Shown here in pieces: positions 1-64,000 of a DNA stretch of 64,000 nt (positions are counted from its first letter, which is position 1; every line of letters begins with the position of its first letter). The translations under genes were made by a program, and so were the position numbers. The DNA comes from a bacterium (GTDB lineage: Bacteria; Sysuimicrobiota; Sysuimicrobiia; Sysuimicrobiales; Humicultoraceae). Where the stretch lies: contig JAVHLI010000004.1 of assembly GCA_031082185.1 (NCBI GenBank), positions 11,608 to 75,607 on the forward strand. The letters run 5' to 3'. The notes beneath the pieces were generated by a model. It worked only from the letters and a program-made list of their open reading frames with translations, was not told where the DNA came from and did not search any database.

Positions 1-735
1 TCGTAGAAACCCTCCACCAGGACGCGGCCCGTGACCGGATCCTTCAGGGAAGCCAGCGCCCAGGCCATTCGGTTCCCGGCGCCCTCCACGACAGCGCCCA
101 GCGACGAGTGAAGATCCCGGCTCGTGGCGTGCAGCTCCAGGTCGAGGTAGCATATCCCCTTGATGCCGGTGGTGATCTGCAGCCGCTCCTTGAGGTCGCG
201 CTGCCCGGATTCCCAGATGCAGGCGTCGGAGCGCAGCGCGTCCGCGTGCGCCTTCACGTATGAACCGAAGTTGGGCGATCCGATCTCCTCCTCGCCCTCG
301 ACCAGGAACTTCACCCGGCAGGGCAGCCGGCCGTGGGCGGCCTTGAGTGCCCGCACCGCGGCCAGGCGTGTGACCAAGTCTCCCTTGTTATCGGCGACGC
401 CGCGCGCGTAGAGACGGCCGTCCCGGACCACCGGCTCGAACGGCGGCGAAGTCCATTCGCCGAGCGGATCCGCGGGCTGAACATCGTAGTGGTCGTAGAA
501 CAGAAGCGTGCGCTCTCCCTCGCCGGGGAACTCGGCGATCACGATCGGGGCGGCGTCTCCCTCCTGATGGAGAGCGACTGTGGCGCCGGCCTCCTCGAAG
601 GCGCCGCGGACCAACGCCGCGCATGCGGCTACCCCCTCGCCGGTGGCAGCCACGCTCGGTTGGCGGAGCATCGTGCGCAGGACCTCCAACGCGGGATCGG
701 TGTGCTCTCTGGCGATGTCTCGCAGCGACGGCATC
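1..735 (-). CDS. M20 family amidohydrolase (ArgE/DapE/ACY1-like), paralog A. The N-terminus is complete; the C-terminus is cut by the window start.
   Basis: My own translation of the minus strand from ATG at 735: MPSLRDIAREH...TLLFYDHYDVQP...GVADNKGDL...FLVEGEEEIGS. It is roughly 55% identical to the downstream paralog. An RBS (GGAGG) sits 5 nt upstream at 740-744. This ORF is not in the supplied track because no stop codon falls inside the window. Confidence 0.8.
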
Positions 736-747
736 AGGGCCTCCGTA

Positions 748-2100
748 CTATGATTCGAGCGCGAAACGCTCCAGCACGTGCGCGATCATGACGATCGTTT
801 CCTCGAAGTCGGCAACCCGGATGTGCTCGTCCGGCGCGTGGGCGTTGCAGCCCCAGTAGCCGCTCCCAATGCTGAGAATCGGCACGCCCAGCAGATTCCC
901 TACGGGGTGCATCGGCCCGGTGCCCGCCGAGGTGGGAAGGAGCACCGTCTCGCGGCCGGTGGACGCGCGGACCGCGTCCACGACCGTTCGCACGAAGGGA
1001 TGGGAGAGATCTGTCTGGAAAGCAAGCTCGCCCCCCAGAGGCTTGATGGCACAATCCGCAAACCCGGAGCGATCGAGATGGGCGCGCAGGAGCCCTACGA
1101 TCTCCTCGGGGTCCTGGACGGGCACCAGCCGGAAGTCAATCTTCGCCCGGGCCCTGCGGGGCAGCACGGTCTTCATTCCGCCTCCGGTGTAGCCCGCCTC
1201 AAGTCCGCAGACGGTGCAGGTAGGCTCAAAGAGCAGGGCCCGCAACGCATCCCCGCCGGTGCGCCCGCCGATGAAGCCGCGGACGCCCGCGTGCACCTGC
1301 ATCTGCCCCTCTTCAAAGGGCACATCTCGGGCGGCGGCGACCGCTTCGGCCCGCGGGGCTTTCACCCTGTCGTAGAACCCCGGGATCAAAATGCGGCCGG
1401 TGGCGTCGCGCAGCCCGGCGACAGCCCACGCCAGACGGGTGGCGGCCCCTTCCACGACGGCGCCCAGCGACGAGTGGAGATCCCGGCTGGCGGCGGTCAG
1501 CTCAAGCTCGACGTAGCAGATGCCCTTTACCCCGGCGATGACGTTCATTCGTCCGGCCGGGTCCCGATCGCCGTACTCCCACACGCAGGCATCGGCCCTC
1601 AGCCGACCGCGCAGGCCGGCGACGTAGGAGTCGAAGTGCACCGACCCGATCTCCTCTTCACCCTCAACCAGGAACAGCACGCTACAGGGAAGCCCGCCCG
1701 AGGTATCGCGCAGCGCCCGCAGCGCCGCCACCCGCGTGACAAGGTCGCCCTTGTTATCGCTCGTACCCCGTCCGTAGATGCGGCCGTCGCGCACCGTGAC
1801 CTTGAATGGCGGAACCGTCCACTCATCGAGAGGCTCTGCGGGCTGCACGTCGTAGTGGTCGTAGAACAGGAGCGTCCGGTCGCTCCGCCCTGCGAACTCA
1901 GCCAGGACCGCGGGTGCGGCGCCGGGGAGGCGCTGTATCTCGGCCGTTCCTCCGGCGGCCTCGAACAGGCCACATACGGCCGTTGCCGTCTCCTCCAGCC
2001 CCTGCCCCTGGGCGGCTACGCTGGGCAGCCGGACAAGGCCGTCGAGGAGGTCAATGTGCTCGGTCAGGTGGGCGGCGGCGTGTGCGCGGAGGACATTCAT
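748..2100 (-). CDS. M20 family amidohydrolase, paralog B. Likely an N-acyl/N-succinyl-L-amino acid amidohydrolase or dipeptidase.
   Basis: This is the C-terminal 451 aa of the 697-aa ORF 748..2841, starting at Met248 (MNVLRAH...). It carries the M20 motifs HYDVQP, GRGTSDNKG and LVEGEEEIGS. The upstream 247 codons have no similarity and are probably a GC artefact. Confidence 0.85.
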   Translation of the reverse strand: MNVLRAHAAAHLTEHIDLLDGLVRLPSVAAQGQGLEETATAVCGLFEAAGGTAEIQRLPGAAPAVLAEFAGRSDRTLLFYDHYDVQPAEPLDEWTVPPFKVTVRDGRIYGRGTSDNKGDLVTRVAALRALRDTSGGLPCSVLFLVEGEEEIGSVHFDSYVAGLRGRLRADACVWEYGDRDPAGRMNVIAGVKGICYVELELTAASRDLHSSLGAVVEGAATRLAWAVAGLRDATGRILIPGFYDRVKAPRAEAVAAARDVPFEEGQMQVHAGVRGFIGGRTGGDALRALLFEPTCTVCGLEAGYTGGGMKTVLPRRARAKIDFRLVPVQDPEEIVGLLRAHLDRSGFADCAIKPLGGELAFQTDLSHPFVRTVVDAVRASTGRETVLLPTSAGTGPMHPVGNLLGVPILSIGSGYWGCNAHAPDEHIRVADFEETIVMIAHVLERFALES

Positions 2101-2160
2101 AGGAGTTACAGGAAGAGTTCTGGCCGTCCCCGGCGAACCCTTCTCAATCGTGAAGCAGAC

Positions 2161-2994
2161 ATGACGGAAATCGCCATCAAGACCATCAAGGACATCGAGT
2201 CGTTCCGGCGTATCGAGGCGCTCCAGATCGAGATCTGGGGGATGCCCGAGCGCGACGTCGTGCCGGTGCACCAGTTGCAGGCGGCGTCCGGTGCCGGCGG
2301 CGCGGTGATCGCTGCGATCGGTGCCGACGGTGATTTTATCGGTTTCTGCTACGGCTTTGCCGGATGGCGCGATGGCCGGCCGCTCTTCTACTCGCACATG
2401 GCCGGCGTGCTGGGGGGCAGGCAGTTGCAGGAGGTAGGGTTCCGGCTGAAGTGCGCCCAGCGCCAGGCCGCGATCGCCATGGGATACGACCGCGCCGTCT
2501 GGACGTACGACCCGCTCCAGAGCGTGAACGCGCGGTTCAACATGCACAAGCTGGGGGCCACCGCCTGTCGCTATCACGTCAACTACTACGGCGACATGCC
2601 CGACGAGCTGAACCGCGGTGTGGAGAGCGACCGGATCGAGGTGGACTGGGAGCTGCGCTCTCCCAGGGTTCGGGCCGCGACGTCGGGCCGGGCCGCGGAT
2701 CGCGTGTGGCCGCAGGCGCCGCACGCGCTGCGGGCAGAACCGGAAACCGGAGCGCCGGGTGATCCGGTGCCCGGGCTCGAGGCACCGGTGGTCCTCCTGG
2801 AGATCCCCACCGACTTCCCGGACATTCGGGTGCGGGACCAAGGCCTGGCCCAGGCGTGGCGGCTGGCCAGCCGTGAGGCGTTTCTACACTACTTTGGTCG
2901 CGGGTACCGGGCGGTAGACTTCCTCCTGCACCGCGGCGAACGGCTCAGGGGCGAGTACGTGCTTTCACAAGAGACCCACGAGGAGGAGCCATGA
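2161..2994 (+). CDS. GNAT-fold N-acyltransferase-like protein (candidate amino-acid N-succinyl/acetyltransferase).
   Basis: 277 aa, the C-terminal part of ORF 778..2994 starting MTEIAIKTIKD. Its TGA overlaps the ATG of the downstream racemase (ATGA). It is divergent from the two M20 genes. Confidence 0.55.
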   Translation: MTEIAIKTIKDIESFRRIEALQIEIWGMPERDVVPVHQLQAASGAGGAVIAAIGADGDFIGFCYGFAGWRDGRPLFYSHMAGVLGGRQLQEVGFRLKCAQRQAAIAMGYDRAVWTYDPLQSVNARFNMHKLGATACRYHVNYYGDMPDELNRGVESDRIEVDWELRSPRVRAATSGRAADRVWPQAPHALRAEPETGAPGDPVPGLEAPVVLLEIPTDFPDIRVRDQGLAQAWRLASREAFLHYFGRGYRAVDFLLHRGERLRGEYVLSQETHEEEP

Positions 2995-4100
2995 AGATCG
3001 AGGCAGTTGAACTGCGCCAGATCGAGATGAGGCTGCGCGCGCCGTTTGAAACCTCTTTTGGGCGCGAGGAGGACAAGGTCTGCCTGCTGGTTCGCGTGCA
3101 GGCCGACGGCCTGGAGGGTTGGGGCGAGGTGCCGGCCGGCATCGCCCCGCTCTACAACGAGGAGACCTCCGACACCGCGTGGTCTGTGCTGGAACGGTTC
3201 CTCATACCGCCGCTGCTTGGAATGCAGGTCCCCCGACCGCAGGCGTTCGCCGCCGGCGCCGTCCACATCCGCCGCCACCACATGGCCAAGGCCGGGCTGG
3301 AGGCCGCGCTCTGGGACATCGCGGCACAACGGCAGGGACAGCCGCTGTCGCGGCTGTTGGGCGGCGAGCGCGCCACGGTGCCGGTGGGCGTCAGCCTGGG
3401 AATCGAGCCGACGGTGGACGCCCTGCTTGAGCGCGTCGCCGACTACCTGGGTCGGGGCTACGGGCGCATCAAGATCAAGATCAAGCCGGGCTGGGACATC
3501 GAGCCGACTCGCCGCATCCGCGAGCAGTTCGGGGAAATCCTTCTCCAAGTGGACGCCAACTCGGCCTACGATCTGGCCGATGCCGCAACCTTCAAGGCGC
3601 TGGACGCCTTCAACCTGCTGCTGATCGAACAACCGCTGGCCGAGGACGACATGGTGGACCACGCGGCGCTGCAGGCACAACTGCGGACACCCATCTGTCT
3701 GGACGAGTCCATCGTACACGAGCGCGCGGCCAGGGCGGCCCTGCAGCTCGGAGCGTGCCGGGTCATCAACATCAAGCAGGGCCGGGTCGGCGGACTATCG
3801 GCGGCGGTGGCGATCCACGACCTGTGCCGTGCGCAGGGAATCCCGGTCTGGTGCGGCGGGATGCTGGAAACGGGCATCGGCCGGGCAGCCAACCTGGCCC
3901 TCACGTCGTTGCCCAACTTCGCGCTGCCGGCCGACCTTTCGGCCAGCGACCGCTACTTCGCGGAGGACCTTATTGACCCCCCCGTCACGCTCAACACCGA
4001 CGGGACGATAACGGTACCCACCGGCGTCGGCCTGGGCGTGCATATCGTGCCCGAGCGCGTCGAGAGGCACACGGTGCGGATGGCCAGGTTCACGGCGTAG
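2991..4100 (+). CDS. Enolase-superfamily o-succinylbenzoate synthase / N-succinylamino acid racemase (MR/MLE family).
   Basis: 369 aa. The KxK motif RIKIKIKPGWD, the metal ligands D(ANSAYD), E(LIEQPL) and D(LDESI), and K(INIKQGR) are present. An AGGAGGAG RBS precedes the start. Confidence 0.85.
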   Translation: MKIEAVELRQIEMRLRAPFETSFGREEDKVCLLVRVQADGLEGWGEVPAGIAPLYNEETSDTAWSVLERFLIPPLLGMQVPRPQAFAAGAVHIRRHHMAKAGLEAALWDIAAQRQGQPLSRLLGGERATVPVGVSLGIEPTVDALLERVADYLGRGYGRIKIKIKPGWDIEPTRRIREQFGEILLQVDANSAYDLADAATFKALDAFNLLLIEQPLAEDDMVDHAALQAQLRTPICLDESIVHERAARAALQLGACRVINIKQGRVGGLSAAVAIHDLCRAQGIPVWCGGMLETGIGRAANLALTSLPNFALPADLSASDRYFAEDLIDPPVTLNTDGTITVPTGVGLGVHIVPERVERHTVRMARFTA

Positions 4101-4237
4101 CGATAGCAGAGCTAATCCCCCAGCACCGGTGGCGGCATCACCGGCACCGCGATAGATCAACCAGTCCGCCCGCGTGCCGGCGAAGTTGCTGGGAACCGCC
4201 TGGTCAGGCGGGCCGGTGAGAGGTCCTCGCCATCAGA

Positions 4238-6874
4238 TCACCTGGTCCGTGTGAGCGCGCGCAGTTGTTCCAGGATTCGCCCCAGCCGCTCGATCTGCTG
4301 GCTGTAGCCGGCCAGGTCGCCGGCCCGCAGCCGTTCCTGCGCCAGGCGGTAACTCTCCATGGCCTCCTCGACCAGCGCCCGGACCTCGGTGCCGGCTTCC
4401 ACGGGCGCGCGGGGAGACGCCGGCCCCGACCCGCCCGCCGGCGCGCCACCGAACAGCTCGGCCAGCGCGGCTTCCAGTGTTGGTGCCATCACGATCCGGG
4501 CGCCGCTGGCGGCGATCACGCGCTTCAGCTCGGGCATCTGGCTGCGCTCGGCCTGGAGGAAGAGCGGCTCGACATAGAGGAGGCCGTCCTCGATCGGGAT
4601 CACCAGCAGGTTGCCGCGGATCACCTGCGAACCCAGTTGGTTCCACAGGGTCAACTGCTGGGAGATGAAGGGATCCTGGTTTATCCGCGCCTCCACCTGC
4701 ATCGGCCCGAAGACAACGCGCGCCTTGGGGAACCGGTAGACGATCAACTCGCCGTAGTGCGGCTGGTCGTTGCGGGCGGCCATCCAGGCGATCATGTTGT
4801 CCCTTCCGGCCTGGACCATCGGCAGCATGAGCACGAACTCGGGCGCGGTGCCCTCGGTCAGCCGCATCGTCACGTAGTAAGGCTCGACCCACACCGCCTC
4901 CTTGCCCAGCAGCTCGCGCGGGATCGCCCACACGTCCTCCTTGTTGTAGAACACCTGCGGGTCGCGCATGTGAAACGTGGCGTAGACCTGCGCCTGGAGC
5001 TCGAACAGGTCCACGGGATAGCGCAGGTGGGCGGCGAGCTCCGGCGGCATCTGGCCCGCCGGTCTGAACAGGTCGGGGAAGATCGCGGCCAGGGTGCGGG
5101 CAATCGGCTCGTCGGGGATCATCTGGTAGAAGGCCACGGAGCCGTCATACGCGTCCACCACGACCTTGACGCTGTTGCGCATGTAGTTGACGTCGCCGTA
5201 CCGCGTCGCGTACGGGTAGCGGTCGGTGGCGGTGTAGGCGTCAATGATCCAGAACAGCCGGCCGTCGGCAAGCACCAGGTAGGGATCGCGGTCGTAGCGG
5301 AGGAACGGCGCGATGCGCCCCACGCGCGTAGTGATCTGTCGGGCGAACAGCAGCCGGCTGTCCCCTCCGATGTCGGTGGATAGCAGCAGCTTGGCATCGC
5401 CGAACCGGTAGGCCAGGGCCAGGCGTGCCAGATAGCCCAGCTTTATCCCTCCCTGCCCGGCGTAACGCACGTAGACGTTCTCGTCCCCGCGCGGGTAGTC
5501 CAGCTCGCGGACGTTGGTGTTCACCACGACGTAGTCCGTGGTCAGCTCACCGTAGTAGATCTCCGGCCTCGAGATCGCCAAGCCCGGGACCGTCTCGGGT
5601 GGGATGTCCTTGACCAGGAACTCGGGCATCCCCTCCGGCGAGACGCGGTTGACCGGTGACATCACCAGGCCGTAGCCGTGAGTGTAGACCAGGTGCTGGT
5701 TGACCCAGGTACGCGCCTGGGGCGTCATCCGGCCGGTGGCCATCTCGCGCGCGGAGAGCATGACCTGCCGCTGTGCGCCGCCGATCGTGTAGCGGTCTAT
5801 GTCTACGTCGGAGAAGGCGTAGTACTGTCGCAGCGCCTGCAACTGCCCGTAGGCCCGCAGCAGCGGCCGGTAATCCCACAGGCGCACGTTCTCCACCGTG
5901 GCGCGGTTGCGGACGATCGCGGCGGCATCGAGCGGCGCGATGTGGAACTCGCGCTCACGCACACGGTCCAGGCCGAATCCCCGCAGCGTGCCCGCGATGG
6001 CGTGGCGGATGAACGGCGTCTCGGCGGTGAGCTCGTTGGGACGCACGCGCAGCGCCTGCACCAGACCCGGGTACACTACAAGGCCCCCGGCCCAGGCCAC
6101 GACGATCAATACAACTGTCCAGATCGCCAGGCGCACCGTGCGCAGCCAGGCGTTGGCGATCAGCAGCAACCCACACGCCGCAAAGAGCACGGTCAGCACG
6201 CGCAGTGCCGGGAGTACCGCGTGGACATCGGTGAACGCAGCGCCCAGAACCGGCCCTCGTGACGAGTACAGGAGATCGAAGGCGTCCAGATGGAACCCCC
6301 AGCCGCGCGCCAGCACCGCCGCCCCAAGCAGCACCGAGAGGTGCACCCGCACCCCCATGGGCGCCAGAGATACCCCACGCAGCATCATGCGGCCGTGGAC
6401 CGCACCGTACCCGGCGGCGACGCCGGCGGTGATGACCACGAGCCAGGCGAAGAGACCATCGGCCAGCATGCGGTAGACCGGCAGGCGGAAGACGTAGAAG
6501 CCCACGTCGCGGCCGAAGAGCGGGTCGGTCTCGCCGAACGGCCGGGCGTGCAGGAACTGCTGGACGGCCACCCACTCGCGCGAGGCCGACAGGCCGGCCA
6601 GCACCGCGACCGCCGCCAGGGCCCACCCCCACCACCTGCCGCGGCTGCTCCCCCAGGCCGCGAGTACGGACCGCAGGTTGACGAACGCCAGCAGCCACAC
6701 CGCAGCCGCGACCGCGAGCGTCATCGCGACCCTCGATAGGAACGGCACCCAGAAGACCCGCAGGTAACCGACCTCGGCGAACCAGAGCCAGTCGGTGTAC
6801 CAGCGCGCGATCGCCGGCCCCACCACGAAGAACACGGCGATCGCGATCCACAGTGCCAATCGCATCCGTCGCAT
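4238..6874 (-). CDS. UPF0182 family large membrane protein.
   Basis: 878 aa. The N-terminal region has about 7 predicted TM helices (MRRMRLALWIAIAVFFVVGP...WYTDWLWFAEVGYLRVFW), followed by a large soluble domain. Confidence 0.6.
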   Translation of the reverse strand: MRRMRLALWIAIAVFFVVGPAIARWYTDWLWFAEVGYLRVFWVPFLSRVAMTLAVAAAVWLLAFVNLRSVLAAWGSSRGRWWGWALAAVAVLAGLSASREWVAVQQFLHARPFGETDPLFGRDVGFYVFRLPVYRMLADGLFAWLVVITAGVAAGYGAVHGRMMLRGVSLAPMGVRVHLSVLLGAAVLARGWGFHLDAFDLLYSSRGPVLGAAFTDVHAVLPALRVLTVLFAACGLLLIANAWLRTVRLAIWTVVLIVVAWAGGLVVYPGLVQALRVRPNELTAETPFIRHAIAGTLRGFGLDRVREREFHIAPLDAAAIVRNRATVENVRLWDYRPLLRAYGQLQALRQYYAFSDVDIDRYTIGGAQRQVMLSAREMATGRMTPQARTWVNQHLVYTHGYGLVMSPVNRVSPEGMPEFLVKDIPPETVPGLAISRPEIYYGELTTDYVVVNTNVRELDYPRGDENVYVRYAGQGGIKLGYLARLALAYRFGDAKLLLSTDIGGDSRLLFARQITTRVGRIAPFLRYDRDPYLVLADGRLFWIIDAYTATDRYPYATRYGDVNYMRNSVKVVVDAYDGSVAFYQMIPDEPIARTLAAIFPDLFRPAGQMPPELAAHLRYPVDLFELQAQVYATFHMRDPQVFYNKEDVWAIPRELLGKEAVWVEPYYVTMRLTEGTAPEFVLMLPMVQAGRDNMIAWMAARNDQPHYGELIVYRFPKARVVFGPMQVEARINQDPFISQQLTLWNQLGSQVIRGNLLVIPIEDGLLYVEPLFLQAERSQMPELKRVIAASGARIVMAPTLEAALAELFGGAPAGGSGPASPRAPVEAGTEVRALVEEAMESYRLAQERLRAGDLAGYSQQIERLGRILEQLRALTRTR

Positions 6875-6933
6875 GCGTCAGACATCCCCTTCCCGGTTTG
6901 ACTGCCCCTCTGGGGGGCGATACGATATTCGCG

Positions 6934-7251
6934 ATGGACGAGCCGATTACCCGCGAGCAGGCCATCGAGGTGCTCAAGACCGTATTCGATCCCGAGATCC
7001 CGGTGAATGTCTGGGACCTCGGGTTGATCTACGACCTTCAGGTGGACGACGGCAACGTCGCCGTCAAGATGACGCTCACCGCGCCGGGGTGCCCGGTCGG
7101 CCCGCAGATCGCCGCGGAGATCGAGGAGAAGATGCTGGCCGCCGGCGCGAAGCACGCTCCCGTCACCTTCGTGTGGTCCCCGCCGTGGACCACGAAGAGG
7201 GTGACGCCCGATGGTAGGCTGCAGCTTCAGATACTCGACATCCCGGTCTGA
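6934..7251 (+). CDS. DUF59 / MIP18-family metal-sulfur cluster assembly protein.
   Basis: DPEIPVNVWDLGLIYDL...TLTAPGCPVGPQI is the signature motif. I trimmed the start to the internal Met so the gene no longer overlaps the divergent UPF0182 start. Confidence 0.75.
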   Translation: MDEPITREQAIEVLKTVFDPEIPVNVWDLGLIYDLQVDDGNVAVKMTLTAPGCPVGPQIAAEIEEKMLAAGAKHAPVTFVWSPPWTTKRVTPDGRLQLQILDIPV

Positions 7252-7273
7252 CCCGGGATCAGGAGTGTGTCCC

Positions 7274-7693
7274 ATGAAGCGCCAAGCCCTGGTGCTCGCC
7301 CTGCTCCTGGTGCCCGCTATGCTCCTGGCCGCGGCGTGCGGCCGCGGCGACCGGCTGGGCGACCTTCCTTACTTCCCGGGATCCACGCACGTCGGCAGAG
7401 CGTCTTCTGTTAGCGAGGCGCACGGGTTTCCCAGGTCGAAGTGGGAACAGATCGAACTGCGCAGCGCCGCGCCCTATGATCAGGTGCGGGAGTTCTACGC
7501 GAAGCTGACAATCAGCGGGTGGACGTCCACCTTCGAGAGCGAGACGCCCAAGAGCGCGGGCAGGGTGTACTACCGGTTCCTGGCTGACGCCAAGCGCAGG
7601 CAGTTCTACGTCGTCACCGTGGAGGAAAGGCAGGCGTCGCGTATGGTGGCGATCCTGTTGTGGCGCGGCCTGGCCACGGCGGCCCCACGGTGA
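7274..7693 (+). CDS. Putative lipoprotein (hypothetical).
   Basis: MKRQALVLALLLVPAMLLAAACGRG has a signal peptide plus a lipobox (LAAAC). AGGAG lies 8 nt upstream. Confidence 0.5.
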   Translation: MKRQALVLALLLVPAMLLAAACGRGDRLGDLPYFPGSTHVGRASSVSEAHGFPRSKWEQIELRSAAPYDQVREFYAKLTISGWTSTFESETPKSAGRVYYRFLADAKRRQFYVVTVEERQASRMVAILLWRGLATAAPR

Positions 7694-7720
7694 TGTCCCG
7701 CGCTCGACGCGCCGTCACCG

Positions 7721-8188
7721 TCATTGTGCGCGACCCGGGGCCCTGGAACCCAACAGGTCTCGTAGCGACTCGCGCAGCAGGCAGGCCATGTCCATGGCCT
7801 GTAAACATGTCGCCTCGACGAAGGCCAGGCGCCGTGCTTCGTCTCGTGAGTGAACGACGCGCCCGCGCAAAGCGGCCATCCGCAGGCCGAGCGGGGCATC
7901 GTTGAGCAGTACCGCATCAATCGGCAGGCCCGCGGCCGCCTCCAGGCGGCATGCGAGATCGAGCTGCAGGGGCAACATGCCCGCGTCCGGGCAGCGCTCC
8001 GGATCCAGGAAGACGGCCACGTCAACGTCCCCAAAGGCCCGGTCCTCGACGAACGAGCCGAACACATAGGCGAAGAGGACGGCGCCTTCCGCGGCCAGGC
8101 TCTTTGCAACACGGACCAGCACGCGCTCGCGGTCAGATGCCGCAAGGTCGTGATGCTTCAGCGTACCAGTCCGCGGCTCTTCCTTCAT
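7721..8188 (-). CDS. MntA-like minimal nucleotidyltransferase (the antitoxin/AMPylase partner of HepT).
   Basis: The GS-x9-DxD motif FGSFVEDRAFGDVDVAVF is present. There is a 4-nt ATGA overlap with the upstream HEPN gene. Confidence 0.75.
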   Translation of the reverse strand: MKEEPRTGTLKHHDLAASDRERVLVRVAKSLAAEGAVLFAYVFGSFVEDRAFGDVDVAVFLDPERCPDAGMLPLQLDLACRLEAAAGLPIDAVLLNDAPLGLRMAALRGRVVHSRDEARRLAFVEATCLQAMDMACLLRESLRDLLGSRAPGRAQ

Positions 8189-8631
8189 GGCAACTCACCG
8201 CTTGAAGAAAGAACGTGAGCCCCGACGGCGGCCAGGAACGCCTCCAGGTCGCCCAGGTCCTGGCGCATGAGGTGATGCAACCGCCGGTCATCCACCCGGC
8301 CGTAGCCGTGGACAAGGAGGTTGCGAAGCCGCGCCAGGGCCGCAAGGCGGGTGGCCAGGGAAGCATCCACAATCCCCAGCTCCCCGAGCAACTGGAAGCA
8401 ACCGGGGTAGCTCTCTGAGACACGCCCCTGGCGGGCAACCAGATGGTTGCAGATGGTCGCCGCGGCTTCTACCACCACGGTCAGGCTGTACCGCGCGGCC
8501 CTGACCTTTTCGGCATCGGTGGAGAAGGTCTCCACGGACAGGACCGAGTAGGCGCGCAGCATCTCGCTCTCGCGCCGGATATCGGCGCTGCGGCTGCGGA
8601 TCATGTCCAGGTTGATGGGCAGAGAGGTCAT
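8185..8631 (-). CDS. HepT-like HEPN (DUF86) RNase toxin.
   Basis: The Rx4HxY motif is present as RLRNLLVHGY. I set the start to Met28 (MTSLPINLD...) so it does not run into the divergent gene. Confidence 0.75.
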   Translation of the reverse strand: MTSLPINLDMIRSRSADIRRESEMLRAYSVLSVETFSTDAEKVRAARYSLTVVVEAAATICNHLVARQGRVSESYPGCFQLLGELGIVDASLATRLAALARLRNLLVHGYGRVDDRRLHHLMRQDLGDLEAFLAAVGAHVLSSSGELP

Positions 8632-8763
8632 GCTATCCCCCCGCGAAGATCTGCTGCTGCCTATCCTAGCAGATGGCTTCCGCCCTGCAGAGGGGAGGCA
8701 CCGAGTTACCACATGGCGATCTCCGGCAGGATTCGTGGCGCAGGACGCCTAAAGCGCCGTTGC

Positions 8764-10170
8764 ATGCGACGCGACCTGCTCGCCCTGGGCCTCTCAACCT
8801 GCCTCCTGCTCGCGGGACGCCTCCCGCCTGCCGACGCGACCGACCATCCTGCCCGGGTACTCGATCTCCGCTGGCACCGGACCGGCGAGGCGACGGGCAT
8901 CACCGTACGGCTCTCCGCGCCTGTGCGCTACCGCGCCGCTGCCTCCTCGACGGTCATCACGCTCGATCTGTGGAAGGCCGCGGGAGAATCAGAGCGCACC
9001 GTCGCCGTCGGAAGTGGCGTCGCGTCCTCGATCAGTCTGCGCCGGCTCACCCCCGAGGTCACGCGACTGACGATCCTCCTGCGTCGGCCGGCCCGGTTCA
9101 AAGTCTTCGCGCGCGACGATCGCCTCGTGGTCACGGTCTTCCCCAGTTGGAAGGGAGCCGTCGCGCTCCCGAAGGGCGTGGCATACAGGTCGCTCCGCGT
9201 CGCCACCGGCGCGGGTCGCGCGCGGGCTCACGTGGTAACGATAGACCCGCGCGCCCCTGGGATCGAGATCAGGTCGGCGCTCGGCGGCGGCGCGGTCGCC
9301 GCGACCGAGACCACCAGCACGGCAGCTACCCGGCTGGAGGCTGCGGCCGCCATCAACGGTAACTACTACTCGCGCGCGGGCCTGCCGCTGGGACTGGTCG
9401 TGCTTGACGGGCGCATCCTGTCGGCACCCCTACCTCGGCGCACGGCCTTTGGCGTGGACGCCGCGGGCCGGCCATGGATCGGCCCCGTGGAGTTCGGCGG
9501 GCGGCTCGTAACCGACACCGGAATGGAGGTCCCGATCTCCGCGGTCAACCGGCCGCCGCGCGCGAGCGGGATCGCTCTGTACACGCCGGAGTTCGGGCCG
9601 CAGACCCCGCCGCAGGCGCTGGTGGCGATCGTGCGCGGTGGCCGGATCGCCGCCTTCAGCAACGGGCGCCCGGCCATCCCTTCCGATGGCTACGCGCTCG
9701 CGGCGGCGGCCTCCCAGCAACACTTCCTGACCAACCTCGTACGGGAGCAGCGCGTCACGGTGCAACTGGCGCTTGAGCCGGGCGGCCTCCGCCACGCCCT
9801 ACAGGGCGGCCCGCGTCTGGTACGGGCCGGGGCGGTCGAGGTCCCATACGCCTGGGAGGGATTCGGCAGGTGGTTCGCCATGGCGCGGACCGCCCGGTCG
9901 GCAATCGGCATCGCGAGGAACGGCACGGTGCTCTTCGTCACGGTAGATCGAAGGGCCGGCCGTCGCGGCCGCCTGGAGAGCACAGGAATGAATCTCTTCG
10001 AGCTGGCGTCGCTGATGCGCTCGCTCGGCGCGCGCGATGCGGTGAACCTGGACGGAGGCGGATCCGCGACGCTCGTGGTGGGCGGACGCGTGGTCAGCGC
10101 TCCACCCCGGGCCGGTGAGCGCCGGGTGTCCGCGATGCTGGTCGCGCGGCACCGAACGGCGGAGCGGTAG
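8764..10170 (+). CDS. Secreted phosphodiester glycosidase family (DUF2233) protein with an N-terminal AMIN-like beta-sandwich domain.
   Basis: A signal peptide MRRDLLALGLSTCLLLAGRLPPADA is followed by a C-terminal AINGNYY...NLDGGGSATLVVGG region. An alternative start is at 8713. Confidence 0.7.
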   Translation: MRRDLLALGLSTCLLLAGRLPPADATDHPARVLDLRWHRTGEATGITVRLSAPVRYRAAASSTVITLDLWKAAGESERTVAVGSGVASSISLRRLTPEVTRLTILLRRPARFKVFARDDRLVVTVFPSWKGAVALPKGVAYRSLRVATGAGRARAHVVTIDPRAPGIEIRSALGGGAVAATETTSTAATRLEAAAAINGNYYSRAGLPLGLVVLDGRILSAPLPRRTAFGVDAAGRPWIGPVEFGGRLVTDTGMEVPISAVNRPPRASGIALYTPEFGPQTPPQALVAIVRGGRIAAFSNGRPAIPSDGYALAAAASQQHFLTNLVREQRVTVQLALEPGGLRHALQGGPRLVRAGAVEVPYAWEGFGRWFAMARTARSAIGIARNGTVLFVTVDRRAGRRGRLESTGMNLFELASLMRSLGARDAVNLDGGGSATLVVGGRVVSAPPRAGERRVSAMLVARHRTAER

Positions 10171-10192
10171 CAGGCAGGCCCGCGAGGAAATC

Positions 10193-11428
10193 CTACAGCC
10201 TGGCGATCCTGGGCGATGCAATCGCCAGCAGGCCGACCAGGACCACAACCACCGCCCCGCCCAGCGCCAGGGTCAGCGGCACGCCTACCACGCCGGCCAG
10301 GGCGCCCAGCGGCAGCGTGCCCAGTGAAAGCATCCCAAACGTGACCATGCCGTAGAGCCCCATTATCCGCCCACGCTGGTCGGGGGCCACGCTGGTCTGC
10401 AACAGCGTGTTGGCCGCGGCCATTGCCACCGCCTGACTGGTGCCGACCAGCACCAACAGCCCCATTGAGGCGGCGAACCACGGTGAGAGCGCGAACAGCA
10501 CCACGATGGCGCCGGTCGCCATCGCCGCCACCACCAGCAGCTTGCCCTTCTGCGCCGCCTCGCCGATCGCGCCCAGCAGGAACACCGCCAGGATGGTGCC
10601 GACTCCGGGCGCGGCCTGCAGCAGGCCCAGCCCGGAGGGGCCGACGCGCAGCACCTCGCGGGCCAGCGTGGGCATCAGGCGGATGTAGGGACGGCCGAAG
10701 AAGTTGATCGCCGCGACGATCCCCAAGATCGCCATCAGGTGCCGGTGGCGGATGAGCAGCCCGATCCCCTGCCGGATATCCTCCCCCACCGATTCTCGCC
10801 TCCAGGCGTTAGCCGGCAGCACGTCCATCAACCAGAGCGCCGTCAGCACGGCGATGTAGCTTGCGGCGTTGGCGAAGAAGCAGCCCGCGACGCCGACCGT
10901 GGCGATCAGCACCCCGGCCAGCGACGGGCCGAAGATGCCGGAGCCGTTGAACGCCATCGTGTTCAAGCTGACCGCCTGCATCAACTGGCGCTCTCCCACC
11001 AGGGACGGTACCAGCGACTGCCTGGCCGGCATATCGAAGGAGTTGGCGAGTGAGTTGAAGGCGCCGATCGCCAGGATCTGCCACACCTGGATGCGCCCCG
11101 AGATCGTCAGCAACCCCAGCAGGGCCGCGGAGATCATCGTGGCGGCGTTCGTCCACAGCAGTATTCGGCGGCGGTCGAAACGATCGGCCGCCACGCCGCC
11201 CAGGAAGGCGAAGAGCAGCCGCGGAACGGCCTGGCTCAGCCCCAGCAGGCCGAGATAGATGGGGTCCTTCGTGATCTGGTCAACCAGATAGCCGAGCGCG
11301 GTGAACTGCATCCACGACCCGGTGTTGGAGACGAGCAGACCGGTCCAGAGCAACCGGAAGTTGCGCTGGCGAAGCGGCGCAAAGACCTCGCGTCTTCCTG
11401 CGGGCCGCACGGCCGCGGAGTCAGACAA
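10193..11428 (-). CDS. MFS transporter.
   Basis: 411 aa with about 12 TM helices. It contains the MFS signature GGVAADRFDRRRILL. Confidence 0.8.
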   Translation of the reverse strand: MSDSAAVRPAGRREVFAPLRQRNFRLLWTGLLVSNTGSWMQFTALGYLVDQITKDPIYLGLLGLSQAVPRLLFAFLGGVAADRFDRRRILLWTNAATMISAALLGLLTISGRIQVWQILAIGAFNSLANSFDMPARQSLVPSLVGERQLMQAVSLNTMAFNGSGIFGPSLAGVLIATVGVAGCFFANAASYIAVLTALWLMDVLPANAWRRESVGEDIRQGIGLLIRHRHLMAILGIVAAINFFGRPYIRLMPTLAREVLRVGPSGLGLLQAAPGVGTILAVFLLGAIGEAAQKGKLLVVAAMATGAIVVLFALSPWFAASMGLLVLVGTSQAVAMAAANTLLQTSVAPDQRGRIMGLYGMVTFGMLSLGTLPLGALAGVVGVPLTLALGGAVVVVLVGLLAIASPRIARL

Positions 11429-11455
11429 CGCGATGGCCCGCCTTGCGGGGCGAGT

Positions 11456-12033
<578 letters not shown>

Positions 12034-12037
<4 letters not shown>

Positions 12038-12675
12038 CCCTCACTCCCCTTCGCCGCGCCCTGACCGACGGCACCCTGGCCGACGGCACCCTGACCCGCT
12101 CCATCTGCCGAGCGCTTCGGGTTACAGAGGCGCATGGCCGCATCCACGCCCTCGACCGCCCACAGTCTCACGCCCTCAGCAGCGAGGGCGACTGCCTCGT
12201 CAATCAGGACGCGCTCGTCTGCACCAGGCCGCTGAAGCACGAACTCCGCCGGATCCTGACCCGCCGGAGGCCGGCCGATGCCCACACGCACGCGGGCGAA
12301 AGCCGTAGTACCCAGGGCTTCGATGATCGAGCGGAGGCCGTTGTGTCCCCCGTGGCTTCCCTTCTCCCGTACCCGCACGGCGCCGACCGGAAGATCGAGG
12401 TCGTCCACGATCACCATCAGGTGCTCCACCGGCACGCGGTGGCGCCGTCGAAGGTCGGCGACGGCCGTACCGCTCACGTTCACGTAGGTCTCCGGCCGGG
12501 CGAGCATCACGCGCCGGCCGCCAATCGTGCCTCGCCCCACCAGCGCCCATCCGTCCTCGGTCGCAATGGAGATGCCGTGGGCGCCGGCGAGCGCCTCCAG
12601 TACTTCCCACCCGGTGTTGTGCCGGGTGCGGCGGTACCGGCGTCCAGGATTGCCCACTCCCACGATCAGTCGCAT
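12034..12675 (-). CDS. pth: Peptidyl-tRNA hydrolase.
   Basis: MRLIVGVGNPGRRYRRTRHNTGWEVLEAL. It has a C-terminal low-complexity tail, GAVGQGAVGQGA. Confidence 0.9.
12046..12105. repeat. About 3 copies of a 15-bp tandem repeat (ccctggccgacggca-like). It encodes the GAVGQ repeats of the pth C-terminus.
   Basis: Seen directly in the sequence at the pth 3' end, next to the start of the downstream gene. Confidence 0.5.
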
Positions 12676-12765
12676 ATGACCTCTCGCATCTGATATGCAA
12701 ACAGGGGCGCCGGGTGGCGCCCCTGCTCAAACTCTGGGGCCAACTCGCCCTGGGCGTCGCGCCGC

Positions 12766-13419
12766 CTACTCCTTCTCGGGAACCGCCTCAGGAACCACAG
12801 CAGCAGGCGCGCCCTCCACTGCGACCGCTGCCACCGGCGCCGCTTCCTCCTGCACGCGGGGTGCGACTATCGTGACGATGACCTCGTCGGGCAGAGTGAG
12901 TAGCGTCACGCCCCCCGGAATCACCAGGTCACTGGCGTGCAGCGAATGCCCTACACCCAGTTCGGTAATGTCCAGATCGAACTGCTCGGGGATGAGCGTC
13001 GGCATGCACTCGACGAGCACGTCCCGGAGGTGGTGCTCCACTATCCCGCCCTCGGCGACACCCTTTGAGGCGCCCCGCAGCATGACCCGCACACGTGTCT
13101 CGATCATCTCGGTGAGAGAGATCGCGAGGAAGTCCACGTGAATGATGTGCTGCTTGAAGACGTCGCGCTGGATCTCCTTGACCATGACCGTTGCCGGCTC
13201 GGCGCCGCCGCCCCCTGTCATGTCGAGATCTATCAGCACGTTGCGCCCGGCGTGGGTCTGCAGCGCCGACGAAATCGCCTTCCCATCCACGGCAACCGGC
13301 ATCGGCTTGCGGCCGCGGCCGTAGACCACGGCCGGGACGAGCCCCTTGCGTCGCAGGCTTCTCGCCACGCCCTTGCCAACACCATCGCGAACCTGTGCAG
13401 ACAGCGCCAACCGCTCCAT
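12766..13419 (-). CDS. rplY: 50S ribosomal protein L25 / general stress protein Ctc.
   Basis: Starts at Met18 (MERLALSAQVRDGVGKG...). Adjacent to pth, as in many Gram-positives. Confidence 0.85.
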   Translation of the reverse strand: MERLALSAQVRDGVGKGVARSLRRKGLVPAVVYGRGRKPMPVAVDGKAISSALQTHAGRNVLIDLDMTGGGGAEPATVMVKEIQRDVFKQHIIHVDFLAISLTEMIETRVRVMLRGASKGVAEGGIVEHHLRDVLVECMPTLIPEQFDLDITELGVGHSLHASDLVIPGGVTLLTLPDEVIVTIVAPRVQEEAAPVAAVAVEGAPAAVVPEAVPEKE

Positions 13420-13540
13420 ACGGGAATCCCTCCAACACACAACAGGCCCCAACCGCCGGGGCCCGAACACCGCCTATTATAACACGCGGGGCCCCTGCCG
13501 CAACCGTCCGGTAACTGACTGTGGTATCCTGATTCAAACC

Positions 13541-14455
13541 ATGCCCGCCATCGAACACCTCGCCGACGACCTGGTCCTGATCGACACCGGCTACTGCCGT
13601 ACTCCCGCAGCGATCGGCGTCTACCTGCTGCTGGGCGAGCGACCGGCCCTGGTCGAGACCGGGCCCGCCTCGACGGTCGAGGCGGTGCTGGAAGGGGTGC
13701 GGGCCGCCGGGCTCGACCCGAGCGACCTGCGGGCGGTCGCGGTCACGCACATCCACCTGGACCACGCGGGCGCGGCAGGGGCGCTGTTACGGCGACTGCC
13801 CCATCTGGACGTGTACGTGCACCCCATCGGCGCGCCGCACCTGGTGGATCCCTCGCGCCTGATCACCAGCGCCCGCCGGCTCTACGGGGATGATCTCGAC
13901 ACGCTCCTGGGCGAACCCGAGCCGGTCCCCGCCGATCGGGTACAGCTCCTTGAGGACGGGGCCCAGATCATGCTTGGATCACGGCGGCTGCGGTCTCTCG
14001 ATACGCCCGGACACGCCCGGCACCACCTGGCGCTCCTGGACGAGTCCTCGGGCGACCTCTTCACCGGAGACGCGGCAGGCATCTGCCTGACGGGATCGCG
14101 CTACGTGCTCCCGCCCACGCCGCCGCCGGAGCTGGACGTACCGACCTGGAACGCGACCCTCGCCCGGCTGCGCGCGCTGCGGCCGCGGCGCCTGCTGCTC
14201 ACGCACTTCGGACCGCATACCTGGTGCGATGAGTTGCTGGCCCAGATGCAGGCGCGCCTTCCCGCTGCTGTGGAGCTCGTGCGTTCGGCGCTGGACTCCG
14301 GCCTGGGCGAGGAGGCGATCGTAGAGCGGCTGCGGGCTACGGGCGCCGGCGCGGCCGCAGCGGACGGACCGAATGCGGCGGGCCGTATGGAAGTCGTCAT
14401 GCCTTCGCGGTTGAACGCGTTAGGGCTGATCCGGTACATCAAGACGGCAGCCTGA
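13541..14455 (+). CDS. Metallo-beta-lactamase fold hydrolase.
   Basis: The HxHxDH motif appears as VTHIHLDHAG. I trimmed the start to MPAIEHL. The stop overlaps the XPB ATG by 1 nt. Confidence 0.8.
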   Translation: MPAIEHLADDLVLIDTGYCRTPAAIGVYLLLGERPALVETGPASTVEAVLEGVRAAGLDPSDLRAVAVTHIHLDHAGAAGALLRRLPHLDVYVHPIGAPHLVDPSRLITSARRLYGDDLDTLLGEPEPVPADRVQLLEDGAQIMLGSRRLRSLDTPGHARHHLALLDESSGDLFTGDAAGICLTGSRYVLPPTPPPELDVPTWNATLARLRALRPRRLLLTHFGPHTWCDELLAQMQARLPAAVELVRSALDSGLGEEAIVERLRATGAGAAAADGPNAAGRMEVVMPSRLNALGLIRYIKTAA

Positions 14456-15933
14456 TGGCGAACCGCGCGGGCCGGCTCCGGTTCGACCGCGGCTCCCTCC
14501 GCCTCGACCTCCCCAAGGCCACCCGGGTGCCGCCCTACCTGATCTGGGACCGGCGCGTGCAGGCGTGGCGCACCGAGGCGGTGCACTACCTGCAGGTTCG
14601 GGAGGACGCGCCGGCCTACCACCTGGACCTATCCGACGAGGCGCCGCGGTTCTTCGACTGCCCGCCGCTGATCCCATCGCTTCCGGCGCTACGGCCCGAC
14701 CAGCAGGCCGCGGTGGAGGCATGGGAGCAAGCTGGAGGCCGGGGGGTCGTGGTCAAGCCCACGGGTACGGGCAAGACCGAGATCGCGCTGGCCCTGATCA
14801 CCCGCCACCGCGTCTCGGCGTTGATCGTCGTGCCGCTGCGCGACCTGATGTACCAGTGGCAGCGCCGGATCAAGCAGGGGTTGGGCTTCGACGCTGGGGT
14901 CCTGGGCGACGGGCGTCACGAGGTTTGGCCGATCACGGTCACCACCTACGACAGCGCCTACATCCACATGAAGGAGATCGGCAACCGGTACCGTCTCATA
15001 GTCTACGACGAGGCGCACCACCTCCCGGGGGTCACCTTCCGCGAGAGCGCGCTGGACTGCCTGGCGCCGATGCGGCTGGGGCTCACCGCTACCCCCCGCC
15101 GTGCCGACGGCCTGGACCGGTTGCTCGACGAGCTGATCGGCCCGATCGTGTACGAAGAACAGATCGCCGACGCAAGGGGGAAGACCCTGGCCGGCTACAG
15201 CATCATCCGCGTGCCGATCGCCCTGACCGAGGACGAGCAGGCCGAGTTCGACGGGCTCTCGCGGCGGATCCGCGCGTACGTCGCCCGCGGCCGTCGGGAA
15301 GGCGCTGCAGGCAGGGCAGCGCGGGACGGGGGCGCCGGAGGCGGGGCTGCGGGCGAGCGAGCCCCGGCGTTCGACTGGACGCATGACCTGGCCAGGCGGT
15401 CGCGCACCGATCCCGAGGCCAAGGCGATCCTGCGCGCCTACCGGAGGAAGTTGACGCTCATCCATCGCTCCGCCGAGAAGTTGCGCGTGGTCGAAGACGT
15501 CCTGCGCCTGCACCCTGCGGATCAGTGCGTGATCTTCACCGCCTCCAACCGAATGGCCCTGGACGTCTCGGCGCGCTTCCTCATCCCGGCGCTCACCGCC
15601 CACTCGGACAAGAAGGAACGGAACGCCGTGCTCGACGCGTTCGCTCGGGGCACGCTGCGTGCGCTCGTCGCCTGTGAGGTCCTCAACGAGGGATGGGACG
15701 CGCCCGCGGTGAAGGTCGGCGTGGTGCTCGGGGGCGAGAAGGGCGCCAAGGAGGCCGTGCAGCGCCTGGGGCGGCTGCTGCGCAGGTCGGGCGACCGCTC
15801 CGCGCGCCTCTACGAGGTCGTGGTGCAGGAGAGCCCCGAGATCACCAGGGCACGGCGCCGGAGCCGGACGGATGCTTACCAAACAGCAACGCGTCTATCG
15901 GTGGATCAGGCCCGGCAGCTCGATCTCTTCTGA
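14455..15933 (+). CDS. XPB/RAD25-like SF2 DNA helicase.
   Basis: Walker A is PTGTGKTEIA, the DEAH box is VYDEAHHLPG, and C-terminal helicase motifs are present. Confidence 0.8.
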   Translation: MANRAGRLRFDRGSLRLDLPKATRVPPYLIWDRRVQAWRTEAVHYLQVREDAPAYHLDLSDEAPRFFDCPPLIPSLPALRPDQQAAVEAWEQAGGRGVVVKPTGTGKTEIALALITRHRVSALIVVPLRDLMYQWQRRIKQGLGFDAGVLGDGRHEVWPITVTTYDSAYIHMKEIGNRYRLIVYDEAHHLPGVTFRESALDCLAPMRLGLTATPRRADGLDRLLDELIGPIVYEEQIADARGKTLAGYSIIRVPIALTEDEQAEFDGLSRRIRAYVARGRREGAAGRAARDGGAGGGAAGERAPAFDWTHDLARRSRTDPEAKAILRAYRRKLTLIHRSAEKLRVVEDVLRLHPADQCVIFTASNRMALDVSARFLIPALTAHSDKKERNAVLDAFARGTLRALVACEVLNEGWDAPAVKVGVVLGGEKGAKEAVQRLGRLLRRSGDRSARLYEVVVQESPEITRARRRSRTDAYQTATRLSVDQARQLDLF

Positions 15934-17062
15934 TCGGCTGGACGACGAGGACCTGCCGCATCTGGCGCGGGCCATCGCCGTCTACCGGCGGTTGGTCGGC
16001 GGCCGGCGGGGACGCGTGCGGGATGCGGCGCGGGGCGCGCTCGGCGGGATCCAGCCTGATCGGGTCGAGGGGATCATCAAGCTCCTGGACGATGTGGCCA
16101 CCTACGAGTGGCCCCGCGGCTCGCGGCAGGCCGAAGTGCGGGTGCGGGTGTTCGAGACGGCGGCCCGGAATCACCCGGTACTCGAACGCGACCATGCCCG
16201 GGACCTGCTGGCGGCAGGGCTCAACCCGGCGCCCCACCGCCCCGAGGATGCCGTGCCCCTCCTCTACGCCGACTACCCGGAGTTCCACCGGATGAGCGCC
16301 TTCCCCCTCGACTACGCCGCCGGCGACCTCCGTGCCGACTACGATCTCGCCCAGGCCCAGGCGCTGCTCTACGACGCGGTCCGGATCACGGTTGAAGCCC
16401 GGCGCGACTTCAGGCACATCGTCCAGTACGCGCGTCTCTCGCGCCTGCTGCACCGGGGCGAGCGGGTGCGCGGCGGAGCATACCGGTTGGTCTTCGACGG
16501 ACCCAACTCGATCCTCCGGTACACCCACGCCTACGGGGTTGACTTCGCGAAGTTCCTGGCAGCGCTCGTCCAGGCCCGAGGCTGGACCCTGACCGCCGAG
16601 GTCGTGATGCGCAAGGGGTGGCGGCCGGTTCTGTTCGCGCTCTCGGACGCCGACGGCCTGCGCTCGCGGGTGCCTGTCCCGGCGCTGTTCGACTCGCGCC
16701 TGGAGGAGACTTTCGCGCGCAAGTTCGGTCCCGAGCGCGACGGCTGGCGACTCGGCCGGGAAGCGCTCATCCTCGAGGCGGGCGAGGCGCTGGTGGTGCC
16801 GGACTTCGTCTTCACCCACGAGGATGGAACCGAGGTGGCCTTGGAGATCGTCGGGTACTGGACCCCACAGTACCTCAAGACGAAGCTCGATAAGCTCGCC
16901 GCGGTGCGGGGGCCGAACCTGATCGTAGCCGTCCGGAAGGCGATGGCCGTGGCGGCTGGGAGTCTTCCGGCGACGGTGTTGCCGTTCTCGAGCGGGATCC
17001 TGCTGCGGGACCTCATGCCCCGGCTGGAGGCGTTCCGGCCAACCCGAAGGAGGGGTGGATGA
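15872..17062 (+). CDS. DUF790 / Bax1-like nuclease partner of XPB.
   Basis: 396 aa, lying immediately 3' of the XPB gene (a 62-nt overlap if the ATG at 15872 is used). This is the canonical XPB-Bax1 genomic pairing. Confidence 0.6.
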   Translation: MLTKQQRVYRWIRPGSSISSDRLDDEDLPHLARAIAVYRRLVGGRRGRVRDAARGALGGIQPDRVEGIIKLLDDVATYEWPRGSRQAEVRVRVFETAARNHPVLERDHARDLLAAGLNPAPHRPEDAVPLLYADYPEFHRMSAFPLDYAAGDLRADYDLAQAQALLYDAVRITVEARRDFRHIVQYARLSRLLHRGERVRGGAYRLVFDGPNSILRYTHAYGVDFAKFLAALVQARGWTLTAEVVMRKGWRPVLFALSDADGLRSRVPVPALFDSRLEETFARKFGPERDGWRLGREALILEAGEALVVPDFVFTHEDGTEVALEIVGYWTPQYLKTKLDKLAAVRGPNLIVAVRKAMAVAAGSLPATVLPFSSGILLRDLMPRLEAFRPTRRRGG

Positions 17063-18006
17063 CCGTGGCACCACGGGTCACCGTCGTGGGCAGCCTCAAC
17101 ACCGACCTTGTGGTCAGGGCGCCGAAGCTGCCCGAGCGCGGCGAGACGGTGATGGACGGCTCGTTCGCCGTCTTCTCGGGAGGCAAGGGTGCCAACCAGG
17201 CCGTGGCCGCAGCCAGGCTGGGAGCGAGCGTGGTAATGGTCGGCCGCGTTGGGGACGACCCCTTCGGCGCGCAGATGCGTGCCGGCCTGGAGCAGGAAGG
17301 CATTGATGCTGCGCACGTGCGCGCAACCAAGGGCACCGCATCGGGTGTCGCGCTCATCACAGTAGATCTCGCCGGTCACAACACCATCGTCGTGGCCTCA
17401 GGGGCCAACATGCGCCTGACGATCGCGGACGTGGATGCCGCTGCTGAGGTAATCGCAGAGAGCCAGGTCCTGCTGCTGCAGTTCGAGGTGCCGACGGAGG
17501 TGGTGGCACACGCTGCGGCCCTGGCAAAGCGCAGCGGCTGCCGTGTCGTGCTGGACCCGGCGCCCGCACCGGCGGACGGGTCGCTGCCCGAAGGCCTGTA
17601 CCGGAGTCTTTTCGTAATAAACCCCAACGAGGTTGAAGCCCGGGCGCTCACCGGAATCGCGGTGGCCAACGATCAGGGCGCGGCCGCTGCTGCAGACCGC
17701 CTCTTGGAGCTAGGATGCCAGGCAGCGGTCATCAAGCGCGGCGTGCAGGGTGCCTTCTTGGCGGTGGACGCGACGCGTGAAGCAGTACCGGGGATTCCAG
17801 TCAAGGCCGTGGACTCAACCGCCGCGGGTGATGCGTTCGCCGGAGCGCTGGCGGTGGCGCTGGCCGAAGGCAGGAGCCTAGCCGAGGCGGTCCGGTTCGC
17901 GAACGCCGCAGGCGCGATGTCGGTGACCCGGATGGGTGCGCAGCCCTCGATGCCACGGCGGGAGGAGTTGTTGGAGTTCGCCCGGTCACGCGGGCTTGGG
18001 CTCTGA
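17059..18006 (+). CDS. rbsK: Ribokinase.
   Basis: VVGSLNTDLV, GGKGANQA and a C-terminal DSTAAGDAF are present. Confidence 0.85.
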   Translation: MTVAPRVTVVGSLNTDLVVRAPKLPERGETVMDGSFAVFSGGKGANQAVAAARLGASVVMVGRVGDDPFGAQMRAGLEQEGIDAAHVRATKGTASGVALITVDLAGHNTIVVASGANMRLTIADVDAAAEVIAESQVLLLQFEVPTEVVAHAAALAKRSGCRVVLDPAPAPADGSLPEGLYRSLFVINPNEVEARALTGIAVANDQGAAAAADRLLELGCQAAVIKRGVQGAFLAVDATREAVPGIPVKAVDSTAAGDAFAGALAVALAEGRSLAEAVRFANAAGAMSVTRMGAQPSMPRREELLEFARSRGLGL

Positions 18007-18504
18007 GCCGCCCCCGGCCGCGTGCGCGCGCCGGGCCTCGCTGACCATCCGCCGCGCGTCCTCTGCCCCGGCCCAGCCGTGGATCTCCACCGGCTTCTGC
18101 TCGAGCGTCTTGTAGACCGTAAAGAAGTGCTGCACCTCCTTGAGGAAGTGCGGTGGCACGTGCTCCAGTTCGGTCACGCCGTCGAAGCGCGGATCGCCCA
18201 CGGGCACGGCCAGCACCTTCTGGTCGTGCCCCTTCTCGTCGTGCATGTCCAGCACGCCGATGGGGCGCACCTCCACCAGGCAGCCAGGGAACGTGGGCTC
18301 GTAGGTGAAGATCAGCACGTCCAGGTGGTCGCCGTCGTCGGCCAGGGTGTCTGTGATGAACCCGTAGTCGGCCGGGTAGTGCAGCGGCGAGTAGAGCACC
18401 CGGTCGAGCCGGATCCCGCCGCGGATAGGGTCCAGTTCGTACTTGTTTCGGCTGCCCCGCGGCACCTCGACGAAGGCCAGCACGGTCACAGCCCGTTCGG
18501 TCAT
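17986..18504 (-). CDS. ppa: Inorganic pyrophosphatase.
   Basis: Starts at Met116 of ORF 17986..18849 (MTERAVTVLAFVEVPRGSRNKYE...). GGAGGGAG lies 6 nt upstream. The extended N-terminal 115 codons are a GC artefact. Confidence 0.9.
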   Translation of the reverse strand: MTERAVTVLAFVEVPRGSRNKYELDPIRGGIRLDRVLYSPLHYPADYGFITDTLADDGDHLDVLIFTYEPTFPGCLVEVRPIGVLDMHDEKGHDQKVLAVPVGDPRFDGVTELEHVPPHFLKEVQHFFTVYKTLEQKPVEIHGWAGAEDARRMVSEARRAHAAGGGSEPKPA

Positions 18505-18935
18505 CCCCATCTCCCTCCGTCGGGCCCGGTCGCCCCCGCGTCGCGATCCGTCAGGTCCCGGACCAGCGCGCGGATGCGGCCGGCCAGGTCGTCGCGGACC
18601 GTGCGGTAGAACGTGAGATCGCGGCCGGCCGGATTCGGCAGCGGCCAGTGCAGGCTTCGCGCGCCCGGCACCAACGGGCACGCCTCCTCGGCGCACAGGC
18701 CCACCACCAGTTCGACGTCGGGCCCCAGGGCCGCCTGCAGCGGCTTGGGCATGTGGTCGCTGATGTCCACGCCGATCTCGCGCATGACCGTCACGGCCTC
18801 CTCGCGCACGCGCTCCCCGGGGTCCGTGCCCGCGGACCCGGCCCGCCAACCCGCCGGCGTCAGGGCGTTGAACAACCCCTCCGCCATCTGCGAGCGGGCG
18901 GAGTTGTGCACTCAGAGAAACAGGACGCGTGGCAT
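18501..18935 (-). CDS. Thioredoxin-coupled ArsC / LMW-PTP family arsenate reductase with an in-frame TGA at the catalytic Cys codon. It is a candidate selenoprotein or a pseudogene.
   Basis: ATG at 18935 is preceded by GAGGAGGG. The reading is MPRVLFL-TGA(18914..18912)-VHNSARSQMAEG...LCAEEACP, which aligns to the ArsC/LMW-PTP CX5R P-loop and to the Cys82/Cys89 pair. The ORF track only calls the portion after the TGA (GTG start at 18911). Confidence 0.5.
18870..18908 (-). promoter_or_regulatory. GC-rich hairpin immediately 3' of the in-frame UGA (SECIS-like position).
   Basis: On the mRNA: CACAACUCCGCC-(11-nt loop)-GGCGGAGGGGUUG. It starts 4 nt after the UGA. Confidence 0.3.
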
Positions 18936-19036
18936 GACACCCTCCTCACCGCCCCGGAGCAGTCCTGGCCCACCGTGGGCGCCGCCAGGCCCGCGACCAC
19001 GCCCGCGGCCGCCTGTACCGTGTTGGCGGGGCCGCA

Positions 19037-19693
19037 TCACACGTTCAGCTCCCGCAGCTCGCCGGTCACCATGTAGATGACCCGCTCACCGATGTTGGTG
19101 ATATGGTCGGCGGCGCGCTCCAGGTTCTGCGCCACCAGCAGCAGCTCCAGCGCCCGCGGGATGGTCCGGGGATCGCTGAGCATGTACGTCAGCAGCTCTC
19201 TGAAGACCTGGCTGCGCAGGGCGTCCACCTCGTCATCTCGCTTCGCCATGGCCTCGGCCAGGGCCGTATCTCTTCGCAGGTACGCGTCCATGGCCTCTCG
19301 GAGCATCTGCTGCACGAGTTCCTCCATGCGCGGGATGTCAATGAGCGGTTTGAGGTGCGGCTGGCCGGCCAGCCGCTTCACCGACTTGGAGATGCCCTCG
19401 GCGTGGTCGGCCAGCCGCTCCAGGTCGATGGTAATGACGAAGGCGGCCGCGATGGTCCGCAGGTCTGACGCCATGGGCTGCTGCCGGGCCAACAGGCGCA
19501 TGCAGCGGTCCTCCAGCTCCAGGTGCAGCGCGTCGATCCGGTCGTCATCCCGGACGATCCGCTCGGCCCAGTCGGCGTCCAGCGTCCGCAGCGCCTCCAC
19601 CGACGCGTGGATCGCCTCCCCAGCCATCGTCGCCATGCGGACGACGTCGGCCTGGAGCCCCTCCAACTCCCTCAGGAACAGCTCGCGAGTCAA
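19037..19693 (-). CDS. phoU: Phosphate transport system regulator PhoU.
   Basis: 218 aa with two PhoU repeats. Confidence 0.9.
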   Translation of the reverse strand: MTRELFLRELEGLQADVVRMATMAGEAIHASVEALRTLDADWAERIVRDDDRIDALHLELEDRCMRLLARQQPMASDLRTIAAAFVITIDLERLADHAEGISKSVKRLAGQPHLKPLIDIPRMEELVQQMLREAMDAYLRRDTALAEAMAKRDDEVDALRSQVFRELLTYMLSDPRTIPRALELLLVAQNLERAADHITNIGERVIYMVTGELRELNV

Positions 19694-19759
19694 CCTCGGC
19701 TCCCTCCCCCCGATGTTCTGGCCACGCCTGGGAACTCCTGGCAGGGTGCCGGCCCGGGC

Positions 19760-20593
19760 TCACCCGAACCGGCCGGTAATGTAGTCCTCGGTCCGGCGAT
19801 CACCAGGCCGCGTGAAGATCTGGTCCGTGGCACCAACCTCGACCAGCTCGCCGTCCAACAGGAACCCGGTCACATCCGAGACCCGGGCGGCCTGCTGCAT
19901 GTTGTGGGTCACGATGACAATGGTGAGCTGCCGGGCCAGCTCGCGGGCCAGCTCCTCGATGCGCAGCGTGGCTGCCGGGTCCAGGGCCGAGGCCGGCTCG
20001 TCCATCAGCAGTACCTCTGGCGAGACGGCGAGCGCGCGGGCGATGCACAGCCGCTGCTGCTGGCCGCCCGAGAGGCTGGTGCCGGGCCGCCCCAGGCGGT
20101 CCTTCACCTCATCCCACAAGGCCGCGGCGCGCAGGCTGCGCTCCACTGTCTCGTCCAGCACACGCCGGTCCCGCTCGCCGGCCAGCCGCAGCCCGGCCGC
20201 GGCGTTGTCGTAGATGCTCATGGTGGGGAAGGGGTTGGGCTTCTGGAACACCATGCCGACGCGGCGGCGGACCCGGACCGGGTCGACGCCCGGCGCGTAG
20301 ATATCGACGCCGTCCATCAGTACCCTCCCGCTGGAGCGCGCGCCGGGCACCAGCTCGTGCATGCGGTTCAGGCAGCGCAGGAAGGTGGACTTACCGCATC
20401 CCGACGGCCCGATGATGGCCGTCACCCGGCGAGGGGCGATGGTCAGGGAGACGCCACGCAGAACGTGGTGGCGGTCGAACCAGGCGTGGACGCCCTGTGC
20501 CTCGATCCCGGCGGCGTGGTCGATCAAGATCCCGGCGTCCGCCGTCACGGCGACCCCGGCCTGCATGGCGTCTGGCATCGGACCCTCCATCAT
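19760..20593 (-). CDS. pstB: Phosphate ABC transporter ATPase.
   Basis: Walker [10 protein letters not shown], plus LSGGQQQRL and the Walker B. Confidence 0.9.
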
Positions 20594-20609
20594 CGCAGCA
20601 TTCGCTCCG

Positions 20610-21455
20610 TTACCGAAGTTTCACATGGCGGGCCGCCACCGCCCGGGCGGCGATGTTGACGCTCAGCACAATGGTCATCAGGACCAGGGCGCCGGCCCAC
20701 GCCTGCCGGTGCCAGTCCTCGAAGGGCGAGACGGCGTAGGCGAAGATCTGCAGGGGCAGGGCGGCGATCGGTTGCAGCAGGTCCCAGTTCCAGAACCGGT
20801 TCCCGAACGCGGTGAAGAGCAACGGCGCGGTCTCGCCCGCGATGCGGGCCAGCCCCACCATGATGCCGGTCACGATCCCGCCGGCGGCGGTGGGCAACAC
20901 CACCCGAAGCAGCGTTCGCCACTGGGGGATACCCAGCGCCAGTGACGCCTCGCGAACGCTCTGGGGGACCAGCCGCACTATCTCCTCGGTGGTCCGCATC
21001 ACCGTCGGGATCAGCATGATCCCCAGCGCTACGCCGCCGGAGGCGGCGCTGAAATGGCGCAGGGGCAGCACCAGAATGGTGTAGGCAAACAGGCCCATCA
21101 CGATGCTGGGCACCCCGTTCATCACGTCGGCCATCAGCCGCACGGCACCGGCGAGCCGGCTGTTGGGGCATTCCGCCAGGAACGTCCCGCCCAGCACGCC
21201 GACCGGCATCCCGAGCAGCGCGGCCAGGCCCACCAGCACCAGCGTGCCGGAGATGGCGTTGGCCATCCCGCCGCCGGGCTCGCCGGCGGCCCCGGGCAGG
21301 TGGGTGAAGAATTCCAGGTTCAGGGCGCCCAGGCCGGTGCGGGCCAGGAAGAAGAGGATGAGGAACAGCGGGACCAGCGCGGCCACGGTGCACAGGAATG
21401 TCACCCCGGCCATCAGGCGGTCGGTCCAGCGGCGGCGCAGATAGGAGCGGGCCAT
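20610..21455 (-). CDS. pstA: Phosphate ABC transporter permease PstA.
   Basis: 281 aa, TM-rich, and positioned within the pst operon. Confidence 0.9.
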
Positions 21456-21458
21456 CGG

Positions 21459-22388
21459 CTACTCCCGAATGAGGCCCGGGCCCCGCGCCACGCGGGCCAC
21501 CAGCAGGCGGGCCAGGATGTTGACCGTCAGCGTGACCAGGAAGAGGACGAGCCCGGCGTAGATGATCGCGGCCACGTACAGGTCGTCGGTGGCCTCGGCG
21601 AACTCGTTGGCGATCACCGCCGCGATGGTGTAGCCCGGCGCGAGAAGCGACGCCCTGATCTGGGGCACGTTGCCGATGACCATGGTGACCGCCATGGTCT
21701 CGCCCAAGGCCCGGGCCAGAGCCAGGAAGATCGCGCCCACGATCCCTGAGCGGGCATACGGGATGACCGCGGTCCGGGTGGTCTCCCAGACGGTAGCTCC
21801 CAGGGAGAGCGCGGCCTCACGCTGCGAAGTCGGCACCGCCCGCATTACCTCGGTGCTGGCGGCGATGATGAAGGGCACGACCATGATCGCCAGGATCAGC
21901 CCGGCGGCCAGCATCCCAATGCCCAGCGGCGGCCCCTCGAACAGCGGCAGGAAGCCCAACGTCGCCTTCAGCGGCGGCGAGAGCGTCGTCCGCACCCAGG
22001 GGACCAGCACAAAGATCCCCCACAGCCCGTAGACCACGCTGGGGATGGCGGCCAGCAGATCGAGCAGGAATCCGACCGGCCGGCGCAGCCAGCCCGGGGC
22101 CAGCTCGGACAGGAAGATGGCGACCCCCAGACCCAGCGGCACGGCCAGGGCCAGCGCGACGGCCGAGGACACCAGCGTGCCGTAGACGAAGGGCAGGGCG
22201 CCGAAGTCGCCGGCGACAGGGTCCCAGGTCGAGGTGGCGAAGAACGCCGGGCCGAACTTCCGGATCGCCGGCCAGGCACCGACGGTCATCGCGGCCAGCA
22301 TGGCGGCCATGATTACCGGCACCACGCCGGCCATCGCTGCCAGCAGCCGCGCGAACAGCCGGTCGCCCATATGCGCGACGTGCCGCAC
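21459..22388 (-). CDS. pstC: Phosphate ABC transporter permease PstC.
   Basis: 309 aa, TM-rich, and positioned within the pst operon. Confidence 0.9.
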   Translation of the reverse strand: MRHVAHMGDRLFARLLAAMAGVVPVIMAAMLAAMTVGAWPAIRKFGPAFFATSTWDPVAGDFGALPFVYGTLVSSAVALALAVPLGLGVAIFLSELAPGWLRRPVGFLLDLLAAIPSVVYGLWGIFVLVPWVRTTLSPPLKATLGFLPLFEGPPLGIGMLAAGLILAIMVVPFIIAASTEVMRAVPTSQREAALSLGATVWETTRTAVIPYARSGIVGAIFLALARALGETMAVTMVIGNVPQIRASLLAPGYTIAAVIANEFAEATDDLYVAAIIYAGLVLFLVTLTVNILARLLVARVARGPGLIRE

Positions 22389-22396
22389 GGGAGCCG

Positions 22397-23455
22397 TCAG
22401 GGCAGCAACGCCTTCCCCTGCGCGGTGACCGTCCGCAGCGTGCCCTCGACGCGCGCCACCAGGCTCTTGGGCAGCTGCGCGTAGTGCAGCGGCGGCGCGT
22501 ACTTCTGGCCGTCATGGACCGCCCACCGCAGGAAGTCCACCAGGGCCTTGCCCTTGACCGGGTCGGGCTGCTCGCCGTAGATCAGGATCCACGTAAACCC
22601 GGCGATGGGGTAGACGTCCCGGCCCTCGGGATCGGTGAAGAAGATCCGGTAGTCCTCGGGGATTGCCCGCAGCGCGCCATCCATCGCCCGGGTGGTGCTG
22701 GACAGCAAGGGCCGGATGAACTGACCCGCGCGGTTGCGCACATTGCCAACGGGCATCCGGTTGGTCAGCACGTAGGCCAGCTCCACGTAGCCCAGCGCGT
22801 TCGGCATCTGCCGCACGAGGCCGGCGACACCCTCGTTGCCCTTGCCGCCGATCCCGACCGGCCAGTTCACCGACGTACCCTCGCCTACCTTCCTCCGCCA
22901 GTCGGGGCTGACCTTGCTCAGGTAGTTCACCCAGATGGCCGTGGTCCCGGACCCGTCCGAGCGGCGCACCACGATGATGTCGGCGGCCGGCAGCTTCGCC
23001 TCGGGGTTGTCCTTGAGCAGCCGGGGATCGTTCCACTTCGTGATCTTGCCCAGGAAGATGTCGGCCAGGACGCCGGGGGCAAAGTTGAGCCCGGTCCCCA
23101 CACCGGGAATGTTGTACATCGGTACCACCGCGCCGGCCACCATGGGGATGTGCAGCGGGCGGCCGCCGGCCTGGCGAATCTGCGCGTCGGTCATCGGGCC
23201 GTCGGTGGCGCCGAAGTCCACGGTCTTCGCGATGAATTGGCGGATCCCGCCGCCCGAGCCGATGGATTGATAGTTGATGCGCACGCCACGCTCGGCATCG
23301 TAGACCTGCGACCACTTGGAGTAGAGCGGGAACGGAAATGTCGCCCCTGCACCGGTGAGCGTCACCGGCTGCTGGGCGGGGGTGGTCCCCGCCGCGCCGA
23401 GCACCACGGCGGCGCTCAGGGCAAGCGCAGCGAACCACGATAGCGGATTCAACAC
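22397..23455 (-). CDS. pstS: Phosphate-binding protein PstS.
   Basis: A signal peptide followed by TLTGAGATFPFPLYSKW. GTG start; AAGGAGG sits upstream. Confidence 0.9.
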   Translation of the reverse strand: MLNPLSWFAALALSAAVVLGAAGTTPAQQPVTLTGAGATFPFPLYSKWSQVYDAERGVRINYQSIGSGGGIRQFIAKTVDFGATDGPMTDAQIRQAGGRPLHIPMVAGAVVPMYNIPGVGTGLNFAPGVLADIFLGKITKWNDPRLLKDNPEAKLPAADIIVVRRSDGSGTTAIWVNYLSKVSPDWRRKVGEGTSVNWPVGIGGKGNEGVAGLVRQMPNALGYVELAYVLTNRMPVGNVRNRAGQFIRPLLSSTTRAMDGALRAIPEDYRIFFTDPEGRDVYPIAGFTWILIYGEQPDPVKGKALVDFLRWAVHDGQKYAPPLHYAQLPKSLVARVEGTLRTVTAQGKALLP

Positions 23456-23588
23456 TGTCCGGCCTCCTTTGGCTTGGGTGGATCCGAGGGGACGCCCGAT
23501 CGGCGCGCTCCCTTCATCCCAACCCTAAACCCGAAAGGTGGTGGACAGGCCAAGGCCAGGTGAACCCTATGTCAAAGGGAGGTGAAAC

Positions 23589-24536
23589 TTACTTGAGGTC
23601 CAGGCGGTATCCGATGCCGCGCACGGCCACGAGCCGCACGCCGCCGCGGGGCTCGACTTTCTTGCGCAGCCAGCCGATGTGAGTATCGAGGGTACGAGAG
23701 TTGCCGAAGTAGTCCTCGCCCCAGACTTCGTGCAGGAGGCGCTCGCGCCGGACCACTTTGCCCTGGTGCCGCAGCAGGAGGTGCAGCAGGCCGAACTCCT
23801 TCGCGGTGAGGGGCACGGGCACGCCGGCCACGGCGGCCTCGTGGCGTTCGGGGTCTACGGCCAGACGGCCGGCCACCAGCGTTAGTTCGACGCCCGCCTG
23901 GACGACAAGGGTCTCCAGGACATTGGCGATGTCCTCGCAGCGGTCGGTGCCGGTCTCAAGCATCTCGCAGATGTCTTTCCACTTGATGATGTCCCTGGCG
24001 CTGCGCCGGCCCGAGAACAGCGCCTCGAGGGCGTCCCGCAGCACGTCGTCGCCCTGGTTCTCCAGGCGGTGCAGCGTCCGTGTGTGGGAGAAGACCTCTC
24101 GCCCGCGGCGCACCTCGCGAATCGCCTGTCTGATCTCCTGCGCCGACCGGAGCATGATCTGTCCCATCTCGCGCGCGGACGGGATCGCCCGCCGGATGCG
24201 ATAGATCGCCAGCCGTGCCGCCGCCGCCTCGATGGCGTCGAGCACGTCGTCGAGAAGCCCGGTCAGGCTCTTTAGCGTGTCACGGTCGCCAGAGGGAATG
24301 CCGGCGGCCGAGAGGGATTCGAAGAGATCGCGCGCAATGGCATCGCCTTTGTGTTCTAGATCCCGAATCGCCTGCCAGGCCTGATCGGCAGGCGTACGGC
24401 TCTCCAGCGCCCCGACGAGCGCCTCGGCGGCATCGAGGATGGCGTGCGTCATCTCCTCGAGAAGGTCGAACTCCCTCTCACGCGGAAGCGGTGCGGCGCG
24501 AGGCGATGGCACCGCGTCGGGTGAAGGATCAACCAT
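23589..24536 (-). CDS. DUF47 (PhoU-like, COG1392) domain fused to an OmpR/PhoB-type winged-helix DNA-binding domain; a one-component regulator.
   Basis: The N-terminal ~200 aa match the DUF47 pattern (EFDLLEEMTHAILDAAEAL...HRLENQGDDVLRDALEALF...KWKDICEMLETGTDRCEDIAN). The C-terminal ~100 aa are a trans_reg_C wHTH (LTAKEFGLLHLLLRHQGKVVRRERLLHEVWG...GIGYRLD). The start is set at Met26. Confidence 0.65.
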   Translation of the reverse strand: MVDPSPDAVPSPRAAPLPREREFDLLEEMTHAILDAAEALVGALESRTPADQAWQAIRDLEHKGDAIARDLFESLSAAGIPSGDRDTLKSLTGLLDDVLDAIEAAAARLAIYRIRRAIPSAREMGQIMLRSAQEIRQAIREVRRGREVFSHTRTLHRLENQGDDVLRDALEALFSGRRSARDIIKWKDICEMLETGTDRCEDIANVLETLVVQAGVELTLVAGRLAVDPERHEAAVAGVPVPLTAKEFGLLHLLLRHQGKVVRRERLLHEVWGEDYFGNSRTLDTHIGWLRKKVEPRGGVRLVAVRGIGYRLDLK

Positions 24537-24666
24537 ACGCACCGAGCATACCACGTCAGGCGCCACCGGGCGCACCGAGCGCTTCGGGGCAGGCGGAGCA
24601 CGCCGAAGCACGGGCGGGCCCGGCGCATATGCGCCGGGCCCGCCACGATCATGTATGTCGCCCGCG

Positions 24667-25758
24667 CTACCGGTACAGCGGCAGCGGGTGGGGCTGAAGC
24701 GCCGAGCCGATCCGCCGCTTCAGCAGGTCGAACACTTCCATGTCGTACTGACCTACAAAGGTAACCGCCTCGCCTGCACGGCCGGCCCTGGCAGTGCGGC
24801 CGATCCTGTGGATGTAGGTATCCACGTCCTCGGGCATGTCGAAGTTAATCACGTGCGAGATGTCGGGAATGTCCAGCCCGCGGGCGGCCACGTTGGTGGC
24901 CACCAGCACCTGGGCCTTGCCCTTTGCGAAAGCGGTCAGCGCGCGCACCCGCGCGCCCTGGGTCATGTCGCCGTGAATCACCTCGGCCGGCTGGCCCCGC
25001 TCGCGCAGGATCTTCGCAAGACGATCGGCACCCCGGCGGGTCCGCCGGAAGACAAGGGCAGAGGGCACCTCGCCGCTGGTCAGCAGCAGCCGCAGCGCCC
25101 GTACTTTGTCCTGTTCGGCCACTTCCAGGTAGTACTGCGTGACCGTATCCACCGTGGGCATCTTGTCGGCAACCCTAACCCACGCCGGGTTGCGCATGTG
25201 CCGCGCCGCGATCGTAGACACCGCATCCGGCAGCGTGGCTGAGAACAGAGCCGTCTGGCGCGCCGCCGGCGTCCGTCTGAGGATCTCCTCGACGTCGGGC
25301 AGGAAACCCATGTCCAGCATCCGGTCGGCCTCGTCCAGAACCAGGAACCGGACGCCGTCGAGCTTCACGGACCCCCGGGAGATGTGGTCGAGCAGGCGGC
25401 CCGGCGTGGCCACTGCCACCTGAACGCCGGCGCGCAGCGCGGTGAGCTGCCGCTCGATGGGCTGCCCGCCGTACAGCGCGGTAACGCGGAGCTTGGGTCC
25501 GCCCAGCGCGCGCACCGCGTCCGCGATTTGCAGGGCCAGCTCGCGGACGGGTGAGAGTATGAGCGCCTGGATCCCTCGGGCGTTACGGTCGAGGCGCTCC
25601 AGCATGGGAATCACATAGGCACCGGTCTTGCCGGAGCCGGTCTGGGCCTGGCCGGCCACATCGTGCCCGGCGGTCAGCCCTGGGATAACCTTCAACTGAA
25701 TGGGGGTGGGTTCGGTCCACCCAAGACGGGCTATCGCCCGGATGGTCTCCGGGCGCAA
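24667..25758 (-). CDS. DEAD-box ATP-dependent RNA helicase.
   Basis: Q-motif PTPIQ, AQTGSGKT, DEAD (VLDEADRMLDMGF), SAT and HRIGRTARAGRAG are all present. The true start is probably upstream of the TTG at 25758. Confidence 0.85.
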   Translation of the reverse strand: MRPETIRAIARLGWTEPTPIQLKVIPGLTAGHDVAGQAQTGSGKTGAYVIPMLERLDRNARGIQALILSPVRELALQIADAVRALGGPKLRVTALYGGQPIERQLTALRAGVQVAVATPGRLLDHISRGSVKLDGVRFLVLDEADRMLDMGFLPDVEEILRRTPAARQTALFSATLPDAVSTIAARHMRNPAWVRVADKMPTVDTVTQYYLEVAEQDKVRALRLLLTSGEVPSALVFRRTRRGADRLAKILRERGQPAEVIHGDMTQGARVRALTAFAKGKAQVLVATNVAARGLDIPDISHVINFDMPEDVDTYIHRIGRTARAGRAGEAVTFVGQYDMEVFDLLKRRIGSALQPHPLPLYR

Positions 25759-25981
25759 TACGAGGCCGCCGAACGCGGTCTCGCGCGTTGAAATGGAAAT
25801 TAGACTTACCTCCTGATTTGACCCGGGGGAAACCCGGGCCGGGTTTGAGCCGGCATCATGCGCGTGCCCACCGGTCCACCCAGCCCTGGTGAGATAAACT
25901 CCGCGGACACATGAAACGGGCGACTCAGCAGTTACATCGCCCGATTCGGAAGACGCAACTATGACGACTGGGGTTACTGTA

Positions 25982-26425
25982 TCACACTACCCGCACGAGT
26001 TCAACCCCGCCCAACTCCAGAACCCGGCGCGCCGCCTCGTCCGGATACTCCCCTGAGAATACCACGCGGCGCAGCCCCGAGTTGAGGATCATCTTGGCGC
26101 AGGTCAGGCACGGCTGGTGGGTAACGTAGATCGCGGCGCCCGCGATGGCGACGCCGTGGTAGGCCGCCTGGATAATGGTGTTCTGCTCGGCGTGCAGGCA
26201 CAGACAGGTGTCATGACCCGTGCCCGGGGGCGTGTCGCCCGCGCACCTCTCGCAGCCGCCGTCGCCGCAGTTGGGCAGCCCCCGGGGAGTGTCGTTGTAG
26301 CCCGTTGACAGAACCATCCGGTCCTTGACCACGACCGCGCCCACCTGGCGGCGCAGGCAGGTGGAGCGGCTGGATGCGAGTTGAGCCATCCGCATGAAGT
26401 ACGTGTCCCACGAAGGTCTGCTCAT
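25982..26425 (-). CDS. dCMP / cytidine-deoxycytidylate deaminase (ComEB-like).
   Basis: HAEQN and the PCLTCAK zinc-binding motifs are present. Confidence 0.85.
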   Translation of the reverse strand: MSRPSWDTYFMRMAQLASSRSTCLRRQVGAVVVKDRMVLSTGYNDTPRGLPNCGDGGCERCAGDTPPGTGHDTCLCLHAEQNTIIQAAYHGVAIAGAAIYVTHQPCLTCAKMILNSGLRRVVFSGEYPDEAARRVLELGGVELVRVV

Positions 26426-26437
26426 TCAGAAGGCCGT

Positions 26438-27760
26438 CTAAAAAGCCGTAAGGTAACTGTCAACTTCCCACGGGTGTACGCGGGTGATGTACTCCCGCCA
26501 CTCCAGTCGCTTGGCCCGTACAAGATGATCTACGATGTGGCTGCCGAGCGTCTCAGTGATGAGCTCGTCGGCCAGGAGTTCCCCCACCGCCTCGTCGAGG
26601 TTGCGGGGAAGCACCCGGATGCCCAACTGATCCAGCTCGTCTTCCGTCATCGCGTAGAGGTTCCGGTTGAGCGGCGGGCCGGCGTCCAGCCCTCTTGTGA
26701 TGCCGTCGAGGCCGGCGGCCAGCATCACCGCCATGGCCAGGTAGGGGTTGCAGGAGGGATCCGGCATGCGCAGCTCCACGCGCGTGCCGTCCCCGCGCGA
26801 CACCGGGACGCGAACCAGCGGCGACCGGTTGCGCTCGGCCCAGGCGATGTAAACCGGTGCCTCGTACCCCGGCACCAGGCGCTTGTAGGAGTTGACCAGG
26901 GGGTTGGTCACCGCGCACATGCCCCGCGCGTGGGTCAGCAGCCCAGCGACGTATTGCAGGCAGGTCGCGCTGAGCTGGTGGGTGCCCTCAGGGTCGTAGA
27001 AGGCGTTCTTCCCCTCGCGGTACAGCGACTGGTGGGTGTGCATCCCCGACCCCGCGATGCCGGTAATGGGCTTCGGCATGAAGGTCGCGTGAAGCCCGTG
27101 GCGCCTGGCGATCGTCCGCACCACCAGGCGGAACGTGGCGATGTTGTCGGCCGCGCGCAGCACGTCGGCGTACTTGAAGTCAATCTCGTGCTGGCCGTTG
27201 GCCACCTCGTGGTGCCCGGCCTCGACCTCGAAGCCCATGGCTGAGAGCGCGGTCACCATGTCTGCCCGCGCCTCTTCACCCTTGTCCACGGGCGCCATGT
27301 CGAAGTAGCCGGCCCGGTCGTGCGTCGTCAGCTTGGGCTGGCCGTCGGCGTCGGTGGGAAAAAGGAAGAACTCGCACTCCGGCCCGGCCATCATGGTGAA
27401 CCCACTGCGCGCGGCAGCGGCGACGACGCGACGCAGCACGGAGCGGGGATCGCCCGCGAACGGCTCCCGCTCGGCGGTATAGACGTCGCAAATCAGGCGC
27501 GCCGTGGCCCCCTCCCGGTTCTTCCACGGAAAGAGCGCGAAAGTCTCGCGATCCGGTATGAGATACATGTCCGACTCCTCTATGCGCACGAAGCCCTCGA
27601 TAGAGGAACCGTCAAACAGGATCTCGTTGTCGAGCGCCCTCTCGAGCTGCTCCACCGGGATCTCCACGTTCTTTAGGGTACCCAGGATGTCCGTGAACTG
27701 CAGGCGGACAAACCTCACACCCCACGCGTGGGCCTGCTCAAGCACCTGTTCTTTCGTCAT
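26438..27760 (-). CDS. glnA: Glutamine synthetase type I.
   Basis: Starts at Met42 (MTKEQVLEQAHAWGVRFVRLQFTDILG) with an AGGAGGAG RBS. GS signatures are present throughout. Confidence 0.9.
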   Translation of the reverse strand: MTKEQVLEQAHAWGVRFVRLQFTDILGTLKNVEIPVEQLERALDNEILFDGSSIEGFVRIEESDMYLIPDRETFALFPWKNREGATARLICDVYTAEREPFAGDPRSVLRRVVAAAARSGFTMMAGPECEFFLFPTDADGQPKLTTHDRAGYFDMAPVDKGEEARADMVTALSAMGFEVEAGHHEVANGQHEIDFKYADVLRAADNIATFRLVVRTIARRHGLHATFMPKPITGIAGSGMHTHQSLYREGKNAFYDPEGTHQLSATCLQYVAGLLTHARGMCAVTNPLVNSYKRLVPGYEAPVYIAWAERNRSPLVRVPVSRGDGTRVELRMPDPSCNPYLAMAVMLAAGLDGITRGLDAGPPLNRNLYAMTEDELDQLGIRVLPRNLDEAVGELLADELITETLGSHIVDHLVRAKRLEWREYITRVHPWEVDSYLTAF

Positions 27761-29474
27761 CACCGCTCCTCCTAAGTGCCGTGGTCTGAACCTCGAACCC
27801 CATCTCGGCCGCCCGTGCCACCAGGTACTCGATGTTCTCGGTCTTGGTGCGGTCCCCCAGGCTGATGCGCTGGGTGCACCCATCGAGCGCGATGATCACA
27901 GTCTCTGCCAGGCAGGCAGGCACAAGGCCCGGACCGTAGCCCAGGTTGATATTCCAACTAGGATTCCCGGGAAGGCGCACAACTCCTCCTGGGATGACCT
28001 CGGCTCCCGGCATTGCCTTCACCGAATCGTCCACATCATAGGGCCTTCCCAGGTCTATGATGAGGCAGCCGTCCCTCACGTGTTCGGGGAAGATGACCGG
28101 GCGCGGCGAGGAGGTGGCGGTGAAGATGGCGTCGGCCTCTCGCAGCAACCCGTAGTCGGTCGTCGCCTCGATGCGCGCGCCGGGGTGGCGGCGCGCCAGC
28201 AACTCCCGCGACCGCTCCAGCCGTGACGCATCGGTCCCCAGCATGACCAGGCGCCCCACGTGCTCCACCACCTGGCGGCAGATTCCGAAGCCCACCACGC
28301 CGTTCGCCCCGACCACCGCGATCGTGGCGTCTGCCGGATCAATGCCGCGGGAGCGAAGCCGGTCGAGGATCACGGGCACCGCCATCTTCACGGTGCCGGC
28401 GGTATAGGCGCCGCCGTTGGTGACCGCGATCCCGGACCTTGCCGCCACCTCGACGCCCTTGTTCCCGACAACGGACCAGTAGGCGCCCAGCCCCAGAACC
28501 GTGGCGCCCAGATTCTCGGCAAGGTGGGCGGCCTGCACCGCCCGCCGCACCGCCAGACGGGGATGCGCTCGGATCTGGTCGGGCAGCAGCGGCACCCCAA
28601 TCAGGTAGACGCGGGCCCGCCGACCGTCGGCGGTGATGACCGGGTGGATATCGTCAACCTTCATGGGCCGCACGAAGCGCGCGACCCGGCGCACCAAGGC
28701 GTCGGAGATGATCCCGCGCCGGCGCAGGGGCATCAGCCAGCGGAACCTGCCGGCCTCCCAGTTGTCGTCAACGGTCATCGGGTGGACCAGGAATGCGCAC
28801 ACGGCATCGTCGCCCAACAGCAGCGGCAGCGGAAGGCGTTCGCCCATCCTGGGCTCGGTACCGTCGGCTATCCGCGCCAGGTGTTCCTTGTGGTTCCACA
28901 GGCTCACTATCGCAAGCGCCAGACCCAGCGCCAGGTACGGCGCACGGCCGCCCAGCGCCCACAGGCCCGCGGGCAGGCTGGCCGTGGCAAGCACCGTCGC
29001 CAGCGAGAGATAGCCCCAGCGCCGCCCCGCGATCCTCGGCACTCCCAGCGTCACCAACGCCACCACCGCGGGGATCGCCAGCGCCGGCCAGGGCACCGCG
29101 CCCAGGGCGCCCAGGCCGAGAAGCGCGCCCGCGGTTACGACAACGCCCTTCACCCGCACCGCTGCCGGCGGCGCGAGAAACCAGAAGGGCGAGTAGGCGT
29201 GGCCCGCTACAACCGCGGCCGCGGAGGCGGCCAGGGTCCAGTCGCCGCCGCCCAGCAACCGGGCGGGGACAACCGCGAGCCCTCCTTTGAGCAGATCAAG
29301 CGCGGCGGCCAGCGCGAGGGTATGGGCTCCGGCCGCGGCGGCCACCGTCCCCAGGCCGAGGTTGTGCGCGGAGTAGCGGCGCAGATCCACACCGCGCAGG
29401 AGCCGGCCCACGGCGTATCCGGTGGGAAGGCCTCCCAGAGCGAAGGCGAGGACGGTGGCTACAATGCTCAGCAC
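27738..29474 (-). CDS. plsY: Fusion protein: glycerol-3-phosphate acyltransferase PlsY (N-terminal, about 200 aa, multi-TM) plus an acyl-ACP reductase (AAR)-like Rossmann domain (C-terminal, about 350 aa).
   Basis: PlsY end motif: HKEHLARIADGTEPRMG. The C-terminal domain aligns to cyanobacterial AAR: VVGANGVVGFGICRQV, GGAYTAGTV, and a conserved Cys in LVPACLAET (compare AAR FACFAEA). Confidence 0.7.
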   Translation of the reverse strand: MLSIVATVLAFALGGLPTGYAVGRLLRGVDLRRYSAHNLGLGTVAAAAGAHTLALAAALDLLKGGLAVVPARLLGGGDWTLAASAAAVVAGHAYSPFWFLAPPAAVRVKGVVVTAGALLGLGALGAVPWPALAIPAVVALVTLGVPRIAGRRWGYLSLATVLATASLPAGLWALGGRAPYLALGLALAIVSLWNHKEHLARIADGTEPRMGERLPLPLLLGDDAVCAFLVHPMTVDDNWEAGRFRWLMPLRRRGIISDALVRRVARFVRPMKVDDIHPVITADGRRARVYLIGVPLLPDQIRAHPRLAVRRAVQAAHLAENLGATVLGLGAYWSVVGNKGVEVAARSGIAVTNGGAYTAGTVKMAVPVILDRLRSRGIDPADATIAVVGANGVVGFGICRQVVEHVGRLVMLGTDASRLERSRELLARRHPGARIEATTDYGLLREADAIFTATSSPRPVIFPEHVRDGCLIIDLGRPYDVDDSVKAMPGAEVIPGGVVRLPGNPSWNINLGYGPGLVPACLAETVIIALDGCTQRISLGDRTKTENIEYLVARAAEMGFEVQTTALRRSGDDERTGA

Positions 29475-29498
29475 AGGGGTAACTTGGTCCCGAGCAAT

Positions 29499-30131
29499 CT
29501 ACTTGGTCCCGAACAGGCGATCGCCCGCATCTCCCAACCCGGGCACGATGTAGCCCTTGTCGTTGAGGTGGCTGTCCACCTCGGCGGTGAAGATCTCAAC
29601 GTCCGGGTGGGCCTCCTGGACCTTCTTGATCCCTTCTGGCGAGGAGATGATTGCCATAACCTTGATGTTGTGGCATCCGTGGGCCTTGAGGGTGTTGATC
29701 GCCTCTACGGTTGATCCGCCGGTGGCCAGCATGGGATCGAGAATCATCGCCTCCCGCTCGGCGATGTCTGCGGGCAGCTTAACGAAGTAGCTGACCGGCT
29801 GCAGGGTTTCGTGGTCTCGGTACATGCCTATGTGTCCGACCCGCGCGGTGGGAATGAGCCGGGTGATCGCGGTCTCCATCACCAGCCCTGCCCGCAGGAT
29901 CGGAATCACCGCCAGCTCCTGCCCGGCGATGGACCAACCTGTGGTCTTGGCCAGCGGCGTCTCGACCTCGATCTCGCGTACCGGGTGCGATCGGGTTGCC
30001 TCATAGGCCATCAACGCGGCCAGTTCCTCGGTGATCTCGCGGAACTCCTTGTGGCCGGTGCGCTTGTCTCGCAGGATCGTGAGCTTGTGCCGGATGAGCG
30101 GATGGTCGAACACGTGCACGGTAGACATCAC
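29499..30131 (-). CDS. upp: Uracil phosphoribosyltransferase.
   Basis: 210 aa containing ILRAGL and DPMLATGGS. Confidence 0.9.
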   Translation of the reverse strand: MMSTVHVFDHPLIRHKLTILRDKRTGHKEFREITEELAALMAYEATRSHPVREIEVETPLAKTTGWSIAGQELAVIPILRAGLVMETAITRLIPTARVGHIGMYRDHETLQPVSYFVKLPADIAEREAMILDPMLATGGSTVEAINTLKAHGCHNIKVMAIISSPEGIKKVQEAHPDVEIFTAEVDSHLNDKGYIVPGLGDAGDRLFGTK

Positions 30132-30267
30132 CGAGCCTCCTGGATGGTCTGGAAGTTGCTACCGGCTTCGCTGCCGTACAAAGGCATCCCTCCCCATGAA
30201 GGCAAGCCGCCGGCGGCCGCCGAATACAACCTGGGACGCAACTGCACCGATCCCCTGGAGGCCGAGA

Positions 30268-31596
30268 ATGATCCTTGAGAGTCAGGACCTGGAACTGTTC
30301 GCGATAATGGCGCGCGAGCGCGCGCGGCAGCGGGACGGCATCGAGCTCATACCTTCCGAGAACTACGTCTCGGCCGCCGTGCTGGAGGCGATGGGTTCCA
30401 TTCTCACCAACAAGTACTCGGAGGGGTATCCCGGCCGCCGGTACTACGGCGGTAACGAGCATATAGACGAGATCGAGCGGCTGGCGCAGCGGCGCGCCAG
30501 GGACCTGTTCCACGTGCCGCACGTGAACGTCCAGCCCTACTCGGGCAGCCCTGCCAACTTGGCGGTGTACATGGCAACGTGCGAGCCGGGCGATGTCATA
30601 ATGGGCCAGAACCTGACCGACGGCGGTCACCTGACCCACGGGTGGAAGGTCAGCGCCACCGGAATCTTCTACCGGAGCGTCCCGTACCACGTGCGCCCCG
30701 ACGGCATGATCGACTTCGACGAGGTGCGGCGCCTGGCGCACGAAGCCAGGCCCCGCCTGATCTGGTGCGGCGCCACCGCCTATGTGCGGGAGATGCCGTT
30801 TGCGCAGTTCGCCGAGATCGCCGACGAGGTGGGGGCGTACCTGGCCGCGGACATCGCCCACATCGCCGGGCTGGTGGCCGGCGGCGCGCACCCCAGCCCG
30901 GTCGGGCACGCGCACGTCGTCACCACCACTACCCACAAGACATTGCGCGGTCCTCGCGGCGCAATGATAATGGTCACCGACCGCGGGGTTGCCAAGGACC
31001 GGCAACTGCCCGAGAAGGTTGACCGGGCCATCTTCCCAGGACTCCAGGGAGGACCGCACGACCACACCACCGCCGCGATCGCGGTTGCGCTGGCCGAGGC
31101 CTCTAGGCCGGAGTTCAGCACGTACGCCGCGCAGATCGTGGCGAACGCGCGGGCGCTGGCCGCATCGCTGATCCGCGCGGGGTTCACGCTTGTGACCGGC
31201 GGGACGGACAACCACATGCTGCTGCTGGACCTCACCCCCGGCGGCGTCGGCCGAGGCGTCTTCATGCAGGAGGCGATGGACGCGGTCGGCATCACGGCCA
31301 ACAAGAACACGATTCCCGGCGAGCCCTCGTCGGCCTTCTACCCATCGGGTGTGCGCCTAGGCACGCCGGCCGCAACGACGCGCGGCATGCGCGAGCCAGA
31401 GATGGATCAGATCGCGGGATGGATGGCCCGAGTGCACGAGGAGATCAGTCAGTTCCGGCTGCCGGAGGATCGGGAGGCCAGGAACCGGGCGTTCAAGGAG
31501 TTCCGCGCCGCGATCGGCGCAAGTCCGCGCCTCGCGGCCATCAGGGAAGAAGTGCGGGCGTTGTGCCGGCGGTTCCCGGTGCCGGGTATAGCGTAG
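30268..31596 (+). CDS. glyA: Serine hydroxymethyltransferase.
   Basis: Starts at Met80 of ORF 30031..31596 (MILESQDLELF...IELIPSENYVS...TTTTHKTLRGPRG). Confidence 0.9.
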   Translation: MILESQDLELFAIMARERARQRDGIELIPSENYVSAAVLEAMGSILTNKYSEGYPGRRYYGGNEHIDEIERLAQRRARDLFHVPHVNVQPYSGSPANLAVYMATCEPGDVIMGQNLTDGGHLTHGWKVSATGIFYRSVPYHVRPDGMIDFDEVRRLAHEARPRLIWCGATAYVREMPFAQFAEIADEVGAYLAADIAHIAGLVAGGAHPSPVGHAHVVTTTTHKTLRGPRGAMIMVTDRGVAKDRQLPEKVDRAIFPGLQGGPHDHTTAAIAVALAEASRPEFSTYAAQIVANARALAASLIRAGFTLVTGGTDNHMLLLDLTPGGVGRGVFMQEAMDAVGITANKNTIPGEPSSAFYPSGVRLGTPAATTRGMREPEMDQIAGWMARVHEEISQFRLPEDREARNRAFKEFRAAIGASPRLAAIREEVRALCRRFPVPGIA

Positions 31597-31616
31597 ACCG
31601 AATCGCAGCCCGAGCC

Positions 31617-32084
31617 CTACTTCTTGCGCTCCTTCTCGTACCTTGAGATCTTGTCGATCCGTGGGATATGTCGTCCGCCCTCGAACGAGGTCGTCAACCA
31701 GGCCCGGACGATCTCCTTGGCCACTTCCAGTCCCACTATGCGCGCGCCCAGGGCGATCATGTTGGAGTCGTTGTGGGACCTGGCCAGCCGGGCGGTCGTA
31801 ACGTCGTGGACCACTGCGCAGCGAATGCCCAGGACCTTGTTGGCCGCTATTGCTTCGCCGTTGCCGGTCCCGCCAAATATGATGCCTCGGTCGGAATCAC
31901 CGCGTGCCACCGCCTCGGCCACCGCGATGCAGTAGTCGGGGTAGTCCACGGGTTCGACCGAGCCGGTGCCGAAGTCGCGCACCTCGTGCCCGAGCTCAAG
32001 CAGCAGCCGCGCCACCTCGGCCTTAAGGATCACGCCCGCGTGGTCTCCACCGATCGCTATCCGCACACGGATCACCTCCCACAA
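31617..32084 (-). CDS. rpiB: Ribose-5-phosphate isomerase B.
   Basis: IAIGGDHAG...GTGNGEAIAANK are present. Confidence 0.85.
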   Translation of the reverse strand: MWEVIRVRIAIGGDHAGVILKAEVARLLLELGHEVRDFGTGSVEPVDYPDYCIAVAEAVARGDSDRGIIFGGTGNGEAIAANKVLGIRCAVVHDVTTARLARSHNDSNMIALGARIVGLEVAKEIVRAWLTTSFEGGRHIPRIDKISRYEKERKK

Positions 32085-32965
32085 TCAATGCCTGCGCAAC
32101 GATCCCTGTGGGGCCGACGGGCGGCGACGACGCGTTCCCATCCCAGGCCGTCGCGCCGCACCTGCACCGCCTCGTAGTCGGACCTCTGCTGCAGGAGTTC
32201 GACCACCCGAGGCGCCTGGCCTGCTGCGACCTCCAGCACCAGCCAACCTCCCGGACGCAGCGCGCCCGGCGCCTCGTCCACCAGGCGGGCGTGGACGCTC
32301 TCTCCGTACCCTGGCGCCACGACTGCCAGCGCGGGCTCGAACTCCCGGATCTCGCGCGGCAGGGCGGCGGCGACCTCCGGGGCAACGTATGGCGGGTTAC
32401 ACGCCACCACGTCGAAGTGCCATCCCCCACCTATCACCGGGCCCAGCAGGTCGCCGGCAAGGAAGGTGATGCGCTCAGCGACGCGGTGGCGAACGGCGTT
32501 GGCGCGGGCCACATCCAGCGCCCCGTGCGAGAGATCGGTGGCCACCACCCGCGCATCGGGACGCAGGACGGCCACGCTCACCGCTATCGCGCCACTGCCC
32601 GTGCCGATGTCGGCAACGACGGGACTGGTAGTGCCACACAGCAGTTCCAGCATGGTTTCCACCAGGACCTCGGTCTCTGGGCGCGGGATCAACACCCGTT
32701 CGTCCACCAGGAAGTCAAGCCCCATGAACTCGCGGCGGCCGACGATGTAGGCCAGCGGCCGCCCGCGGGCACGCTCGCCGATGTAGCCCAGGTACCGGGC
32801 CCAAGCCCCGTCGGGGACCGGCTGGTTCCATGCGATGTGAAACTGAGTGCGGTTCAGGTCGAGTGCGTGGCGCAGCAGAACCTCGGACGTGACTGCGGCC
32901 TCTTCGATCCCCAGCGCGGCCAGGCGCTCCCTGCCGACCTGCCAGGCCTCGGCGACCGTCCTCAA
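32072..32965 (-). CDS. prmC: Release factor glutamine N5-methyltransferase.
   Basis: The NPPY motif (VVACNPPYV) and the SAM-binding DIGTGSG are present. Its start overlaps prfA (ATGA). Confidence 0.85.
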
Positions 32966-34050
32966 TCCACGGCCGTCAGGCGCTCTGTCTCCTCAGCCGA
33001 GGTCAGCGCGTCGACGAACTCGTCCAGGTCGCCGTCGAGGATCACGTCGAGGCGGTGGAGACTGAGCCCGATGCGATGGTCGGTCATGCGGTTCTGGGGG
33101 AAGTTGTAGGTCCGAATCTTCTCGCTGCGCACCCCGGTTCCCACCTGCAGGCGGCGCTCTTGGGCGATGGCCTCGGCCTGCTCCTGCTCGGCCTTCTCCA
33201 ACAGGTGCGCCCGCAGGATGCGCATCGCCTTCTCCCGGTTCTTGAATTGGGATCGCTCGTCCTGACAGACCACCACGATCCCCGTGGGGATGTGCCGGAT
33301 GCGCACCGCGGACTCAACCTTGTTGACGTTCTGGCCGCCGGCCCCACCCGCCCGGTAGGTTCCCACGTCAATCTCGTCGGGCTGGATGACGATCTCCACC
33401 TCCTCGGCTTCGGGCAGCACCGCCACCGTGACGGTGGACGTGTGGATGCGTCCCGAGGCCTCGGTCACCGGCACGCGCTGCACGCGGTGCACGCCGCTCT
33501 CGTACTTCAGCCGGCTGTACGCCCCGCGGCCGGTAATGGCGAAGATCACCTCCTTGAACCCGCCAATGCCGGTCGCATTCGAGGAGAGAATCTCCGGCTT
33601 CCACCGGCGCAACTCCGCGTAGCGCGTGTACATCCTGAAGAGATCTCCGGCGAACAGGGCGGCCTCATCGCCGCCCGTCCCCGCGCGGACCTCAATGATG
33701 ACGTTGCGGTCGTCGCGCGGATCGCGGGGCAGCAGGAGCACCCGCAACTCCTCCTCGAGATCGTCCATCTGCTCGAGCAGTTGGACCGCTTCACTTCTCG
33801 CCAGATCGCGGATCTCGGGGTCGGTTTCCTCGCGCACCATCACCTCGGTCTCTTCGGCCTCGCGGCAGGCTTCGCGATATGCACGGAAGCGCGACACGGT
33901 CAGATCGAGGCCCGAATACTCGCGGGCGATCTGCTGGTAGCGGGCCCGGTCGGAGTGAACCGTTGGGTCGGCCATGGCCGCGGACAGCGCCTCGAACCGG
34001 GCCTCCACCGCCTCCAGGCGGGCCTGCATGCGGGAATCCATGCGTGTCAT
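32962..34050 (-). CDS. prfA: Peptide chain release factor 1.
   Basis: GGQ ([12 protein letters not shown]) and a PxT-type motif (PVT) are present. The start is trimmed to MTRMDSRMQ. Confidence 0.9.
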
Positions 34051-34060
34051 GCCTTTTCGA

Positions 34061-34660
34061 TTATAACACCGGCACGACCGGTTCACCTGGGCGGCCTGGA
34101 ACCTGGTGGCATCTGCGGCAGCGCGCCTCGTAGGCCTCGCGCGCGCCTACCAGGATTACCGGATCGTTGTAGTGCGCCGCGCGGCTTTCCACCAGCCGCT
34201 GGGTACGGCTCGCCGGTGCCCCGCACGTCATGCAGATCGCCTGCAGCTTGGTGACTTCCTCGGCTACCGCCAGCAGGTGGGGGATCGGTCCGAAAGGCAC
34301 GCCCCGAAAGTCGGTGTCGAGCCCGGTCAGGAGAACGCGGATCCCTCTGCCGGCGAGCGTCTCGGCCACCTCCCCGATCCCGCTGTCGAGGAACTGCACC
34401 TCGTCCACGGCCACGACCTCGGTGCCCGGCTCCACCAGAGGCAGGATCTCAGCGCTGTGGGTCACGGGTATCGCCTCGATGCATACACCGTTGTGCGAGG
34501 TGATCGCACCCGCGCCGTAGCGGTCGTCCAGTGCGTGCTTGAAGACCGCCACTCGCTGCCGGGCGATCTGTGCGCGGCGCACGCGACGGATCAACTCCTC
34601 TGTCTTGCCGCTAAACATGCTCCCGCAGATAATCTCGATGCCACCGGTCGCGCGATTCAT
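34061..34660 (-). CDS. tdk: Thymidine kinase.
   Basis: [26 protein letters not shown], plus the C-terminal Zn ribbon CMTCG...CRRC. AGGAGG sits upstream. Confidence 0.9.
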
Positions 34661-35805
34661 CGCCGCCTCCTGGTTCTTGCGCGCCTGTCCCTCCGGCCTC
34701 GCCAGGCGTCGCGGATGGCCGGCCCCGCCAGCAGGAGCACGGCCAGAACGATTGGGCCCAGGCCCAGCGCCCACAGCGCCGCCGTGACTGCCAGCCGCGT
34801 CCGGGAGGCCCGCCGTTGGACCTGCTCGCCGGCCTTCCGGCCGGCCTCCACGGCCCGAGAAGCGTCCGCAATGTCGAGCCGGCGCAGGGCTCCGGTTGCG
34901 CGCAGGGCCTCGACGTAGGCCGTCGCGCCGCCGGGCCTGGAAACCAGCCGGCCCGGGGTCTGGGCGAGGGTGTAGGCGCAGGCATATTCCACCCCACGCC
35001 TGTAGGTTAGGAAGTCCGCGTCCGAGAGGCGCGGGGGCGCCGCCTGCGCGAGCCGCGTACGCCAGCGCCGGTCGGCCTCGGCAATCGAGATGCCGAAGTA
35101 CCGTTGGAAGAGCGAGGGGAAATCGTACCACCGCGCTCCGCCGACCCGCGCAAACGCAGCCACATGGCGCAGGCCGTGCTCCTCGGCCAGGTAGGCGAGA
35201 AACGATACGCTCTGGACGTAGGCGCCCGGCAGGGCCCGGCTGAAGTCGAGCTGGTGCACGATCTCCGCAATCGGAAGCAGCCCGCCCCTATCAAGAAACA
35301 GCCTCGCGTGAGCGTGGCTGTCAATCCCGACCAGCCTGTCGGCGACGAGGTCCCCCAGCCCCCAGGAAAGGAGCGGCACGGATCGCCCCACCGCCTGGCG
35401 GACGACAATCCGCGCTATCTGATAAGGGGAGACCAGAACGTTGCCCCCCTCGACGACGGTCCCCCATCCGTGGACCGTGCCGTCCCGAAGGATCGCAAAC
35501 TGCCACCAGTCCCTCCGGAACGCATCGGGCGACGGGAACAGCGGGTAGGTGAGCACACCGTCCGGCGCAAGACCGCTGTCGCTCTCAATCTGCCGTAGGA
35601 GGTTGTCCAAGAGGGCCGCCACCGAGCCCGCCTCGGCATCTTCTCTTGTGCCGGGCAGGGTGTAGACCACGGATCGCGCGCCCGCGGTCGCCACCCAGGG
35701 CGGAACCGGGGGCGCGCCGCGATCGCCAGGCGGGATGGCGCCGGCTGACAGGATGACGCCGGCAGGCGGGCTCCACGCCAGGACGGATCCCGCGGAGAGG
35801 GCCAC
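34657..35805 (-). CDS. Hypothetical membrane-anchored protein.
   Basis: 382 aa with no recognisable catalytic motif. There is a C-terminal TM helix ([24 protein letters not shown]) and a poly-Arg tail. It sits between rpmE and tdk inside an otherwise conserved operon. The start is uncertain (GTG at 35805). Confidence 0.4.
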
Positions 35806-35834
35806 CAGCGCCAGGGTCAGCGGACGCGTAGGGC

Positions 35835-36041
35835 CTACTGGACCTTCAGGCCGTACTTGCGGACGAACTTCTGGACCCTGCCCTCGGCGTCAACGAACCT
35901 GCGCTGGCCGGTGTAGAAAGGATGGCACTTCGAGCAGATCTCGACGCGGATCGCCTTCTTGGTGGATCCTGCCACGAACGTCTCGCCGCAGGCGCAGGTA
36001 ACGCGCGCTTCCTGGTAGTCTGGGTGGATACCCTGCTTCAT
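35835..36041 (-). CDS. rpmE: 50S ribosomal protein L31.
   Basis: MKQGIHPDY...CxxC...[15 protein letters not shown] lies 8 nt upstream of Met8 of the ORF. Confidence 0.9.
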
Positions 36042-36140
36042 GTCCTTCTCCTCATTTGCCATTCATCCCGGGGTGGGAACACGCGGGATTATACCAGACC
36101 GGACCACCGGCGTCGAGGCCGGCTCATGTGCGAGGACGGA

Positions 36141-37199
36141 TCAGCGAAGGTAGCTCAGGGGATTGACGGCGCGACCGTTGACGCGAACCTCGAAGTGCAG
36201 GTGCGACCCGGTGCAACGGCCGGTGCAACCGACACGGGCGATCAACTGGCCCTTCTTGACGGGCCGCCCGGGTTGGACAAGAAGGCTCGACGCGTGGCCG
36301 TACACGGTCACGACGCCGCCGCCGTGGCGGACGAACACCACCCGGCCGTAGCCGCCCTTCCACCCGGAGTACTCCACGACGCCATCGCGCGCCGCATAGA
36401 TCGGTGTGCCCCGCGGCGCGGCCAGGTCAATGCCCTCATGGTGGCGGCGGTACCGCAAGCCGAACCGCGAGGTCAAGGTGCCGCGTGTCGGCCAGATGAG
36501 GGCCCCGCCTGAGCGCAGCAGCGAGGCGTCTGCCATCACCGACCCCGACGGATACGGCCGGGTCCGCGACCGCAGCCCGACCTGCCGGTGCCGCGGAAGC
36601 GCCCCTGCCGAAACAACGATCCGCTGGCCCGGCTTGATCCAGTCGGAGTCGCCCAGATCGTTCATCGCCATCAGGTCCTCGACCCGCGTCCCATAGCGGC
36701 CGGCGATCTCCCACAGAGTCTCACCGCTCCGCACCACGTGCACCGCGGACCTTTCGGGACGCGCGACGGTACGGGCCGCGGGCAGGGAGGCAGTAACCGA
36801 CGCGGCCCCCGACGGGATTTCCAGGGACCTGCCTAGCGGCAGGATCGCGGTCAGGACCAGCCGGTTGGTCGCGGCCAGAGCCTCAACCGTCACGCCGTGC
36901 CGCTGCGCGATCGTCCAGAGGGTGTCCCCGGATTGTACCGTGTGAACGCGGGGCGTCGGGTCAGGCCTGGATGCCTTCACGGCCGCCTGTGCCGTCTTCT
37001 GTGCTGCCTGCGCCGCGGCCATCTGCCGGGCGGCATGCGCCGATGGCCGCAGGGCCACGATCTGCCGGAGGCCTTCTTCGGCGGAAGCCGGAACCACGAC
37101 GGCCTGGACAGGGGGGCGATGGGTGTCCGTAACCCCGAACGCGGGAGTAACCGCCACGAAGATCCCGAGGAGCACGATGGCTGTGGCGGGTGTGCGCAA
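36141..37199 (-). CDS. LysM-domain M23 family peptidoglycan endopeptidase.
   Basis: A TTG start is preceded by GAGGAGGG. A signal peptide is followed by about 3 LysM repeats (SGDTLWTIAQRHG..., SGETLWEIAGRYG..., GDSDWIKPGQ) and a C-terminal M23 domain (HEGIDLAAPRGTPIYA...GHASS...GSHLHFE). Confidence 0.8.
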   Translation of the reverse strand: MRTPATAIVLLGIFVAVTPAFGVTDTHRPPVQAVVVPASAEEGLRQIVALRPSAHAARQMAAAQAAQKTAQAAVKASRPDPTPRVHTVQSGDTLWTIAQRHGVTVEALAATNRLVLTAILPLGRSLEIPSGAASVTASLPAARTVARPERSAVHVVRSGETLWEIAGRYGTRVEDLMAMNDLGDSDWIKPGQRIVVSAGALPRHRQVGLRSRTRPYPSGSVMADASLLRSGGALIWPTRGTLTSRFGLRYRRHHEGIDLAAPRGTPIYAARDGVVEYSGWKGGYGRVVFVRHGGGVVTVYGHASSLLVQPGRPVKKGQLIARVGCTGRCTGSHLHFEVRVNGRAVNPLSYLR

Positions 37200-37260
37200 C
37201 CTTCCCTCCTCGGTTTGACTGGGTAGTTCTATCAGTTCGACACCGGGCTGGGGGTTCCTG

Positions 37261-38523
37261 CTACGGCCCGTTGTCTTCTGAGCTCTTGACGATGGACCTA
37301 AGGAAGCCCGCGTTGTTCGCGGTCTTGCGCAGCCGGTCAAGGATAAGCTCGGTTACCGCCACCGTATCAAGCTGCTCGAGGCTCTTGCGCAGCACCCAGA
37401 CCTTGCGCAACTCCTCGTCGGTCAGCAGCAGCTCCTCGCGCCGAGTGCCCGACATCTTGATGTCAATTGCCGGGAAGGTGCGCCGCTCCTGGAGCTTCCG
37501 GTTGAGGTGCAGCTCCATGTTGCCCGTACCCTTGAACTCCTCGTAGATCACGTCGTCCATCCGGCTGCCGGTGTCTACAAGGGCTGTGGCAATGATGGTC
37601 AGGCTGCCGCCCTCCTCGATCTTGCGCGCGGCGCCGAAGAACCGCTTGGGCCTGTGCAGGGCCGCGGGGTCGAGTCCGCCCGAAAGCGTGCGGCCCGACG
37701 GCGGGATGACCAGGTTGTTCGCGCGGGAGAACCGGGTCAGGCTGTCGAGCAGGATCACGACGTCCCGGCCTCCTTCCACGATACGTTTGGCGCGCTCCAA
37801 GACCAGGTCGGCCACCTGGATGTGCTCCTCGGGCGCCCGGTCGAAGGTGCTGGCCACGACCTCGGCCTCCACGGAGCGCCGCATGTCGGTGACCTCTTCG
37901 GGGCGCTCGTCGAGCAGCAGCACCATGAGGTAGATCTCGCTGTGATTCTGTACTATAGACTGCCCGATCTTCTTGAGCAGGGTGGTCTTCCCGGCCTTGG
38001 GCGGCGAGACAATCATGCCGCGCTGCCCCTTGCCGATGGGCGCGAACAGGTCCACCACCCGCACGGTTAGGTCGGACTCGGGCAACTCCAGCCGGATCCG
38101 CTCAAGCGGGAAGATCGGCGTCAGGTGCTCGAACGAGGGACGCGAGCGCGCCTGCTCCGGGTCGAGGCCGTTGACCGCCTCCACGCGCAGGAGCGCGAAG
38201 TACTTCTCGTTGTCCTTCGGCGGCCGGACCTGACCCAGGACCTCGTCGCCTACGCGCAACCCGAACCGCTTGATTTGCGAGGGCGACACGTAGATGTCCT
38301 CGCCCCCGGGCAGGTATCCGCTGGTCCGGAGGAAGCCGTAGCCCTCCGGCATGATCTCCAGGATCCCGGCGCGAATCAGCAGGCCCGCATCCTCGGTCTG
38401 CTTCTGAAGCACGCGCATGATCAGCTCCTGCTTCCGGTAGCGCCGGTAGTTGGCTATGTTGAGCTCACGGGCCATGTCCTGGAGCTCCGCGAGGGTCTTG
38501 GTTTCGAGTTCGGCTATCGGCAC
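37261..38523 (-). CDS. rho: Transcription termination factor Rho.
   Basis: 420 aa with an N-terminal RNA-binding domain and RecA-type ATPase motifs. Confidence 0.9.
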
Positions 38524-38566
38524 GGCTAGATCACCTCTCCTGTTCGGTCCCCACCGCGGCGAGGGC

Positions 38567-39241
38567 TCAGCCGCGCGCGGTGCGCCGGGCCTCGAGTTCT
38601 ACTTGAAGCCGGCGGGCATCCGCCAGGAACTTCTCGAGCCCGATGTCGGTCATCGGGTGGTTGAAGAGCTGCTCCATGACCCTAAACGGCATCGTGGCCA
38701 CGTGGCAGCCGACCAGCGCGGACTGGATCACGTGGACCGGGTGGCGGAGACTGGCGGATAGCACCTTTGTCTCGAACCCGTAGTTCCGGTAGGCGTCGCA
38801 GATGTCGCGTGCGAGCTCCATGCCATCGGTGCCCGCGTCGTCCAGGCGTCCGACGAACGGGCTTACATAGGTTCCGCCCGCCTTCGCGGCTATCAGCGCC
38901 TGGGCCAGCGAGAACACCAGCGTGACGTTGCACCGAATGCCCTTCGCGCGCAGCACCCGCAGCGCCCGGATGCCCTCGGGCGTGATCGGGACCTTCACGA
39001 CCACGTTGGGGGCCCAGGTGGCGAACTCCTCACCCTCCCGAATCATCCCCTCGGCATCGGCCACCGTCGCCTCGACGCTCACAGGGCCCGGGCAGATCGA
39101 GCAGATCTCCTGGATCAGACTCTTGTGCTCGCGGCCTTCCTTGGCGACATGGGTGGGATTCGTGGTAATGCCGTCGAGGATGCCCCACGACTGCGCGGCG
39201 CGGATCTCCTCGATGCTGGCGGTGTCGACGAAGAATTCCAT
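38567..39241 (-). CDS. Transaldolase / fructose-6-phosphate aldolase (TalC/Fsa-type, short form).
   Basis: MEFFVDTASIEEI...GITTNP...VKVP are present. Confidence 0.85.
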   Translation of the reverse strand: MEFFVDTASIEEIRAAQSWGILDGITTNPTHVAKEGREHKSLIQEICSICPGPVSVEATVADAEGMIREGEEFATWAPNVVVKVPITPEGIRALRVLRAKGIRCNVTLVFSLAQALIAAKAGGTYVSPFVGRLDDAGTDGMELARDICDAYRNYGFETKVLSASLRHPVHVIQSALVGCHVATMPFRVMEQLFNHPMTDIGLEKFLADARRLQVELEARRTARG

Positions 39242-39246
39242 TGCCG

Positions 39247-40746
39247 CTACCTTCCGGTGGCTTCGATGTACATGACCTCGGCGGCCTCGGTGGGACGCAG
39301 CATCTTGAGCGTGTCCCCGGGCCGCAGCTGCATCAGCAGTACCGGCTGATCGTTCCGGTAGATGGCGCTGACAACCGCCACCCGGTGCGATCGAACCTGG
39401 CGGTTCGCGTCCTCGACGACCACAACCGGGGGCGGCCCGCCACGGACCTCGCGCAGCGTCGCGGTCACATAGTCGTAGCGGCCCAGCGCCTCCATCAGGA
39501 CGTTGAGGGCAAAGATCGCCTCGCCGCGGTTGGCGGTCCGCGCCGGCCGGAAGGTGTTGTCGGCCAGGGGAAGGACGATCTTGCGGTCAATGGCCACCAC
39601 CACGCTCCCACGCAAATCTGATGGGATATCGCGCGCGTCGGCCACCACCAGCGTATCGTTGGCCCGGCGCAGCGCCTCCACTTCAAGGCCCATGGCGCGC
39701 ACGATGAACGCCGCCAGTTCGGCCCTCGTCACCGGCAGCCTGGGCCTGAACGTGTTGTCGGGATACGCCGAGATCAGCCCGCGCTGAAACGCGATCAAGA
39801 TCGTTGTGGGATTCTCCTTGGTCGTGTGCACTGCGACCAGCTCGTAGCGGCCCGGCCGGACCGGCTGGGAGTTCTGGTCGAGCTGCTTCCACCGCGACGC
39901 GAACTTCATTGACTGGTTGGCGGCCAGAGACACGGGCCGCTCCATGGGGACGAACGGCCGGTTCAGCGACCAGCGCGCCACCTCGTTCCCTTCCGCGTCG
40001 CGGATCACGAAGTCGTGGAACTGCGAGGTCGTGTACTCAAACGCGACATCCTGCAGCAAGAACACCTTGAGTCCCGGCTTGATCTGGACGGCGCCCTCAT
40101 CGTAGAGCTCCAGAACCGAGCCGTCCGCGCGCGCCTCCAGCACCCGGAACCTTGCGACCTTGCCGCGTGTTACTCCAGCCGCGGCACGGGTCTCGGTGTA
40201 CAGCTCGCCCTCGACCCCTGCCTTCAGCCCGTCACGGTCACTCATCTTGATGCGCGTCCGTCCGCGGTCCGGGGACAGGAACTCGGTCTCACGGCCCGGA
40301 CCATCGTTGGCGATCGTGAAGGTGATCTCGATCTCCTCGTCGGGACCGTACGTGGTCTTGTTTGCCGTCAGGGCGTACCGGACGGTACCCTTCCTTACCT
40401 CGGTTCTCGTGGCCGAGACCGTGCCCATTATCGAGGCCGCGGCGACGGCCATCCGGTCTGCCGCCGGAATCTGGTCCACGTCGCGGAAGTCGGGCGGACG
40501 CACCCCACCCGTGGGTATGCCGAGCGCGCGGGCCAGGAACAGCGCCATGTCCAGCCGGGTGACAGGTTCCTCAGGGGCCAGCCGGCCGTCAGGCAGGCGA
40601 ATCGCCAGTCCCTTCGCCACCATCCGCTCCGCGGCCCGCCGCGATGGGTGCGTGCTCATGTCCGTGAAGATCTGGGCGGTGGCCGGAGCCGCGGCCAGGG
40701 CAATCAGGACCAACACCGCGGCCAAGCGTGTGCGAATCGTCATCAC
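39247..40746 (-). CDS. Secreted SLH (S-layer homology) domain protein with a central BsuPI-like beta-sandwich domain.
   Basis: A signal peptide is followed by three SLH-like modules (FTD...AAERMVAKGL; PDNTFRPRLPVTRAELAAFIVRA; LADNTFRPARTANRGEAIFALNVLM). Confidence 0.65.
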   Translation of the reverse strand: MMTIRTRLAAVLVLIALAAAPATAQIFTDMSTHPSRRAAERMVAKGLAIRLPDGRLAPEEPVTRLDMALFLARALGIPTGGVRPPDFRDVDQIPAADRMAVAAASIMGTVSATRTEVRKGTVRYALTANKTTYGPDEEIEITFTIANDGPGRETEFLSPDRGRTRIKMSDRDGLKAGVEGELYTETRAAAGVTRGKVARFRVLEARADGSVLELYDEGAVQIKPGLKVFLLQDVAFEYTTSQFHDFVIRDAEGNEVARWSLNRPFVPMERPVSLAANQSMKFASRWKQLDQNSQPVRPGRYELVAVHTTKENPTTILIAFQRGLISAYPDNTFRPRLPVTRAELAAFIVRAMGLEVEALRRANDTLVVADARDIPSDLRGSVVVAIDRKIVLPLADNTFRPARTANRGEAIFALNVLMEALGRYDYVTATLREVRGGPPPVVVVEDANRQVRSHRVAVVSAIYRNDQPVLLMQLRPGDTLKMLRPTEAAEVMYIEATGR

Positions 40747-40995
40747 AGGTGCGCCTCCCTCGGGATTACCGATGGCGTGCAGGTCTATCAGAACTGTTCA
40801 CCGCGTGATTTGTGGTTCGAACATCGTCTGGGACACAACCCCGGAAGTTTCGTTTGGGCCGGAGATTGATAGCGGCAAGCGGCGACCGCGCACCTGCCGC
40901 CGGTAGATCTTGAGATATTCGTATCACACAGGCCGATGCCATTGCAATAGCAACCTCGGCCGAATCGAACCGGTGCCGATCAGGTGGGCCTCCGA

Positions 40996-42669
40996 TCACA
41001 TGCTTTCGGGGGTTGAAACCCCCAGCAGCCCCAGCGTGCGCCGCAGCACTATCCGGGCAGCCTCGACCAGGGCCAGCCGCGCGGCGGTCAGGTCCGGATC
41101 GTCGGTCAGAACGCGGCAGTGGGCGTAGAAGAGATGGAACGCCTCGGCAACCTCGCGGGCATACGCGCAGAGACGATGGGGCTCACGCCGCAGACCTGCC
41201 AGTCGGACAACCTCGGGAAGTTCGCCCAGGGCGTGGATCAGAGCGGCCTCGCGTTCGTCGGCCAGGCGCTCCAGCGGGCGGTCCAGCGATGAGCAGGCGT
41301 CTCCGCCACCTGCCTTCCCGGTTGCCTCGCGCAGGATGCCGGCGATACGCGCATGGGCGTACTGCACGTAGTACACGGGGTTGTCCTGCGAGGGCTGAAG
41401 CGCCAACGCGACGTCGAAGTCCATGGGAACCGAGGGCGAGGCCATCGCGAAGAAGTACCTTGCGGCGTCCACCCCGACGGCGTCCATCAGCTCCCGCAGG
41501 GCCACGAACTCGCCGCTGCTCTTGGACATGCGCAGGGACTCACCCGCGTTCTTCAATCGCACGTGCTGGTAGATGAGGATTTCCAGGGCCTCGGGCGGGA
41601 CGCCCATCGCGGCCAGCCCGCCCTTGACGCGGGCCACATCGCCGATGTGATCAATGGCCCAGACGTTTATCATCATGTCGAAGCCGCGCGCCAGCTTGTC
41701 GAGATGGTAGGCTATGTCGCTGCCGAAGTAGGTCCACTCGCCGGTGGACTTGACGATCACCCGGTCCTTGTCGTCACCAAAGCAGGACGAGCGAAACCAG
41801 GTCTTGCCATCGGCCTCGTAGATGTAGTCGCGGGCCCGAAGCTCGGCGAGCACCCGGTCCACCGCCCCTGAACGAATCAGCCCGCGCTCGCTGAACCAGG
41901 TGTCGAACCTCACACCAAACCGCTCGAGCACCTCTCTGATGTCCGCGACGGCCGCGGTCACGCTCACGTCTCGGAAGTGGTCCAGGCGCTCGTCCTGGGA
42001 GGCCCGCAGCCATCTGTCGCCGTCGTCCGCAACGATCCTGCCTGCCAGGTCCTTGACATACTCGCCCGGGTAGCCCCCCTCGGGAAACGGCGTGGGCTGC
42101 CCGAGCATGTTCAGGTAGTGGGCCTCAACCGAACGCGCCAGGTTGTGCACCTTCTGGCCGGCATCGTTCATGTAGTACTCGCGCGAGATAGAGAATCCAA
42201 GAGCCCCCAGCAGGTTGGCCAGCACGTCGCCTATAACCGCGTTGCGGCCGGCACCGACGTGAAGCGGGCCTGTGGGGTTGGCGCTGACGAACTCGACGTT
42301 CACGCGCCGACCGGCGCCGATCGTCTGCAGGCCGTAGCCGTCCCCGAGCCGGCAGATAGTCGCAACCAAGTCGCGCTTCCAGGGCCAGGCAACCGTCAGG
42401 TTGATAAACCCGGGGCCGGCGACCTCGAGACGCTCGATGCGATCAGGGGGAGGCGCGTAGGCCTCGATCAGGCGCTGCGCGATCTCGCGGGGCTTCCCGC
42501 CGACGTGCTTGGCCAGCAGCAGTGCCGCGTTGGTCGCATAGTCGCCGTGCCGGCGATCCCTGGGAACCTCCACATCGAACGGCGGCACATCACCCGAGGG
42601 AATCGCGCCGGATTCCATGGCGCGGGTGATGGCGTCCCGGATCTCTCGCCTCAGGGCCTCGCGAAACAT
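40996..42669 (-). CDS. argS: Arginine--tRNA ligase.
   Basis: Starts at Met55 of the ORF (MFREALRREIRDAI...). The HIGH-region SANPTGPLHVG is present. Confidence 0.9.
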   Translation of the reverse strand: MFREALRREIRDAITRAMESGAIPSGDVPPFDVEVPRDRRHGDYATNAALLLAKHVGGKPREIAQRLIEAYAPPPDRIERLEVAGPGFINLTVAWPWKRDLVATICRLGDGYGLQTIGAGRRVNVEFVSANPTGPLHVGAGRNAVIGDVLANLLGALGFSISREYYMNDAGQKVHNLARSVEAHYLNMLGQPTPFPEGGYPGEYVKDLAGRIVADDGDRWLRASQDERLDHFRDVSVTAAVADIREVLERFGVRFDTWFSERGLIRSGAVDRVLAELRARDYIYEADGKTWFRSSCFGDDKDRVIVKSTGEWTYFGSDIAYHLDKLARGFDMMINVWAIDHIGDVARVKGGLAAMGVPPEALEILIYQHVRLKNAGESLRMSKSSGEFVALRELMDAVGVDAARYFFAMASPSVPMDFDVALALQPSQDNPVYYVQYAHARIAGILREATGKAGGGDACSSLDRPLERLADEREAALIHALGELPEVVRLAGLRREPHRLCAYAREVAEAFHLFYAHCRVLTDDPDLTAARLALVEAARIVLRRTLGLLGVSTPESM

Positions 42670-42685
42670 CGCCTTACTATACCAC

Positions 42686-43906
42686 CTACGCCGTGCGGGA
42701 TACCGGCGCGCGGGGTGCAGGCGCGAGGGGCGCGGGCGTGAACTTCCCCAGAACGCGCGGCCCGGCTGCCCCGGTTGCGGCCGGCACGTTCGTGGCCAGC
42801 CCGGCCACCGCGTCGGAGGCCAGCAGCGCAAACGCCATCGCCTCCTTCAGCTTGCCGTCCACCCCGAACTCCTCGCAACGGTAGACCGGAAGACCCAACC
42901 CCGAGGCAATGCGCCCGCGCAGGAAGTCGTTGTAGGATCCGCCGCCTCCCAGCACCACCTCGTCCAGCCCGGCCCGAGGAATCAGGAACTCGCGGTAGGC
43001 CCGCACGATCGAATCTGCGGTCAGCGCCGAGACGGTGGCCACGGCGTCCTCTGGGCCGAGCCCGCGGCGGAGCGCCTGTTCAAGGAGTGCCGCGGCGAAC
43101 GGTCGGCCGTAGACCTCTCGGCCGGTGGTCTTGGGCGGGGAGAGCCGCAGAAACGGATCGCCCATCAGCTCGTCCAGCCAGTCTTCGTGCACCCGTCCCC
43201 TGGAGGCCATCGCGCCCCCGTGGTCGTATGCCTGGGCCCCGCCGGTGGTGAGTTGCACCACGCCGTCAATCAGCATGTTACCGGGACCGGTGTCGAACGC
43301 CAGGGCGTCGCCGGGACCGCATCCGGCCGGTAGATAGGTGACGTTACCGATTCCCCCGATGTTCTGCACAGCGCGCGTGCGCGCGGGGTGCCGGAACACG
43401 ACCAGGTCGAAGTACGGCACCAGCGGCGCGCCGTGCCCGCCGGCGGCAATGTCGGCCACGCGGAAGTCGGCCACCACCGGCAGGCCGGTGCGCTCCGCTA
43501 TCACCGCCGATTCCCCTAACTGCAGCGTCGCGCCGTCCGGGCTGGGAATGTGCCAGACCGTCTGGCCGTGCGAGCCGACCAGATCCACCTCTGCCGGATG
43601 CAGCCCGGCCTGGGCGATCACCGCCAGCGCCGCGTCCGCGAAGAGGTCGCCCAGTCGGAAGTTGAACCGGCACAGGCGATCCACCGAGGCGGTCGCCGGA
43701 TTGAACATGGAGAACAGCTCGTCACGATCCGCATCGGAGAAAGGCACCGTCAGGCCGGCGACCAGCCGCACCCGTGCCTCCAGCCCGGCGCCGGCGATCT
43801 CAACGAGAGCGGCGTCAATCCCATCGGCCGAGGTGCCCGAGATCAAGCCCACCACCCGCTTCGGGTCTTTGCGCGCAAGAATAGCCGCGGTTCTCACCGT
43901 CCGCAC
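42686..43906 (-). CDS. anmK: Anhydro-N-acetylmuramic acid kinase.
   Basis: GLISGTSADGIDAAL...HGQTVWH are present. Confidence 0.85.
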   Translation of the reverse strand: MRTVRTAAILARKDPKRVVGLISGTSADGIDAALVEIAGAGLEARVRLVAGLTVPFSDADRDELFSMFNPATASVDRLCRFNFRLGDLFADAALAVIAQAGLHPAEVDLVGSHGQTVWHIPSPDGATLQLGESAVIAERTGLPVVADFRVADIAAGGHGAPLVPYFDLVVFRHPARTRAVQNIGGIGNVTYLPAGCGPGDALAFDTGPGNMLIDGVVQLTTGGAQAYDHGGAMASRGRVHEDWLDELMGDPFLRLSPPKTTGREVYGRPFAAALLEQALRRGLGPEDAVATVSALTADSIVRAYREFLIPRAGLDEVVLGGGGSYNDFLRGRIASGLGLPVYRCEEFGVDGKLKEAMAFALLASDAVAGLATNVPAATGAAGPRVLGKFTPAPLAPAPRAPVSRTA

Positions 43907-44835
43907 CCCTCATCTCTGGCCTCGATTGCCGCCCGGACAAACCCGCCCGCCCGTTCCAGCAGCCGCTCGGCCTCCTGGCGCCCCACCCTTGCCAGCGCCA
44001 TAACGATGGCGACCTTGGTGCTGCCGCCGGCCTCGTCCAGCAGTCGGCCGCCGGCGTCGGCATCCAGGCCGGTCGCCTGCGCCACCATGCGCCGCGCGCG
44101 CGATTCCAGCTTCTGGTTGCTGGGCGGCATGTCCACCATCAGGTTCGAATACACCTTGCCCAGCCGAACCATGGCCGTGGTGCTGAGCATGTTCAGCACC
44201 ATCTTCTGGGAGGTCCCGGCCTTCATGCGCGTCGAACCGGTGAGGACCTCCGGGCCGGTAACCGGCGTGATGGGAATATCCACCGCCCGCTCCAGCAGCG
44301 AGCCGGGGGCATTGCACAGACCGATGATGGTGCAGCCGCGCCTCCGCGCCTCTGCGACGGCTCCCAGCACGAACGGCGTCACGCCGCTGGCGGCGATTGC
44401 CACGACCGCGTCGTTGCCTCCTGCGCCGATTGCCGATACCTCCGCGGCGCCCGCGGCAGCGTCATCCTCGGACGGCGCAGCCGATCCGATTGTGGCCTGC
44501 GAACCTCCGGCGACGAGGACCGGAATCAGCCCCGGCTCAACCCCGAAGGTGGGCGGCCACTCCAGCGCGTCGAGCAGGCCGATCCGCCCACTGGTGCCGG
44601 CGCCTACGTAGATGACGCGGCCCCCGGAGCGCACGGCCCGCACGATGGCTTCCACCGCCTGCGCAATCTGGGGGATCTCGGCGGCCACGGCATCGGGGAC
44701 GCTGTCATCCTCCTGGTTGATCACACGCAGGATCTCCTCGGTGGAGAGGCGGTCCATCTCCATGGTCCTGGGATTGCGCTGCTCTGTCTCCAGTTCCCAG
44801 TAGTTCACCCTGGGCCGTTGATCAGGCGGTGTCAT
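43894..44835 (-). CDS. murQ: N-acetylmuramic acid 6-phosphate etherase.
   Basis: A SIS domain with GAGTSGRIG and a C-terminal KxxxxxxMV...TGxDxxxA. Confidence 0.85.
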   Translation of the reverse strand: MTPPDQRPRVNYWELETEQRNPRTMEMDRLSTEEILRVINQEDDSVPDAVAAEIPQIAQAVEAIVRAVRSGGRVIYVGAGTSGRIGLLDALEWPPTFGVEPGLIPVLVAGGSQATIGSAAPSEDDAAAGAAEVSAIGAGGNDAVVAIAASGVTPFVLGAVAEARRRGCTIIGLCNAPGSLLERAVDIPITPVTGPEVLTGSTRMKAGTSQKMVLNMLSTTAMVRLGKVYSNLMVDMPPSNQKLESRARRMVAQATGLDADAGGRLLDEAGGSTKVAIVMALARVGRQEAERLLERAGGFVRAAIEARDEGCGR

Positions 44836-45784
44836 CGCGATCACCTCGCTCGCGCCACGCGGTCTCAATGCCTGCCGCTCGGGCCGCCAGCAGCGCGGCG
44901 CCGATCTCAGGCGGGAAGCGGGCAGGGGTCAGCACGGCCGGGCACGCTCGGGCGTCAAGCGCCCGCATCATCAGCCCGGCCATAGGCCCACCCTCGCCCA
45001 GTACCCCTCCGGACGCCACCAGCGTGAACCTGTTCTGCTCCCAGCCCAAAACACGCGCAACGGCGTCCACCATCGCGGCAAGCCCATCACCGGCGCGCTC
45101 CAGGATGCGCGCGGCAACCGGATCTCCCGCTGCCGCGGCTTCCACCGCCAGCGGGGCGACCGACGCGACCGCGTCTATGCTCGCTCCGCGCACGGCGGCC
45201 TTGAGCGCCGCAAGCGAAGCGATGCCGAATCGTGCCCGGACCGCTTCAACCATGAGGGTGGTATCCCCGCGGCCGTCGTACGCGCGCATCGCGGCCCGCA
45301 GTACAGCGCGGCCGATGGAGTATCCGCTGCCTTCATCGTCGAGGAGCGGTCCCCATCCTCCGGCACGCGCCCGCCGGCCGCCCTCGTCCACCCCGAACGC
45401 TATGGAACCGGTGCCGGCTATGATCACCACGCCGGGCGACAGCGCTGTGCCGCCGGCCAGCGCGGCCGCGGCGTCGTGATCCACATGCACGAACCGGGCG
45501 ATGTTGGCCCTGGTGAGCGCGCCGATCAGCCGCTCGCGGATTGCCGGGTCGTCTGCACCGGCCAGCCCGGCTCCGAGCGCGGCTACCGTCTCCGCCATGC
45601 CGGAAGTGGCCAGTGCCTCGCGCGCCGCGGCCACTACAACGGCCGCCGCTTCCTCGGGCTCCCGATGGTAGGCGCTCGAGGAGCGTACCGACGCCGTCGA
45701 GATCACCGACCCGGTCGAGGACACCACTGCCGCGCGGGTCTTCGACGCGCCCCCATCCACCCCGATCAGCACCACCTCAGCCAT
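44822..45784 (-). CDS. BadF/BadG/BcrA/BcrD-type ATPase; likely a GlcNAc/MurNAc kinase.
   Basis: LIGVDGGASKTR is present. The start is trimmed to Met75 (MAEVVLIGVDGG). Confidence 0.7.
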   Translation of the reverse strand: MAEVVLIGVDGGASKTRAAVVSSTGSVISTASVRSSSAYHREPEEAAAVVVAAAREALATSGMAETVAALGAGLAGADDPAIRERLIGALTRANIARFVHVDHDAAAALAGGTALSPGVVIIAGTGSIAFGVDEGGRRARAGGWGPLLDDEGSGYSIGRAVLRAAMRAYDGRGDTTLMVEAVRARFGIASLAALKAAVRGASIDAVASVAPLAVEAAAAGDPVAARILERAGDGLAAMVDAVARVLGWEQNRFTLVASGGVLGEGGPMAGLMMRALDARACPAVLTPARFPPEIGAALLAARAAGIETAWRERGDRDDTA

Positions 45785-45789
45785 CTGGG

Positions 45790-46974
45790 TCAACCATCGA
45801 GGGCCTCGATCACCGCGTCGTGGAACGCCGGGCGGAAAGCCTGGATCTCCTCCCGCTGTGCAGTAGGATGCACGCGGTTGGTCAGCAGCACCACCACCAG
45901 GTCGCGCGCGGGGTCCACCAGTATGGAGGTCCCTGTGAAACCGGTGTGGCAGTACGCCTGCATCGAGGCGCGCGTGCCGGCAGAGGGCCCGCCCTGCAGG
46001 CTCCACCCGAGCCCTCCTCGACCCGGGCCCGGCTGCCCTGTCTGGTCCCGCGTGGCTTCCGCAACGGTCGCCGGACGCAGGACGCGCGCGCCGTCCATCG
46101 CCCCGCCGCGCAGCATGGCCGCGCCGAACCGTGCAACGTCCCCGGCGGTGGCGAACAGCCCGGCGTGACCCGCCACCCCGCGTCCCAGGTGCCAGGCGTT
46201 GCCGTCGTGCACCTCGCCCCGAAGCAGGTGGGTTCGCCAGGCGAACCCCCTGCCCAGCCCCTGCTCGCGAGCCTTCATCCGCTCATAACCGTTCCCGACC
46301 TCGGTGGCGGCGCAGCGCGTCCGCCATGCCCGCGGCGGCGAGAACCGCGTCGCCCCAAGACCCAGCGGACCGAAGATACGCGCGCGCGCGTAGGCGTCGA
46401 GGGACATCCCGGTGAGGCGCTCCACCAGGTACCCCAGCAGGATGAACCCCAGATCGCTGTACTCCACCCGCGACCCGGGCGGCGCCAGAACGGGTGTGGC
46501 GCAGATGCGCGCCGCCGCTCCTTCGATGGATCGGCAGGCGCCCGCGCGCTCCCGCCCTCCCCCCGAAGGACGCGCGACTTTGAGGTAGAGCATCTCCCAG
46601 GCCGGGAGCCCCGCGGTGTGCGCCAGCAGGTGGCGGACCGTCGCCTCTGCCTTTCCTCCCCAGGCGAAGCGAGGGATGTGTATCGCGACCGGGGCATCGA
46701 GATCAACCGCGCCTCTTTCCCAAAGCTGGAGCACGGCGGTCGCAGTGGCCATCGGCTTGGTCAGACTGGCCAAATCGAACACCGTCTCGATCATCATCGG
46801 GCGGCGCCGGGGAACCACCTGCGCATCCCCGAACGCCTGGTGCAGCAGCCAGTCCTTCCCCCTGGCCACCGCGACGACCGCGCCGGGGAAGATACCGTCC
46901 CGCAGCCCCTCTGCCACGCGCGCCTCTACCACCTCACGTACGCGCACCGCCCGGCGCATCGGCCTGGCGGTCAT
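45790..46974 (-). CDS. Beta-lactamase-family serine hydrolase (PBP/AmpH-like).
   Basis: An SxxK motif in FDLASLTKP, and HLLAHTAGLP. Confidence 0.75.
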   Translation of the reverse strand: MTARPMRRAVRVREVVEARVAEGLRDGIFPGAVVAVARGKDWLLHQAFGDAQVVPRRRPMMIETVFDLASLTKPMATATAVLQLWERGAVDLDAPVAIHIPRFAWGGKAEATVRHLLAHTAGLPAWEMLYLKVARPSGGGRERAGACRSIEGAAARICATPVLAPPGSRVEYSDLGFILLGYLVERLTGMSLDAYARARIFGPLGLGATRFSPPRAWRTRCAATEVGNGYERMKAREQGLGRGFAWRTHLLRGEVHDGNAWHLGRGVAGHAGLFATAGDVARFGAAMLRGGAMDGARVLRPATVAEATRDQTGQPGPGRGGLGWSLQGGPSAGTRASMQAYCHTGFTGTSILVDPARDLVVVLLTNRVHPTAQREEIQAFRPAFHDAVIEALDG

Positions 46975-47870
46975 CGCAGCCTCGGATCGAGCAGGTCACG
47001 CAGGCCGTCGCCCAACAGGTTGAATCCGAGCACGACGATCATGATCGCCAGGCCGGGAAAGACGGCGTTCCAGGGAGCCAGCTCGAGCAACTGCCGCCCG
47101 TCGCTGAGCATGTTGCCCCACGAGGGCGTAGGCGGCCGCGTGCCGAGCCCCAGGAAACTGAGCGCCGACTCCGAGAGGATAGCCAGCGACAGACTCAGCG
47201 AGATCTGCACGATCATCGGGGCCATCACGTTGGGAATGACGTGCCTCCACATGATCCGCGCGTTGGCCATCCCCAGCGCCCTGGCGGCGTCAATGAACTC
47301 GAGCGAGCGCACGCCCAACGCCGCGGCCCTGGCCACGCGCGCGAACTGGGGCGTGTAGACGATCCCGATGGCGATCACCAGGTTGAACAGGCTGGTGCCC
47401 AGCACGGCCATGATCGCGATAGCGAGGAGGATGGCCGGGAACGCAAAGACGACGTCCATGATCCGCATCGAGACCGAGTCCCACCACCCACCGTAGTATC
47501 CCGCGGACAGACCGACCGAGGTCCCCATCGCCACGGCCGCCAGCACGGACAGAAAGGCGACCACCAGGGAGACGCGCGAACCCATCAGCACGCGGCTGAA
47601 CACGTCGCGGCCGAACTCGTCGGTGCCGAAAAGGTACCGGCCGCCGGGCGGAGAGAGCGCGTCCTCTGGGGACATGACCCGGACGTCGTGGGGAACTACC
47701 GCGGGTGCCGTCACCGCTATCCCAATGCTGGCAAAGATAATGACGAAGCCGATCGGCGCGACGCGGTTGCGCAGGAACCGGCGCGCCCACCACCGCCAGC
47801 CGGTGCCCAGGCGCGGCCCCGCGGCCGCCGGCGCCTTACCCGTATCGGATGCGCGGATCAATCCAGGCAT
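46971..47870 (-). CDS. ABC transporter permease (DppC/OppC type).
   Basis: TM-rich, with the EAA-like motif IDAARALGMANARIMWRH. The start is uncertain; the ORF extends to 47915. Confidence 0.8.
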   Translation of the reverse strand: MPGLIRASDTGKAPAAAGPRLGTGWRWWARRFLRNRVAPIGFVIIFASIGIAVTAPAVVPHDVRVMSPEDALSPPGGRYLFGTDEFGRDVFSRVLMGSRVSLVVAFLSVLAAVAMGTSVGLSAGYYGGWWDSVSMRIMDVVFAFPAILLAIAIMAVLGTSLFNLVIAIGIVYTPQFARVARAAALGVRSLEFIDAARALGMANARIMWRHVIPNVMAPMIVQISLSLSLAILSESALSFLGLGTRPPTPSWGNMLSDGRQLLELAPWNAVFPGLAIMIVVLGFNLLGDGLRDLLDPRLR

Positions 47871-48783
47871 AGAGCAGATCCACCACCAGGTTGGTAACGA
47901 CGAAGAGCAGGGCAATGGTCAGCACGACCCCCTGCACCACCGGATAGTCGCGCTGGAAGATCGCCTGCAACACAAGGCGGCCCATCCCGGGGAGGGCGAA
48001 GATCTCCTCGATCACCACGGTGCCACCCAGCAGGTAGCCCATCTGAAACCCCACAACGGTAATGACCGGGATCATCGCGTTCGGCAGGGCGTGGCGGAGC
48101 ATCACGGCCGATGCCCGCAGCCCCTTGCCCCGAGCGGTCCGGACATAGTCCTGCCCCAGCACCTCGAGCAGCGACGAGCGGATGTAGCGCATCAGTATCG
48201 CCGCGATCGCCACCCCCAAGGCGATGGCCGGCAGGTAAAGACTCTCCAGCGTGCCGAGGGGATTCTGCGACAAGGGGACATACTGGCCGAGCGAGACGTG
48301 CAGGTATCGGGAGAAGACGAGAATCAGCATCGCGCCGAGCCAGAAGTTGGGCATCGAGAGGCCGAGCAGCCCGCCGATGCGCGTCAGCACGTCAAACGCC
48401 GAGTTGCGCGTAACCGCCGAGAGGATGCCGAGCGGCACCGCAATGGTCAGCGCAATGGCCAGTGAGAACATCGCGAGCTGAAACGAGAGCGGCAGCCGCG
48501 CCATGATGTCGGGAAGCACCGGGCGCGAGGTCCGCAGCGAAACGCCGAAATCCCCGCGGAGAATCCGTCCCAGGTAGTCAACGAACTGCGCCCAGATCGG
48601 CTTGTCCACCCCAAAGAACCGGCGCAGCTCGGCCATCTGTTCGGGCGTCATCTCTACCTGGGTTCCCAGGAAGAGCTGGACGGCGTCTCCCGGTATCAGA
48701 CGTATCAGCAGGAAGACGACGGCGAGTATGCCGAGTAGTACGGGAATGAGCGCCAGCAGGCGCGTGGCCAGATACCTTTGCAT
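47836..48783 (-). CDS. ABC transporter permease (DppB/OppB type).
   Basis: MQRYLATRLLALIPVLLGILAVVFLLIRLIPGD is the typical N-terminus. Confidence 0.85.
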   Translation of the reverse strand: MQRYLATRLLALIPVLLGILAVVFLLIRLIPGDAVQLFLGTQVEMTPEQMAELRRFFGVDKPIWAQFVDYLGRILRGDFGVSLRTSRPVLPDIMARLPLSFQLAMFSLAIALTIAVPLGILSAVTRNSAFDVLTRIGGLLGLSMPNFWLGAMLILVFSRYLHVSLGQYVPLSQNPLGTLESLYLPAIALGVAIAAILMRYIRSSLLEVLGQDYVRTARGKGLRASAVMLRHALPNAMIPVITVVGFQMGYLLGGTVVIEEIFALPGMGRLVLQAIFQRDYPVVQGVVLTIALLFVVTNLVVDLLYAWIDPRIRYG

Positions 48784-48902
48784 GGATGGATACTGGTTGG
48801 GTCCCGGGGGGCGGTTCGCCGCCCCCCGGGATTACACTCTCACTTGATCCCGTTACTCGCGATCCTGTTGCCTACGATCGCGCTGCCTGAGTACGGCAGT
48901 GC

Positions 48903-50417
48903 CTATCGCTCGATCGTCGCCCTCTCCAAAAGGTAGAGGGCGCCGTTGCCTATGATCCTGAAGCCCTTCACATACCCCTGAAGCACCTGTGTCTCCATGG
49001 GCACGTAGAGGAACAGGGCCGGGGCGGCCTCTATCAAGGCGCGCTGCAGCTCGTCGTAGATCGGCCTGCGCGCATCTGCCTCGAGGTTCACGCGGCCCCG
49101 CTCCAGCAGCCGGTCTATTGCCGCGTCCTTGAACAGGAAGTTGTTGACCCCTCCGGTGCTGTGGAACGTGCGGTACAGGAACCGGTCGGGATCCGGATCG
49201 CCCCCGCGCAGCTCGATCATCGTGTCGAAGTCGCGGGCAACCCACCGGTTGATGTAGGTTCCCCACTCGAGCGTCTCCAGCGTCGCGGTCACGCCGATCG
49301 CCCGGAGCTGCTCCTGGATCACCTGCGCCACCGCGATGCCTCCCTCGTAGGTCGGAGAGGTTACGATCCGCGTGGCGAAACCGGCCGGGTGTCCGGCCTC
49401 GGCTAGTAGCTGGCGGGCGCGCGCGATGTTCTGGGTATAGGACGGGAAGCGCGATGTCGGCAATGCCCACGGCGTGGGTGCCGATACCGGCCCTGAGACC
49501 GTCGCGAAGCCGAACTCCGCGGTGTTCACGATCGCCTGCCTGTCAATCGCGAACGAGAAGGCGTACCGCACCCTAGGGTCGGTGTAGGGCGGCCGGCTGG
49601 TGTTGAACGCGAAGATCCTAAGGTTGATGCCGGCCTTCTGCATAACGTTCAGCGCCGCCTCGCGCCGCGCCGCGGCAATCACCGGGCCCTGGTTTATCGT
49701 GGCCATGTCCAGCGCGCGCGTCCGAACGCCGGCAAGCAGCGATGCCTGATCAGGTATGACCCGGATGATCAGCGTGTCGAAGTTCGGGAGGCCGCTGCGG
49801 AAGTAGTTGGGGTTCTTCACGAGGCGCATGAAGTTGTCGGGCACCCATTCCGCCAGCATGTACGGTCCGGTGCCGGCGACGTTCCGCTGCAGGTTGCCGT
49901 GCCGCAAGACGGCCGCCTTCTCGACGATCGAGAGGTTGGCCGAGCACAGGCCGGACAGCAGCGATGCCAGCGGGAAGACCATCTTGACCCGCACCGTGTA
50001 GCGATCCGGGGTGTCAACCTCCTTGATGACGTCAATGAACGACCGGCCGGGTGCCCGCGTCGCCGGATCCAGCACGCGATCGAGGGTGAACTTCACGTCC
50101 TCGGACGTCATCTCGGCGCCGCTGTGGAACTTCACCCCGCGGCGCAGCCGGAAGATCGCGGTGCGGGGATCGGGGAACTCCCATGACTCGGCGAGATCCG
50201 GCTCGATCTCAAGCTTGTCGTTGTAGCGAACCAGCTTGTTGTACAGGAAGTCAATGCGCCGGAACGAAGAAAACGCGGTCACCAGGTTGGGATCCAGCCC
50301 CACGACCTCCTGGTCCACGCCTATTGTGAACGTTACACCGGCCGGGCCTGCGCGCACCGGCATCACGGGCAGCGCCAGCGCCACGACCACGAGCAATAAC
50401 CACCAGCGTCCTTTCAC
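48903..50417 (-). CDS. ABC transporter substrate-binding protein, family 5 (peptide/oligosaccharide).
   Basis: A signal peptide followed by the SBP_bac_5 fold. Confidence 0.85.
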   Translation of the reverse strand: MKGRWWLLLVVVALALPVMPVRAGPAGVTFTIGVDQEVVGLDPNLVTAFSSFRRIDFLYNKLVRYNDKLEIEPDLAESWEFPDPRTAIFRLRRGVKFHSGAEMTSEDVKFTLDRVLDPATRAPGRSFIDVIKEVDTPDRYTVRVKMVFPLASLLSGLCSANLSIVEKAAVLRHGNLQRNVAGTGPYMLAEWVPDNFMRLVKNPNYFRSGLPNFDTLIIRVIPDQASLLAGVRTRALDMATINQGPVIAAARREAALNVMQKAGINLRIFAFNTSRPPYTDPRVRYAFSFAIDRQAIVNTAEFGFATVSGPVSAPTPWALPTSRFPSYTQNIARARQLLAEAGHPAGFATRIVTSPTYEGGIAVAQVIQEQLRAIGVTATLETLEWGTYINRWVARDFDTMIELRGGDPDPDRFLYRTFHSTGGVNNFLFKDAAIDRLLERGRVNLEADARRPIYDELQRALIEAAPALFLYVPMETQVLQGYVKGFRIIGNGALYLLERATIER

Positions 50418-50463
50418 TGTAGTCCCCTCCTTGGATGTACCGTCTGTGATCTATCCTACCTCC

Positions 50464-51018
50464 CTATCCCTCCGTGAGCACTGCCTTTCGGTTCTTCGCG
50501 GCGATAGGTCCCCGCGTCTTGCGATAGAGGAGCTCGGTCACACCGCGCACTACGTAGTCTGGAATCGCCCCCACGCGAGTGTACCCCAAATCCTCGTAGA
50601 ACGCCTGCGCCGCCACATTGAAGTCGGCAACCAGCAGGAAGACGTTGGGGCCCGCCTTGAAGATCCGCTCCTCCGCGTAGCGCATCAGGGCCCGGCCCAC
50701 GCCACGCCCGCGCGCCTCCGGGGCCACACCCACCCACCGGACGTACCCGCTGTGGTGAAACGTGCCGGTGCGGTGAAACCAGATGAAACCCACGACCCGC
50801 CCTGCCTCGCACGCCACGGCCAGGACCCCGGCGTCGGGCGCGGCCGCACCTCCGCGGCCCTTGGATGCTCGGCCCTTGGACGCCAGCGCCCGCCTGATCG
50901 CGCCCCGGGCGCGCGGGAGCGTCTGGCCGTAGCGCTGCCACAGCCGCTCTCCCGCGACTATCCGCGCGCACGCCAGAACGTCGTCCGCCCGCATGCGGCG
51001 GGCCTGGATGGCCCCCAT
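50464..51018 (-). CDS. GNAT family N-acetyltransferase.
   Basis: The acetyl-CoA-binding motif VAPEARGRGVGRALM is present. Confidence 0.8.
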   Translation of the reverse strand: MGAIQARRMRADDVLACARIVAGERLWQRYGQTLPRARGAIRRALASKGRASKGRGGAAAPDAGVLAVACEAGRVVGFIWFHRTGTFHHSGYVRWVGVAPEARGRGVGRALMRYAEERIFKAGPNVFLLVADFNVAAQAFYEDLGYTRVGAIPDYVVRGVTELLYRKTRGPIAAKNRKAVLTEG

Positions 51019-51881
51019 CAGAACTTCTTCTCCGCGACCGCGTCCCGTGTCGCCCGCAGCGCCGCCAGCGTCTGCTCGTAGCGATGAAGCGCCACAGACA
51101 TCGTGATGGCGTCCACCACGGCGAGCTGCGCCATGCGGCTGGCGATCGCCGCGCCGCGGATACCTCCCTCGGACGAAACCGTGTTCAGGCGTATTGACGC
51201 AACTTTGTCGATCGGTGACGGTCCGTACCTGGTGATGGCCATCGTCGTCGCCCCGGCCGCCTGTGCCACTCCCAGCGCGTACACCGTGTCCCGGGTCGAG
51301 CCGGAGTCCGAGATGCCGACCGCGACGTCGCCGCGACGGAGCAGCGCGGCTGATACCGCCTGCATGTGCGGGTCCACAAAAGCCTGGGCGTCAATGCCGA
51401 TGCGCAGAAACTTCTGCTGCGCATCCATAGCGACGATTCCCGACGCGCCCACGCCGTAGAAGTCCACCCGCCGTGCTGCGGTGATCGCCTCGACCGCGCT
51501 CTCAAGCGCCCTGTCGTCCAGCACATCCAGGGTTTCCTCAAGGGCCCGGATTGAGATCCCGAACACCTTGCGCTTGACGGCGGGACTGTCATCGTCCGGC
51601 TCGATCTCCTCGTAGATCTGCCGCGGCGGGAGCACCAGGTCTCCAGCCAGCCGGATGCGCAGATCCTGATATCCGCGGCATCCTATGCGCCGGCACAGGC
51701 GCACGACCGTGGCCTCGCTCACGCGGGCCCGACCGGCTACGAGGGTGATCGAGGAATCCAAGACCTGACGGGGGTGCCGCAGGATGTAGGTGGCCAACCG
51801 GCGTTCCGCATCGGCGAGGCGGGGCCGGAGTTCGCGGAGCCGGGTTAGGCTTCCGATGCCGGTGTGGCGCTCGGGAGGCAT
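51018..51881 (-). CDS. murR: MurR/RpiR family transcriptional regulator (HTH_6 + SIS).
   Basis: An N-terminal HTH (ITLVAGRARVSEATVVRLCRRIG) and a C-terminal SIS domain. It lies adjacent to the murQ cluster. Confidence 0.8.
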   Translation of the reverse strand: MPPERHTGIGSLTRLRELRPRLADAERRLATYILRHPRQVLDSSITLVAGRARVSEATVVRLCRRIGCRGYQDLRIRLAGDLVLPPRQIYEEIEPDDDSPAVKRKVFGISIRALEETLDVLDDRALESAVEAITAARRVDFYGVGASGIVAMDAQQKFLRIGIDAQAFVDPHMQAVSAALLRRGDVAVGISDSGSTRDTVYALGVAQAAGATTMAITRYGPSPIDKVASIRLNTVSSEGGIRGAAIASRMAQLAVVDAITMSVALHRYEQTLAALRATRDAVAEKKF

Positions 51882-51990
51882 CGTTGTGTTCTTCTGTGGG
51901 GCGCGAAGATATCCTTCTGGTGTGCGAGGGTGGGGCGAAGTTTTTCTTCATCGCTCCGGCGCGTCTAGGGCGACAGGCGCCCCGCGGCAT

Positions 51991-54513
51991 GTGCCGAATC
52001 TACAGGATGCCGTGCGATGTATCCACGCGGGCGTCGCGCTGGTCAGTGCGGCGGCCCTGCTGCTGCAGATTGTCCTCACCCGGATCTTCTCAGTGGTGCA
52101 GTGGCACCACTTCGCCTTCATGGCGGTTGGGCTGGGGCTGCTGGGATTCGGGGCCAGCGGCACCGCGCTGGCCGTGTTCCCGGGATTGCGCCGGGCGCCG
52201 CTGCGTACCGCGGCGTGGGGCGCACTGCTGGTCGCGCCCTCGGTCGGCCTGGCCCTTCTGACGATCGCAGCCGTTCCCTTCGATGCCTATCTTATGGCGC
52301 TGGAGCCGGTGCAGGTTCTCTACCTGGCCGTCCAGGCAGCCGCGCTTGTGCTTCCCTTCCTATTCGCTGGCCTGGTGGTGGGTGCGGTCCTGGCGGGCTT
52401 CCCCGATGCCGCCGGCAGCATCTACGCCGCTTCGTTCCTGGGGGCCGCGGGAGGCGCACTGGCAGCCGTACCCCTCCTGAGCGCCATCGGCGGGCCACAG
52501 GGCATGATCGCCTCCGCCGCCCTGGCGACATCAGGAGCGGCGCTGCTCTGGCAGGCCGGTCCGACGCCTAAGCACAGTCCAGCCCCCAAGGACGGTTCAG
52601 CGCCTGATCGCAGGCCTGCGGTCACCGCGGCGGCCCTGGCCGTTCTGACGGCGCTTGCCGCGCTGGTTCCTCTGGATCTCCCCATGTCATCCTACAAGGC
52701 CCTCAGCCAGTTGCGACGTTTTCCCGACGCGAGGGTGGAGTTCTCAAAATGGAACGCGATATCCAGGGTGGACGTGGTGCAGAGTACGGCGGTACGCTCG
52801 GCTCCTGGGTTGAGCGTGACGTTTGCCGGCGTGCCGCCGGCGCTACCTGGGCTGACCGTTGACGGGGACGGTCCCCGCGGCCTGCCCGCCGGTGTGGACG
52901 CCGCGTTCACCGAGTTCCTGCCGTCGGCAGTGGCATATCGCCTGCGCCGGGGGCGGACGCTGGTCGTGGGCATGGGTCTGGAGGTGCTCGGCGCGCTGCG
53001 GCACGGGATGGCGCCGGTGATCGTAGTGGAAGCCAACCCGCTGGTCGTCGAGGCCGCGCAGCGCTTCGGCGGGGGTCTGCCCTACGGGCAGCCCGCGCAC
53101 GTAGCCACCGCACTGATAGGCGCGCGCGTCGTAGTTGAGAACCCGCGAACGTACCTGCGCCGGACCCGCGAGCGTTTCGATCTCATCCAGGTCCCGCCCC
53201 AGGAGTCATTCCATGTTGTGGCCTCTGGCGCGTTCTCACTCGCCGAGAACCACCTCTACACGGTCGAGGCCCTGCACGACTACCTCGACCGGCTGGCGCC
53301 GGGCGGCGTGCTGGCGATCACCCGCTGGATCCAGACTCCGCCGAGCGAGGAGATCCGCGTCTGGGCCGCGGCGGTGGCTGCCCTCAGCGATGCCGACATA
53401 ACCTCCTGCCTGGCCGCGCTGCGCTCTCTCAACACGATGACGATCCTGGTCAAGCCGGAGGGGTTCACGCCGGCGGACGTGGCCGCGATCCGGGAGTTCG
53501 CCTCCTCGCGGCGGTTCGACATCACGTACGCGCCGGGTGTGGACGCCGCGGAGGGCAACCGGTACAACGTCCTCCCCAGGGACGTCCACCGGGAAGCCTT
53601 CACCGCGGTCCTCGATCCGGCCCGGCGCGAGGAGTTCTTGCGCGCCTATCCCTTCGATGTCCGCCCGGTCAGCGACGACCGGCCGTTCTTCTTCCACTTC
53701 TTTCGTTGGCGGCAAGTGCCGCAGATACTGGCAGGCCTGGGGCGGACGTGGCAGCCGTTCGGCGGCGGTGGCTACCTGGTGCTGCTGGCCATGCTGGCGA
53801 TCGTCACCCTGCTGAGTGCCGGCCTGATCTTGCTGCCGCTTCGGTATCTGACAAGAAACCAGCCGTCGGCCACGCCCACGGCACCTCGGCCCGCCCCACA
53901 ACGCGGCCCGGTCTTCCTATATTTCCTGGCCATCGGCGCCGGATACCTGTTCATCGAGATCCCGCTGCTCCAGCAGGCGATCCTCGTGCTGGGCCACCCC
54001 ACATACGCGCTGGCTGCGGTCCTGGCCGGCCTGCTGGTCGCCTCGGGAGCCGGAAGCTTGGCATCGCCGCTCGTCGGGCGGCGGCTGCCCGCGGTCCTCG
54101 CCGCCGCCGCCGTGGTCGCCGCTGCCGCCGCGCTGTTCCTCCCCGGGGTCTTCCAGACCAGCCTCGGGTTCGCGCTGCCTGTTCGTCTTGCAGTGATCGC
54201 CGCGGCCGTGCTGCCGCTGGGTCTGCTGATGGGCGTGCCCTTTCCAGCCGCGGTTCGGGCCCTGGGCCGCACGGATCCCGCGGCCATCCCATGGGCCTGG
54301 GGCGTCAACGGCTGCGCCTCAGTGATCGCTTCGGTCTTGGCGGCGATGGCGGCGCTGGAGTGGGGGTTCGGGATGGTGATGCTGCTGGGAGCGCTGGCCT
54401 ACGCGGGCGCGGCGGCCGTGATCGCGCCGTCGTCCGCATTTACCTCCTCACCAGCGGCACGAACATCACCGCCCCCAGACTGTGGAACTTCAACTGGCCG
54501 CCCTCCTTGGTGA
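51991..54513 (+). CDS. Large polytopic membrane protein with a spermidine-synthase-like (PABS) domain; a fused transporter/aminopropyltransferase-like protein.
   Basis: About 840 aa with many TM helices flanking a soluble domain (VVGMGLEVLGA...FDLIQVPP...GVLAITRW). I set the start at GTG 51991, because the first 67 codons of ORF 51790..54513 overlap murR. Confidence 0.55.
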   Translation: MPNLQDAVRCIHAGVALVSAAALLLQIVLTRIFSVVQWHHFAFMAVGLGLLGFGASGTALAVFPGLRRAPLRTAAWGALLVAPSVGLALLTIAAVPFDAYLMALEPVQVLYLAVQAAALVLPFLFAGLVVGAVLAGFPDAAGSIYAASFLGAAGGALAAVPLLSAIGGPQGMIASAALATSGAALLWQAGPTPKHSPAPKDGSAPDRRPAVTAAALAVLTALAALVPLDLPMSSYKALSQLRRFPDARVEFSKWNAISRVDVVQSTAVRSAPGLSVTFAGVPPALPGLTVDGDGPRGLPAGVDAAFTEFLPSAVAYRLRRGRTLVVGMGLEVLGALRHGMAPVIVVEANPLVVEAAQRFGGGLPYGQPAHVATALIGARVVVENPRTYLRRTRERFDLIQVPPQESFHVVASGAFSLAENHLYTVEALHDYLDRLAPGGVLAITRWIQTPPSEEIRVWAAAVAALSDADITSCLAALRSLNTMTILVKPEGFTPADVAAIREFASSRRFDITYAPGVDAAEGNRYNVLPRDVHREAFTAVLDPARREEFLRAYPFDVRPVSDDRPFFFHFFRWRQVPQILAGLGRTWQPFGGGGYLVLLAMLAIVTLLSAGLILLPLRYLTRNQPSATPTAPRPAPQRGPVFLYFLAIGAGYLFIEIPLLQQAILVLGHPTYALAAVLAGLLVASGAGSLASPLVGRRLPAVLAAAAVVAAAAALFLPGVFQTSLGFALPVRLAVIAAAVLPLGLLMGVPFPAAVRALGRTDPAAIPWAWGVNGCASVIASVLAAMAALEWGFGMVMLLGALAYAGAAAVIAPSSAFTSSPAARTSPPPDCGTSTGRPPW

Positions 54514-55141
54514 TCCGCCACAGCGTCTGCACCAGCCCCGGCGGACCTACCGGCACCACCATCCGCCCGCCTTCCTTCAGTTGGCGGACCAGCGGCGGCG
54601 GCACGTGGTCCGGCGCGGCGGTCACCAGGATCGCATCGAACGGCGCAGCCTCGGGCCAACCCAGGTAGCCGTCGCCGTTGCGCGTCCGCACCTTCCCGTA
54701 GCCCAGTTCCCGCAGCCCCCGCGCCGCGGACTGCGCCAGCGGCTCGATTATCTCAACGGTGTATACCCGGTCATGATCCGTCAACTCGGCCAGGATGGCG
54801 GCCTGGTAACCGGAGCCGGTACCGATCTCGAGGACGCGCTGCCCCGGCCGCACCGCCGCCTCCTCGGACATGAGGGCCACGATGTACGGCTGCGAGATCG
54901 TCTGGCCGAATCCGATGGGCAGCGGGTGGTCGTTGTAGGCCTGGCGAAGGTGGCGCTCAGGCACGAAGCGGTGCCTGGGCACGGTCAGCATCGCCCGCAG
55001 CACGCGCTCGCCGCGCACCCCGCGCGCTTTGATCTGGGTCTCCACCATTGCCCGGCGGGCCTCAACGTAGCGATCGGGGCCGGCCCATGCATCCGCACCG
55101 GCCACAGCGAGCACAACGATCAGGACGGCGATGCGAGACAC
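54440..55141 (-). CDS. pcm: Protein-L-isoaspartate O-methyltransferase, with a signal peptide.
   Basis: GTGSGYQAA and FDAILVTAA are present. Confidence 0.85.
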   Translation of the reverse strand: MSRIAVLIVVLAVAGADAWAGPDRYVEARRAMVETQIKARGVRGERVLRAMLTVPRHRFVPERHLRQAYNDHPLPIGFGQTISQPYIVALMSEEAAVRPGQRVLEIGTGSGYQAAILAELTDHDRVYTVEIIEPLAQSAARGLRELGYGKVRTRNGDGYLGWPEAAPFDAILVTAAPDHVPPPLVRQLKEGGRMVVPVGPPGLVQTLWRITKEGGQLKFHSLGAVMFVPLVRR

Positions 55142-55238
55142 GGCTGCACCTCCCTGCTGTGATGGTAGGGGCGCAGGGCCAGGTCGGGCAAGGGCCGAAG
55201 CGAAGAAGCGATAGGACCGCCATCGGAGGAGAACTGAC

Positions 55239-56144
55239 GTGACGCTATCGGGGCTTCATCTTCTTCTAACGTACCAGTGCAATCTCGAGTGCGACCACTG
55301 CTTCGTATGGGGCAGCACGCGGCAGAACGGAACGATGACCCTGCGGAGCATCCGGCGGGTCCTCCGGCAGGCCAGGAGCGTCGGCACAATCAAGTCCATC
55401 TACTTCGAGGGCGGCGAGCCCTTCCTTTACTACCCTGTCCTGGTAAGAGGGGTCCGGATGGCGGCGCGCATGGGCTTCCGCGTTGGCATCGTCTCGAACG
55501 GCTACTGGGCGACAACGGTGGAGGACGCGCTGGCGTGGCTGAGGCCGTTCGCGGGGCTAATCCAGGACCTGTCCGTGAGCAGCGACCTGTACCACTGGAG
55601 CGAGAAGCTGAGCCAGCAGGCCAGGGATGCGCGCGCGGCCGCGGAGAGGCTGCAGATCCCGGTCGGGACAATCAGCATCGCCCAGCCCGAGGCCACGAAT
55701 GCCGCGCCGGCGGCCGGCCAGTTGCCATCCGGCGAATCCGCGGTCATGTACCGTGGGCGGGCCGTGGAGAAGCTGGTCGCGCGGGCCGCCCGGCATCCCT
55801 GGGAGCAGTTCACGGAATGCCCGCACGAAGACCTGCGCGAGCCGGGCCGGGTGCACGTTGACCCGCTCGGCAACGTACACATCTGCCAGGGGATCGTGGT
55901 AGGCAACATGCTCCGGACGCCTCTGGAGAAGATCTGCCGCACCTACGATCCTGACAAGCATCCTGTCACCGGCCCGCTCCTCGCGGGCGGCCCGGCGGAG
56001 CTGGTGCGCCGCCACGGGCTGACCCACGAAGAGTGCTACGCGGACGCGTGCCACCTGTGCTACGAGAGCCGCCGGGTGCTGCGTGAGCGCTTCCCTGAGA
56101 TGCTTGCACCGGGCCAGATGTATGGAGCGGGCGAGGAGCAGTAG
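55239..56144 (+). CDS. Radical SAM domain protein, function unknown.
   Basis: A CxxxCxxC motif at residues 14-21 (CNLECDHC), plus an additional C-terminal Cys cluster (CYADACHLC). GTG start with GGAGGAG upstream. Confidence 0.75.
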   Translation: MTLSGLHLLLTYQCNLECDHCFVWGSTRQNGTMTLRSIRRVLRQARSVGTIKSIYFEGGEPFLYYPVLVRGVRMAARMGFRVGIVSNGYWATTVEDALAWLRPFAGLIQDLSVSSDLYHWSEKLSQQARDARAAAERLQIPVGTISIAQPEATNAAPAAGQLPSGESAVMYRGRAVEKLVARAARHPWEQFTECPHEDLREPGRVHVDPLGNVHICQGIVVGNMLRTPLEKICRTYDPDKHPVTGPLLAGGPAELVRRHGLTHEECYADACHLCYESRRVLRERFPEMLAPGQMYGAGEEQ

Positions 56145-56182
56145 ACGTTCGCGTCACGCCCTTCTTGACCTATAGAAGGGAT

Positions 56183-56205
56183 AGGGCTATACTTGGGATA
56201 GCCCT
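56183..56205. promoter_or_regulatory. Inverted repeat AGGGCTAT-n7-ATAGCCCT upstream of mazE; likely an autoregulatory operator.
   Basis: A perfect 8-bp inverted repeat seen in the sequence, 14 bp upstream of the mazE start. Confidence 0.4.
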
Positions 56206-56218
56206 GGGAGGTGCAGCG

Positions 56219-56467
56219 ATGATCACCAAGGTGCAGAAGTGGGGCAACAGCCAGGGGCTCCGCTTGAGCAAGGAGCTGCTTTCGAATGTTGAGATCGGCG
56301 TAGGGGATGCAGTCGACGTGGCGGTACGTGACGGTGCTCTCGTGGTGACGCCTGTTCGCCGCGTGCGAGGCGGCCGCGATCTGCGTGAACTAGTCCGACG
56401 TATTCCCAAGGACGACAAGACAAAGGAACTCGACTGGGGCCGGCCGGTAGGCAGGGAGGTCTGGTAG
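56219..56467 (+). CDS. mazE: MazE/AbrB-family antitoxin.
   Basis: MITKVQKWGNSQGLRLSKELL is the SpoVT/AbrB swapped hairpin. GGGAGG RBS. Confidence 0.8.
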   Translation: MITKVQKWGNSQGLRLSKELLSNVEIGVGDAVDVAVRDGALVVTPVRRVRGGRDLRELVRRIPKDDKTKELDWGRPVGREVW

Positions 56468-56803
56468 ATGGTGGAGTATGTCCCACGCAAGGGGGACTTC
56501 ATCGCCGTAAGCTTCGATCCCCGGTCTGGCCACGAGCAACGAGGGCGTCGGCCCGCCCTGGTGGTCAGCAACGACCTCTTCAACCGGCACACAGGCCTTT
56601 GCCTCGTCTGTCCTGTCACCAACACGCGCCGCGACTACCCTTTCCACGTATCGATTCCTGACAACAAAGAGATAATGGGCTTCGTCATGGTCGAGCAGGT
56701 CAAATCAATTGACTTCCGTTCCCGGAAAGCGAAGCGCATCGGAAGGGCGCCCGAACAGGTCTTGCAGGAAGCACTTTCGCTTCTCGACGCGGTTATCTAC
56801 TGA
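56468..56803 (+). CDS. mazF: MazF/PemK-family endoribonuclease toxin.
   Basis: PRKGDFIAVSFDPRSGHEQRGRRPALVVS is present. Its ATG sits immediately after the mazE stop. Confidence 0.85.
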   Translation: MVEYVPRKGDFIAVSFDPRSGHEQRGRRPALVVSNDLFNRHTGLCLVCPVTNTRRDYPFHVSIPDNKEIMGFVMVEQVKSIDFRSRKAKRIGRAPEQVLQEALSLLDAVIY

Positions 56804-56861
56804 GCGGGCTGACAGGCGCATCGGCACGGACTGGCTCGTGGCCAGTCGGTCAGGCGTGCCG

Positions 56862-58238
56862 TCAAGCCCCCGCAAACTCGTAGATGAAGCGCGCGACAGA
56901 CCGCTCGAACAGCCGCATCCCCTCCACGGTCGCGTACTCGTTGGGACTGTGGGGGCGTCCGCCGTGCCCCAGGCCGCCCGTGGCGAACGGCTGGTTGAGA
57001 ACCCTGCTGAACAGATAGAGCGGCGCGGATCCGGCCACGTGCGGCCAGATCTCCGGCTCGGCGCCCAGCGACCTGCAAGAGCGAATCAGCGACTGGACCA
57101 CGTGCTCGCTGACGCTCGTCTTAGCAGCGGGATAGCCCTCGTAGAAGTGAACCTCAAGGTCATCGCGGCCGATCCTCACCAGATGGTCCCGGATGCGCTG
57201 GCGCACCCGCTCCGGCTCCATGTTGGGGACGAGGCGCACGTCCATCTTGACGCGCACCTCATGCGGAAGGAGCGTCTTCATCCCCGGCCCGGTGTAACCG
57301 CCCCAGACGCCGTCTATGTTGAGCTGCGGATCGTACAGGTACCGCCGCAGCAGGTCGGCACCGTGGAGGTCGTACTTAAACCGTTCGGCGTCCCACATCC
57401 ACAGCTCGTTGGCAGGATCGAAGGTCCGGGCGAGCTGCTGGAGGAGCGCCTCGTCTTCGGCGCTGGGCGGGGCCACATCGTCGTAGAAGCCTTCGATCTG
57501 AATCTGCTCGGCATCGTCCATCATGGTGGCCAGGGCGCTGGTCAGACGCCAGAGGGGGTTACCCACCCAGACCGCGTTGCACCCGTGCACGCCACGGGTA
57601 CGGGGACCGCCCCAGGCGCCTCCGCGGCAGGCGATCTCGAAGTACTGAATGCCCTTCACGCCCAGCCAAAGCACCGGCTTACCGTCGCGGTTCTGAGAGT
57701 AGAATGGGAAGTACGTGGCGTCGGCTCCCAGACGGTCCTTGTAGGCTTCGATGAACCCGGGCAGGTTACGGCTGCTGAGCTCTTCCTCTCCCTCCACCAC
57801 GAACTTCAAGTTCACCGGGAGCCGTCCGCGCACCGCCTGTATGCTCTCCAGAACGTTGAAGAGCCCGGCCAACGGGCCCTTGGTGTTGTACACGCCGCGG
57901 GCCACCATGCTGGGCCCGAACTCGGGCAGATCAACGATGTCGCCCGCAAACGGAGGCGCGATCCACTCCTCCCCTTCCACCGGCTGCACGTCGTACATGC
58001 CGTAGAGCAACAGGGTGCGGGGCGCCCCGACTGCTACCTCGCCGAAGACCACCGGCCAGCCAGGGGTGGGGACGATCTCCGCGGTCCCACCCAACCTCTG
58101 GATGGAGTCTCGCACCAGCTCGGCCATCTCGGCCATACCGGTGCCCTCGCCGCTGATGCTGGGCTGGCTGACGAACGACCTCACGCGTGAGATGTGGTCC
58201 TCGAACCGGGCGTCCATGTGGGCGAAGATGTCATCCAT
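56862..58238 (-). CDS. M20 family dipeptidase-like peptidase.
   Basis: 458 aa with YGMYDVQP and an M20 dimerisation region. Confidence 0.8.
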   Translation of the reverse strand: MDDIFAHMDARFEDHISRVRSFVSQPSISGEGTGMAEMAELVRDSIQRLGGTAEIVPTPGWPVVFGEVAVGAPRTLLLYGMYDVQPVEGEEWIAPPFAGDIVDLPEFGPSMVARGVYNTKGPLAGLFNVLESIQAVRGRLPVNLKFVVEGEEELSSRNLPGFIEAYKDRLGADATYFPFYSQNRDGKPVLWLGVKGIQYFEIACRGGAWGGPRTRGVHGCNAVWVGNPLWRLTSALATMMDDAEQIQIEGFYDDVAPPSAEDEALLQQLARTFDPANELWMWDAERFKYDLHGADLLRRYLYDPQLNIDGVWGGYTGPGMKTLLPHEVRVKMDVRLVPNMEPERVRQRIRDHLVRIGRDDLEVHFYEGYPAAKTSVSEHVVQSLIRSCRSLGAEPEIWPHVAGSAPLYLFSRVLNQPFATGGLGHGGRPHSPNEYATVEGMRLFERSVARFIYEFAGA

Positions 58239-58360
58239 GTGCGGGCTCCTGGCTGCGGCGGGGTGAAGGGTTGTGCCTTCCCGGGCCGGGGATCAGGAGA
58301 AGGGGGCGGAAACCCCGCCCCCTCTTCCTGTCGGTCACTGCCTTTGTAACCCTGCGCTGA

Positions 58361-59980
58361 CTACTGCGTTCCCGCGACCCAGCGGTAGGTCTGGAAGTCG
58401 AACAGGCCCGAGGCATCGAACAGGACGTTGACCATGCGCTTCGTGACGGCCGTCCGGGCATTCGCGTAGTACAGTGTGACCACCGGCAACTCGTCCGCGA
58501 AGACCTCCTGGAACCGATCGTACACGGCGCGCCGCTTGGTGGGATCCGCGGTCTTCACGCCCTCGTCGAGAACCTGATCCATCAGCGCGATCGAGTGGTG
58601 GCTGAGGTTGTACTGACCGCCGGTGCGATACTGCGAGGAGACGTCAGGATCGGTGGGACCTGCCCATCCCATCAGGCCCAGATCGTAGTTGCCCGCTCGC
58701 ACTGCGGCCATGTGCGTTGGGAAGTCGGCCTTCTGGATCTCCGCCTTGACGCCCGCGGCTATGAGGTTTTCCCGGATGATGTCGGCCGAACGCTCACGTA
58801 TGATGTTGCCGGTCGGCACCCGCAGGATGACGGTCCTGTTGAAGTCCCACCCGGCCTCCGTCAGCAAGGCACGGGCCCGGGCGGTGTCAAAGGGCCACGG
58901 CCGCACCTTCTTGTTGAAGTAGGGGTTGGCCGGCGGAATAGGCCCCTCGGCCAGCTCTCCCTCGCCCTTGAGCAACTGGCTGACCATCAGTGGCCGGTTG
59001 ACGGCATGGGCAAACGCGCGACGCACGCGCTTGTCCTGCAGGTACGGCCTCTGGAAGTTAAACAGCATGTACTGGTAGCCAGGGGCCGGGAAAGAGACGG
59101 CGCGGACGTGAGCCATACCCTTCACGCGGTCCCAGTCCTCGATCATGACCTCGCCGATGCCGAACCCGGCGCTGACGTCGAGGTCGCCCCGCTCAATTTG
59201 CGCAAGCATCGTCGCGGGCGGAATGATGCGCACGAAGACGCGGCGCACGTTTGGAGCGCCCAGGTGGTAGTTCTCGTTCAGCAGGAACTCGACAAACTGG
59301 TCGGTCTTGTACTGCACAAACTTGTAGGGGCCGTTTCCCACGGTCGGATTGTGGAAGAACGGATGCCGGGCGAGCTGGTCGGGCGGCACCTCGCCCAGGA
59401 CGTGCTTGGGCAGAATGTAGACGTTGGCTCCGAACATCTCCAGGAACATGATCGGGTCCACCGGCGTGGTGGTCTTGATCTCAAACTTCTTGGGCTCCAG
59501 GATCCGGAAGCCCAACTGCGCGCCTGCCGCACGCTTCCCCCGCGCGTCCAAGCCGGCGACGGAGGCGATCTGGGCGCCCCGGTTGGTCTCGGTCCTGGGA
59601 TCACTGATGGTCATGAGGGTGAACAGCACGTCCTCGGCGGTGACGGGCTTGCCGTCGTGCCAGGCGGCCCGCGGGTGAATCGTGAAGGTGTAGGTCTGGT
59701 TGTCTGCCCCGATCTCCCACCTGCTGGCGAGGGCCGGGAAGAACTTCATCTGGTTGTTCTCCACCCGCGCTTCAACCATGCCCATGAACATGAAGCGGAC
59801 GCAGTAGAACCCGTAGGAGCTGTCGGTGTTGATGGGGTTGAAGTTGTTGGGCGGGCTCCACATACCTGCCACGGCAACGAACTCCGACTTGGGACCGCCC
59901 CAGACCCCTGCGGGCAGCAACAGGCCGGCAATGAGGACGATTGCGATGGCACCGGTCAACCTGGCGCGCAAACCTTTCAT
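58361..59980 (-). CDS. ABC transporter substrate-binding protein, family 5.
   Basis: The start is trimmed to MKGLRARLTGAIAIVLIAG (signal peptide), with GGGGAGGG upstream. Confidence 0.85.
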   Translation of the reverse strand: MKGLRARLTGAIAIVLIAGLLLPAGVWGGPKSEFVAVAGMWSPPNNFNPINTDSSYGFYCVRFMFMGMVEARVENNQMKFFPALASRWEIGADNQTYTFTIHPRAAWHDGKPVTAEDVLFTLMTISDPRTETNRGAQIASVAGLDARGKRAAGAQLGFRILEPKKFEIKTTTPVDPIMFLEMFGANVYILPKHVLGEVPPDQLARHPFFHNPTVGNGPYKFVQYKTDQFVEFLLNENYHLGAPNVRRVFVRIIPPATMLAQIERGDLDVSAGFGIGEVMIEDWDRVKGMAHVRAVSFPAPGYQYMLFNFQRPYLQDKRVRRAFAHAVNRPLMVSQLLKGEGELAEGPIPPANPYFNKKVRPWPFDTARARALLTEAGWDFNRTVILRVPTGNIIRERSADIIRENLIAAGVKAEIQKADFPTHMAAVRAGNYDLGLMGWAGPTDPDVSSQYRTGGQYNLSHHSIALMDQVLDEGVKTADPTKRRAVYDRFQEVFADELPVVTLYYANARTAVTKRMVNVLFDASGLFDFQTYRWVAGTQ

Positions 59981-60044
59981 CCTTTTCCCTCCCCGGTAGA
60001 GCGTGTCGCGGAATTCCATATCCATAAATGTTACCCTAGTCTAC

Positions 60045-60938
60045 TCATAGTTTCAAGCTGGGGTCGAGCGCGTCGCGCAGGCCGTCGCCCACGAAGTTAA
60101 TCGTCAGCACCGAGATGAGTATCATGAACCCCGGCGGCACCCAAAGCCAGGGCATCTGCTCCAGCACCGTGAGCGACTGCGCGTCGGTAAGCATGTTGCC
60201 CCAGGAGGGCGTGGGCGGCTGCACCCCCATCCCCAGGAAGGACAGCGCCGCCTCCACCAGGATGGCATTGGCCGTCCCGAACGTTGCGGCCACCAGCACC
60301 GGGGCCATCGCGTTGGGAAGCAGGTGGCGCATCACGACCGCGGGATCCGACGCGCCGATTGCGCGGGCCGCCTGCACGAACTCCTGATGGCGTAGCGCCA
60401 GCACCTGGCCGCGTACCAGGCGGGCCACGGCAGGCCACCCCAGCAGACCCAGCACGATGATGACGTTCCACAGACTCGGCCTGCCGAAGACGCTTACCGC
60501 GAACAGAATGATAATGAGCGGCGGGAACGAGAGCATGATGTCCATGATCCGGCTCAGTACCAGATCCACGGCTCCACCGTAGTATCCGGCAATCGCGCCC
60601 ACGGAAGTACCAATGAGGACGTACATCGTGACGGCCAAGATCCCTACGCTCAGAGAGACGCGCGCAGCGTAGATCAGGCGGCTCAGCACGTCGCGGCCGA
60701 CGCTGTCGGTGCCCAGGAGATGCACGGAGGAAGGCCGCCCCTGGAAGATGGCAGCATCAATCGTTGTCGGGCTGTGCGGCGCCAGCAACGGCGCGGCCAC
60801 CGCCATGATGGCGAGCATTCCCAGCGCGACGATCCCGACAACCGCAAGCCGGTGGCGTATAAATCGACGGAAGGCCAGCGACCAGAAGGAGGCGGTCCGA
60901 GAGGGGGCCCACTCACTCATAGCGGATACGCGGGTCAA
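60045..60938 (-). CDS. ABC transporter permease (DppC/OppC type).
   Basis: 297 aa, TM-rich, with the BPD_transp_1 pattern. Confidence 0.85.
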   Translation of the reverse strand: MTRVSAMSEWAPSRTASFWSLAFRRFIRHRLAVVGIVALGMLAIMAVAAPLLAPHSPTTIDAAIFQGRPSSVHLLGTDSVGRDVLSRLIYAARVSLSVGILAVTMYVLIGTSVGAIAGYYGGAVDLVLSRIMDIMLSFPPLIIILFAVSVFGRPSLWNVIIVLGLLGWPAVARLVRGQVLALRHQEFVQAARAIGASDPAVVMRHLLPNAMAPVLVAATFGTANAILVEAALSFLGMGVQPPTPSWGNMLTDAQSLTVLEQMPWLWVPPGFMILISVLTINFVGDGLRDALDPSLKL

Positions 60939-61863
60939 CCAACGAGTATGTGATGTCGGCCAGCAGGTTGCCCAGCGTCACCAGCAGCGCGGTGATCAAG
61001 GTTATCCCCATCAGCACCGGGTAGTCACGCTGGTTGATCGCCTCGATGGTGAGACGTCCCATGCCCGGCCATTCGAAGATCTGCTCGGTGATTACGGCGC
61101 CGCCCAGCAGCGCCGGGATCTGCAGCCCGGCGAGCGTGACGACCGGGATCAGGGCGTTGCGCAGCGCGTGCCGCCGGAGAACGGTGGCCTCGGCGAGTCC
61201 CTTGGCTCGGGCGGTTCGAACGAAGTCCTGCCCCAGCACCTCCAGCATGCTCGACCGCACGTACCGGGTAAGGGCGCCTGCCCCGGCCACGGCCAGGACC
61301 GAGGCGGGCAGGATCAGGTGCAGGAGCAGGTCGAGCAGTCCTCCGTCGCCGCCGAGGGTCATCGTACCGCCCACGGGCAGCCACCGGAGCCGCAGTGCAA
61401 ACACGTAGATGCCGACCAGCCCCAGGAAGAAGGTGGGCAGACTGATGCCCAGGAAGGCGAGGAAGGTAGCCGCGTAGTCAATCCACGTGTACCGCCGCGT
61501 GGCTACCACCACCCCAATGGGAACCGCGATTAAGTACGAAAGGAGCAGCGAGGTAACGGTCAGCGTGAGTGTGGGCGCCACCCGCTCGCCAACCCTCTTC
61601 GTGACCGGCGCGCCCGTGCTGTAAGAGTACCCTAGGTTGCCGTGGACCAGCTCGTTGAGCCACTTCGCGTAGCGCACGTAGACCGGCTGGTCAAGACCCA
61701 AGGCGCGCCGCTTGATCTCGACGTCGGCCTGGCTCATGCCGGGATTGACCAACATCTGCACCGGGTCGCCGGGCGTCAGCGACATGATGAAGTAGCTCAT
61801 CACCGTGATCCCGAACAGGATGGGGATGGTGACAAGCGCGCGGCGGATCAAGTAACGCTGCAT
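60913..61863 (-). CDS. ABC transporter permease (DppB/OppB type).
   Basis: MQRYLIRRALVTIPILFGITVMSYFIM is the typical N-terminus. Confidence 0.85.
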   Translation of the reverse strand: MQRYLIRRALVTIPILFGITVMSYFIMSLTPGDPVQMLVNPGMSQADVEIKRRALGLDQPVYVRYAKWLNELVHGNLGYSYSTGAPVTKRVGERVAPTLTLTVTSLLLSYLIAVPIGVVVATRRYTWIDYAATFLAFLGISLPTFFLGLVGIYVFALRLRWLPVGGTMTLGGDGGLLDLLLHLILPASVLAVAGAGALTRYVRSSMLEVLGQDFVRTARAKGLAEATVLRRHALRNALIPVVTLAGLQIPALLGGAVITEQIFEWPGMGRLTIEAINQRDYPVLMGITLITALLVTLGNLLADITYSLVDPRIRYE

Positions 61864-61909
61864 GATCAGTGATGATTCTTGCGTGGCGCCGCGAACCCCT
61901 CCCCGGGCA

Positions 61910-61977
61910 CCTCAGATCCCTGCGCGCCTCAGATCCCTGCGCACCCAAGATCCCCGGGCGCCTCAGAGGGGTCATCC
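61910..61977. repeat. Four tandem 17-bp direct repeats: cctcagatccctgcgcg / cctcagatccctgcgca / cccaagatccccgggcg / cctcagaggggtcatcc.
   Basis: Seen directly in the 137-bp divergent intergenic region between the permease start (61863) and the DUF898 start (62001). Confidence 0.8.
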
Positions 61978-62000
61978 GGCGGGCCGCCGAACTCCGCCGC

Positions 62001-62981
62001 ATGGACATCGCGCGGACCGACACAGCAGGCAGGCCGGAGGTTCGGCTCTCGTTCAGCGGCGACGGCGGAACCCTCTTCGGGATTCACATCATCAACCTGC
62101 TCTTAGGCATCGTTACCCTGGGGATCTACTACTTCTGGGGCAAGGTCAGGGTGCAGCGGTTTCTTCACAGCCAGATGGAGTTCGACGGAGACCGGTTCGC
62201 CTATCACGGCACTGGCGTCGAACTGCTGGTCGGATTCCTCAAGACGCTGGGGCTGGTCGTGCTGGGCATGATCGGCCTGGCCCTGCTCCAGCTCTTTGGA
62301 GCACGCCCCGAGACCGTCTCCGTGGCCACGCTCCTGATCTACCCGGTCCTGCTCGTGGTGATACCGGTGGCCATCGCCGGTTCACGGCGGTACCGTCTGA
62401 GCCGTGCATCGTGGCGGGGCATCCGGTTTTCGTTCCGCGGACAGACAGGTGCGTTCGTCAAGATGTTCGTCTCAGGGGCGCTGCTGACCGTGATCACCTT
62501 CGGCCTGTACTACCCGTTCTTCTACAACAACATGTGGCGGCTTCTGATAAGCAACACCTACTACGGGACCGTGCGGTTCGAGTTCGACGGGAGCGGCGCC
62601 GACCTGTTCGGCAGTTTCCTCCTGGCAGTCGTGCTGACACCGCTGACCCTCGGCCTCTACTGGTTCTGGTTTACCGCGCATCGGCAGCGGTACATGTGGA
62701 CGCGTACCTCGTTTGCGGCCGCGCGGTTCCGCTGCACCGTGACAGGGGGCCGGCTGTTCCGGCTCACGCTGGGCAACGGGCTGTTGCTGTTCATAACCCT
62801 GGGGCTGGCGTTCCCCTGGGTGCAGGCCCGCAACATCCGGTTCCTGTGCGGCACTCTCGCCGTCGAGGGCCTGCCGGAGATGGACGCGATCCGGCAGGAA
62901 GCCCAGGCGGCTTCGCCGACAGGTGAGGCGATCGCCGACTTCCTGGGTCTCGACTTCCCCGGCCTGGCCCCGGGCTGGTAG
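62001..62981 (+). CDS. DUF898 (YjgN-like) inner membrane protein.
   Basis: Starts at Met45 of ORF 61869..62981. It has three repeated modules (R.SWRGIRFSF.G; GTVRFEFDG; ARFRCTVTGG), each followed by paired TM helices. Confidence 0.7.
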   Translation: MDIARTDTAGRPEVRLSFSGDGGTLFGIHIINLLLGIVTLGIYYFWGKVRVQRFLHSQMEFDGDRFAYHGTGVELLVGFLKTLGLVVLGMIGLALLQLFGARPETVSVATLLIYPVLLVVIPVAIAGSRRYRLSRASWRGIRFSFRGQTGAFVKMFVSGALLTVITFGLYYPFFYNNMWRLLISNTYYGTVRFEFDGSGADLFGSFLLAVVLTPLTLGLYWFWFTAHRQRYMWTRTSFAAARFRCTVTGGRLFRLTLGNGLLLFITLGLAFPWVQARNIRFLCGTLAVEGLPEMDAIRQEAQAASPTGEAIADFLGLDFPGLAPGW

Positions 62982-63001
62982 GAGCCGCGGCACCACCGCC
63001 G

Positions 63002-64000
63002 ATGAGGACGCGCCTGAGCACGACGTGGCCGGGCTCCTACTACGATGGCAGGACCGCTAACCGCAGGCCGGTCACCATCACGGTTATGGCCACGGGCCTG
63101 CGCCTTGTCACCGAGGAGGGCACGTTCCTCTGGTGGCCGTATGAACAACTCCATCTGGCACAGGGCGCGCTGCCCGGGGAGCAGACCAGGATCGAACGGG
63201 GATCGGCGCCCTCCGAAACGCTCGTGGTCTCCGATGAAACATTCCTCTCCGCGATCCGCGAAGGAGCACCGGCGGCAGGTCGGCACCTCCTCCCTGCGTT
63301 CAGACGGCGGCACTGGGCCGGCGTGGTCCTGCTGGCCGGAGCCGGGGTCATCGTCGCCGGGTTAGCCGTCTACTTGTGGGGCATTCCTGCGCTGGCCGAC
63401 CTGGCCGCCGGGCAAATGCCACCGGCCTGGGAGGAACGGCTGGGCCAGGCAGCGCTGGAGTCCCTGGCGCCTCCTGAGCACCGGTGCGCAGATACGGAGC
63501 GCGACGCCGCCCTCAGCGAGATCGTGGCCAGGCTGGCCGCGGCAGGTCCTGGGAGCGCCTACACCTTCCGGATCACCGTGCTGGACCAGCCCGCGGTCAA
63601 CGCCTTCGCGGCGCCCGGAGGACACCTGATCGTCCACCTGGGGCTGTTGGCGGCGACGCAGACACCCGCGGAGCTGGCCGGGGTGCTGGCCCACGAGATG
63701 CAGCACGTCCTGCACCGCCACGGCACGAAGGCGCTGTTTCGGGAGGTCTCGATGAGGGTGCTGCTGAGTCTGGTGGTGGGCGACGCCGGTGGGCTGAGCC
63801 AGGCCCTGGAAACAGCCGGAACACTGGGCCAACTGCGCTACCGGCGCCAAGACGAGGAGACCGCGGACCGCGACGGCATGAACCTGATCCAGGCGGCGCG
63901 CATTGATCCCCATGGGATGATCAGCTTTCTGCGCCGGCTCAGCAGGGAGGAATCCGGCGCGCCCCGCAGCCTGGCCTACCTGTCAACGCACCCGCTGACC
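63002..64000 (+). CDS. M48 family zinc metallopeptidase with an N-terminal extension. The C-terminus is cut by the window end.
   Basis: My own translation from ATG 63002: MRTRLSTTWPGSYYDGRTANRRPVTITVMATGLRL...WAGVVLLAGAGVIVAGLAVYLWG (TM)...GVLAHEMQHVLHRHG (HExxH)...LSTHPLT. This ORF is absent from the supplied track because it has no stop codon inside the window. Confidence 0.8.
   Translation, partial: MRTRLSTTWPGSYYDGRTANRRPVTITVMATGLRLVTEEGTFLWWPYEQLHLAQGALPGEQTRIERGSAPSETLVVSDETFLSAIREGAPAAGRHLLPAFRRRHWAGVVLLAGAGVIVAGLAVYLWGIPALADLAAGQMPPAWEERLGQAALESLAPPEHRCADTERDAALSEIVARLAAAGPGSAYTFRITVLDQPAVNAFAAPGGHLIVHLGLLAATQTPAELAGVLAHEMQHVLHRHGTKALFREVSMRVLLSLVVGDAGGLSQALETAGTLGQLRYRRQDEETADRDGMNLIQAARIDPHGMISFLRRLSREESGAPRSLAYLSTHPLT

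Follow-up and report, generated by a model that had tools for sequence, protein, structure and literature searches.

Arsenate reductases (ArsC) of the thioredoxin-coupled type share the LMW-phosphatase fold and are represented by the enzymes of S. aureus pI258 (structures 1LJL and 1JF8), B. subtilis (1JL3) and A. fulgidus (1Y1L). The nucleophile of these enzymes is a cysteine, and their genes are placed in ars operons. They also carry two resolving cysteines, a pair that is typical of thioredoxin-coupled ArsC and not of LMW-PTPs. Selenocysteine (Sec) has been described in other arsenate reductases, where it takes the place of the catalytic Cys in a UxxS (TIGR00014) or UxxC (NF041106) motif (COG1393). 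Those proteins were found by the same comparison of Sec and Cys homologues that is used here, and their nominal chemistry is alike, but we take all three families to have the unrelated glutaredoxin-type ArsC/Spx fold. An artificial Sec-containing ArsC of the LMW-PTP type has been engineered in B. subtilis ArsC U89 with a UAG/EF-Tu-based insertion system (PMC4150793). In this protein, which is not the product of a natural gene, Sec sits at the resolving Cys89 and serves only as a mass-spectrometry reporter (PMC4150793). None of the 119 prokaryotic selenoprotein families in a 2026 catalogue has the LMW-phosphatase fold; a Sec-containing arsenite methyltransferase is among its entries.

The gene described here has an in-frame TGA at the nucleophile codon of an ArsC-like protein with the LMW-phosphatase fold and is most likely a so far unreported selenocysteine enzyme that is truncated in databases. 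It was analysed in a window (the whole stretch of DNA under study) of 64 kb from a member of the Sysuimicrobiota, an uncultivated phylum that is widespread in soils and hot springs. The main features of the locus are:

18501-18935, minus strand: full coding sequence of the ArsC-like protein (LMW-PTP fold), 144 codons including an in-frame UGA at codon 8.
About 18940-18948, minus strand: Shine-Dalgarno-like GAGGAGG, 5-6 nt 5' of the ATG at 18933-18935.
18912-18914, minus strand: in-frame TGA, the candidate Sec codon, at the CX5R nucleophile position.
18678-18695, minus strand: codons of Cys81 (18693-18695) and Cys86 (18678-18680), counterparts of the resolving pair Cys82/Cys89.
17986-18504, minus strand: ppa (encodes inorganic pyrophosphatase), downstream and translationally coupled (ATGA).
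19037-23455, minus strand: pstS-pstC-pstA-pstB-phoU operon, lying directly upstream with the same orientation.

The reading frame of the original prediction, with its ATG at 18935 and a ribosome-binding site, was found in the sequence. Seven sense codons precede the TGA (MPRVLFL-TGA-VHNSARSQMAEG...), and the frame ends at a second TGA (18501-18503) that overlaps the ATG of ppa, which agrees with the predicted ATGA coupling of a gene lying between phoU and ppa. A purine-rich run before the start codon is also present in most TGA-type relatives. The open reading frame list of the window holds the post-TGA fragment alone (18501-18911, GTG start, 136 aa), as had been pointed out, and the NCBI annotation is this same 136-aa fragment (MDQ7840395.1). 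The same holds for the closest proteins in the database, about 115 of 120 being calls that lack the N-terminus and begin after the P-loop. As a result of such calls, metabolic reconstructions of the phylum treat the fragments as 'arsC' or miss the genes. TGA is used as an ordinary stop in the window: it terminates 22 of the 40 predicted genes and is the commonest stop there; genetic codes 4 and 25 are ruled out on the same count.

A comparison of the TGA codon among orthologues, which had been suggested as a check, was informative. The same TGA was found in 31 other loci that were recovered independently in MAGs and metagenomes. They belong to Sysuimicrobiota/CSP1-3, for which the label Armatimonadota is often used, and nine of them come from different GTDB species representatives. 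The open reading frames of these loci are intact, and their proteins are down to about 56-60% identical. The nucleophile codon is TGC or TGT in 125 more distant homologues, and two Cys forms (P0015 and P0021) were found within the clade. Part of the conservation of the TGA could be inherited, because all TGA sequences form one clade. What does Sec contribute to arsenate reduction or phosphoryl transfer? The presence of Sec and Cys homologues in the same clade makes the family usable for asking this question.

When Cys is placed at the TGA, the 144-aa protein matches the Pfam family LMWPc (PF01451) over residues 4-124 with an E-value of 1.5e-19 and 71 bits (cut-off 23.2), and the match spans profile positions 1-143 of 144. 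This is the fold that it has in common with the thioredoxin-coupled ArsC enzymes. In the alignment to pI258 ArsC, U8 corresponds to Cys10, R14 to Arg16, C81 to Cys82 and C86 to Cys89. The P-loop, U8-VHNSA-R14-S15, is the C-x5-R-(S/T) motif with UGA for the Cys codon. Two claims made from the sequence alone are borne out by this alignment, namely that the TGA falls precisely on the catalytic Cys of CX5R and that the two downstream redox cysteines are conserved; C81 and C86 are invariant across the family alignment (A1). By analogy with pI258-type ArsC, a three-step relay reduced by thioredoxin would be expected. The protein differs from that type in its nucleophile codon (UGA, candidate Sec, in place of Cys) and in its resolving cysteines, which are spaced C-x4-C and not C-x6-C, with a loop that is two residues shorter. 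From the published Sec arsenate reductases it differs in having a phosphatase-type U-x5-R P-loop. An NCBIfam scan at E <= 0.001 returned LMW-PTP-type ArsC models only and gave no match to TIGR00014 or NF041106. The scores stay below the equivalog cut-offs of TIGR02691 (75.6 vs 174.3 bits), PRK13530 (78.8 vs 215) and TIGR02689 (67.2 vs 157.6), and on these profile scores the protein represents a subfamily distinct from the curated ArsC equivalogs.

The neighbours of the gene are pstSCAB-phoU, ppa and a gene for a PfkB kinase, in place of the ars operon of thioredoxin-coupled ArsC. No arsR, arsB/acr3 or arsA was found adjacent to it in the Pfam annotation of about 45 window ORFs. Most TGA-type loci keep the linkage to pst-phoU, and so do 33 of the 123 Cys-type loci. 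A selenoprotein with another activity could account for this setting. Such a protein would be an LMW phosphatase (acting on protein Tyr or Arg) or a reductase of another oxyanion, and it would act together with PhoU and the pyrophosphatase in phosphate signalling or metabolism. The tight, conserved linkage to pst-phoU and ppa, the lack of an ars operon in the window, scores far under the ArsC equivalog cut-offs and the C81-x4-C86 spacing (compared with C82-x6-C89 of pI258 ArsC) all fit such an activity. It is nevertheless rather unlikely, as the best matches among solved structures and NCBIfam models are all arsenate reductases and both resolving cysteines are conserved. The ArsC-like gene is probably co-expressed with the pst phosphate uptake system, and in our interpretation the link to phosphate uptake could also reflect a response to arsenate, which enters as a phosphate analogue. 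Quite likely, the gene encodes an ArsC-like enzyme of the thioredoxin-coupled type with the LMW-phosphatase fold and a Sec nucleophile, whose UGA is recoded via an RNA structure downstream.

We infer that the residue inserted at the UGA is Sec. Genes for selA, selB, selD and tRNA-Sec were searched for with ARAGORN, Rfam and tblastn (queries E. coli SelA, SelB and SelD), and none was found in the window (64 kb) or in the 160 homologue loci that were retrieved. The sole tblastn match, in a Lacticaseibacillus locus, was to an unrelated GTPase, and a 95-nt 'tRNA-Gly(acc)' that ARAGORN reported in another locus (L100) was a false positive inside coding sequence. Five TGA-type relatives carry a second gene 5-7 kb away, with TGA at the first Cys of a CPHC motif. 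Against TIGR02187.2 (PDO_seleno_TRX; cut-off 185) the product of this gene reaches 232 bits. TIGR02187 is an already catalogued selenoprotein family and differs from the ArsC-like protein in its thioredoxin fold and UxxC motif. As in the ArsC-like gene, the in-frame TGA is located at a redox Cys and the gene is truncated by gene callers; among the 120 homologue clusters closest to it, about 95 stop precisely at the TGA, so that this family too is affected in metabolic reconstructions. A TIGR02187-type TGA gene was not found in the window, and an accession look-up for the window's own MAG led to a sister MAG only. The presence of such a gene in the relatives lends indirect support to Sec decoding.

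A standard amino acid could in principle be inserted instead. A suppressor or near-cognate tRNA would then read the UGA as Cys, Trp or Gly, aided by the RNA structure and without a Sec pathway. Structure-stimulated read-through exists in other systems, and the search for Sec machinery gave no match in the window or the retrieved loci. This explanation is improbable, however: UGA is the commonest stop in the window, and Trp or Gly as the nucleophile would inactivate the enzyme. The relatives with TGA at the UxxC of TIGR02187 also argue for Sec. Furthermore, UGA in place of a redox Cys, with Cys in the homologues, is the standard signature by which selenoproteins are catalogued. The prediction that the UGA at the catalytic Cys is read as Sec is strongly supported by the 31 loci, the codons upstream, the Cys homologues and the TIGR02187 gene.

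The RNA downstream of the UGA contains a conserved structure. In the consensus bacterial SECIS (bSECIS) model (as in E. coli fdhF), an RNA fold is located inside the coding sequence shortly after the UGA, with an upper stem of 4-16 bp, a loop of 3-9 nt whose first two nucleotides include a G, and a spacing of 16-37 nt. The fold found here resembles it in lying inside the coding sequence, about 13 nt after the UGA, and in being specific to UGA-bearing genes. Its elements, with RNA positions counted from the U of the UGA as +1, are:

18841-18899, minus strand: long conserved hairpin (+16 to +74) with a variable apical region.
18899-18893 with 18847-18841, minus strand: helix P1, GCCCGCU with GGCGGGC (+16-22/+68-74), the long-range closing helix.
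+24-25 with +65-66, minus strand: P1b, part of the long hairpin.
18886-18882 with 18859-18855, minus strand: P1c, UGGCG with CGCCG, part of the long hairpin.
18821-18838, minus strand: P3, the second hairpin (+77 to +94), GGUCCG-CGGGCA-CGGACC.

The two-hairpin fold is tied to UGA-bearing genes. The RNAalifold consensus was -15.8 kcal/mol for the TGA set and 0.0 for 120 Cys homologues. Across the family 97.2% of cells were paired, compared with 92.8% in shuffles (0/500) and 31-50% when the partners were slid, and 15 cells had changes on both sides (0/500 shuffles). A refined structure model gave a similar pair-count result. The long hairpin is contained in the window sequence's own MFE fold and covaries at +18/+72 (CG in 27, GC in 4) and +24/+66 (CG, GC, UG and GU). 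The P3 pair +78/+93 occurs as five pair types and is never broken, one locus (L095) has a double compensatory change (CUG/CAG) in the P3 stem, and the P3 loop CGGGNA (18832-18827) is invariant in the family. The pair +81/+90 of P3 is broken in both in-clade Cys forms but in none of 33 others (p = 0.0017). Synonymous codon choice is also constrained. From codon -4 to codon +31, 7 of 23 conserved codons are frozen, compared with 1 of 35 further downstream (p = 0.005), and the frozen sites coincide exactly with the helices and the P3 loop. On the long hairpin the frozen codons are Ala5 GCC, Arg6 CGC, Pro19 CCG and Arg23 CGG; on P3, Ser26 TCC, Ala27 GCG and Thr29 ACG are invariant in 31 of 31 sequences. 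No P3-like hairpin with a CGGGNA loop was found after other in-frame TGAs on either strand of 3.5 Mb.

The fold differs from a canonical bSECIS. Its conserved pairs form the long-range helix +16-22/+68-74 and a separate hairpin 79 nt downstream, and no conserved sub-element meets all constraints of the model. The conserved apical part is weak, with a stem of only about 3 bp compared with the 4-16 bp of the upper stem. The TIGR02187-type gene, in contrast to the long fold here, has a compact, near-canonical hairpin of 9 bp (+17 to +37, GGC/GGA loop), 13 nt after its UGA. In Rfam, the window had no match at the gathering threshold, and a permissive scan of the region returned only a chance snoRNA match. 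SelB would be the factor involved. Recoding by an element outside the consensus bSECIS model would help to show how SelB recognises its site and would serve as a test of SECIS predictors. On a more far-reaching, tentative reading, the long-range helix would enclose a 45-nt domain and set P3 beside the mRNA entrance of the ribosome.

Several other hairpins were considered and rejected. The original prediction had placed a SECIS hairpin 4 nt after the UGA:

18873-18908 (18908-18897 with 18885-18873), minus strand: CACAACUCCGCC / GGCGGAGGGGUUG, present and not conserved.

This hairpin is physically there, with an MFE of -19.6 kcal/mol, but 55 of 200 shuffles fold as well or better (z = -0.47 for a G+C-rich sequence), and its pairing across the family (63% of cells) is at chance level, with 495 of 500 shuffles as high. 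The conserved structure is instead the longer, covarying two-hairpin fold, and the predicted SECIS was wrong in the detail of the hairpin. RNAalifold on +1 to +63 alone gave nearly no consensus (-0.8). A per-sequence search for canonical bSECIS-like hairpins gave a mean of -11.7 kcal/mol in the TGA set compared with -17.7 in the Cys homologues, and 5 of the 31 TGA sequences had none. An upper stem at +36-40/+49-53, taken from the window's own fold, is conserved in part only. A mini-helix of 17 nt (+18-22/+30-34) is 90% paired, and at least four of its five pairs form in 30 of 31 TGA sequences compared with 16 of 120 Cys sequences. It lacks covariation and cannot form together with P1 and P1c, which are better supported; it was rejected as the main fold and is possibly an alternative conformer. 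The mini-helix and the hairpin of the PDO gene lie equally far from their respective UGA codons.

The UGA could also end a seven-codon leader (MPRVLFL). The product would then be an N-truncated protein that starts at the GTG at 18911 or at Met17, and the RNA would regulate re-initiation. The UGA is indeed very near the start codon, a GTG lies directly 3' of the TGA in the window, and the RNA fold misses the canonical bSECIS criteria. In most relatives, however, the codon right after the TGA is not a start (GCT, CAC, ATC, CGC, ACG, GCA and others). An ATG or GTG is found exactly seven codons 5' of the TGA in all TGA loci, and the V-L-F-V codons between them vary synonymously (H 0.9-1.8 bits). 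The seven codons are under selection at the protein level, i.e., they are translated, and their peptide, in frame with the P-loop, matches the x-V-L-F-V/L of beta-strand 1 in the Cys homologues. On the 3' side conservation extends over the P-loop and the entire domain. A truncated product would be without the nucleophile and beta-strand 1, yet xxNxxRS is strictly kept. A leader peptide is thus very improbable. A recent nonsense mutation of TGC/TGT, or a sequencing or assembly error at 18912-18914, would need a single base change and would fit the stop assigned by gene callers and NCBI and the lack of Sec machinery in the window, but both are excluded for practical purposes because the TGA is kept across 31 independently assembled loci with diverged proteins, intact ORFs, a conserved upstream peptide and P-loop, and the UGA-linked RNA structure.

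For the preferred reading, a Sec-dependent ArsC-like enzyme, the following mechanism can be proposed. Located at the end of pstSCAB-phoU and translationally coupled to ppa, the gene would be expressed along with the high-affinity uptake system for phosphate, which would fit a role against arsenate. UGA codon 8 would be decoded as Sec instead of terminating translation, directed by the mRNA fold with its hairpin closed by the long-range helix and the P3 hairpin that follows. If the enzyme works like pI258 ArsC, the U8 selenolate of the U-x5-R-S P-loop would attack the putative substrate arsenate. Cys81 would resolve the adduct as an Se-S bond with release of arsenite. Cys86 would then form the C81-C86 disulfide, which a thioredoxin-type reductant would reduce.

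If confirmed, the enzyme would bring a new family, fold and chemistry to the prokaryotic selenoproteome, with a P-loop nucleophile and not a thiol-disulfide motif. Together with the Sec-containing arsenite methyltransferase, it would make two natural cases in which selenium and arsenic metabolism are linked. A broader claim is made tentatively and with slightly less than even confidence: that Sec serves here, for the first time in a natural selenoenzyme, as nucleophile of a phosphatase-type C-x5-R P-loop, with catalysis via an Se-As (or Se-P) covalent intermediate, that the RNA represents a new class of SECIS, and that the family is widespread in Sysuimicrobiota (CSP1-3), where its genes are systematically annotated in error as truncated ArsC.

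One active-site residue of the window protein varies within the clade. The position of Asp105 in pI258 ArsC, the proposed general acid, is occupied by N101 (LPNPAG) in the window protein and by D in most clade members. A. fulgidus ArsC (1Y1L) has N at this position too.

The gene examined here reads MPRVLFL-TGA-VHNSARSQMAEGLFNALTPAGW... and occupies the following position:

18933-18935 (ATG) to 18501-18503 (TGA), minus strand: ArsC-like coding sequence with an in-frame TGA, read from the sequence

A GAGGAGG motif is located 5-6 nt upstream of the ATG, and the stop TGA (18501-18503) overlaps the ATG of ppa. The mechanical ORF list held only a 136-aa fragment that uses the GTG directly after the in-frame TGA as its start. 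In the NCBI record MDQ7840395.1 the gene is likewise annotated at 136 aa, as "arsenate reductase ArsC", and a close relative is recorded as a 128-aa hypothetical protein. Translated with Cys at the TGA, the gene gives a 144-aa protein whose residues 4-124 match Pfam LMWPc (E 1.5e-19). LMW-PTP-type arsenate reductases were its only NCBIfam matches, with all three scores far under the curated cut-offs. The top matches among solved structures were A. fulgidus ArsC 1Y1L (E 5e-22) and the thioredoxin-coupled pI258 ArsC of S. aureus. When aligned to pI258 ArsC, the TGA corresponds to Cys10, R14 to Arg16, C81 to Cys82 and C86 to Cys89. The original prediction of an in-frame TGA after MPRVLFL, falling on the nucleophilic Cys of CX5R, is thus borne out, as are its ribosome binding site, its two downstream redox cysteines, its ATGA coupling to ppa and its remark that only the post-TGA fragment had been called.

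The TGA is conserved rather than accidental. About 115 of the 120 closest database proteins start after the P-loop (MAEGLFNA..., MARSQ..., VHNT...), and an intact M-x-R-V-L-F-V-C N-terminus was found only in P0015 and P0021, two Cys-containing members of the TGA clade. A comparison with relatives, as the original prediction had suggested, covered 160 loci fetched as DNA from species-representative genomes and metagenomes; the nucleophile codon was TGA in 31 loci and TGC or TGT in 125 gene copies. The TGA loci form a single clade (motif AE[GA]LFNA-AP-GW...) that takes in Ca. Geohabitans tengchongensis (phylum Ca. Sysuimicrobiota, previously named CSP1-3), together with MAGs labelled "bacterium" or Armatimonadota. 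Every TGA locus has an ATG or GTG exactly seven codons 5' of the TGA, and most differences in the intervening codons are synonymous (Val GTC/GTG/GTT/GTA, Leu CTG/CTC/TTA/TTG/CTA, Phe TTC/TTT). Could the UGA instead end a leader peptide, with a truncated protein beginning downstream? This is unlikely, since the codon 3' of the TGA is seldom a start codon in the TGA loci and the beta-strand specified by the seven upstream codons is that of the Cys homologues. A very recent nonsense pseudogene and a sequencing error, both left open by the original prediction, are ruled out by the conservation of the TGA in 31 loci with a fixed start and synonymous variation upstream, and a reassigned code is ruled out because TGA terminates 22 of the 40 predicted window genes, so that the genetic code is standard.

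The original prediction had also proposed a hairpin starting 4 nt after the UGA as the SECIS element. This hairpin is present in the sequence but is not a conserved element. Its z of -0.47 is unremarkable in 68% G+C DNA, and in the alignment of the 31 TGA-type sequences (A2) 63% of cells were paired, with 495 of 500 shuffles equally good. It was rejected as a SECIS on these two grounds. RNAalifold over +1 to +63 (numbered from the U of UGA) gave -0.8 kcal/mol for the TGA set, and the TGA set had no advantage over the Cys homologues in the strength of hairpins fitting published bSECIS constraints.

Synonymous sites supplied the signal. At most four-fold codons, variation in the TGA set is saturated (1.3-1.8 bits). 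Frozen codons were found at Val-1 (GTC, 27/28), Ala5 (GCC, 27/28), Arg6 (CGC, 29/31) and Phe14 (TTC, 29/30); Ser26 TCC, Ala27 GCG and Thr29 ACG are invariant (31/31 each), and variation is low at Pro19 (CCG, 28/31) and Arg23 (CGG, 27/31). The residues with frozen codons vary freely in the Cys homologues, and the frozen codons cluster between -4 and +31 (7/23 vs 1/35 further downstream, p = 0.005). The codon directly before the UGA (window 18915-18917; A2 columns 19-21) is the near-fixed GTC of Val-1; 30 of the 31 sequences have C at position -1, and the codon that follows the UGA is unconstrained. This may reflect an influence of codon context on whether the UGA is recoded or terminates. Over +1 to +110, the RNAalifold consensus energy was -15.8 kcal/mol for the TGA set vs 0.0 for the Cys set, and the structure has these elements:

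+16-22 (GCCCGCU) with +68-74 (GGCGGGC), minus strand: P1
+24-25 with +65-66, minus strand: P1b
+29-33 with +56-60, minus strand: P1c
apical region, minus strand: variable
+77-82 with +89-94, minus strand: P3, a separate hairpin with invariant loop CGGGNA

Compensatory changes in P1, P1b and P3 all fall at codon third positions. Pair +18/+72 is CG in 27 sequences and GC in 4, and pair +78/+93 is CG in 24, GC in 3, AU in 2, UG in 1 and GU in 1, with neither ever broken; CG, GC, UG and GU all occur at +24/+66. In L095, a 5'-truncated locus outside the alignment, P3 carries CUG/CAG in place of CCG/CGG. Pair counting found 97.2% of cells paired vs 92.8% after shuffling (0/500) and 31-50% with partners slid, and both-side changes occurred in 15 cells (0/500 shuffles). 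A refined model of the fold was 92.8% paired vs 88.8% shuffled (0/500). The window's own minimum-energy fold over +1 to +100 contains the same two hairpins. In P0015 and P0021, Ser26 is TCG, so the otherwise invariant pair +81/+90 is broken; P0015 further loses the P1b pair +24/+66, the pair +77/+94 and two pairs of P1. Because both in-clade Cys forms break +81/+90 (2/2 vs 0/33, p = 0.0017), the RNA structure follows the UGA and not merely the clade. Given a covarying fold that is absent from the Cys set and broken in the in-clade Cys forms, the modelled region +16 to +94 (window 18899-18821) is regarded as a candidate SECIS of a non-canonical kind. A 5-bp mini-helix (+18-22/+30-34) shares its spacing from the UGA with the hairpin of the nearby PDO gene, a thioredoxin-fold gene of the TIGR02187 family; it competes with P1 and P1c, no covariation support was found for it, and it is a possible alternative conformer.

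This PDO gene was recovered by a scan for further TGA-interrupted genes, which required coding signal on both sides of the TGA. It lies 5-7 kb from the ArsC-like gene in five TGA-type loci; the same scan found none in the window, and a trace by accession number led to a sister MAG, not to the window's own.

L003, ~1680-2370 (TGA at reverse-strand 14847), plus strand: PDO gene
L005, 2560-3250 (TGA at reverse-strand 15817), plus strand: PDO gene
L006, 2490-3200 (TGA at reverse-strand 17675), plus strand: PDO gene
L083, 2960-3650 (TGA at reverse-strand 17175), plus strand: PDO gene
L087, 4430-5130 (TGA at reverse-strand 15729), plus strand: PDO gene

The gene reads ...HIQVFVTPT-TGA-PHCPRAAR..., with the TGA at U-P-H-C, and with Cys at the TGA its score on TIGR02187.2 "PDO_seleno_TRX" is 232 bits, above the cut-off of 185; that family is listed as a UxxC selenoprotein in a 2026 catalogue. 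From +17 to +37 after its UGA there is a GC-rich hairpin of 9 bp whose loop is GGC/GGA. Of its 120 nearest clusters, about 95 have a length of exactly 150 aa and therefore end at the TGA; in public annotation it appears as a "hypothetical protein" or an "AhpF" fragment of 150 aa. At least one recognised selenoprotein family with an in-frame TGA is therefore present in the lineage. The ArsC-like gene and the PDO genes of all five loci have G27, U29, G30, G31 and C32 (GNUGGC; window 18883-18888, +27 to +32) in common at equal distances from the UGA, in helices that differ; this could be chance or a joint recognition motif. No tRNA-Sec, selA, selB or selD was found in the 64-kb window or the fetched loci; as these make up a small part of each genome, the absence carries little weight. 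An ARAGORN 95-nt "tRNA-Gly(acc)" at L100 12159-12253 is a false positive, since it lies inside a molybdopterin-oxidoreductase-like coding sequence. Papers on Sysuimicrobiota describe fdhA as prevalent and make no mention of selenium.

The UGA of the ArsC-like gene is quite probably decoded as selenocysteine, and the gene is filed as a bacterial selenoprotein with Sec in place of the catalytic Cys. Published selenoproteins named "arsenate reductase" (UxxS) and "arsenate reductase-like" (UxxC) belong to COG1393/TIGR00014/NF041106. The window protein differs from them in having no match to their models (TIGR00014, NF041106). We take these families to be of the glutaredoxin-type ArsC/Spx fold, unrelated to LMW-PTP. 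Neither PF01451 nor any phosphatase appears among the 119 prokaryotic selenoprotein families and subfamilies in the 2026 catalogue. Full-text searches of the accessible literature found no natural LMW-phosphatase-fold selenoprotein; the only Sec protein of this fold that they returned was artificial, a B. subtilis ArsC engineered to carry Sec at position 89 (U89). The fold and chemistry of the ArsC-like protein are unusual for the Sec-for-Cys class and its candidate SECIS is atypical. The TGA-type family is real and conserved, and apparently unreported. Sec-for-Cys families of this kind turn up regularly in comparative genomics.

The window is a housekeeping region whose genes include prfA-prmC, rpmE, rho, argS, glyA and rpiB; no ars genes, thioredoxin or thioredoxin reductase were found in it. 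The ArsC-like gene is next-to-last in the co-directional string pstS-pstC-pstA-pstB-phoU-arsC-like-ppa, and the pst-phoU linkage is present in most TGA-type loci. As 33 of 123 Cys-type loci (L014-L030, L103-L155; Gemmatimonadota and others) likewise have phoU directly preceding the gene in the same orientation, the link to the phosphate-uptake operon predates the switch to Sec. Following the pI258-type relay suggested by the residue alignment, U8 would attack arsenate, C81 would then make a Se-S bond with U8, and a C81-C86 disulfide would form next and be reduced by a thioredoxin-like protein. From its context, the gene would be expressed along with high-affinity phosphate uptake, which we infer would expose the cell to arsenate. 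Arsenate is a plausible substrate that we favour with modest confidence, and a role as a phosphatase is a live alternative. Directly upstream of pstS (22397-23455) and on the same strand, a gene at 23589-24611 (minus strand) joins PhoU_div (DUF47) and a C-terminal Trans_reg_C DNA-binding domain in one protein, an architecture uncommon among phosphate regulators.

Several other features of the window were recorded. Two long ORFs with a coding-like G+C profile, 778-2994 (plus strand, 738 aa) and 51790-54513 (plus strand, 907 aa), had no Pfam match at E <= 1e-5. The 578-aa ORF at 27738-29474 (minus strand) combines a PlsY-type glycerol-3-phosphate acyltransferase with a shikimate/quinate dehydrogenase-like domain and could be a true fusion or two genes joined by a crude gene call. 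A HepT-like RNase/Pol-beta nucleotidyltransferase toxin-antitoxin pair lies at 7721-8712 (minus strand), and a separate MazF/PemK toxin gene at 56468-56803 (plus strand). At 14455-17062 (plus strand), the gene for an XPB/ERCC3-like helicase (ResIII, XPB_DRD, ERCC3_RAD25_C) stands immediately before one for a DUF790 protein, an arrangement resembling the archaeal XPB-Bax1 pair.

What the first reader, a model, noticed from the sequence alone, without database searches (positions are those of the whole stretch)
23589..24536. One-component regulator: a DUF47 (PhoU-like) sensory domain fused to a PhoB/OmpR-type winged-helix domain, directly upstream of the pst operon.
The N-terminal ~200 aa have the DUF47/COG1392 pattern. 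These proteins are PhoU-like and normally accompany PitA/NptA phosphate transporters. The C-terminal ~100 aa are a canonical trans_reg_C DNA-binding domain, yet there is no receiver domain and no histidine kinase anywhere in the window. The gene sits immediately 5' of pstS in the same orientation. This looks like a PhoR/PhoB-independent route in which a PhoU-like Pi-status sensor is wired directly to a PhoB-type DNA-binding output. I am not aware of a characterised member of this architecture.
Basis: partly seen in the sequence, partly recalled or inferred. Interest (0 to 1): 0.65.

Follow-up and report, generated by a model that had tools for sequence, protein, structure and literature searches.

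The report
Receiver-less phosphate regulator: PitR domain fused to PhoB-type DNA binder
In an uncultivated bacterial phylum, the DNA-binding half of the usual phosphate-starvation regulator is fused to a PhoU-like (PitR/DUF47) domain instead of a phosphorylatable receiver, and the gene sits next to conserved Pho-box-like repeats at the phosphate-transporter promoter, so it may offer a simple one-protein system for studying how PhoU-type domains signal phosphate status.

Summary
A 315-aa ORF on the minus strand (23589-24536) carries PhoU_div/DUF47 (PF01865, aa 21-212) and Trans_reg_C (PF00486, aa 240-312). An AF2 model (pLDDT 88) superposes on the DUF47 structure 3L39 and on the PhoB effector domain 1GXP. 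It lies 133 bp upstream of pstSCAB-phoU. The 64-kb window has no receiver domain or histidine kinase.

The fusion is conserved. More than 120 database clusters and 39 MAG loci carry it, some named as genera of phylum CSP1-3/Sysuimicrobiota; most others are labelled Armatimonadota. It is almost always linked to pst and/or phoU.

New finding: directly after the stop codon lies an array of 11-bp direct repeats, (C/T)TT(C/G)AC-N5. A TAnnnT -10 hexamer follows in register, 10 bp after the last unit, and no -35 is properly spaced. This is Pho-box geometry. The array is conserved across loci and recurs before phoU, the regulator gene itself, extra pstS genes and mgsA. The closest relatives of the DNA-binding domain are RegX3, PhoB and Acidimicrobiia regulators in pst-phoU-kinase clusters.

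Best reading: a one-component, PhoB-like activator of the Pho regulon, gated by a PitR-like domain. Activation and the signal are inferred, and the absence of PhoR-PhoB elsewhere in the genome could not be tested. No paper describing this fusion was found. I rate it a new variant of a known kind, interest 0.66.

The parts
23589..24536 (-). Regulator gene ('REG'), 315 aa: a PitR/DUF47 domain fused to an OmpR/PhoB-type winged-helix effector domain, with no receiver domain.
   Evidence: ORF; Pfam PF01865 + PF00486; AF2 model with pLDDT 88.4; more than 120 homologs with the same two domains.
23901..24476 (-). N-terminal PhoU_div/DUF47 (PitR-like) six-helix domain, aa 21-212. Helices in the model are 20-44, 50-75, 82-111, 119-143, 149-175 and 180-213.
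   Evidence: Pfam; PDB 3L39 by sequence, E=3e-24; Foldseek TM 0.85, rmsd 2.0 A. The family's acidic signature residues (E61 H62 D65, D96 D97 D100, E159 N160 D163, E194 D198 E201 D202) are invariant.
23598..23879 (-). C-terminal OmpR/PhoB-type effector domain, aa 220-313: N-terminal beta-sheet, then helices alpha1 to alpha3 and the wing. The recognition helix is RTLDTHIGWLRKK.
   Evidence: Pfam; best PDB sequence matches are RegX3 2OQR at 2e-20 and PhoB 1GXP at 7e-17; 41% identity to the E. coli PhoB DNA-binding domain with no gap in the alpha2-loop-alpha3 region; Foldseek to 1GXP TM 0.85, rmsd 1.9 A.
23533..23587 (-). Pho-box-like array of five 11-bp direct-repeat units: TTTCACCTCCC / TTTGACATAGG / GTTCACCTGGC / CTTGGCCTGTC / CACCACCTTTC. 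The last two units are degenerate. The array starts 1 nt after the REG stop codon.
   Evidence: TTSAC-N6-TTSAC occurs only here in the window, 2 hits against 0.14 expected. The 3-unit PWM scores 33.6 against a null maximum of 16.2, and this is the only site in 64 kb. The period and strand are conserved in 24 loci.
23522..23527 (-). Candidate -10 hexamer TAGGGT, in register with the repeats (positions 6-11 of the sixth unit). No -35 lies at 17 +/- 1 bp.
   Evidence: A TAnnnT hexamer sits at register position 6 in 20 of 24 loci, and exactly 10 bp after the last strict core in 10 loci. The same layout appears at sites outside the training set. No consensus sigma-70 promoter was found in 18800-25900.
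22397..23455 (-). pstS, the phosphate-binding protein; first gene of the putative target operon. An AAAGGAGG ribosome-binding site precedes the GTG start.
   Evidence: PBP_like_2; TIGR00975 PstS, 383 bits against a cutoff of 205.
19760..22388 (-). pstC (21459-22388), pstA (20610-21455) and pstB (19760-20593).
   Evidence: BPD_transp_1 twice and ABC_tran; synteny in about 20 related loci.
19037..19693 (-). Canonical phoU (two PF01895 repeats), last gene of the pst operon and a candidate signalling partner of REG.
   Evidence: PF01895, E=2e-45; TIGR02135, 217 bits against a cutoff of 130. REG is immediately followed by phoU in six loci that lack pst genes between them.

Best explanation
REG is a one-component master regulator of the phosphate-starvation (Pho) regulon in phylum CSP1-3/Sysuimicrobiota. 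It is a PhoB/PhoP/RegX3-type effector domain whose phosphorylatable receiver has been replaced by a PitR-like (DUF47, PhoU-superfamily) domain. Proposed mechanism: the winged-helix domains bind head-to-tail to arrays of 11-bp direct repeats with a cTT(C/G)AC core. These arrays take the place of the -35 element and end 10 bp upstream of a TAnnnT -10 hexamer at the pstS promoter. In other genomes they also sit at the promoters of phoU, REG itself, extra pstS genes, mgsA and a small ORF. From there REG recruits RNA polymerase as PhoB does, switching on pstSCAB-phoU when phosphate is scarce. The DUF47 domain dimerises and gates DNA binding according to phosphate status. It would hold the protein inactive when phosphate is plentiful, either by binding a metal/phosphate ligand at its conserved acidic site or, more likely given the gene linkage, by docking to PhoU/PstB of the active transporter. 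Shown here: the domain architecture and fold, conservation of the fusion, linkage to pst/phoU, the repeat arrays and their promoter geometry, and kinship of the DNA-binding domain with phosphate regulators. Inferred: actual binding, activation rather than repression, the nature of the signal, and the partner.
For: Architecture and fold. The fusion point keeps a complete effector domain. It aligns to PhoB from the first beta-strand, at 41% identity, with the alpha2-alpha3 transactivation loop the same length and W/G conserved. Conservation: all 120 best hits carry both domains, and 39 MAG loci do too. Linkage: REG is followed by pstSCAB-phoU in about 21 loci and directly by phoU in 6, the arrangement is divergent in L005, and L010/L036+L037 show a pst'-phoU'-REG-phoU layout. 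Cis element: 61 TTSAC cores in 24 intergenic regions against 5.4 in shuffles; 41 pairs spaced 11, 22 or 33 bp apart against 0.02; the cores are strand-specific. The -10 is in register. Sites outside the PWM training set occur before phoU (L002), before REG itself (L005, L022, L023), before further pstS genes (L005, L010, L023, L025, L037, L043), before a small ORF that follows phoU (L017, L044, L025) and before the pstS that follows mgsA in L031. The arrays directly after REG that precede mgsA in L011, L021 and L031 were part of the training set. The unit closely matches the experimentally defined Streptomyces PhoP direct-repeat unit G(G/T)TCAYYYR(G/C)G, which is 11 nt, occurs 2-6 per operator with some copies degenerate, and lies close to the -35 of pstS and phoU (PMC2275107; PMC7866108). 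The best solved relative of the DNA-binding domain is RegX3. The best relatives in the genome collection, at about 50% identity, are regulators in pstCAB-phoU-kinase-regulator clusters of Acidimicrobiia. PitR is a genetically proven negative accessory regulator of PhoPR (PMC13170248) and forms homodimers (PMC11705898). The signature acidic residues of standalone DUF47 proteins are invariant in REG. No receiver or kinase occurs in the window, and the two-component systems near REG in other loci are not PhoBR-type.
Against: No experiment exists; all members come from uncultivated MAGs. A repeat core 10 bp from the -10 could equally serve a repressor. Many high-GC bacteria use promoters without a -35, so the missing -35 is weaker evidence for activator dependence here than it is in E. 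coli. The preference of the DNA-binding domain for PhoB/RegX3 over other OmpR-family members is narrow (71.7 against 65.8 bits in NCBIfam; 76.6 against 71.4 bits for GlnR in PDB). Whole genomes could not be scanned, so a canonical PhoR-PhoB pair may coexist. S. aureus PitR showed no two-hybrid interaction with PhoR or the transporters, so the partner model is speculative. Four REG-phoU loci (L004, L014, L032, L036) show no array within the sequence held. The loci are related, so the counts across loci are not fully independent.
Confidence: 0.55

Rival explanations
1. REG is a phosphate-replete repressor. With its ligand or partner bound, it coats the repeat array, which reaches to within 10 bp of the -10, and blocks RNA polymerase. 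Under phosphate limitation it leaves the DNA and a constitutive, -10-only promoter fires.
For: The proximal unit lies between the -35 position and the -10. PitR and PhoU are negative regulators genetically. High-GC lineages often use TAnnnT promoters without a -35 (general knowledge). Arrays upstream of REG itself (L005, L022, L023) would fit negative autoregulation.
Against: The geometry, with the box ending 10 bp upstream of the -10 and in helical register, is the classic PhoB class II activation layout (established knowledge; PhoB-sigma4-DNA structure 3T72, listed). The transactivation loop keeps the PhoB length and W/G residues. The closest relatives of the DNA-binding domain (RegX3, PhoP, PhoB, GlnR) act mainly as activators from tandem arrays, as in the six-PhoP transcription activation complex 9JI5. 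The -10 hexamers are weak (TACGCT, TAGGGT).
Confidence: 0.2
2. REG is an auxiliary modulator alongside an orthodox PhoR-PhoB system encoded elsewhere. It could be a PitR paralog that competes for or co-occupies Pho boxes, or one that titrates PhoU/PhoR, so it is not the primary route of phosphate signalling.
For: Whole genomes were not searchable. Two-component systems do exist in this phylum. Many bacteria have several PhoU-family accessory regulators acting on one two-component system (PMC13170248).
Against: No PhoBR-type pair lies near pst or phoU in 39 loci (about 479 kb) or in the 64-kb window, although phoBR often clusters with pst, as it does in the Acidimicrobiia loci. In these loci REG occupies that position next to pst-phoU. 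The box consensus co-varies with the presence of REG at several promoter types.
Confidence: 0.15
3. REG responds to something other than phosphate, for example arsenate, a divalent metal or redox state, and only happens to be linked to pst.
For: Ligands of DUF47 domains are unknown. An invariant Cys200 and several His residues exist. An ArsC-like low-molecular-weight phosphatase follows phoU.
Against: Cys200 and His62 are also conserved in standalone PitR proteins. Every gene found behind an array concerns phosphate: pstS, phoU, mgsA and REG itself. Linkage to pst/phoU persists through several rearrangements.
Confidence: 0.05

Closest known systems
PhoB (E. coli), PhoP (Streptomyces, B. subtilis) and RegX3 (Mycobacterium): the OmpR-family response regulators of the Pho regulon
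   Same: The effector domain has the same fold and is 41% identical to PhoB and about 49% to RegX3. The predicted targets are 11-bp-periodic direct repeats with a TTCAC-like core, almost the Streptomyces direct-repeat consensus. The arrays replace the -35 and end 10 bp before the -10. The target genes are pstS, phoU and the regulator itself.
   Different: There is no receiver domain, no phospho-acceptor Asp and no cognate histidine kinase. Control cannot be by phosphorylation. The recognition helix differs at three positions (V197T, R200G, R201W in PhoB numbering). The score is far below the PhoB equivalog cutoff (71.7 against 296 bits).
PitR (S. aureus), Pap (Streptomyces), BT4638 (PDB 3L39): standalone DUF47/PhoU_div proteins
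   Same: The N-terminal domain is a bona fide member by HMM, fold and signature residues. PitR negatively regulates the Pho two-component system and dimerises. One CSP1-3 genome has a canonical pitR-pitA pair next to REG, with the PitR 36% identical to the REG N-terminal domain.
   Different: Standalone proteins are about 205 aa, almost always sit next to pitA and act through PhoR. REG is fused to a DNA-binding domain and linked to pst/phoU rather than pitA. It has also lost the family's most conserved loop motif, T-F-x-T-P-x-D-R-E-D-I.
PhoU (PF01895), the accessory protein of PstSCAB
   Same: It belongs to the same superfamily of helical repeats with acidic motifs, has the same physiological theme, and is encoded in the same operon here.
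   Different: REG does not match the PhoU model (E=0.35). PhoU has no DNA-binding domain and signals to PhoR.
GlnR-type orphan or atypical OmpR-family regulators of Actinobacteria
   Same: These are OmpR-type winged-helix activators that bind tandem repeats and are controlled without Asp phosphorylation. GlnR is among the best PDB matches to the REG DNA-binding domain. A GlnR-like atypical regulator lies next to pst in Actinomyces.
   Different: They keep a degenerate receiver fold, whereas REG has an unrelated all-helical domain.
Archaeal proteins annotated as PhoU-domain regulators (recalled from memory: AbrB/SpoVT-PhoU fusions; PhoU-like 'transcription factors' are counted in Pyrococcus, PMC6316755)
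   Same: The concept is the same: a PhoU-superfamily domain in the same polypeptide as, or counted as, a DNA-binding module.
   Different: They use a different PhoU-family branch (PF01895), a different DNA-binding fold and a different domain order. As far as I could find they are uncharacterised, and I did not test them here.

Membership tests
DUF47 / PhoU_div (PitR) family, PF01865 | Match to the Pfam HMM above the gathering score | tested here: met
   61.6 bits against 24.4, aa 21-212, covering profile positions 12-213 of 214.
DUF47 / PhoU_div (PitR) family, PF01865 | Six-helix fold like the solved member 3L39 | tested here: met
   AF2 model with pLDDT 88; Foldseek to 3L39 E=5.6e-9, TM (target) 0.85, rmsd 2.0 A over 206 columns.
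DUF47 / PhoU_div (PitR) family, PF01865 | Conserved acidic signature residues in helices 2, 3, 5 and 6 | tested here: met
   E61, D65, D96, D97, D100, E159, D163, E194, D198, E201 and D202 are invariant in the fused family and 86-100% conserved in 122 standalone representatives.
DUF47 / PhoU_div (PitR) family, PF01865 | Conserved helix2-helix3 loop motif T-F-x-T-P-x-D-R-E-D-I | tested here: not met
   The motif is 72-98% conserved in standalone proteins but variable in the fused family (window: AAGIPSGDRDTL).
DUF47 / PhoU_div (PitR) family, PF01865 | Single-domain protein of about 205 aa encoded next to pitA | tested here: not met
   REG is 315 aa with a second domain. No pitA lies beside it in the window; the neighbour is pstS. 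A separate canonical pitR-pitA pair exists in L015.
OmpR/PhoB-family response regulators | C-terminal Trans_reg_C winged-helix effector domain | tested here: met
   PF00486, 86.4 bits; fold match to 1GXP, TM 0.85.
OmpR/PhoB-family response regulators | N-terminal receiver (REC) domain with a phospho-acceptor Asp | tested here: not met
   No Response_reg hit. The N-terminus is all-helical. The response-regulator profile HMM matches only the DNA-binding part.
OmpR/PhoB-family response regulators | Cognate histidine kinase | tested here: not met
   No kinase in the 64-kb window. Kinases near REG in L012 and L020 are KdpD- and BaeS-like. The rest of the genome was not testable.
PhoB equivalog (TIGR02154) | Full-length score above the curated cutoff | tested here: not met
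   71.7 bits against 296.2. PhoB is still the top-ranked family for the C-terminal domain.
Pho-regulon transcription factor (functional class) | Pho boxes (tandem direct repeats at about 11-bp period, at or replacing the -35) at pst and other phosphate genes | tested here: met
   Physical binding by REG was not testable with these tools.
Pho-regulon transcription factor (functional class) | Phosphate-dependent control of pst expression | not testable with these tools
   This needs a reporter or expression experiment.
One-component signal-transduction systems | Input and DNA-binding output domains in one polypeptide, without phosphotransfer domains | tested here: met
PhoU, PF01895 | Match to the PhoU HMM (two repeats) | tested here: not met
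   E=0.35, 11.7 bits against 23.5. The genuine phoU is the separate gene at 19037-19693.

The most novel reading that the evidence does not exclude
An entire bacterial phylum (CSP1-3/Sysuimicrobiota) has dispensed with the PhoR-PhoB two-component system. It runs its Pho regulon through a single phosphorylation-independent protein, in which a PitR/PhoU-superfamily domain directly converts phosphate status into DNA binding and polymerase recruitment at Pho boxes. The status signal could be a bound ligand or the state of PhoU-PstB. This would be the first case of a PhoU-family domain acting as the immediate allosteric input of a transcription factor, and a minimal system for finding out what these domains actually sense.
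Probability: 0.35. Interest if true: 0.8.

Novelty: new variant of a known kind. Interest (0 to 1): 0.66.

Why it matters
How PhoU-family proteins (PhoU, PitR and the NptA PhoU domain) perceive phosphate sufficiency and pass it on is a long-standing open question. In model bacteria the signal runs through a transporter, an accessory protein, a membrane kinase and a response regulator, which makes biochemical reconstitution hard. In REG, the accessory-type domain and a PhoB-type output are one soluble polypeptide with a predicted, well-defined DNA target. A gel-shift or in-vitro transcription assay with and without phosphate, metals, PhoU or PstB could read out directly what the domain senses.

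The finding also shows that the Pho-box/PhoB effector module can be driven without phosphorylation. It gives a first predicted Pho regulon for an uncultivated, widespread soil and hot-spring phylum: pstSCAB-phoU, extra pstS genes, mgsA, a small unknown ORF and the regulator itself. Finally, it flags a family that NCBI currently names only 'DUF47 family protein'.

Tried and rejected
- **Generic repeat and promoter tools mostly miss the array.** Tandem Repeats Finder found nothing. The repeat finder found only one 19-nt pair at spacing 22. The sigma-70 consensus scan found nothing. The array rests on pattern statistics and comparative analysis instead.
- **Rfam:** no RNA family anywhere in the window, so a riboswitch or leader explanation for the gap is not supported.
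- **Literature:** the search 'DUF47' was swamped by DUF47xx names. Searches combining DUF47, winged helix, one-component, PhoU and AbrB found no description of this fusion. The two CSP1-3 genomics papers do not discuss phosphate regulation, and the supplementary tables of the one paper whose supplements were searched list pst genes but not phoR/phoB.
- **Two-component systems near REG:** those in L020 and L012 were checked as possible PhoBR pairs and rejected. They are MtrA/BaeSR-like and KdpDE-like, all below the PhoB/PhoR cutoffs.
- **Spurious receiver match:** a weak match of the helical domain to positions 21-65 of the response-regulator profile was judged spurious. The corresponding RegX3 alignment scores -1.8 bits.
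- **AFDB architecture census:** the afdb50 library was unavailable.
- **Assembly or frameshift artefact:** rejected, because the fusion is conserved in more than 120 clusters at 65-95% identity.
- **Actinomyces 'receiver-less' hits next to pst:** these turned out to be GlnR-like atypical regulators with a degenerate receiver, not a second fusion.
Full report
**1. The observation**

The finding is a 315-codon ORF on the minus strand, 23589-24536. It starts with ATG. An in-frame GTG at 24611 would add 25 residues, but the closest homolog is also 315 aa at 95% identity and full coverage. The region ahead of residue ~20 varies in length across the family and is disordered in the model.

Pfam finds PhoU_div/DUF47 (PF01865) at aa 21-212 (61.6 bits, cutoff 24.4). 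It finds Trans_reg_C (PF00486) at aa 240-312 (86.4 bits, cutoff 26.2). The classical PhoU model does not match (E=0.35). In NCBIfam the C-terminus ranks PhoB first, but only as a partial match covering model positions 129-226.

Downstream on the same strand lie:
- pstS (22397-23455), TIGR00975 at 383 bits
- pstC, pstA and pstB
- a genuine phoU (19037-19693), TIGR02135 at 217 bits
- a low-molecular-weight phosphatase and an inorganic pyrophosphatase

A six-frame search of the whole window found no receiver domain and no histidine kinase. I used E. coli PhoB, CheY and EnvZ as queries, then profile HMMs built from 23 response regulators and 15 kinases. The only hit was the effector domain of this gene, while the same profiles did find the two-component systems in control loci.

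**2. The protein**

An AlphaFold2 model built from a 51-sequence alignment is confident (mean pLDDT 88.4, pTM 0.74). It has six long helices (20-213), a linker of about 6 residues, and then the beta-sheet, three helices and wing of an OmpR-type effector domain (220-313).

- Foldseek places the N-terminal domain on 3L39, the Bacteroides 'PhoU-like' DUF47 protein (TM 0.85, rmsd 2.0 A).
- It places the C-terminal domain on the PhoB effector domain bound to Pho-box DNA, 1GXP (TM 0.85, rmsd 1.9 A).
- By sequence, the best solved relative of the C-terminal domain is RegX3, the mycobacterial phosphate-starvation regulator (E=2e-20). GlnR, VicR and PhoB follow.
- The domain is 41% identical to E. coli PhoB. 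The alignment runs from the first beta-strand to the C-terminus, with no gap in the alpha2-loop-alpha3 region that PhoB uses to contact sigma-70.
- The recognition helix reads RTLDTHIGWLRKK, against RTVDVHIRRLRKA in PhoB.

So a complete PhoB-type effector domain is retained, and exactly the receiver has been replaced.

I aligned 40 fused proteins with 122 standalone DUF47 representatives. All acidic signature residues of the standalone family are invariant in the fused family. These are E61/H62/D65, D96/D97/D100, E159/N160/D163, K185-W186-K187 and E194/D198/C200/E201/D202. In contrast, the most conserved loop of the standalone proteins (T-F-x-T-P-x-D-R-E-D-I, between helices 2 and 3) has decayed. 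I read this as retention of the ligand or metal site and loss of one interaction surface, possibly the one facing PitA. That reading is inference.

**3. Distribution**

All 120 best hits in the 5.8-billion-protein collection carry both domains, at 65-95% identity. In the library clustered at 50% identity the fused family collapses to one clearly full-length representative (P0121), a second 313-aa representative that aligns over only part of the query (P0122), and fragments. The next relatives are standalone DUF47 proteins of about 205 aa, at 30-40% identity.

In the one-genome-per-species collection, 39 loci encode the fusion, and all are MAGs. They are labelled Armatimonadota, 'bacterium', Bacillota or ANGP1. 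Some are named Candidatus Fervidifonticultor, Thermofontivivens or Calidihabitans. Fervidifonticultor and Calidihabitans are named in the paper that describes phylum CSP1-3/Sysuimicrobiota, which also names the family Thermofontiviventaceae (PMC11604079). The family is therefore real and conserved, and appears confined to one uncultivated lineage.

**4. Gene context**

- In about 21 loci REG is followed by pstSCAB-phoU, as in the window.
- In L029 the downstream gene is a divergent PBP_like_2 type PstS.
- In six loci (L004, L010, L014, L022, L032, L036) REG is followed immediately by phoU, with no pst genes between them.
- In L010, and in the split pair L037+L036, the order is pst'-phoU'-REG-phoU.
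- In L005 the pst operon is divergent from REG.
- In L016, L017, L026 and L044 an extra pstS precedes REG.
- In L015 a canonical pitR-pitA pair lies divergently next to REG. Its PitR is 36% identical to the REG N-terminal domain.

Linkage to pst, and above all to phoU, thus survives several rearrangements. Two-component systems do occur in some flanks (L011, L012, L020). Of these, the pairs in L012 and L020 were scored against NCBIfam and are KdpDE-like and BaeSR/MtrA-like, below the PhoB/PhoR cutoffs; the L011 pair was not checked.

**5. The cis element (new)**

On the coding strand, the sequence after the REG stop codon reads:

G TTTCACCTCCC TTTGACATAGG GTTCACCTGGC CTTGGCCTGTC CACCACCTTTC GGGTT**TAGGGT**

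These are 11-bp units with a cTT(C/G)AC core, followed by a TAnnnT hexamer at positions 6-11 of the next unit.

Within the window:
- The pattern TTSAC-N6-TTSAC occurs only here. There are 2 overlapping hits against 0.14 expected, and none of 100 shuffles reached 2.
- A three-unit weight matrix scores 33.6 here, against a maximum of 16.2 in 30 Markov-shuffled windows. No other site in the 64 kb passes 14.

Across 24 loci with an intergenic region after REG:
- There are 61 TTSAC cores, against 5.4 in shuffles.
- Their pairwise distances are almost only 11, 22, 33, 44 and 55 bp. There are 41 pairs at 11/22/33 bp, against 0.02 in shuffles.
- Only 2 cores lie on the opposite strand.
- The unit consensus is (C/T)TT(C/G)AC-n-Y-n-S-S.
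- In 20 of 24 loci a TAnnnT hexamer (TACGCT, TAGGGT, TATGGT and similar) sits at register position 6. In 10 loci it lies exactly 10 bp after the last strict core.
- Neither the last core (9-10 bp) nor the one before it (about 20 bp) is at -35 spacing.

Sites that were not used to build the matrix show the same layout:
- upstream of a divergent phoU (L002)
- upstream of REG itself (L005, L022, L023)
- upstream of a divergent pstS (L005) and of second pst operons (L010, L025, L037)
- between tandem pstS genes (L023, L043)
- upstream of a small unknown ORF that follows phoU (L017, L044, L025)
- between mgsA and pstS in L031

The arrays directly after REG that precede a methylglyoxal synthase gene in L011, L021 and L031 were part of the training set. 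The gene is confirmed as an MGS-domain protein for L011 and L031.

The unit is nearly the experimentally defined Streptomyces PhoP direct-repeat unit G(G/T)TCAYYYR(G/C)G. That unit is 11 nt long and occurs in two to six copies per operator, some poorly conserved. It lies close to the -35 of pstS and phoU (PMC2275107; PMC7866108). A box that ends 10 bp upstream of the -10 and replaces the -35 is the classical E. coli Pho-box layout (established knowledge). In keeping with this, the nearest non-fused relatives of the REG DNA-binding domain in the genome collection (about 50% identity) are Acidimicrobiia regulators in pstCAB-phoU-kinase-regulator clusters.

Caveat: the loci are phylogenetically related, so counts across loci are not independent events. 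However, the intergenic sequences are otherwise unalignable, and the motif recurs at different promoters.

**6. How it most likely works**

Shown here:
- a conserved fusion of a PitR-type domain to a complete PhoB-type effector domain
- persistent linkage to pst and phoU
- a conserved Pho-box-like operator in activator geometry at phosphate-related promoters
- no receiver or kinase in the window

Inferred:
- REG binds these units head-to-tail.
- The DUF47 domain supplies the dimer contact. S. aureus PitR is a homodimer (PMC11705898).
- REG recruits RNA polymerase as PhoB does.
- The DUF47 domain keeps REG inactive when phosphate is plentiful. This fits PitR's role as a negative regulator of the Pho response (PMC13170248).

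The recurring REG-phoU adjacency makes PhoU, possibly together with PstB, the most likely source of the signal. Direct binding of a metal/phosphate ligand at the retained acidic site is the alternative.

I put about 0.55 on this overall model. The rivals are a repressor reading (about 0.2), an auxiliary role beside an unseen PhoR-PhoB pair (about 0.15) and a non-phosphate signal (about 0.05).

**7. Comparison with what is known**

REG works like PhoB/PhoP/RegX3 at the DNA end. It is not a response regulator, because the receiver, the phospho-acceptor and the kinase were all tested and not found. Its input end belongs to the DUF47/PitR family by HMM, fold and signature residues. It departs from that family in architecture, in gene neighbourhood (pst rather than pitA) and in the decayed loop motif.

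The 2026 survey that established PitR as an accessory regulator analysed only single-domain PhoU_div proteins. None of my searches of the held library found a description of the PF01865+PF00486 fusion. Databases name these proteins 'DUF47 family protein' or 'OmpR family regulator'.

**8. Limits**

- There are no experimental data, and no member comes from a cultivated organism.
- Complete genomes could not be scanned for phoR/phoB.
- The afdb50 library was unavailable for an architecture census.
- Generic repeat and promoter finders do not detect the array on their own.
- Four REG-phoU loci show no array in the sequence held.

**9. Verdict**

It is strengthened by a conserved Pho-box-type operator and by a first outline of the regulon. 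This is a new variant of a known kind: the Pho-regulon activator module driven by a PhoU-superfamily domain instead of phosphorylation. It is of real interest to people who study phosphate signalling, because it offers a one-protein system for asking what PhoU-family domains sense.

Noticed in passing
window 27738-29474 (-): A 578-aa ORF combines PlsY (G3P_acyltransf, aa 9-202) with a C-terminal Shikimate_DH-like NAD(P)-binding domain (aa 381-494), which is an unusual fusion.
   Followed up: no
L017 15557-15799; L044 ~10399-10614; L025 17740-17931; also L002 4320-4168 and L019 14879-15010: A small conserved ORF (63-80 aa, no Pfam match) is associated with pst-phoU operons. In L017, L044 and L025 it has its own Pho-box array directly after phoU. 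It is absent from the window.
   Followed up: partly
L011 ~11025, L021 ~11026, L031 5681-6295: A methylglyoxal synthase gene lies directly downstream of REG behind a Pho-box array; the MGS domain was confirmed for L011 and L031. The enzyme releases phosphate from DHAP, so it is a plausible member of the Pho regulon.
   Followed up: partly
L015 1343-2953 (-): A canonical pitR (205 aa, single DUF47 domain, 36% identical to the REG N-terminal domain) and pitA lie divergently next to REG-pstS. This is consistent with REG having arisen by duplication of pitR plus fusion, and it resembles the Streptomyces pap-pitH1/pstSCAB supercluster.
   Followed up: partly
protein P0130 (451 aa): A different fusion within the superfamily: two PhoU repeats (PF01895) followed by a PhoU_div domain.
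   Followed up: no
L070-L076 (Actinomyces spp.), e.g. L071 9620-10291: A 223-aa GlnR-like atypical OmpR-family regulator with a degenerate receiver lies convergent with pstB in most of these loci (L070-L073 and L076), with an effector domain about 48% identical to that of REG.
   Followed up: partly
window 17986-18911 (-): An ArsC-like low-molecular-weight phosphatase and an inorganic pyrophosphatase follow phoU. This synteny (phoU, then one or both of these genes) is conserved in L001, L003, L004, L010, L032 and L034, so the operon or regulon may extend beyond phoU.
   Followed up: partly
REG aa 78-88 (window ~24273-24305, - strand): The most conserved loop motif of standalone DUF47 proteins (T-F-x-T-P-x-D-R-E-D-I) is degenerate in the whole fused family, while the acidic helix motifs are invariant. 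It may be a lost PitA-contact surface.
   Followed up: partly
L016, L017, L026, L044 (upstream of REG); L023, L043 (downstream): Extra pstS paralogs flank REG. Some are 51-55% identical to the main copy. In L023 and L043 a Pho-box array lies between the two tandem copies, ahead of the second.
   Followed up: partly

What the first reader, a model, noticed from the sequence alone, without database searches (positions are those of the whole stretch)
27738..29474. PlsY acyltransferase fused to an acyl-ACP-reductase-like (AAR family) domain that keeps the catalytic cysteine.
The first ~200 aa are a membrane PlsY (acyl-phosphate:glycerol-3-phosphate acyltransferase), ending HKEHLARIADGTEPRMG. The remaining ~350 aa align with cyanobacterial acyl-ACP reductase. 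The Rossmann motif VVGANGVVGFGICRQV aligns with VVGATGDIGSAVCRWL. The catalytic Cys region LVPACLAET aligns with FACFAEA. The C-terminus GDRTKTENIEYLVARAAEMGF aligns with GRNQITIEKMEAIGEASVRHGF. AAR forms an acyl-thioester from acyl-ACP. Fused to PlsY, this domain could hand acyl groups from acyl-ACP to PlsY and functionally replace PlsX, since there is no plsX in this window. This would be an unconventional entry into phospholipid synthesis. The gene also overlaps glnA by 23 nt.
Basis: partly seen in the sequence, partly recalled or inferred. Interest (0 to 1): 0.6.

Follow-up and report, generated by a model that had tools for sequence, protein, structure and literature searches.

The report
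PlsY–acyl-reductase fusion membrane enzyme
This is a real, widely conserved but uncharacterised gene that joins a membrane domain derived from the lipid acyltransferase PlsY to a complete fatty-acyl reductase domain; in this organism the glycerol-phosphate site of the PlsY part is broken, so it more likely makes or handles a fatty-aldehyde-type lipid precursor than replaces PlsX.

Summary
ORF 27738-29474 (-) encodes 578 aa: a 7-helix PlsY-type domain, a highly conserved linker, and a complete AAR-type domain. The AAR part keeps the catalytic Cys (C521) and the GxxGxxG NAD(P)H motif. The gene overlaps glnA by 23 nt.

It is not an assembly artefact. Full-length homologues occur in at least 259 species representatives: CSP1-3/'Armatimonadota' MAGs, Thermus, Meiothermus, Oceanithermus and Deinococcus isolates, Thermaerobacter and Actinomycetota MAGs. 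The AlphaFold model is confident as one unit (pTM 0.90).

The 'replaces PlsX and feeds G3P acylation' reading is weak for this protein. Its clade has lost three of the four G3P phosphate-clamp residues (S35A, R45A, N180H) plus T41, and scores 69 bits against the PlsY equivalog cut-off of 137. Older branches of the fusion family still carry a canonical PlsY.

My best reading is a membrane-docked acyl-thioester reductase whose PlsY-derived half is the lipid exit or hand-over module. It probably feeds a non-canonical membrane lipid.

I could not test whether plsX is present elsewhere in the genome. I found no paper on this fusion. It is an interesting but unresolved new variant of known enzyme kinds.

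The parts
27738..29474 (-). Whole fusion ORF, 578 aa, GTG start, TGA stop
   Evidence: full-length homologues
28899..29474 (-). PlsY-type 7-helix membrane domain (aa 1-192)
   Evidence: Pfam PF02660 E 2e-21; phmmer to 5xj5 E 1.8e-12; Foldseek 5xj5 TM(target) 0.77
29337..29378 (-). PlsY motif 1 region (aa 33-46, RYSAHNLGLGTVAA). N38 (=N37) is kept. S35 is A36, T41 is G42 and R45 is A46.
   Evidence: residue roles from PMC5700162
29199..29201 (-). H92 (= aaPlsY His92, side chain of the acyl-phosphate 'phosphate hole'), invariant
29145..29156 (-). Loop 3 / motif 2 equivalent, R107-V-K109-G. The G102-to-R change marks the whole main family. K104 is kept as K109.
28806..28898 (-). PlsY motif 3 plus conserved linker (aa 193-223, WNHKEHLARIADGTEPRMGERLP...). 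H195 = His177. H198 replaces Asn180.
   Evidence: (74% mean pairwise identity, the most conserved segment)
27780..28805 (-). Complete AAR-type (acyl-thioester reductase) domain, aa 224-565
   Evidence: Foldseek 6jzu E 1.3e-19, TM(target) 0.77-0.79
28707..28748 (-). Segment RFRWLMPLRRRGII (aa 243-256), at the place of AAR fragment Fr-I (acyl-tunnel exit and partner interface). It is about 6 residues longer in PlsY-fused proteins than in non-fused relatives and is conserved.
   Evidence: the role of AAR Fr-I is from PMC7089970
28413..28421 (-). T352-N353-G354, equivalent to the T-T-G loop that contacts the catalytic Cys in AAR and TAD; invariant
   Evidence: TAD paper
28290..28310 (-). Rossmann dinucleotide motif G389-A-N-G392-V-V-G395
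27912..27914 (-). Catalytic cysteine C521 (= AAR Cys294, PigE Cys296) in PACLAE; invariant in 113 sequences
27738..27779 (-). Non-conserved C-terminal tail (pLDDT below 50 for aa 571-578). It carries the glnA Shine-Dalgarno site (AGGAGG, 27768-27773) and the glnA start ATG (27758-27760), giving a 23-nt overlap.

Best explanation
The gene encodes one rigid two-domain membrane enzyme from an old fusion family.

The C-terminal half is a complete AAR-type acyl-thioester reductase. By analogy with AAR and PigE, it takes a fatty acyl group from a thioester donor (acyl-ACP or acyl-CoA) onto Cys521 and reduces it with NAD(P)H to a fatty aldehyde. This step is inferred from conserved catalytic features.

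The N-terminal half descends from the acyl-phosphate:G3P acyltransferase PlsY. In this clade it has lost the G3P phosphate clamp. It keeps the fold, the oxyanion Asn, the phosphate-hole His and a family-specific Arg. It therefore no longer works as a canonical G3P acyltransferase.

Its most likely role is as the membrane-embedded partner that receives the lipid leaving the reductase's acyl tunnel. ADO does this for AAR, and the aminotransferase domain does it for PigE. The PlsY-derived half would then either release the lipid into the bilayer or join it to a still unknown phosphorylated head-group precursor.

The product would feed a non-canonical core membrane lipid, not the PlsX/PlsY route to lysophosphatidic acid.

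Shown: the architecture, its conservation, the loss of clamp residues, and the phyletic spread. Inferred: reductase activity, the acyl donor, the direction of hand-over, and the end product.
For: 1. The AAR half is complete and its catalytic equipment is invariant across 113 homologues: C521, the T-N-G loop, GxxGxxG, the NADPH-loop equivalent (F451 A453 T454 ... H465) and H231, the equivalent of AAR His7. The fold matches AAR, and also the NAD-binding TAD domain.

2. Characterised superfamily members form an acyl-Cys intermediate and hand the product to a partner (PMC7089970; PMC8341465).

3. The window clade ('type C') has A/A/K/H at the G3P clamp positions S35/R45/K104/N180 and G at T41. N37 and H92 are invariant, and H198 is itself at least 95% conserved. 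N180H and the clamp alanine mutants cripple Aquifex PlsY. TIGR00023 scores 69 bits against a cut-off of 137.

4. In type C the PlsY-like part is more relaxed than the AAR part (51% versus 70% mean pairwise identity). In type A the figures are 60% versus 64%.

5. AlphaFold gives pLDDT 92.2 and pTM 0.90 for the whole chain, and the linker is the most conserved segment.

6. PlsY-fused AAR-like domains share an extended, conserved segment at the AAR tunnel-exit/partner-interface position. The main family keeps R310 and R311 where AAR has the ADO-binding R79 and K80.

7. The family is present throughout the Deinococcota sampled, and in at least one Deinococcaceae genome a further PlsY-like gene lies nearby. 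Major Deinococcota lipids carry a fatty-aldehyde-derived alkylamine chain whose enzymes are unidentified (PMC9636437).

8. Neighbouring genes are housekeeping: upp and glnA here, and infC and rplT in Thermaceae.
Against: No biochemical data exist for any member.

The invariant phosphate-hole His and the added Arg argue that a phosphate-bearing ligand (acyl-phosphate or inorganic phosphate) is still bound. A pure 'exit module' role does not explain this.

Older branches keep a fully canonical PlsY: type A, and the P0175 clade, where P0175 overlaps gpsA. The ancestral role of the AAR-like half was therefore tied to genuine G3P acylation, which fits a PlsX-like supply function.

The related TAD domain binds NAD but was not shown to reduce its substrate, so NAD(P) binding does not prove reduction.

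No aldehyde-consuming partner such as ADO or an aminotransferase is conserved next to the gene.

The lipids of the window's phylum are unknown.
Confidence: 0.4

Rival explanations
1. PlsX bypass. The AAR-like half takes acyl from acyl-ACP onto Cys521. Phosphate then attacks the thioester, as in the second half-reaction of GAPDH, to give acyl-phosphate. That acyl-phosphate is used by the fused PlsY half or, where that half is degenerate, by a separate PlsY.
For: The fusion partner is the only known acyl-phosphate-binding membrane fold, and its phosphate-hole His92 and Asn37 are invariant. Ancestral-like members carry a canonical PlsY: TIGR00023 scores 150.8 bits for P0175 and 135.7 bits for P0095, and P0175 overlaps gpsA. 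The outgroup clade sits in small-gene, ribosome-operon contexts where every gene is probably core. No plsX lies in the window or within +-10 kb of 84 related loci.
Against: The window clade lacks the G3P clamp, so it cannot complete the pathway by itself. The NAD(P)H site and its mobile loop are strictly conserved although this chemistry needs no hydride. The conserved specialised surface is the hydrophobic tunnel exit, a poor path for a charged acyl-phosphate. An AAR-like domain is also fused to a PlsC-type acyltransferase, which needs no acyl-phosphate. plsX is near-universal in bacteria (my own knowledge; not checked for these genomes).
Confidence: 0.17
2. Fatty acyl-phosphate reductase. 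The PlsY-derived half binds membrane acyl-phosphate made by PlsX or a fatty acid kinase. Cys521 attacks it, as in ArgC, Asd and ProA, and NAD(P)H reduces the thioester to an aldehyde.
For: This explains why acyl-phosphate-binding elements stay invariant while G3P-binding residues decay. It keeps the superfamily's reductase chemistry. The superfamily already accepts non-thioester donors, for example GluTR with an ester. There is weak Rossmann similarity to semialdehyde dehydrogenases.
Against: The head group would have to reach Cys521 through the cleft, but the specialised conserved surface is the tunnel exit. No such enzyme is known. The canonical-PlsY members would compete with themselves for substrate.
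Confidence: 0.12
3. The PlsY-derived half is a re-tooled transferase with a new acceptor or donor. One example is joining an aldehyde-derived alkylamine to 3-phosphoglyceroyl phosphate. That would give N-(3-phosphoglyceroyl)alkylamine, a reverse-amide isostere of lysophosphatidic acid. The two halves would then catalyse the first and last steps of one lipid side-pathway.
For: The acceptor pocket changes differently but consistently in each clade. T41E is invariant in Deinococcota, with R45 and N180 kept. N180H is at least 95% conserved in the window clade. Deinococcota make N-glyceroyl-alkylamine phosphoglycolipids by unknown enzymes. A PLD-family gene follows the fusion in 11 Deinococcus loci.
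Against: This is pure inference from residue patterns. No aminotransferase is conserved nearby. The window clade's pocket differs from the Deinococcota one. Such lipids are unknown outside Deinococcota.
Confidence: 0.1
4. An ordinary bifunctional protein. The N-terminal half is still the cell's G3P acyltransferase despite its substitutions, and the AAR-like half acts independently.
For: Databases name it glycerol-3-phosphate acyltransferase. The gene context is housekeeping.
Against: The score is half the equivalog cut-off. Three of four clamp residues are lost, including the near-lethal N180H. The rigid, conserved linker and interface argue for coupling between the halves.
Confidence: 0.08
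5. Assembly or frameshift artefact, or a decaying pseudogene.
For: None found.
Against: The same architecture occurs in at least 259 species representatives, including complete isolate genomes. There are 60 or more invariant columns. The AlphaFold model is confident.
Confidence: 0.01

Closest known systems
PlsY (acyl-phosphate:glycerol-3-phosphate acyltransferase; Aquifex aeolicus structure 5XJ5; TIGR00023, PF02660)
   Same: It has the same 7-helix fold (Foldseek TM 0.77). Asn37, His92, Lys104, His177, the D-x-x-K-G motif and the motif 3 scaffold (W/Y-x-H-x-E...R) are kept.
   Different: S35 is Ala, T41 is Gly, R45 is Ala, N180 is His, G36 is His and G102 is Arg. It scores 69 bits against the 137-bit equivalog cut-off. 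It is fused to a 350-aa soluble domain.
Cyanobacterial acyl-ACP reductase AAR (6JZU; TIGR04058)
   Same: It has the same three-part fold, catalytic Cys, T-x-G loop, Rossmann motif and N-terminal His. R310 and R311 sit at the ADO-binding R79 and K80 positions.
   Different: Sequence identity is only 23-24%, and it scores 61 bits against a cut-off of 450. No ADO gene lies in the window or in the related loci. Tyr247 is replaced by Arg477, which is common in non-cyanobacterial relatives. It is tethered to a membrane domain rather than soluble.
PigE / TamH thioester reductase domains fused to class-III aminotransferases (4PPM; NF053554)
   Same: This is the best-scoring characterised relative of the C-terminal half (E 4.5e-30). 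It is also a natural fusion in which the reductase hands its aldehyde to the fused next enzyme.
   Different: The partner domain here is a PlsY-type membrane protein, not a PLP enzyme. The context is housekeeping, not a pigment gene cluster.
TAD, the AAR-like 'terminal amidation domain' of NRPS/PKS (9E4S-9E56)
   Same: The fold is the same, with an invariant Cys next to bound NAD. It shows that the superfamily may use the acyl-Cys intermediate for chemistry other than simple reduction.
   Different: Identity is 16-17%. TAD is part of megasynthases and is NAD-specific through an Asp that is not conserved here.
PlsX (acyl-ACP:phosphate transacylase; 1VI1; PF02504)
   Different: There is no sequence or fold relationship. 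PlsX uses no covalent Cys intermediate and no nicotinamide cofactor (my own knowledge). No evidence obtained here shows that the fusion replaces it.
ElbD-type multidomain enzymes of myxobacterial ether-lipid synthesis (reductase plus AGPAT domains), recalled from the literature and not checked here
   Same: It is a fusion of a fatty-acyl reductase with a glycerolipid acyltransferase. The AAR-like plus PF01553 protein P0167 found here is the same kind of pairing.
   Different: The reductase family (terminal SDR-type) and the acyltransferase family (PlsC-type) are both different. No link to ether lipids was shown for the present family.

Membership tests
PlsY (TIGR00023 equivalog) | PlsY 7-helix fold / PF02660 domain | tested here: met
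   Pfam E 2e-21; phmmer to 5xj5 E 1.8e-12; Foldseek TM(target) 0.77
PlsY (TIGR00023 equivalog) | Score above the curated equivalog cut-off (137.2 bits) | tested here: not met
   69.1 bits. For comparison, P0175 scores 150.8 and P0095 scores 135.7.
PlsY (TIGR00023 equivalog) | G3P phosphate clamp Ser35, Arg45, Lys104, Asn180, plus the 2-OH binders Ser142 and His177 | tested here: not met
   The window has Ala36, Ala46, Lys109, His198, Thr160 and His195 at these positions. Mutant data are from PMC5700162.
PlsY (TIGR00023 equivalog) | Acyl-phosphate site: His92 side chain, loop 3 phosphate hole, Thr41 hydroxyl, Asn37 oxyanion | tested here: inconclusive
   His92 and Asn37 are invariant. The loop is kept but with G102R. 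Thr41 is Gly.
PlsY (TIGR00023 equivalog) | Catalyses acyl-phosphate + G3P to lysophosphatidic acid | not testable with these tools
   Needs an enzyme assay or complementation.
AAR (long-chain acyl-ACP reductase, TIGR04058) | AAR fold (N-terminal, middle Rossmann and C-terminal parts) | tested here: met
   Foldseek 6jzu E 1.3e-19, TM(target) 0.77-0.79; HMMER alignment over AAR residues 39-338
AAR (long-chain acyl-ACP reductase, TIGR04058) | Catalytic Cys294 and dinucleotide-binding GxxGxxG | tested here: met
   C521 and G389/G392/G395 align and are conserved or invariant in 113 sequences.
AAR (long-chain acyl-ACP reductase, TIGR04058) | Equivalog-level similarity (cut-off 449.7 bits) and pairing with aldehyde-deformylating oxygenase | tested here: not met
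   61.4 bits. No ADO was found in the window or in 84 loci, using a probe verified against 4quw/6jzu_B.
AAR (long-chain acyl-ACP reductase, TIGR04058) | NADPH-dependent reduction of acyl-ACP to fatty aldehyde | not testable with these tools
   Needs an enzyme assay.
AAR-like superfamily (AAR, PigE-N, TAD, GluTR-related) | Cys-centred acyl-enzyme domain with bound NAD(P), often fused or docked to the next enzyme | tested here: met
   Only the 64-kb window and +-10 kb of related loci could be searched, and none holds plsX.
   Clamp residues are lost in the window clade. They are kept in type A and in the P0175 clade.

The most novel reading that the evidence does not exclude
The PlsY-AAR fusion family is the missing entry enzyme for aldehyde-derived 'third chain' membrane lipids, such as the N-glyceroyl-alkylamine phosphoglycolipids of Thermus and Deinococcus, whose biosynthesis has been unknown since their discovery. 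The reductase half would make the fatty aldehyde. The re-tooled PlsY half would catalyse a mirror-image PlsY reaction, joining a lipid amine to a phosphorylated C3 acyl-phosphate. The presence of the fusion in CSP1-3/'Armatimonadota', Thermaerobacter and Actinomycetota would then predict related, undiscovered lipids in those phyla.
Probability: 0.1. Interest if true: 0.85.

Novelty: new variant of a known kind. Interest (0 to 1): 0.55.

Why it matters
PlsY and AAR are both well-studied enzymes, but their fusion has no described function. Databases simply call it 'glycerol-3-phosphate acyltransferase'. That label is probably wrong for at least two large clades, the window clade and all Deinococcota sampled, because their G3P site is dismantled.

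The family is core-like: it sits among housekeeping genes and is universal in the Deinococcota sampled. It occurs in genetically tractable organisms such as Thermus, Deinococcus and Meiothermus.

Two questions therefore become directly testable. First, where do the alkylamine and other aldehyde-derived chains of Deinococcus-Thermus lipids come from? Second, is there a PlsX-independent way to feed PlsY?

Either answer would add a new reaction to bacterial membrane-lipid synthesis. It would also give an example of a PlsY fold evolving a new specificity.

Tried and rejected
1. Artefact or frameshift: rejected.

2. Gene context as a functional clue. I clustered the neighbours of 80 loci. Only lineage-specific housekeeping synteny emerged, with no fab, acpP, rpmF or plsC genes. 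No conserved aminotransferase and no ADO were found. A PLD-family neighbour occurs only in Deinococcus.

3. plsX co-occurrence could not be resolved. tblastn of the window and loci found nothing. The window's proteins are not on record, so the contig could not be extended. The PLSDB protein search gave no Deinococcota record with either PlsX or the fusion. The supplements of the CSP1-3 paper do not list plsX or plsY. Literature searches for plsX in Deinococcus or Thermus were uninformative.

4. I first took the second PlsY-like gene in L074 for a canonical PlsY. It is a divergent PRK14401-type paralogue, so it does not show that Deinococcus has a canonical PlsY.

5. I considered Arg477, at the AAR Tyr247 position, as a phosphate-binding signature. 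I rejected this because Arg is common in non-fused relatives.

6. The afdb50 fold library was unavailable.

7. Literature searches for the fusion itself (PlsY + acyl-ACP reductase; acyl-ACP reductase + Deinococcus) found nothing relevant.

Full report
OBSERVATION. The minus strand of the window carries an uninterrupted ORF at 27738-29474: 578 aa, GTG start. Its codon-position GC profile is typical of coding sequence in this 68% GC window. The long antisense ORFs do not pass that test.

Pfam finds PF02660 (G3P_acyltransf) at aa 9-202 and a Rossmann domain (PF01488) at aa 381-494. NCBIfam finds the N-terminal thioester-reductase part of PigE at aa 271-565 (E 4.5e-30), cyanobacterial acyl-ACP reductase at aa 270-560 (E 9e-17) and PlsY at aa 1-211 (E 4.4e-19). 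All three are far below their equivalog cut-offs. Sequence search of the PDB returns PigE (4ppm), AAR (6jzq/6jzu) and Aquifex PlsY (5xj5).

The stop codon lies 23 nt inside glnA. The glnA ATG at 27760 is preceded by AGGAGG. Upstream, upp ends 24 nt before the GTG start.

NOT AN ARTEFACT, AND WIDESPREAD. More than 120 full-length homologues (570-630 aa, down to 46% identity) exist in public data. In one genome per species, 259 loci encode a relative, nearly all covering residues 1 to about 562. Hosts include:
- MAGs labelled Armatimonadota. The closest named genera, Ca. Fervidifonticultor and Ca. Thermofontivivens, are placed in phylum CSP1-3/Sysuimicrobiota by PMC11604079.
- Bacillota MAGs and Thermaerobacter.
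- Actinomycetota MAGs.
- Deinococcota isolates: Deinococcus, Meiothermus, Oceanithermus and Thermus.

Sources name it 'glycerol-3-phosphate acyltransferase', 'predicted amino acid dehydrogenase' or 'hypothetical protein'. An AlphaFold2 model built on 113 sequences has pLDDT 92.2 and pTM 0.90, so the two halves are predicted as one rigid body. Foldseek matches the C-terminal half to AAR (TM 0.77-0.79) and to the NAD-binding AAR-like TAD domain. It matches the N-terminal half to PlsY (TM 0.77).

THE AAR-LIKE HALF. It spans the whole AAR fold, from the N-terminal (F/L)IHP motif at aa 228-232 to the C-terminal helix. Invariant across 113 homologues are C521, P519-A520, E524, the T352-N353-G354 loop, G389/G392 of the GxxGxxG motif (G395 at least 90%), R418, D474-x-G476-R477-P478 and G496-G497. 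The equivalent of the NADPH-binding mobile loop is also conserved or nearly so (F451, A453, T454, H465).

In the characterised relatives the acyl group is first moved onto this cysteine and then reduced by NAD(P)H. The aldehyde leaves through a hydrophobic tunnel into a docked or fused partner: ADO for AAR, an aminotransferase for PigE, and GSAM for GluTR. TAD shows that NAD binding next to the Cys need not mean simple reduction.

A full HMMER scan of 1.84 billion representatives gives 2387 relatives of this half. The PlsY-fused family stands apart at E below 1e-76. After that come stand-alone proteins of about 350 aa and other fusions: to a PlsC-type acyltransferase (P0167), to class-III aminotransferases (P0163) and to SRPBCC lipid-binding domains (P0145). 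There is also a distant second group of PlsY fusions, P0175, P0181 and P0176.

THE PlsY-LIKE HALF IS NOT CANONICAL HERE. The Aquifex PlsY structures define three sets of residues (PMC5700162):
- A G3P phosphate clamp (Ser35, Arg45, Lys104, Asn180) plus Ser142 and His177 for the 2-OH.
- An acyl-phosphate site: the His92 side chain, the backbone of loop 104-107 and the Thr41 hydroxyl.
- Asn37, which stabilises the oxyanion.

Alanine mutants of the clamp residues lose more than 92% of activity, and N180H almost abolishes it. A direct HMMER alignment and multiple alignments show three kinds of fused PlsY domain.

Type A comprises Actinomycetota and some 'Armatimonadota' MAGs. It keeps every one of these residues and scores 135.7 bits on TIGR00023, against a cut-off of 137.2.

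Type B comprises the Deinococcota. Ser35 becomes Ala, Val or Pro in nearly all sequences. Thr41 is invariably Glu. Lys104 becomes Arg in most sequences. His177 becomes Phe or Tyr in most. Arg45 and Asn180 are mostly kept.

Type C comprises the window clade and the Bacillota MAGs. Ser35 becomes Ala, Pro or Thr. Thr41 most often becomes Gly. Arg45 becomes Ala in the window clade but is retained in the Bacillota MAGs. Asn180 becomes His, and that His is itself at least 95% conserved. The window protein scores only 69 bits.

Across the whole main family, Asn37 (in nearly all sequences), His92 and the D-x-x-K motif are conserved. Gly36 is replaced by His or Tyr in nearly all, and Gly102 by Arg. The outgroup clade (P0175, P0181) is fully canonical: GSGN and GGK motifs, 150.8 bits. 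P0175 overlaps gpsA, as housekeeping plsY genes often do.

A neighbour-joining tree of the AAR-like half, without support values, groups all PlsY-fused domains together. It places type C as sister to type A, with Deinococcota separate. The simplest history is one old fusion to a working PlsY, followed by two independent losses of the G3P site. Within type C the PlsY-like part is less constrained than the AAR-like part (51% versus 70% mean pairwise identity; in type A, 60% versus 64%). Motif 3 plus the linker is the most conserved segment, at 74%.

WHICH FACE MEETS THE MEMBRANE DOMAIN. In AAR, fragment Fr-I (R19-Q29) forms the acyl-tunnel exit and part of the ADO interface, and R79 and K80 are required for ADO binding. 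PlsY-fused AAR-like domains, both the main family and the P0175 clade, have a segment about 6 residues longer and conserved at the Fr-I position (window aa 243-256, RFRWLMPLRRRGII). The main family also keeps R310 and R311 at the R79/K80 position. Non-fused relatives have neither feature. This suggests the PlsY-like domain docks where ADO docks, at the hydrophobic tunnel exit. That is the path of a neutral aldehyde leaving tail-first. It is an unlikely path for a charged acyl-phosphate head group. This step is an inference.

CONTEXT. In the window clade the conserved gene order is prfA-prmC-rpiB-(glyA)-upp-fusion-glnA-dCMP deaminase-DEAD helicase. In Thermaceae it is infC-rplT-small membrane protein-fusion-hexapeptide transferase-SDR. 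In Deinococcus it is fusion-PLD-family protein-ispH-amino acid kinase. No fab, acpP, rpmF or plsC genes, no plsX, no ADO and no conserved aminotransferase lie within 10 kb in any locus or in the 64-kb window. The contexts suggest a constitutive, core function but do not name it.

HOW IT MOST LIKELY WORKS. The most economical reading keeps the known chemistry of the superfamily. An acyl-thioester goes to acyl-S-Cys521, and NAD(P)H reduction gives a fatty aldehyde. The aldehyde is delivered through the tunnel into the PlsY-derived membrane domain. That domain no longer binds G3P in this clade. It either releases the lipid into the bilayer or couples it to an unknown phosphorylated partner held by the retained phosphate hole.

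One suggestive correlation is that the Deinococcota sampled all carry the fusion. Their dominant phospholipids contain a long-chain alkylamine, formally an aminated fatty aldehyde, and the enzymes that make it were still unidentified in 2022. I give this composite model 0.4.

Three alternatives remain open:
It is attractive for the canonical-PlsY branches. For the window protein it is weakened by the lost G3P clamp, the strictly conserved NAD(P)H site, the tunnel-exit interface, and the existence of a PlsC-type fusion that needs no acyl-phosphate.
- A fatty acyl-phosphate reductase (0.12). This would explain why only the acyl-phosphate elements of PlsY survive.
- A re-tooled transferase, for example forming N-(3-phosphoglyceroyl)alkylamine, a reverse-amide isostere of lysophosphatidic acid (0.1).

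LIMITS. I could not establish whether plsX or a canonical plsY exists elsewhere in these genomes. The second PlsY-like gene near the fusion in one Deinococcaceae genome is a divergent PRK14401-type paralogue, not a canonical PlsY. No paper in the searchable library describes this fusion.

COMPARISON AND VERDICT. The protein works with parts of two known families but is a member of neither at equivalog level. It fails the PlsY score cut-off and the G3P-clamp test. It fails the AAR score cut-off and lacks the ADO partner, although it meets the fold and catalytic-Cys/NAD(P) tests of the broader AAR-like superfamily. It is best filed as a new variant of known kinds: an uncharacterised, ancient, widespread PlsY-AAR-like fusion whose database name is probably misleading. 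The finding is real and moderately interesting, because tractable hosts exist for a decisive test. The specific 'PlsX replacement' mechanism is only partly supported.

Noticed in passing
window 29482-29512 (-): The last 12 nt of upp (TCGGGACCAAGT, encoding ...FGTK) are repeated exactly 19 nt further on, after the upp stop and just before the GTG start of the fusion. It looks like a small tandem duplication.
   Followed up: no
window 27738-27773 (-): The glnA Shine-Dalgarno site (AGGAGG, 27768-27773) and ATG (27758-27760) lie inside the 3' end of the fusion gene. This suggests translational coupling or co-transcription of upp, the fusion and glnA.
   Followed up: partly
whole window; loci L013-L022: Relatives are labelled 'Armatimonadota' in NCBI. 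The nearest named genera (Ca. Fervidifonticultor, Ca. Thermofontivivens) are assigned to phylum CSP1-3/Sysuimicrobiota in PMC11604079, so the window probably comes from that phylum or a neighbour of it.
   Followed up: partly
L064:11761-13308 and 10 other Deinococcus loci: A PLD-family (PLDc_2, two HKD motifs) protein with a lipoprotein-like N-terminus directly follows the fusion gene in Deinococcus. It is a candidate phosphatidyl-transferase of the same lipid pathway.
   Followed up: partly
L074:20499-21074 (-): A second, stand-alone PlsY-like gene lies about 9 kb from the fusion in a Deinococcaceae genome. It belongs to NF010978/PRK14401 (243 bits) and lacks Lys104, Asn37 and motif 3, so it is another non-canonical PlsY paralogue.
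   Followed up: partly
L082:9792-11546 (protein P0167): An AAR-like domain is fused to a PlsC-type (PF01553) acyltransferase, next to grpE-dnaK-dnaJ. This is a second, independent pairing of the reductase type with a glycerolipid acyltransferase.
   Followed up: partly
L081:10001-12710; L083; L084: A distant fusion clade (P0175, P0181, P0176) has a fully canonical PlsY half. It sits in 45-49% GC contigs with small genes and ribosomal operons. P0175 overlaps gpsA by 11 nt.
   Followed up: partly
window 19037-23455 (-): A complete pstS-pstC-pstA-pstB-phoU phosphate-uptake cluster, identified by eye from translations.
   Followed up: no
NZ_AP027143.1 243903-244988 (Methylocystis iwaonis plasmid): The only plasmid-borne relatives of the AAR-like half sit beside or within a class-III aminotransferase gene, a PigE-like arrangement.
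   Followed up: no
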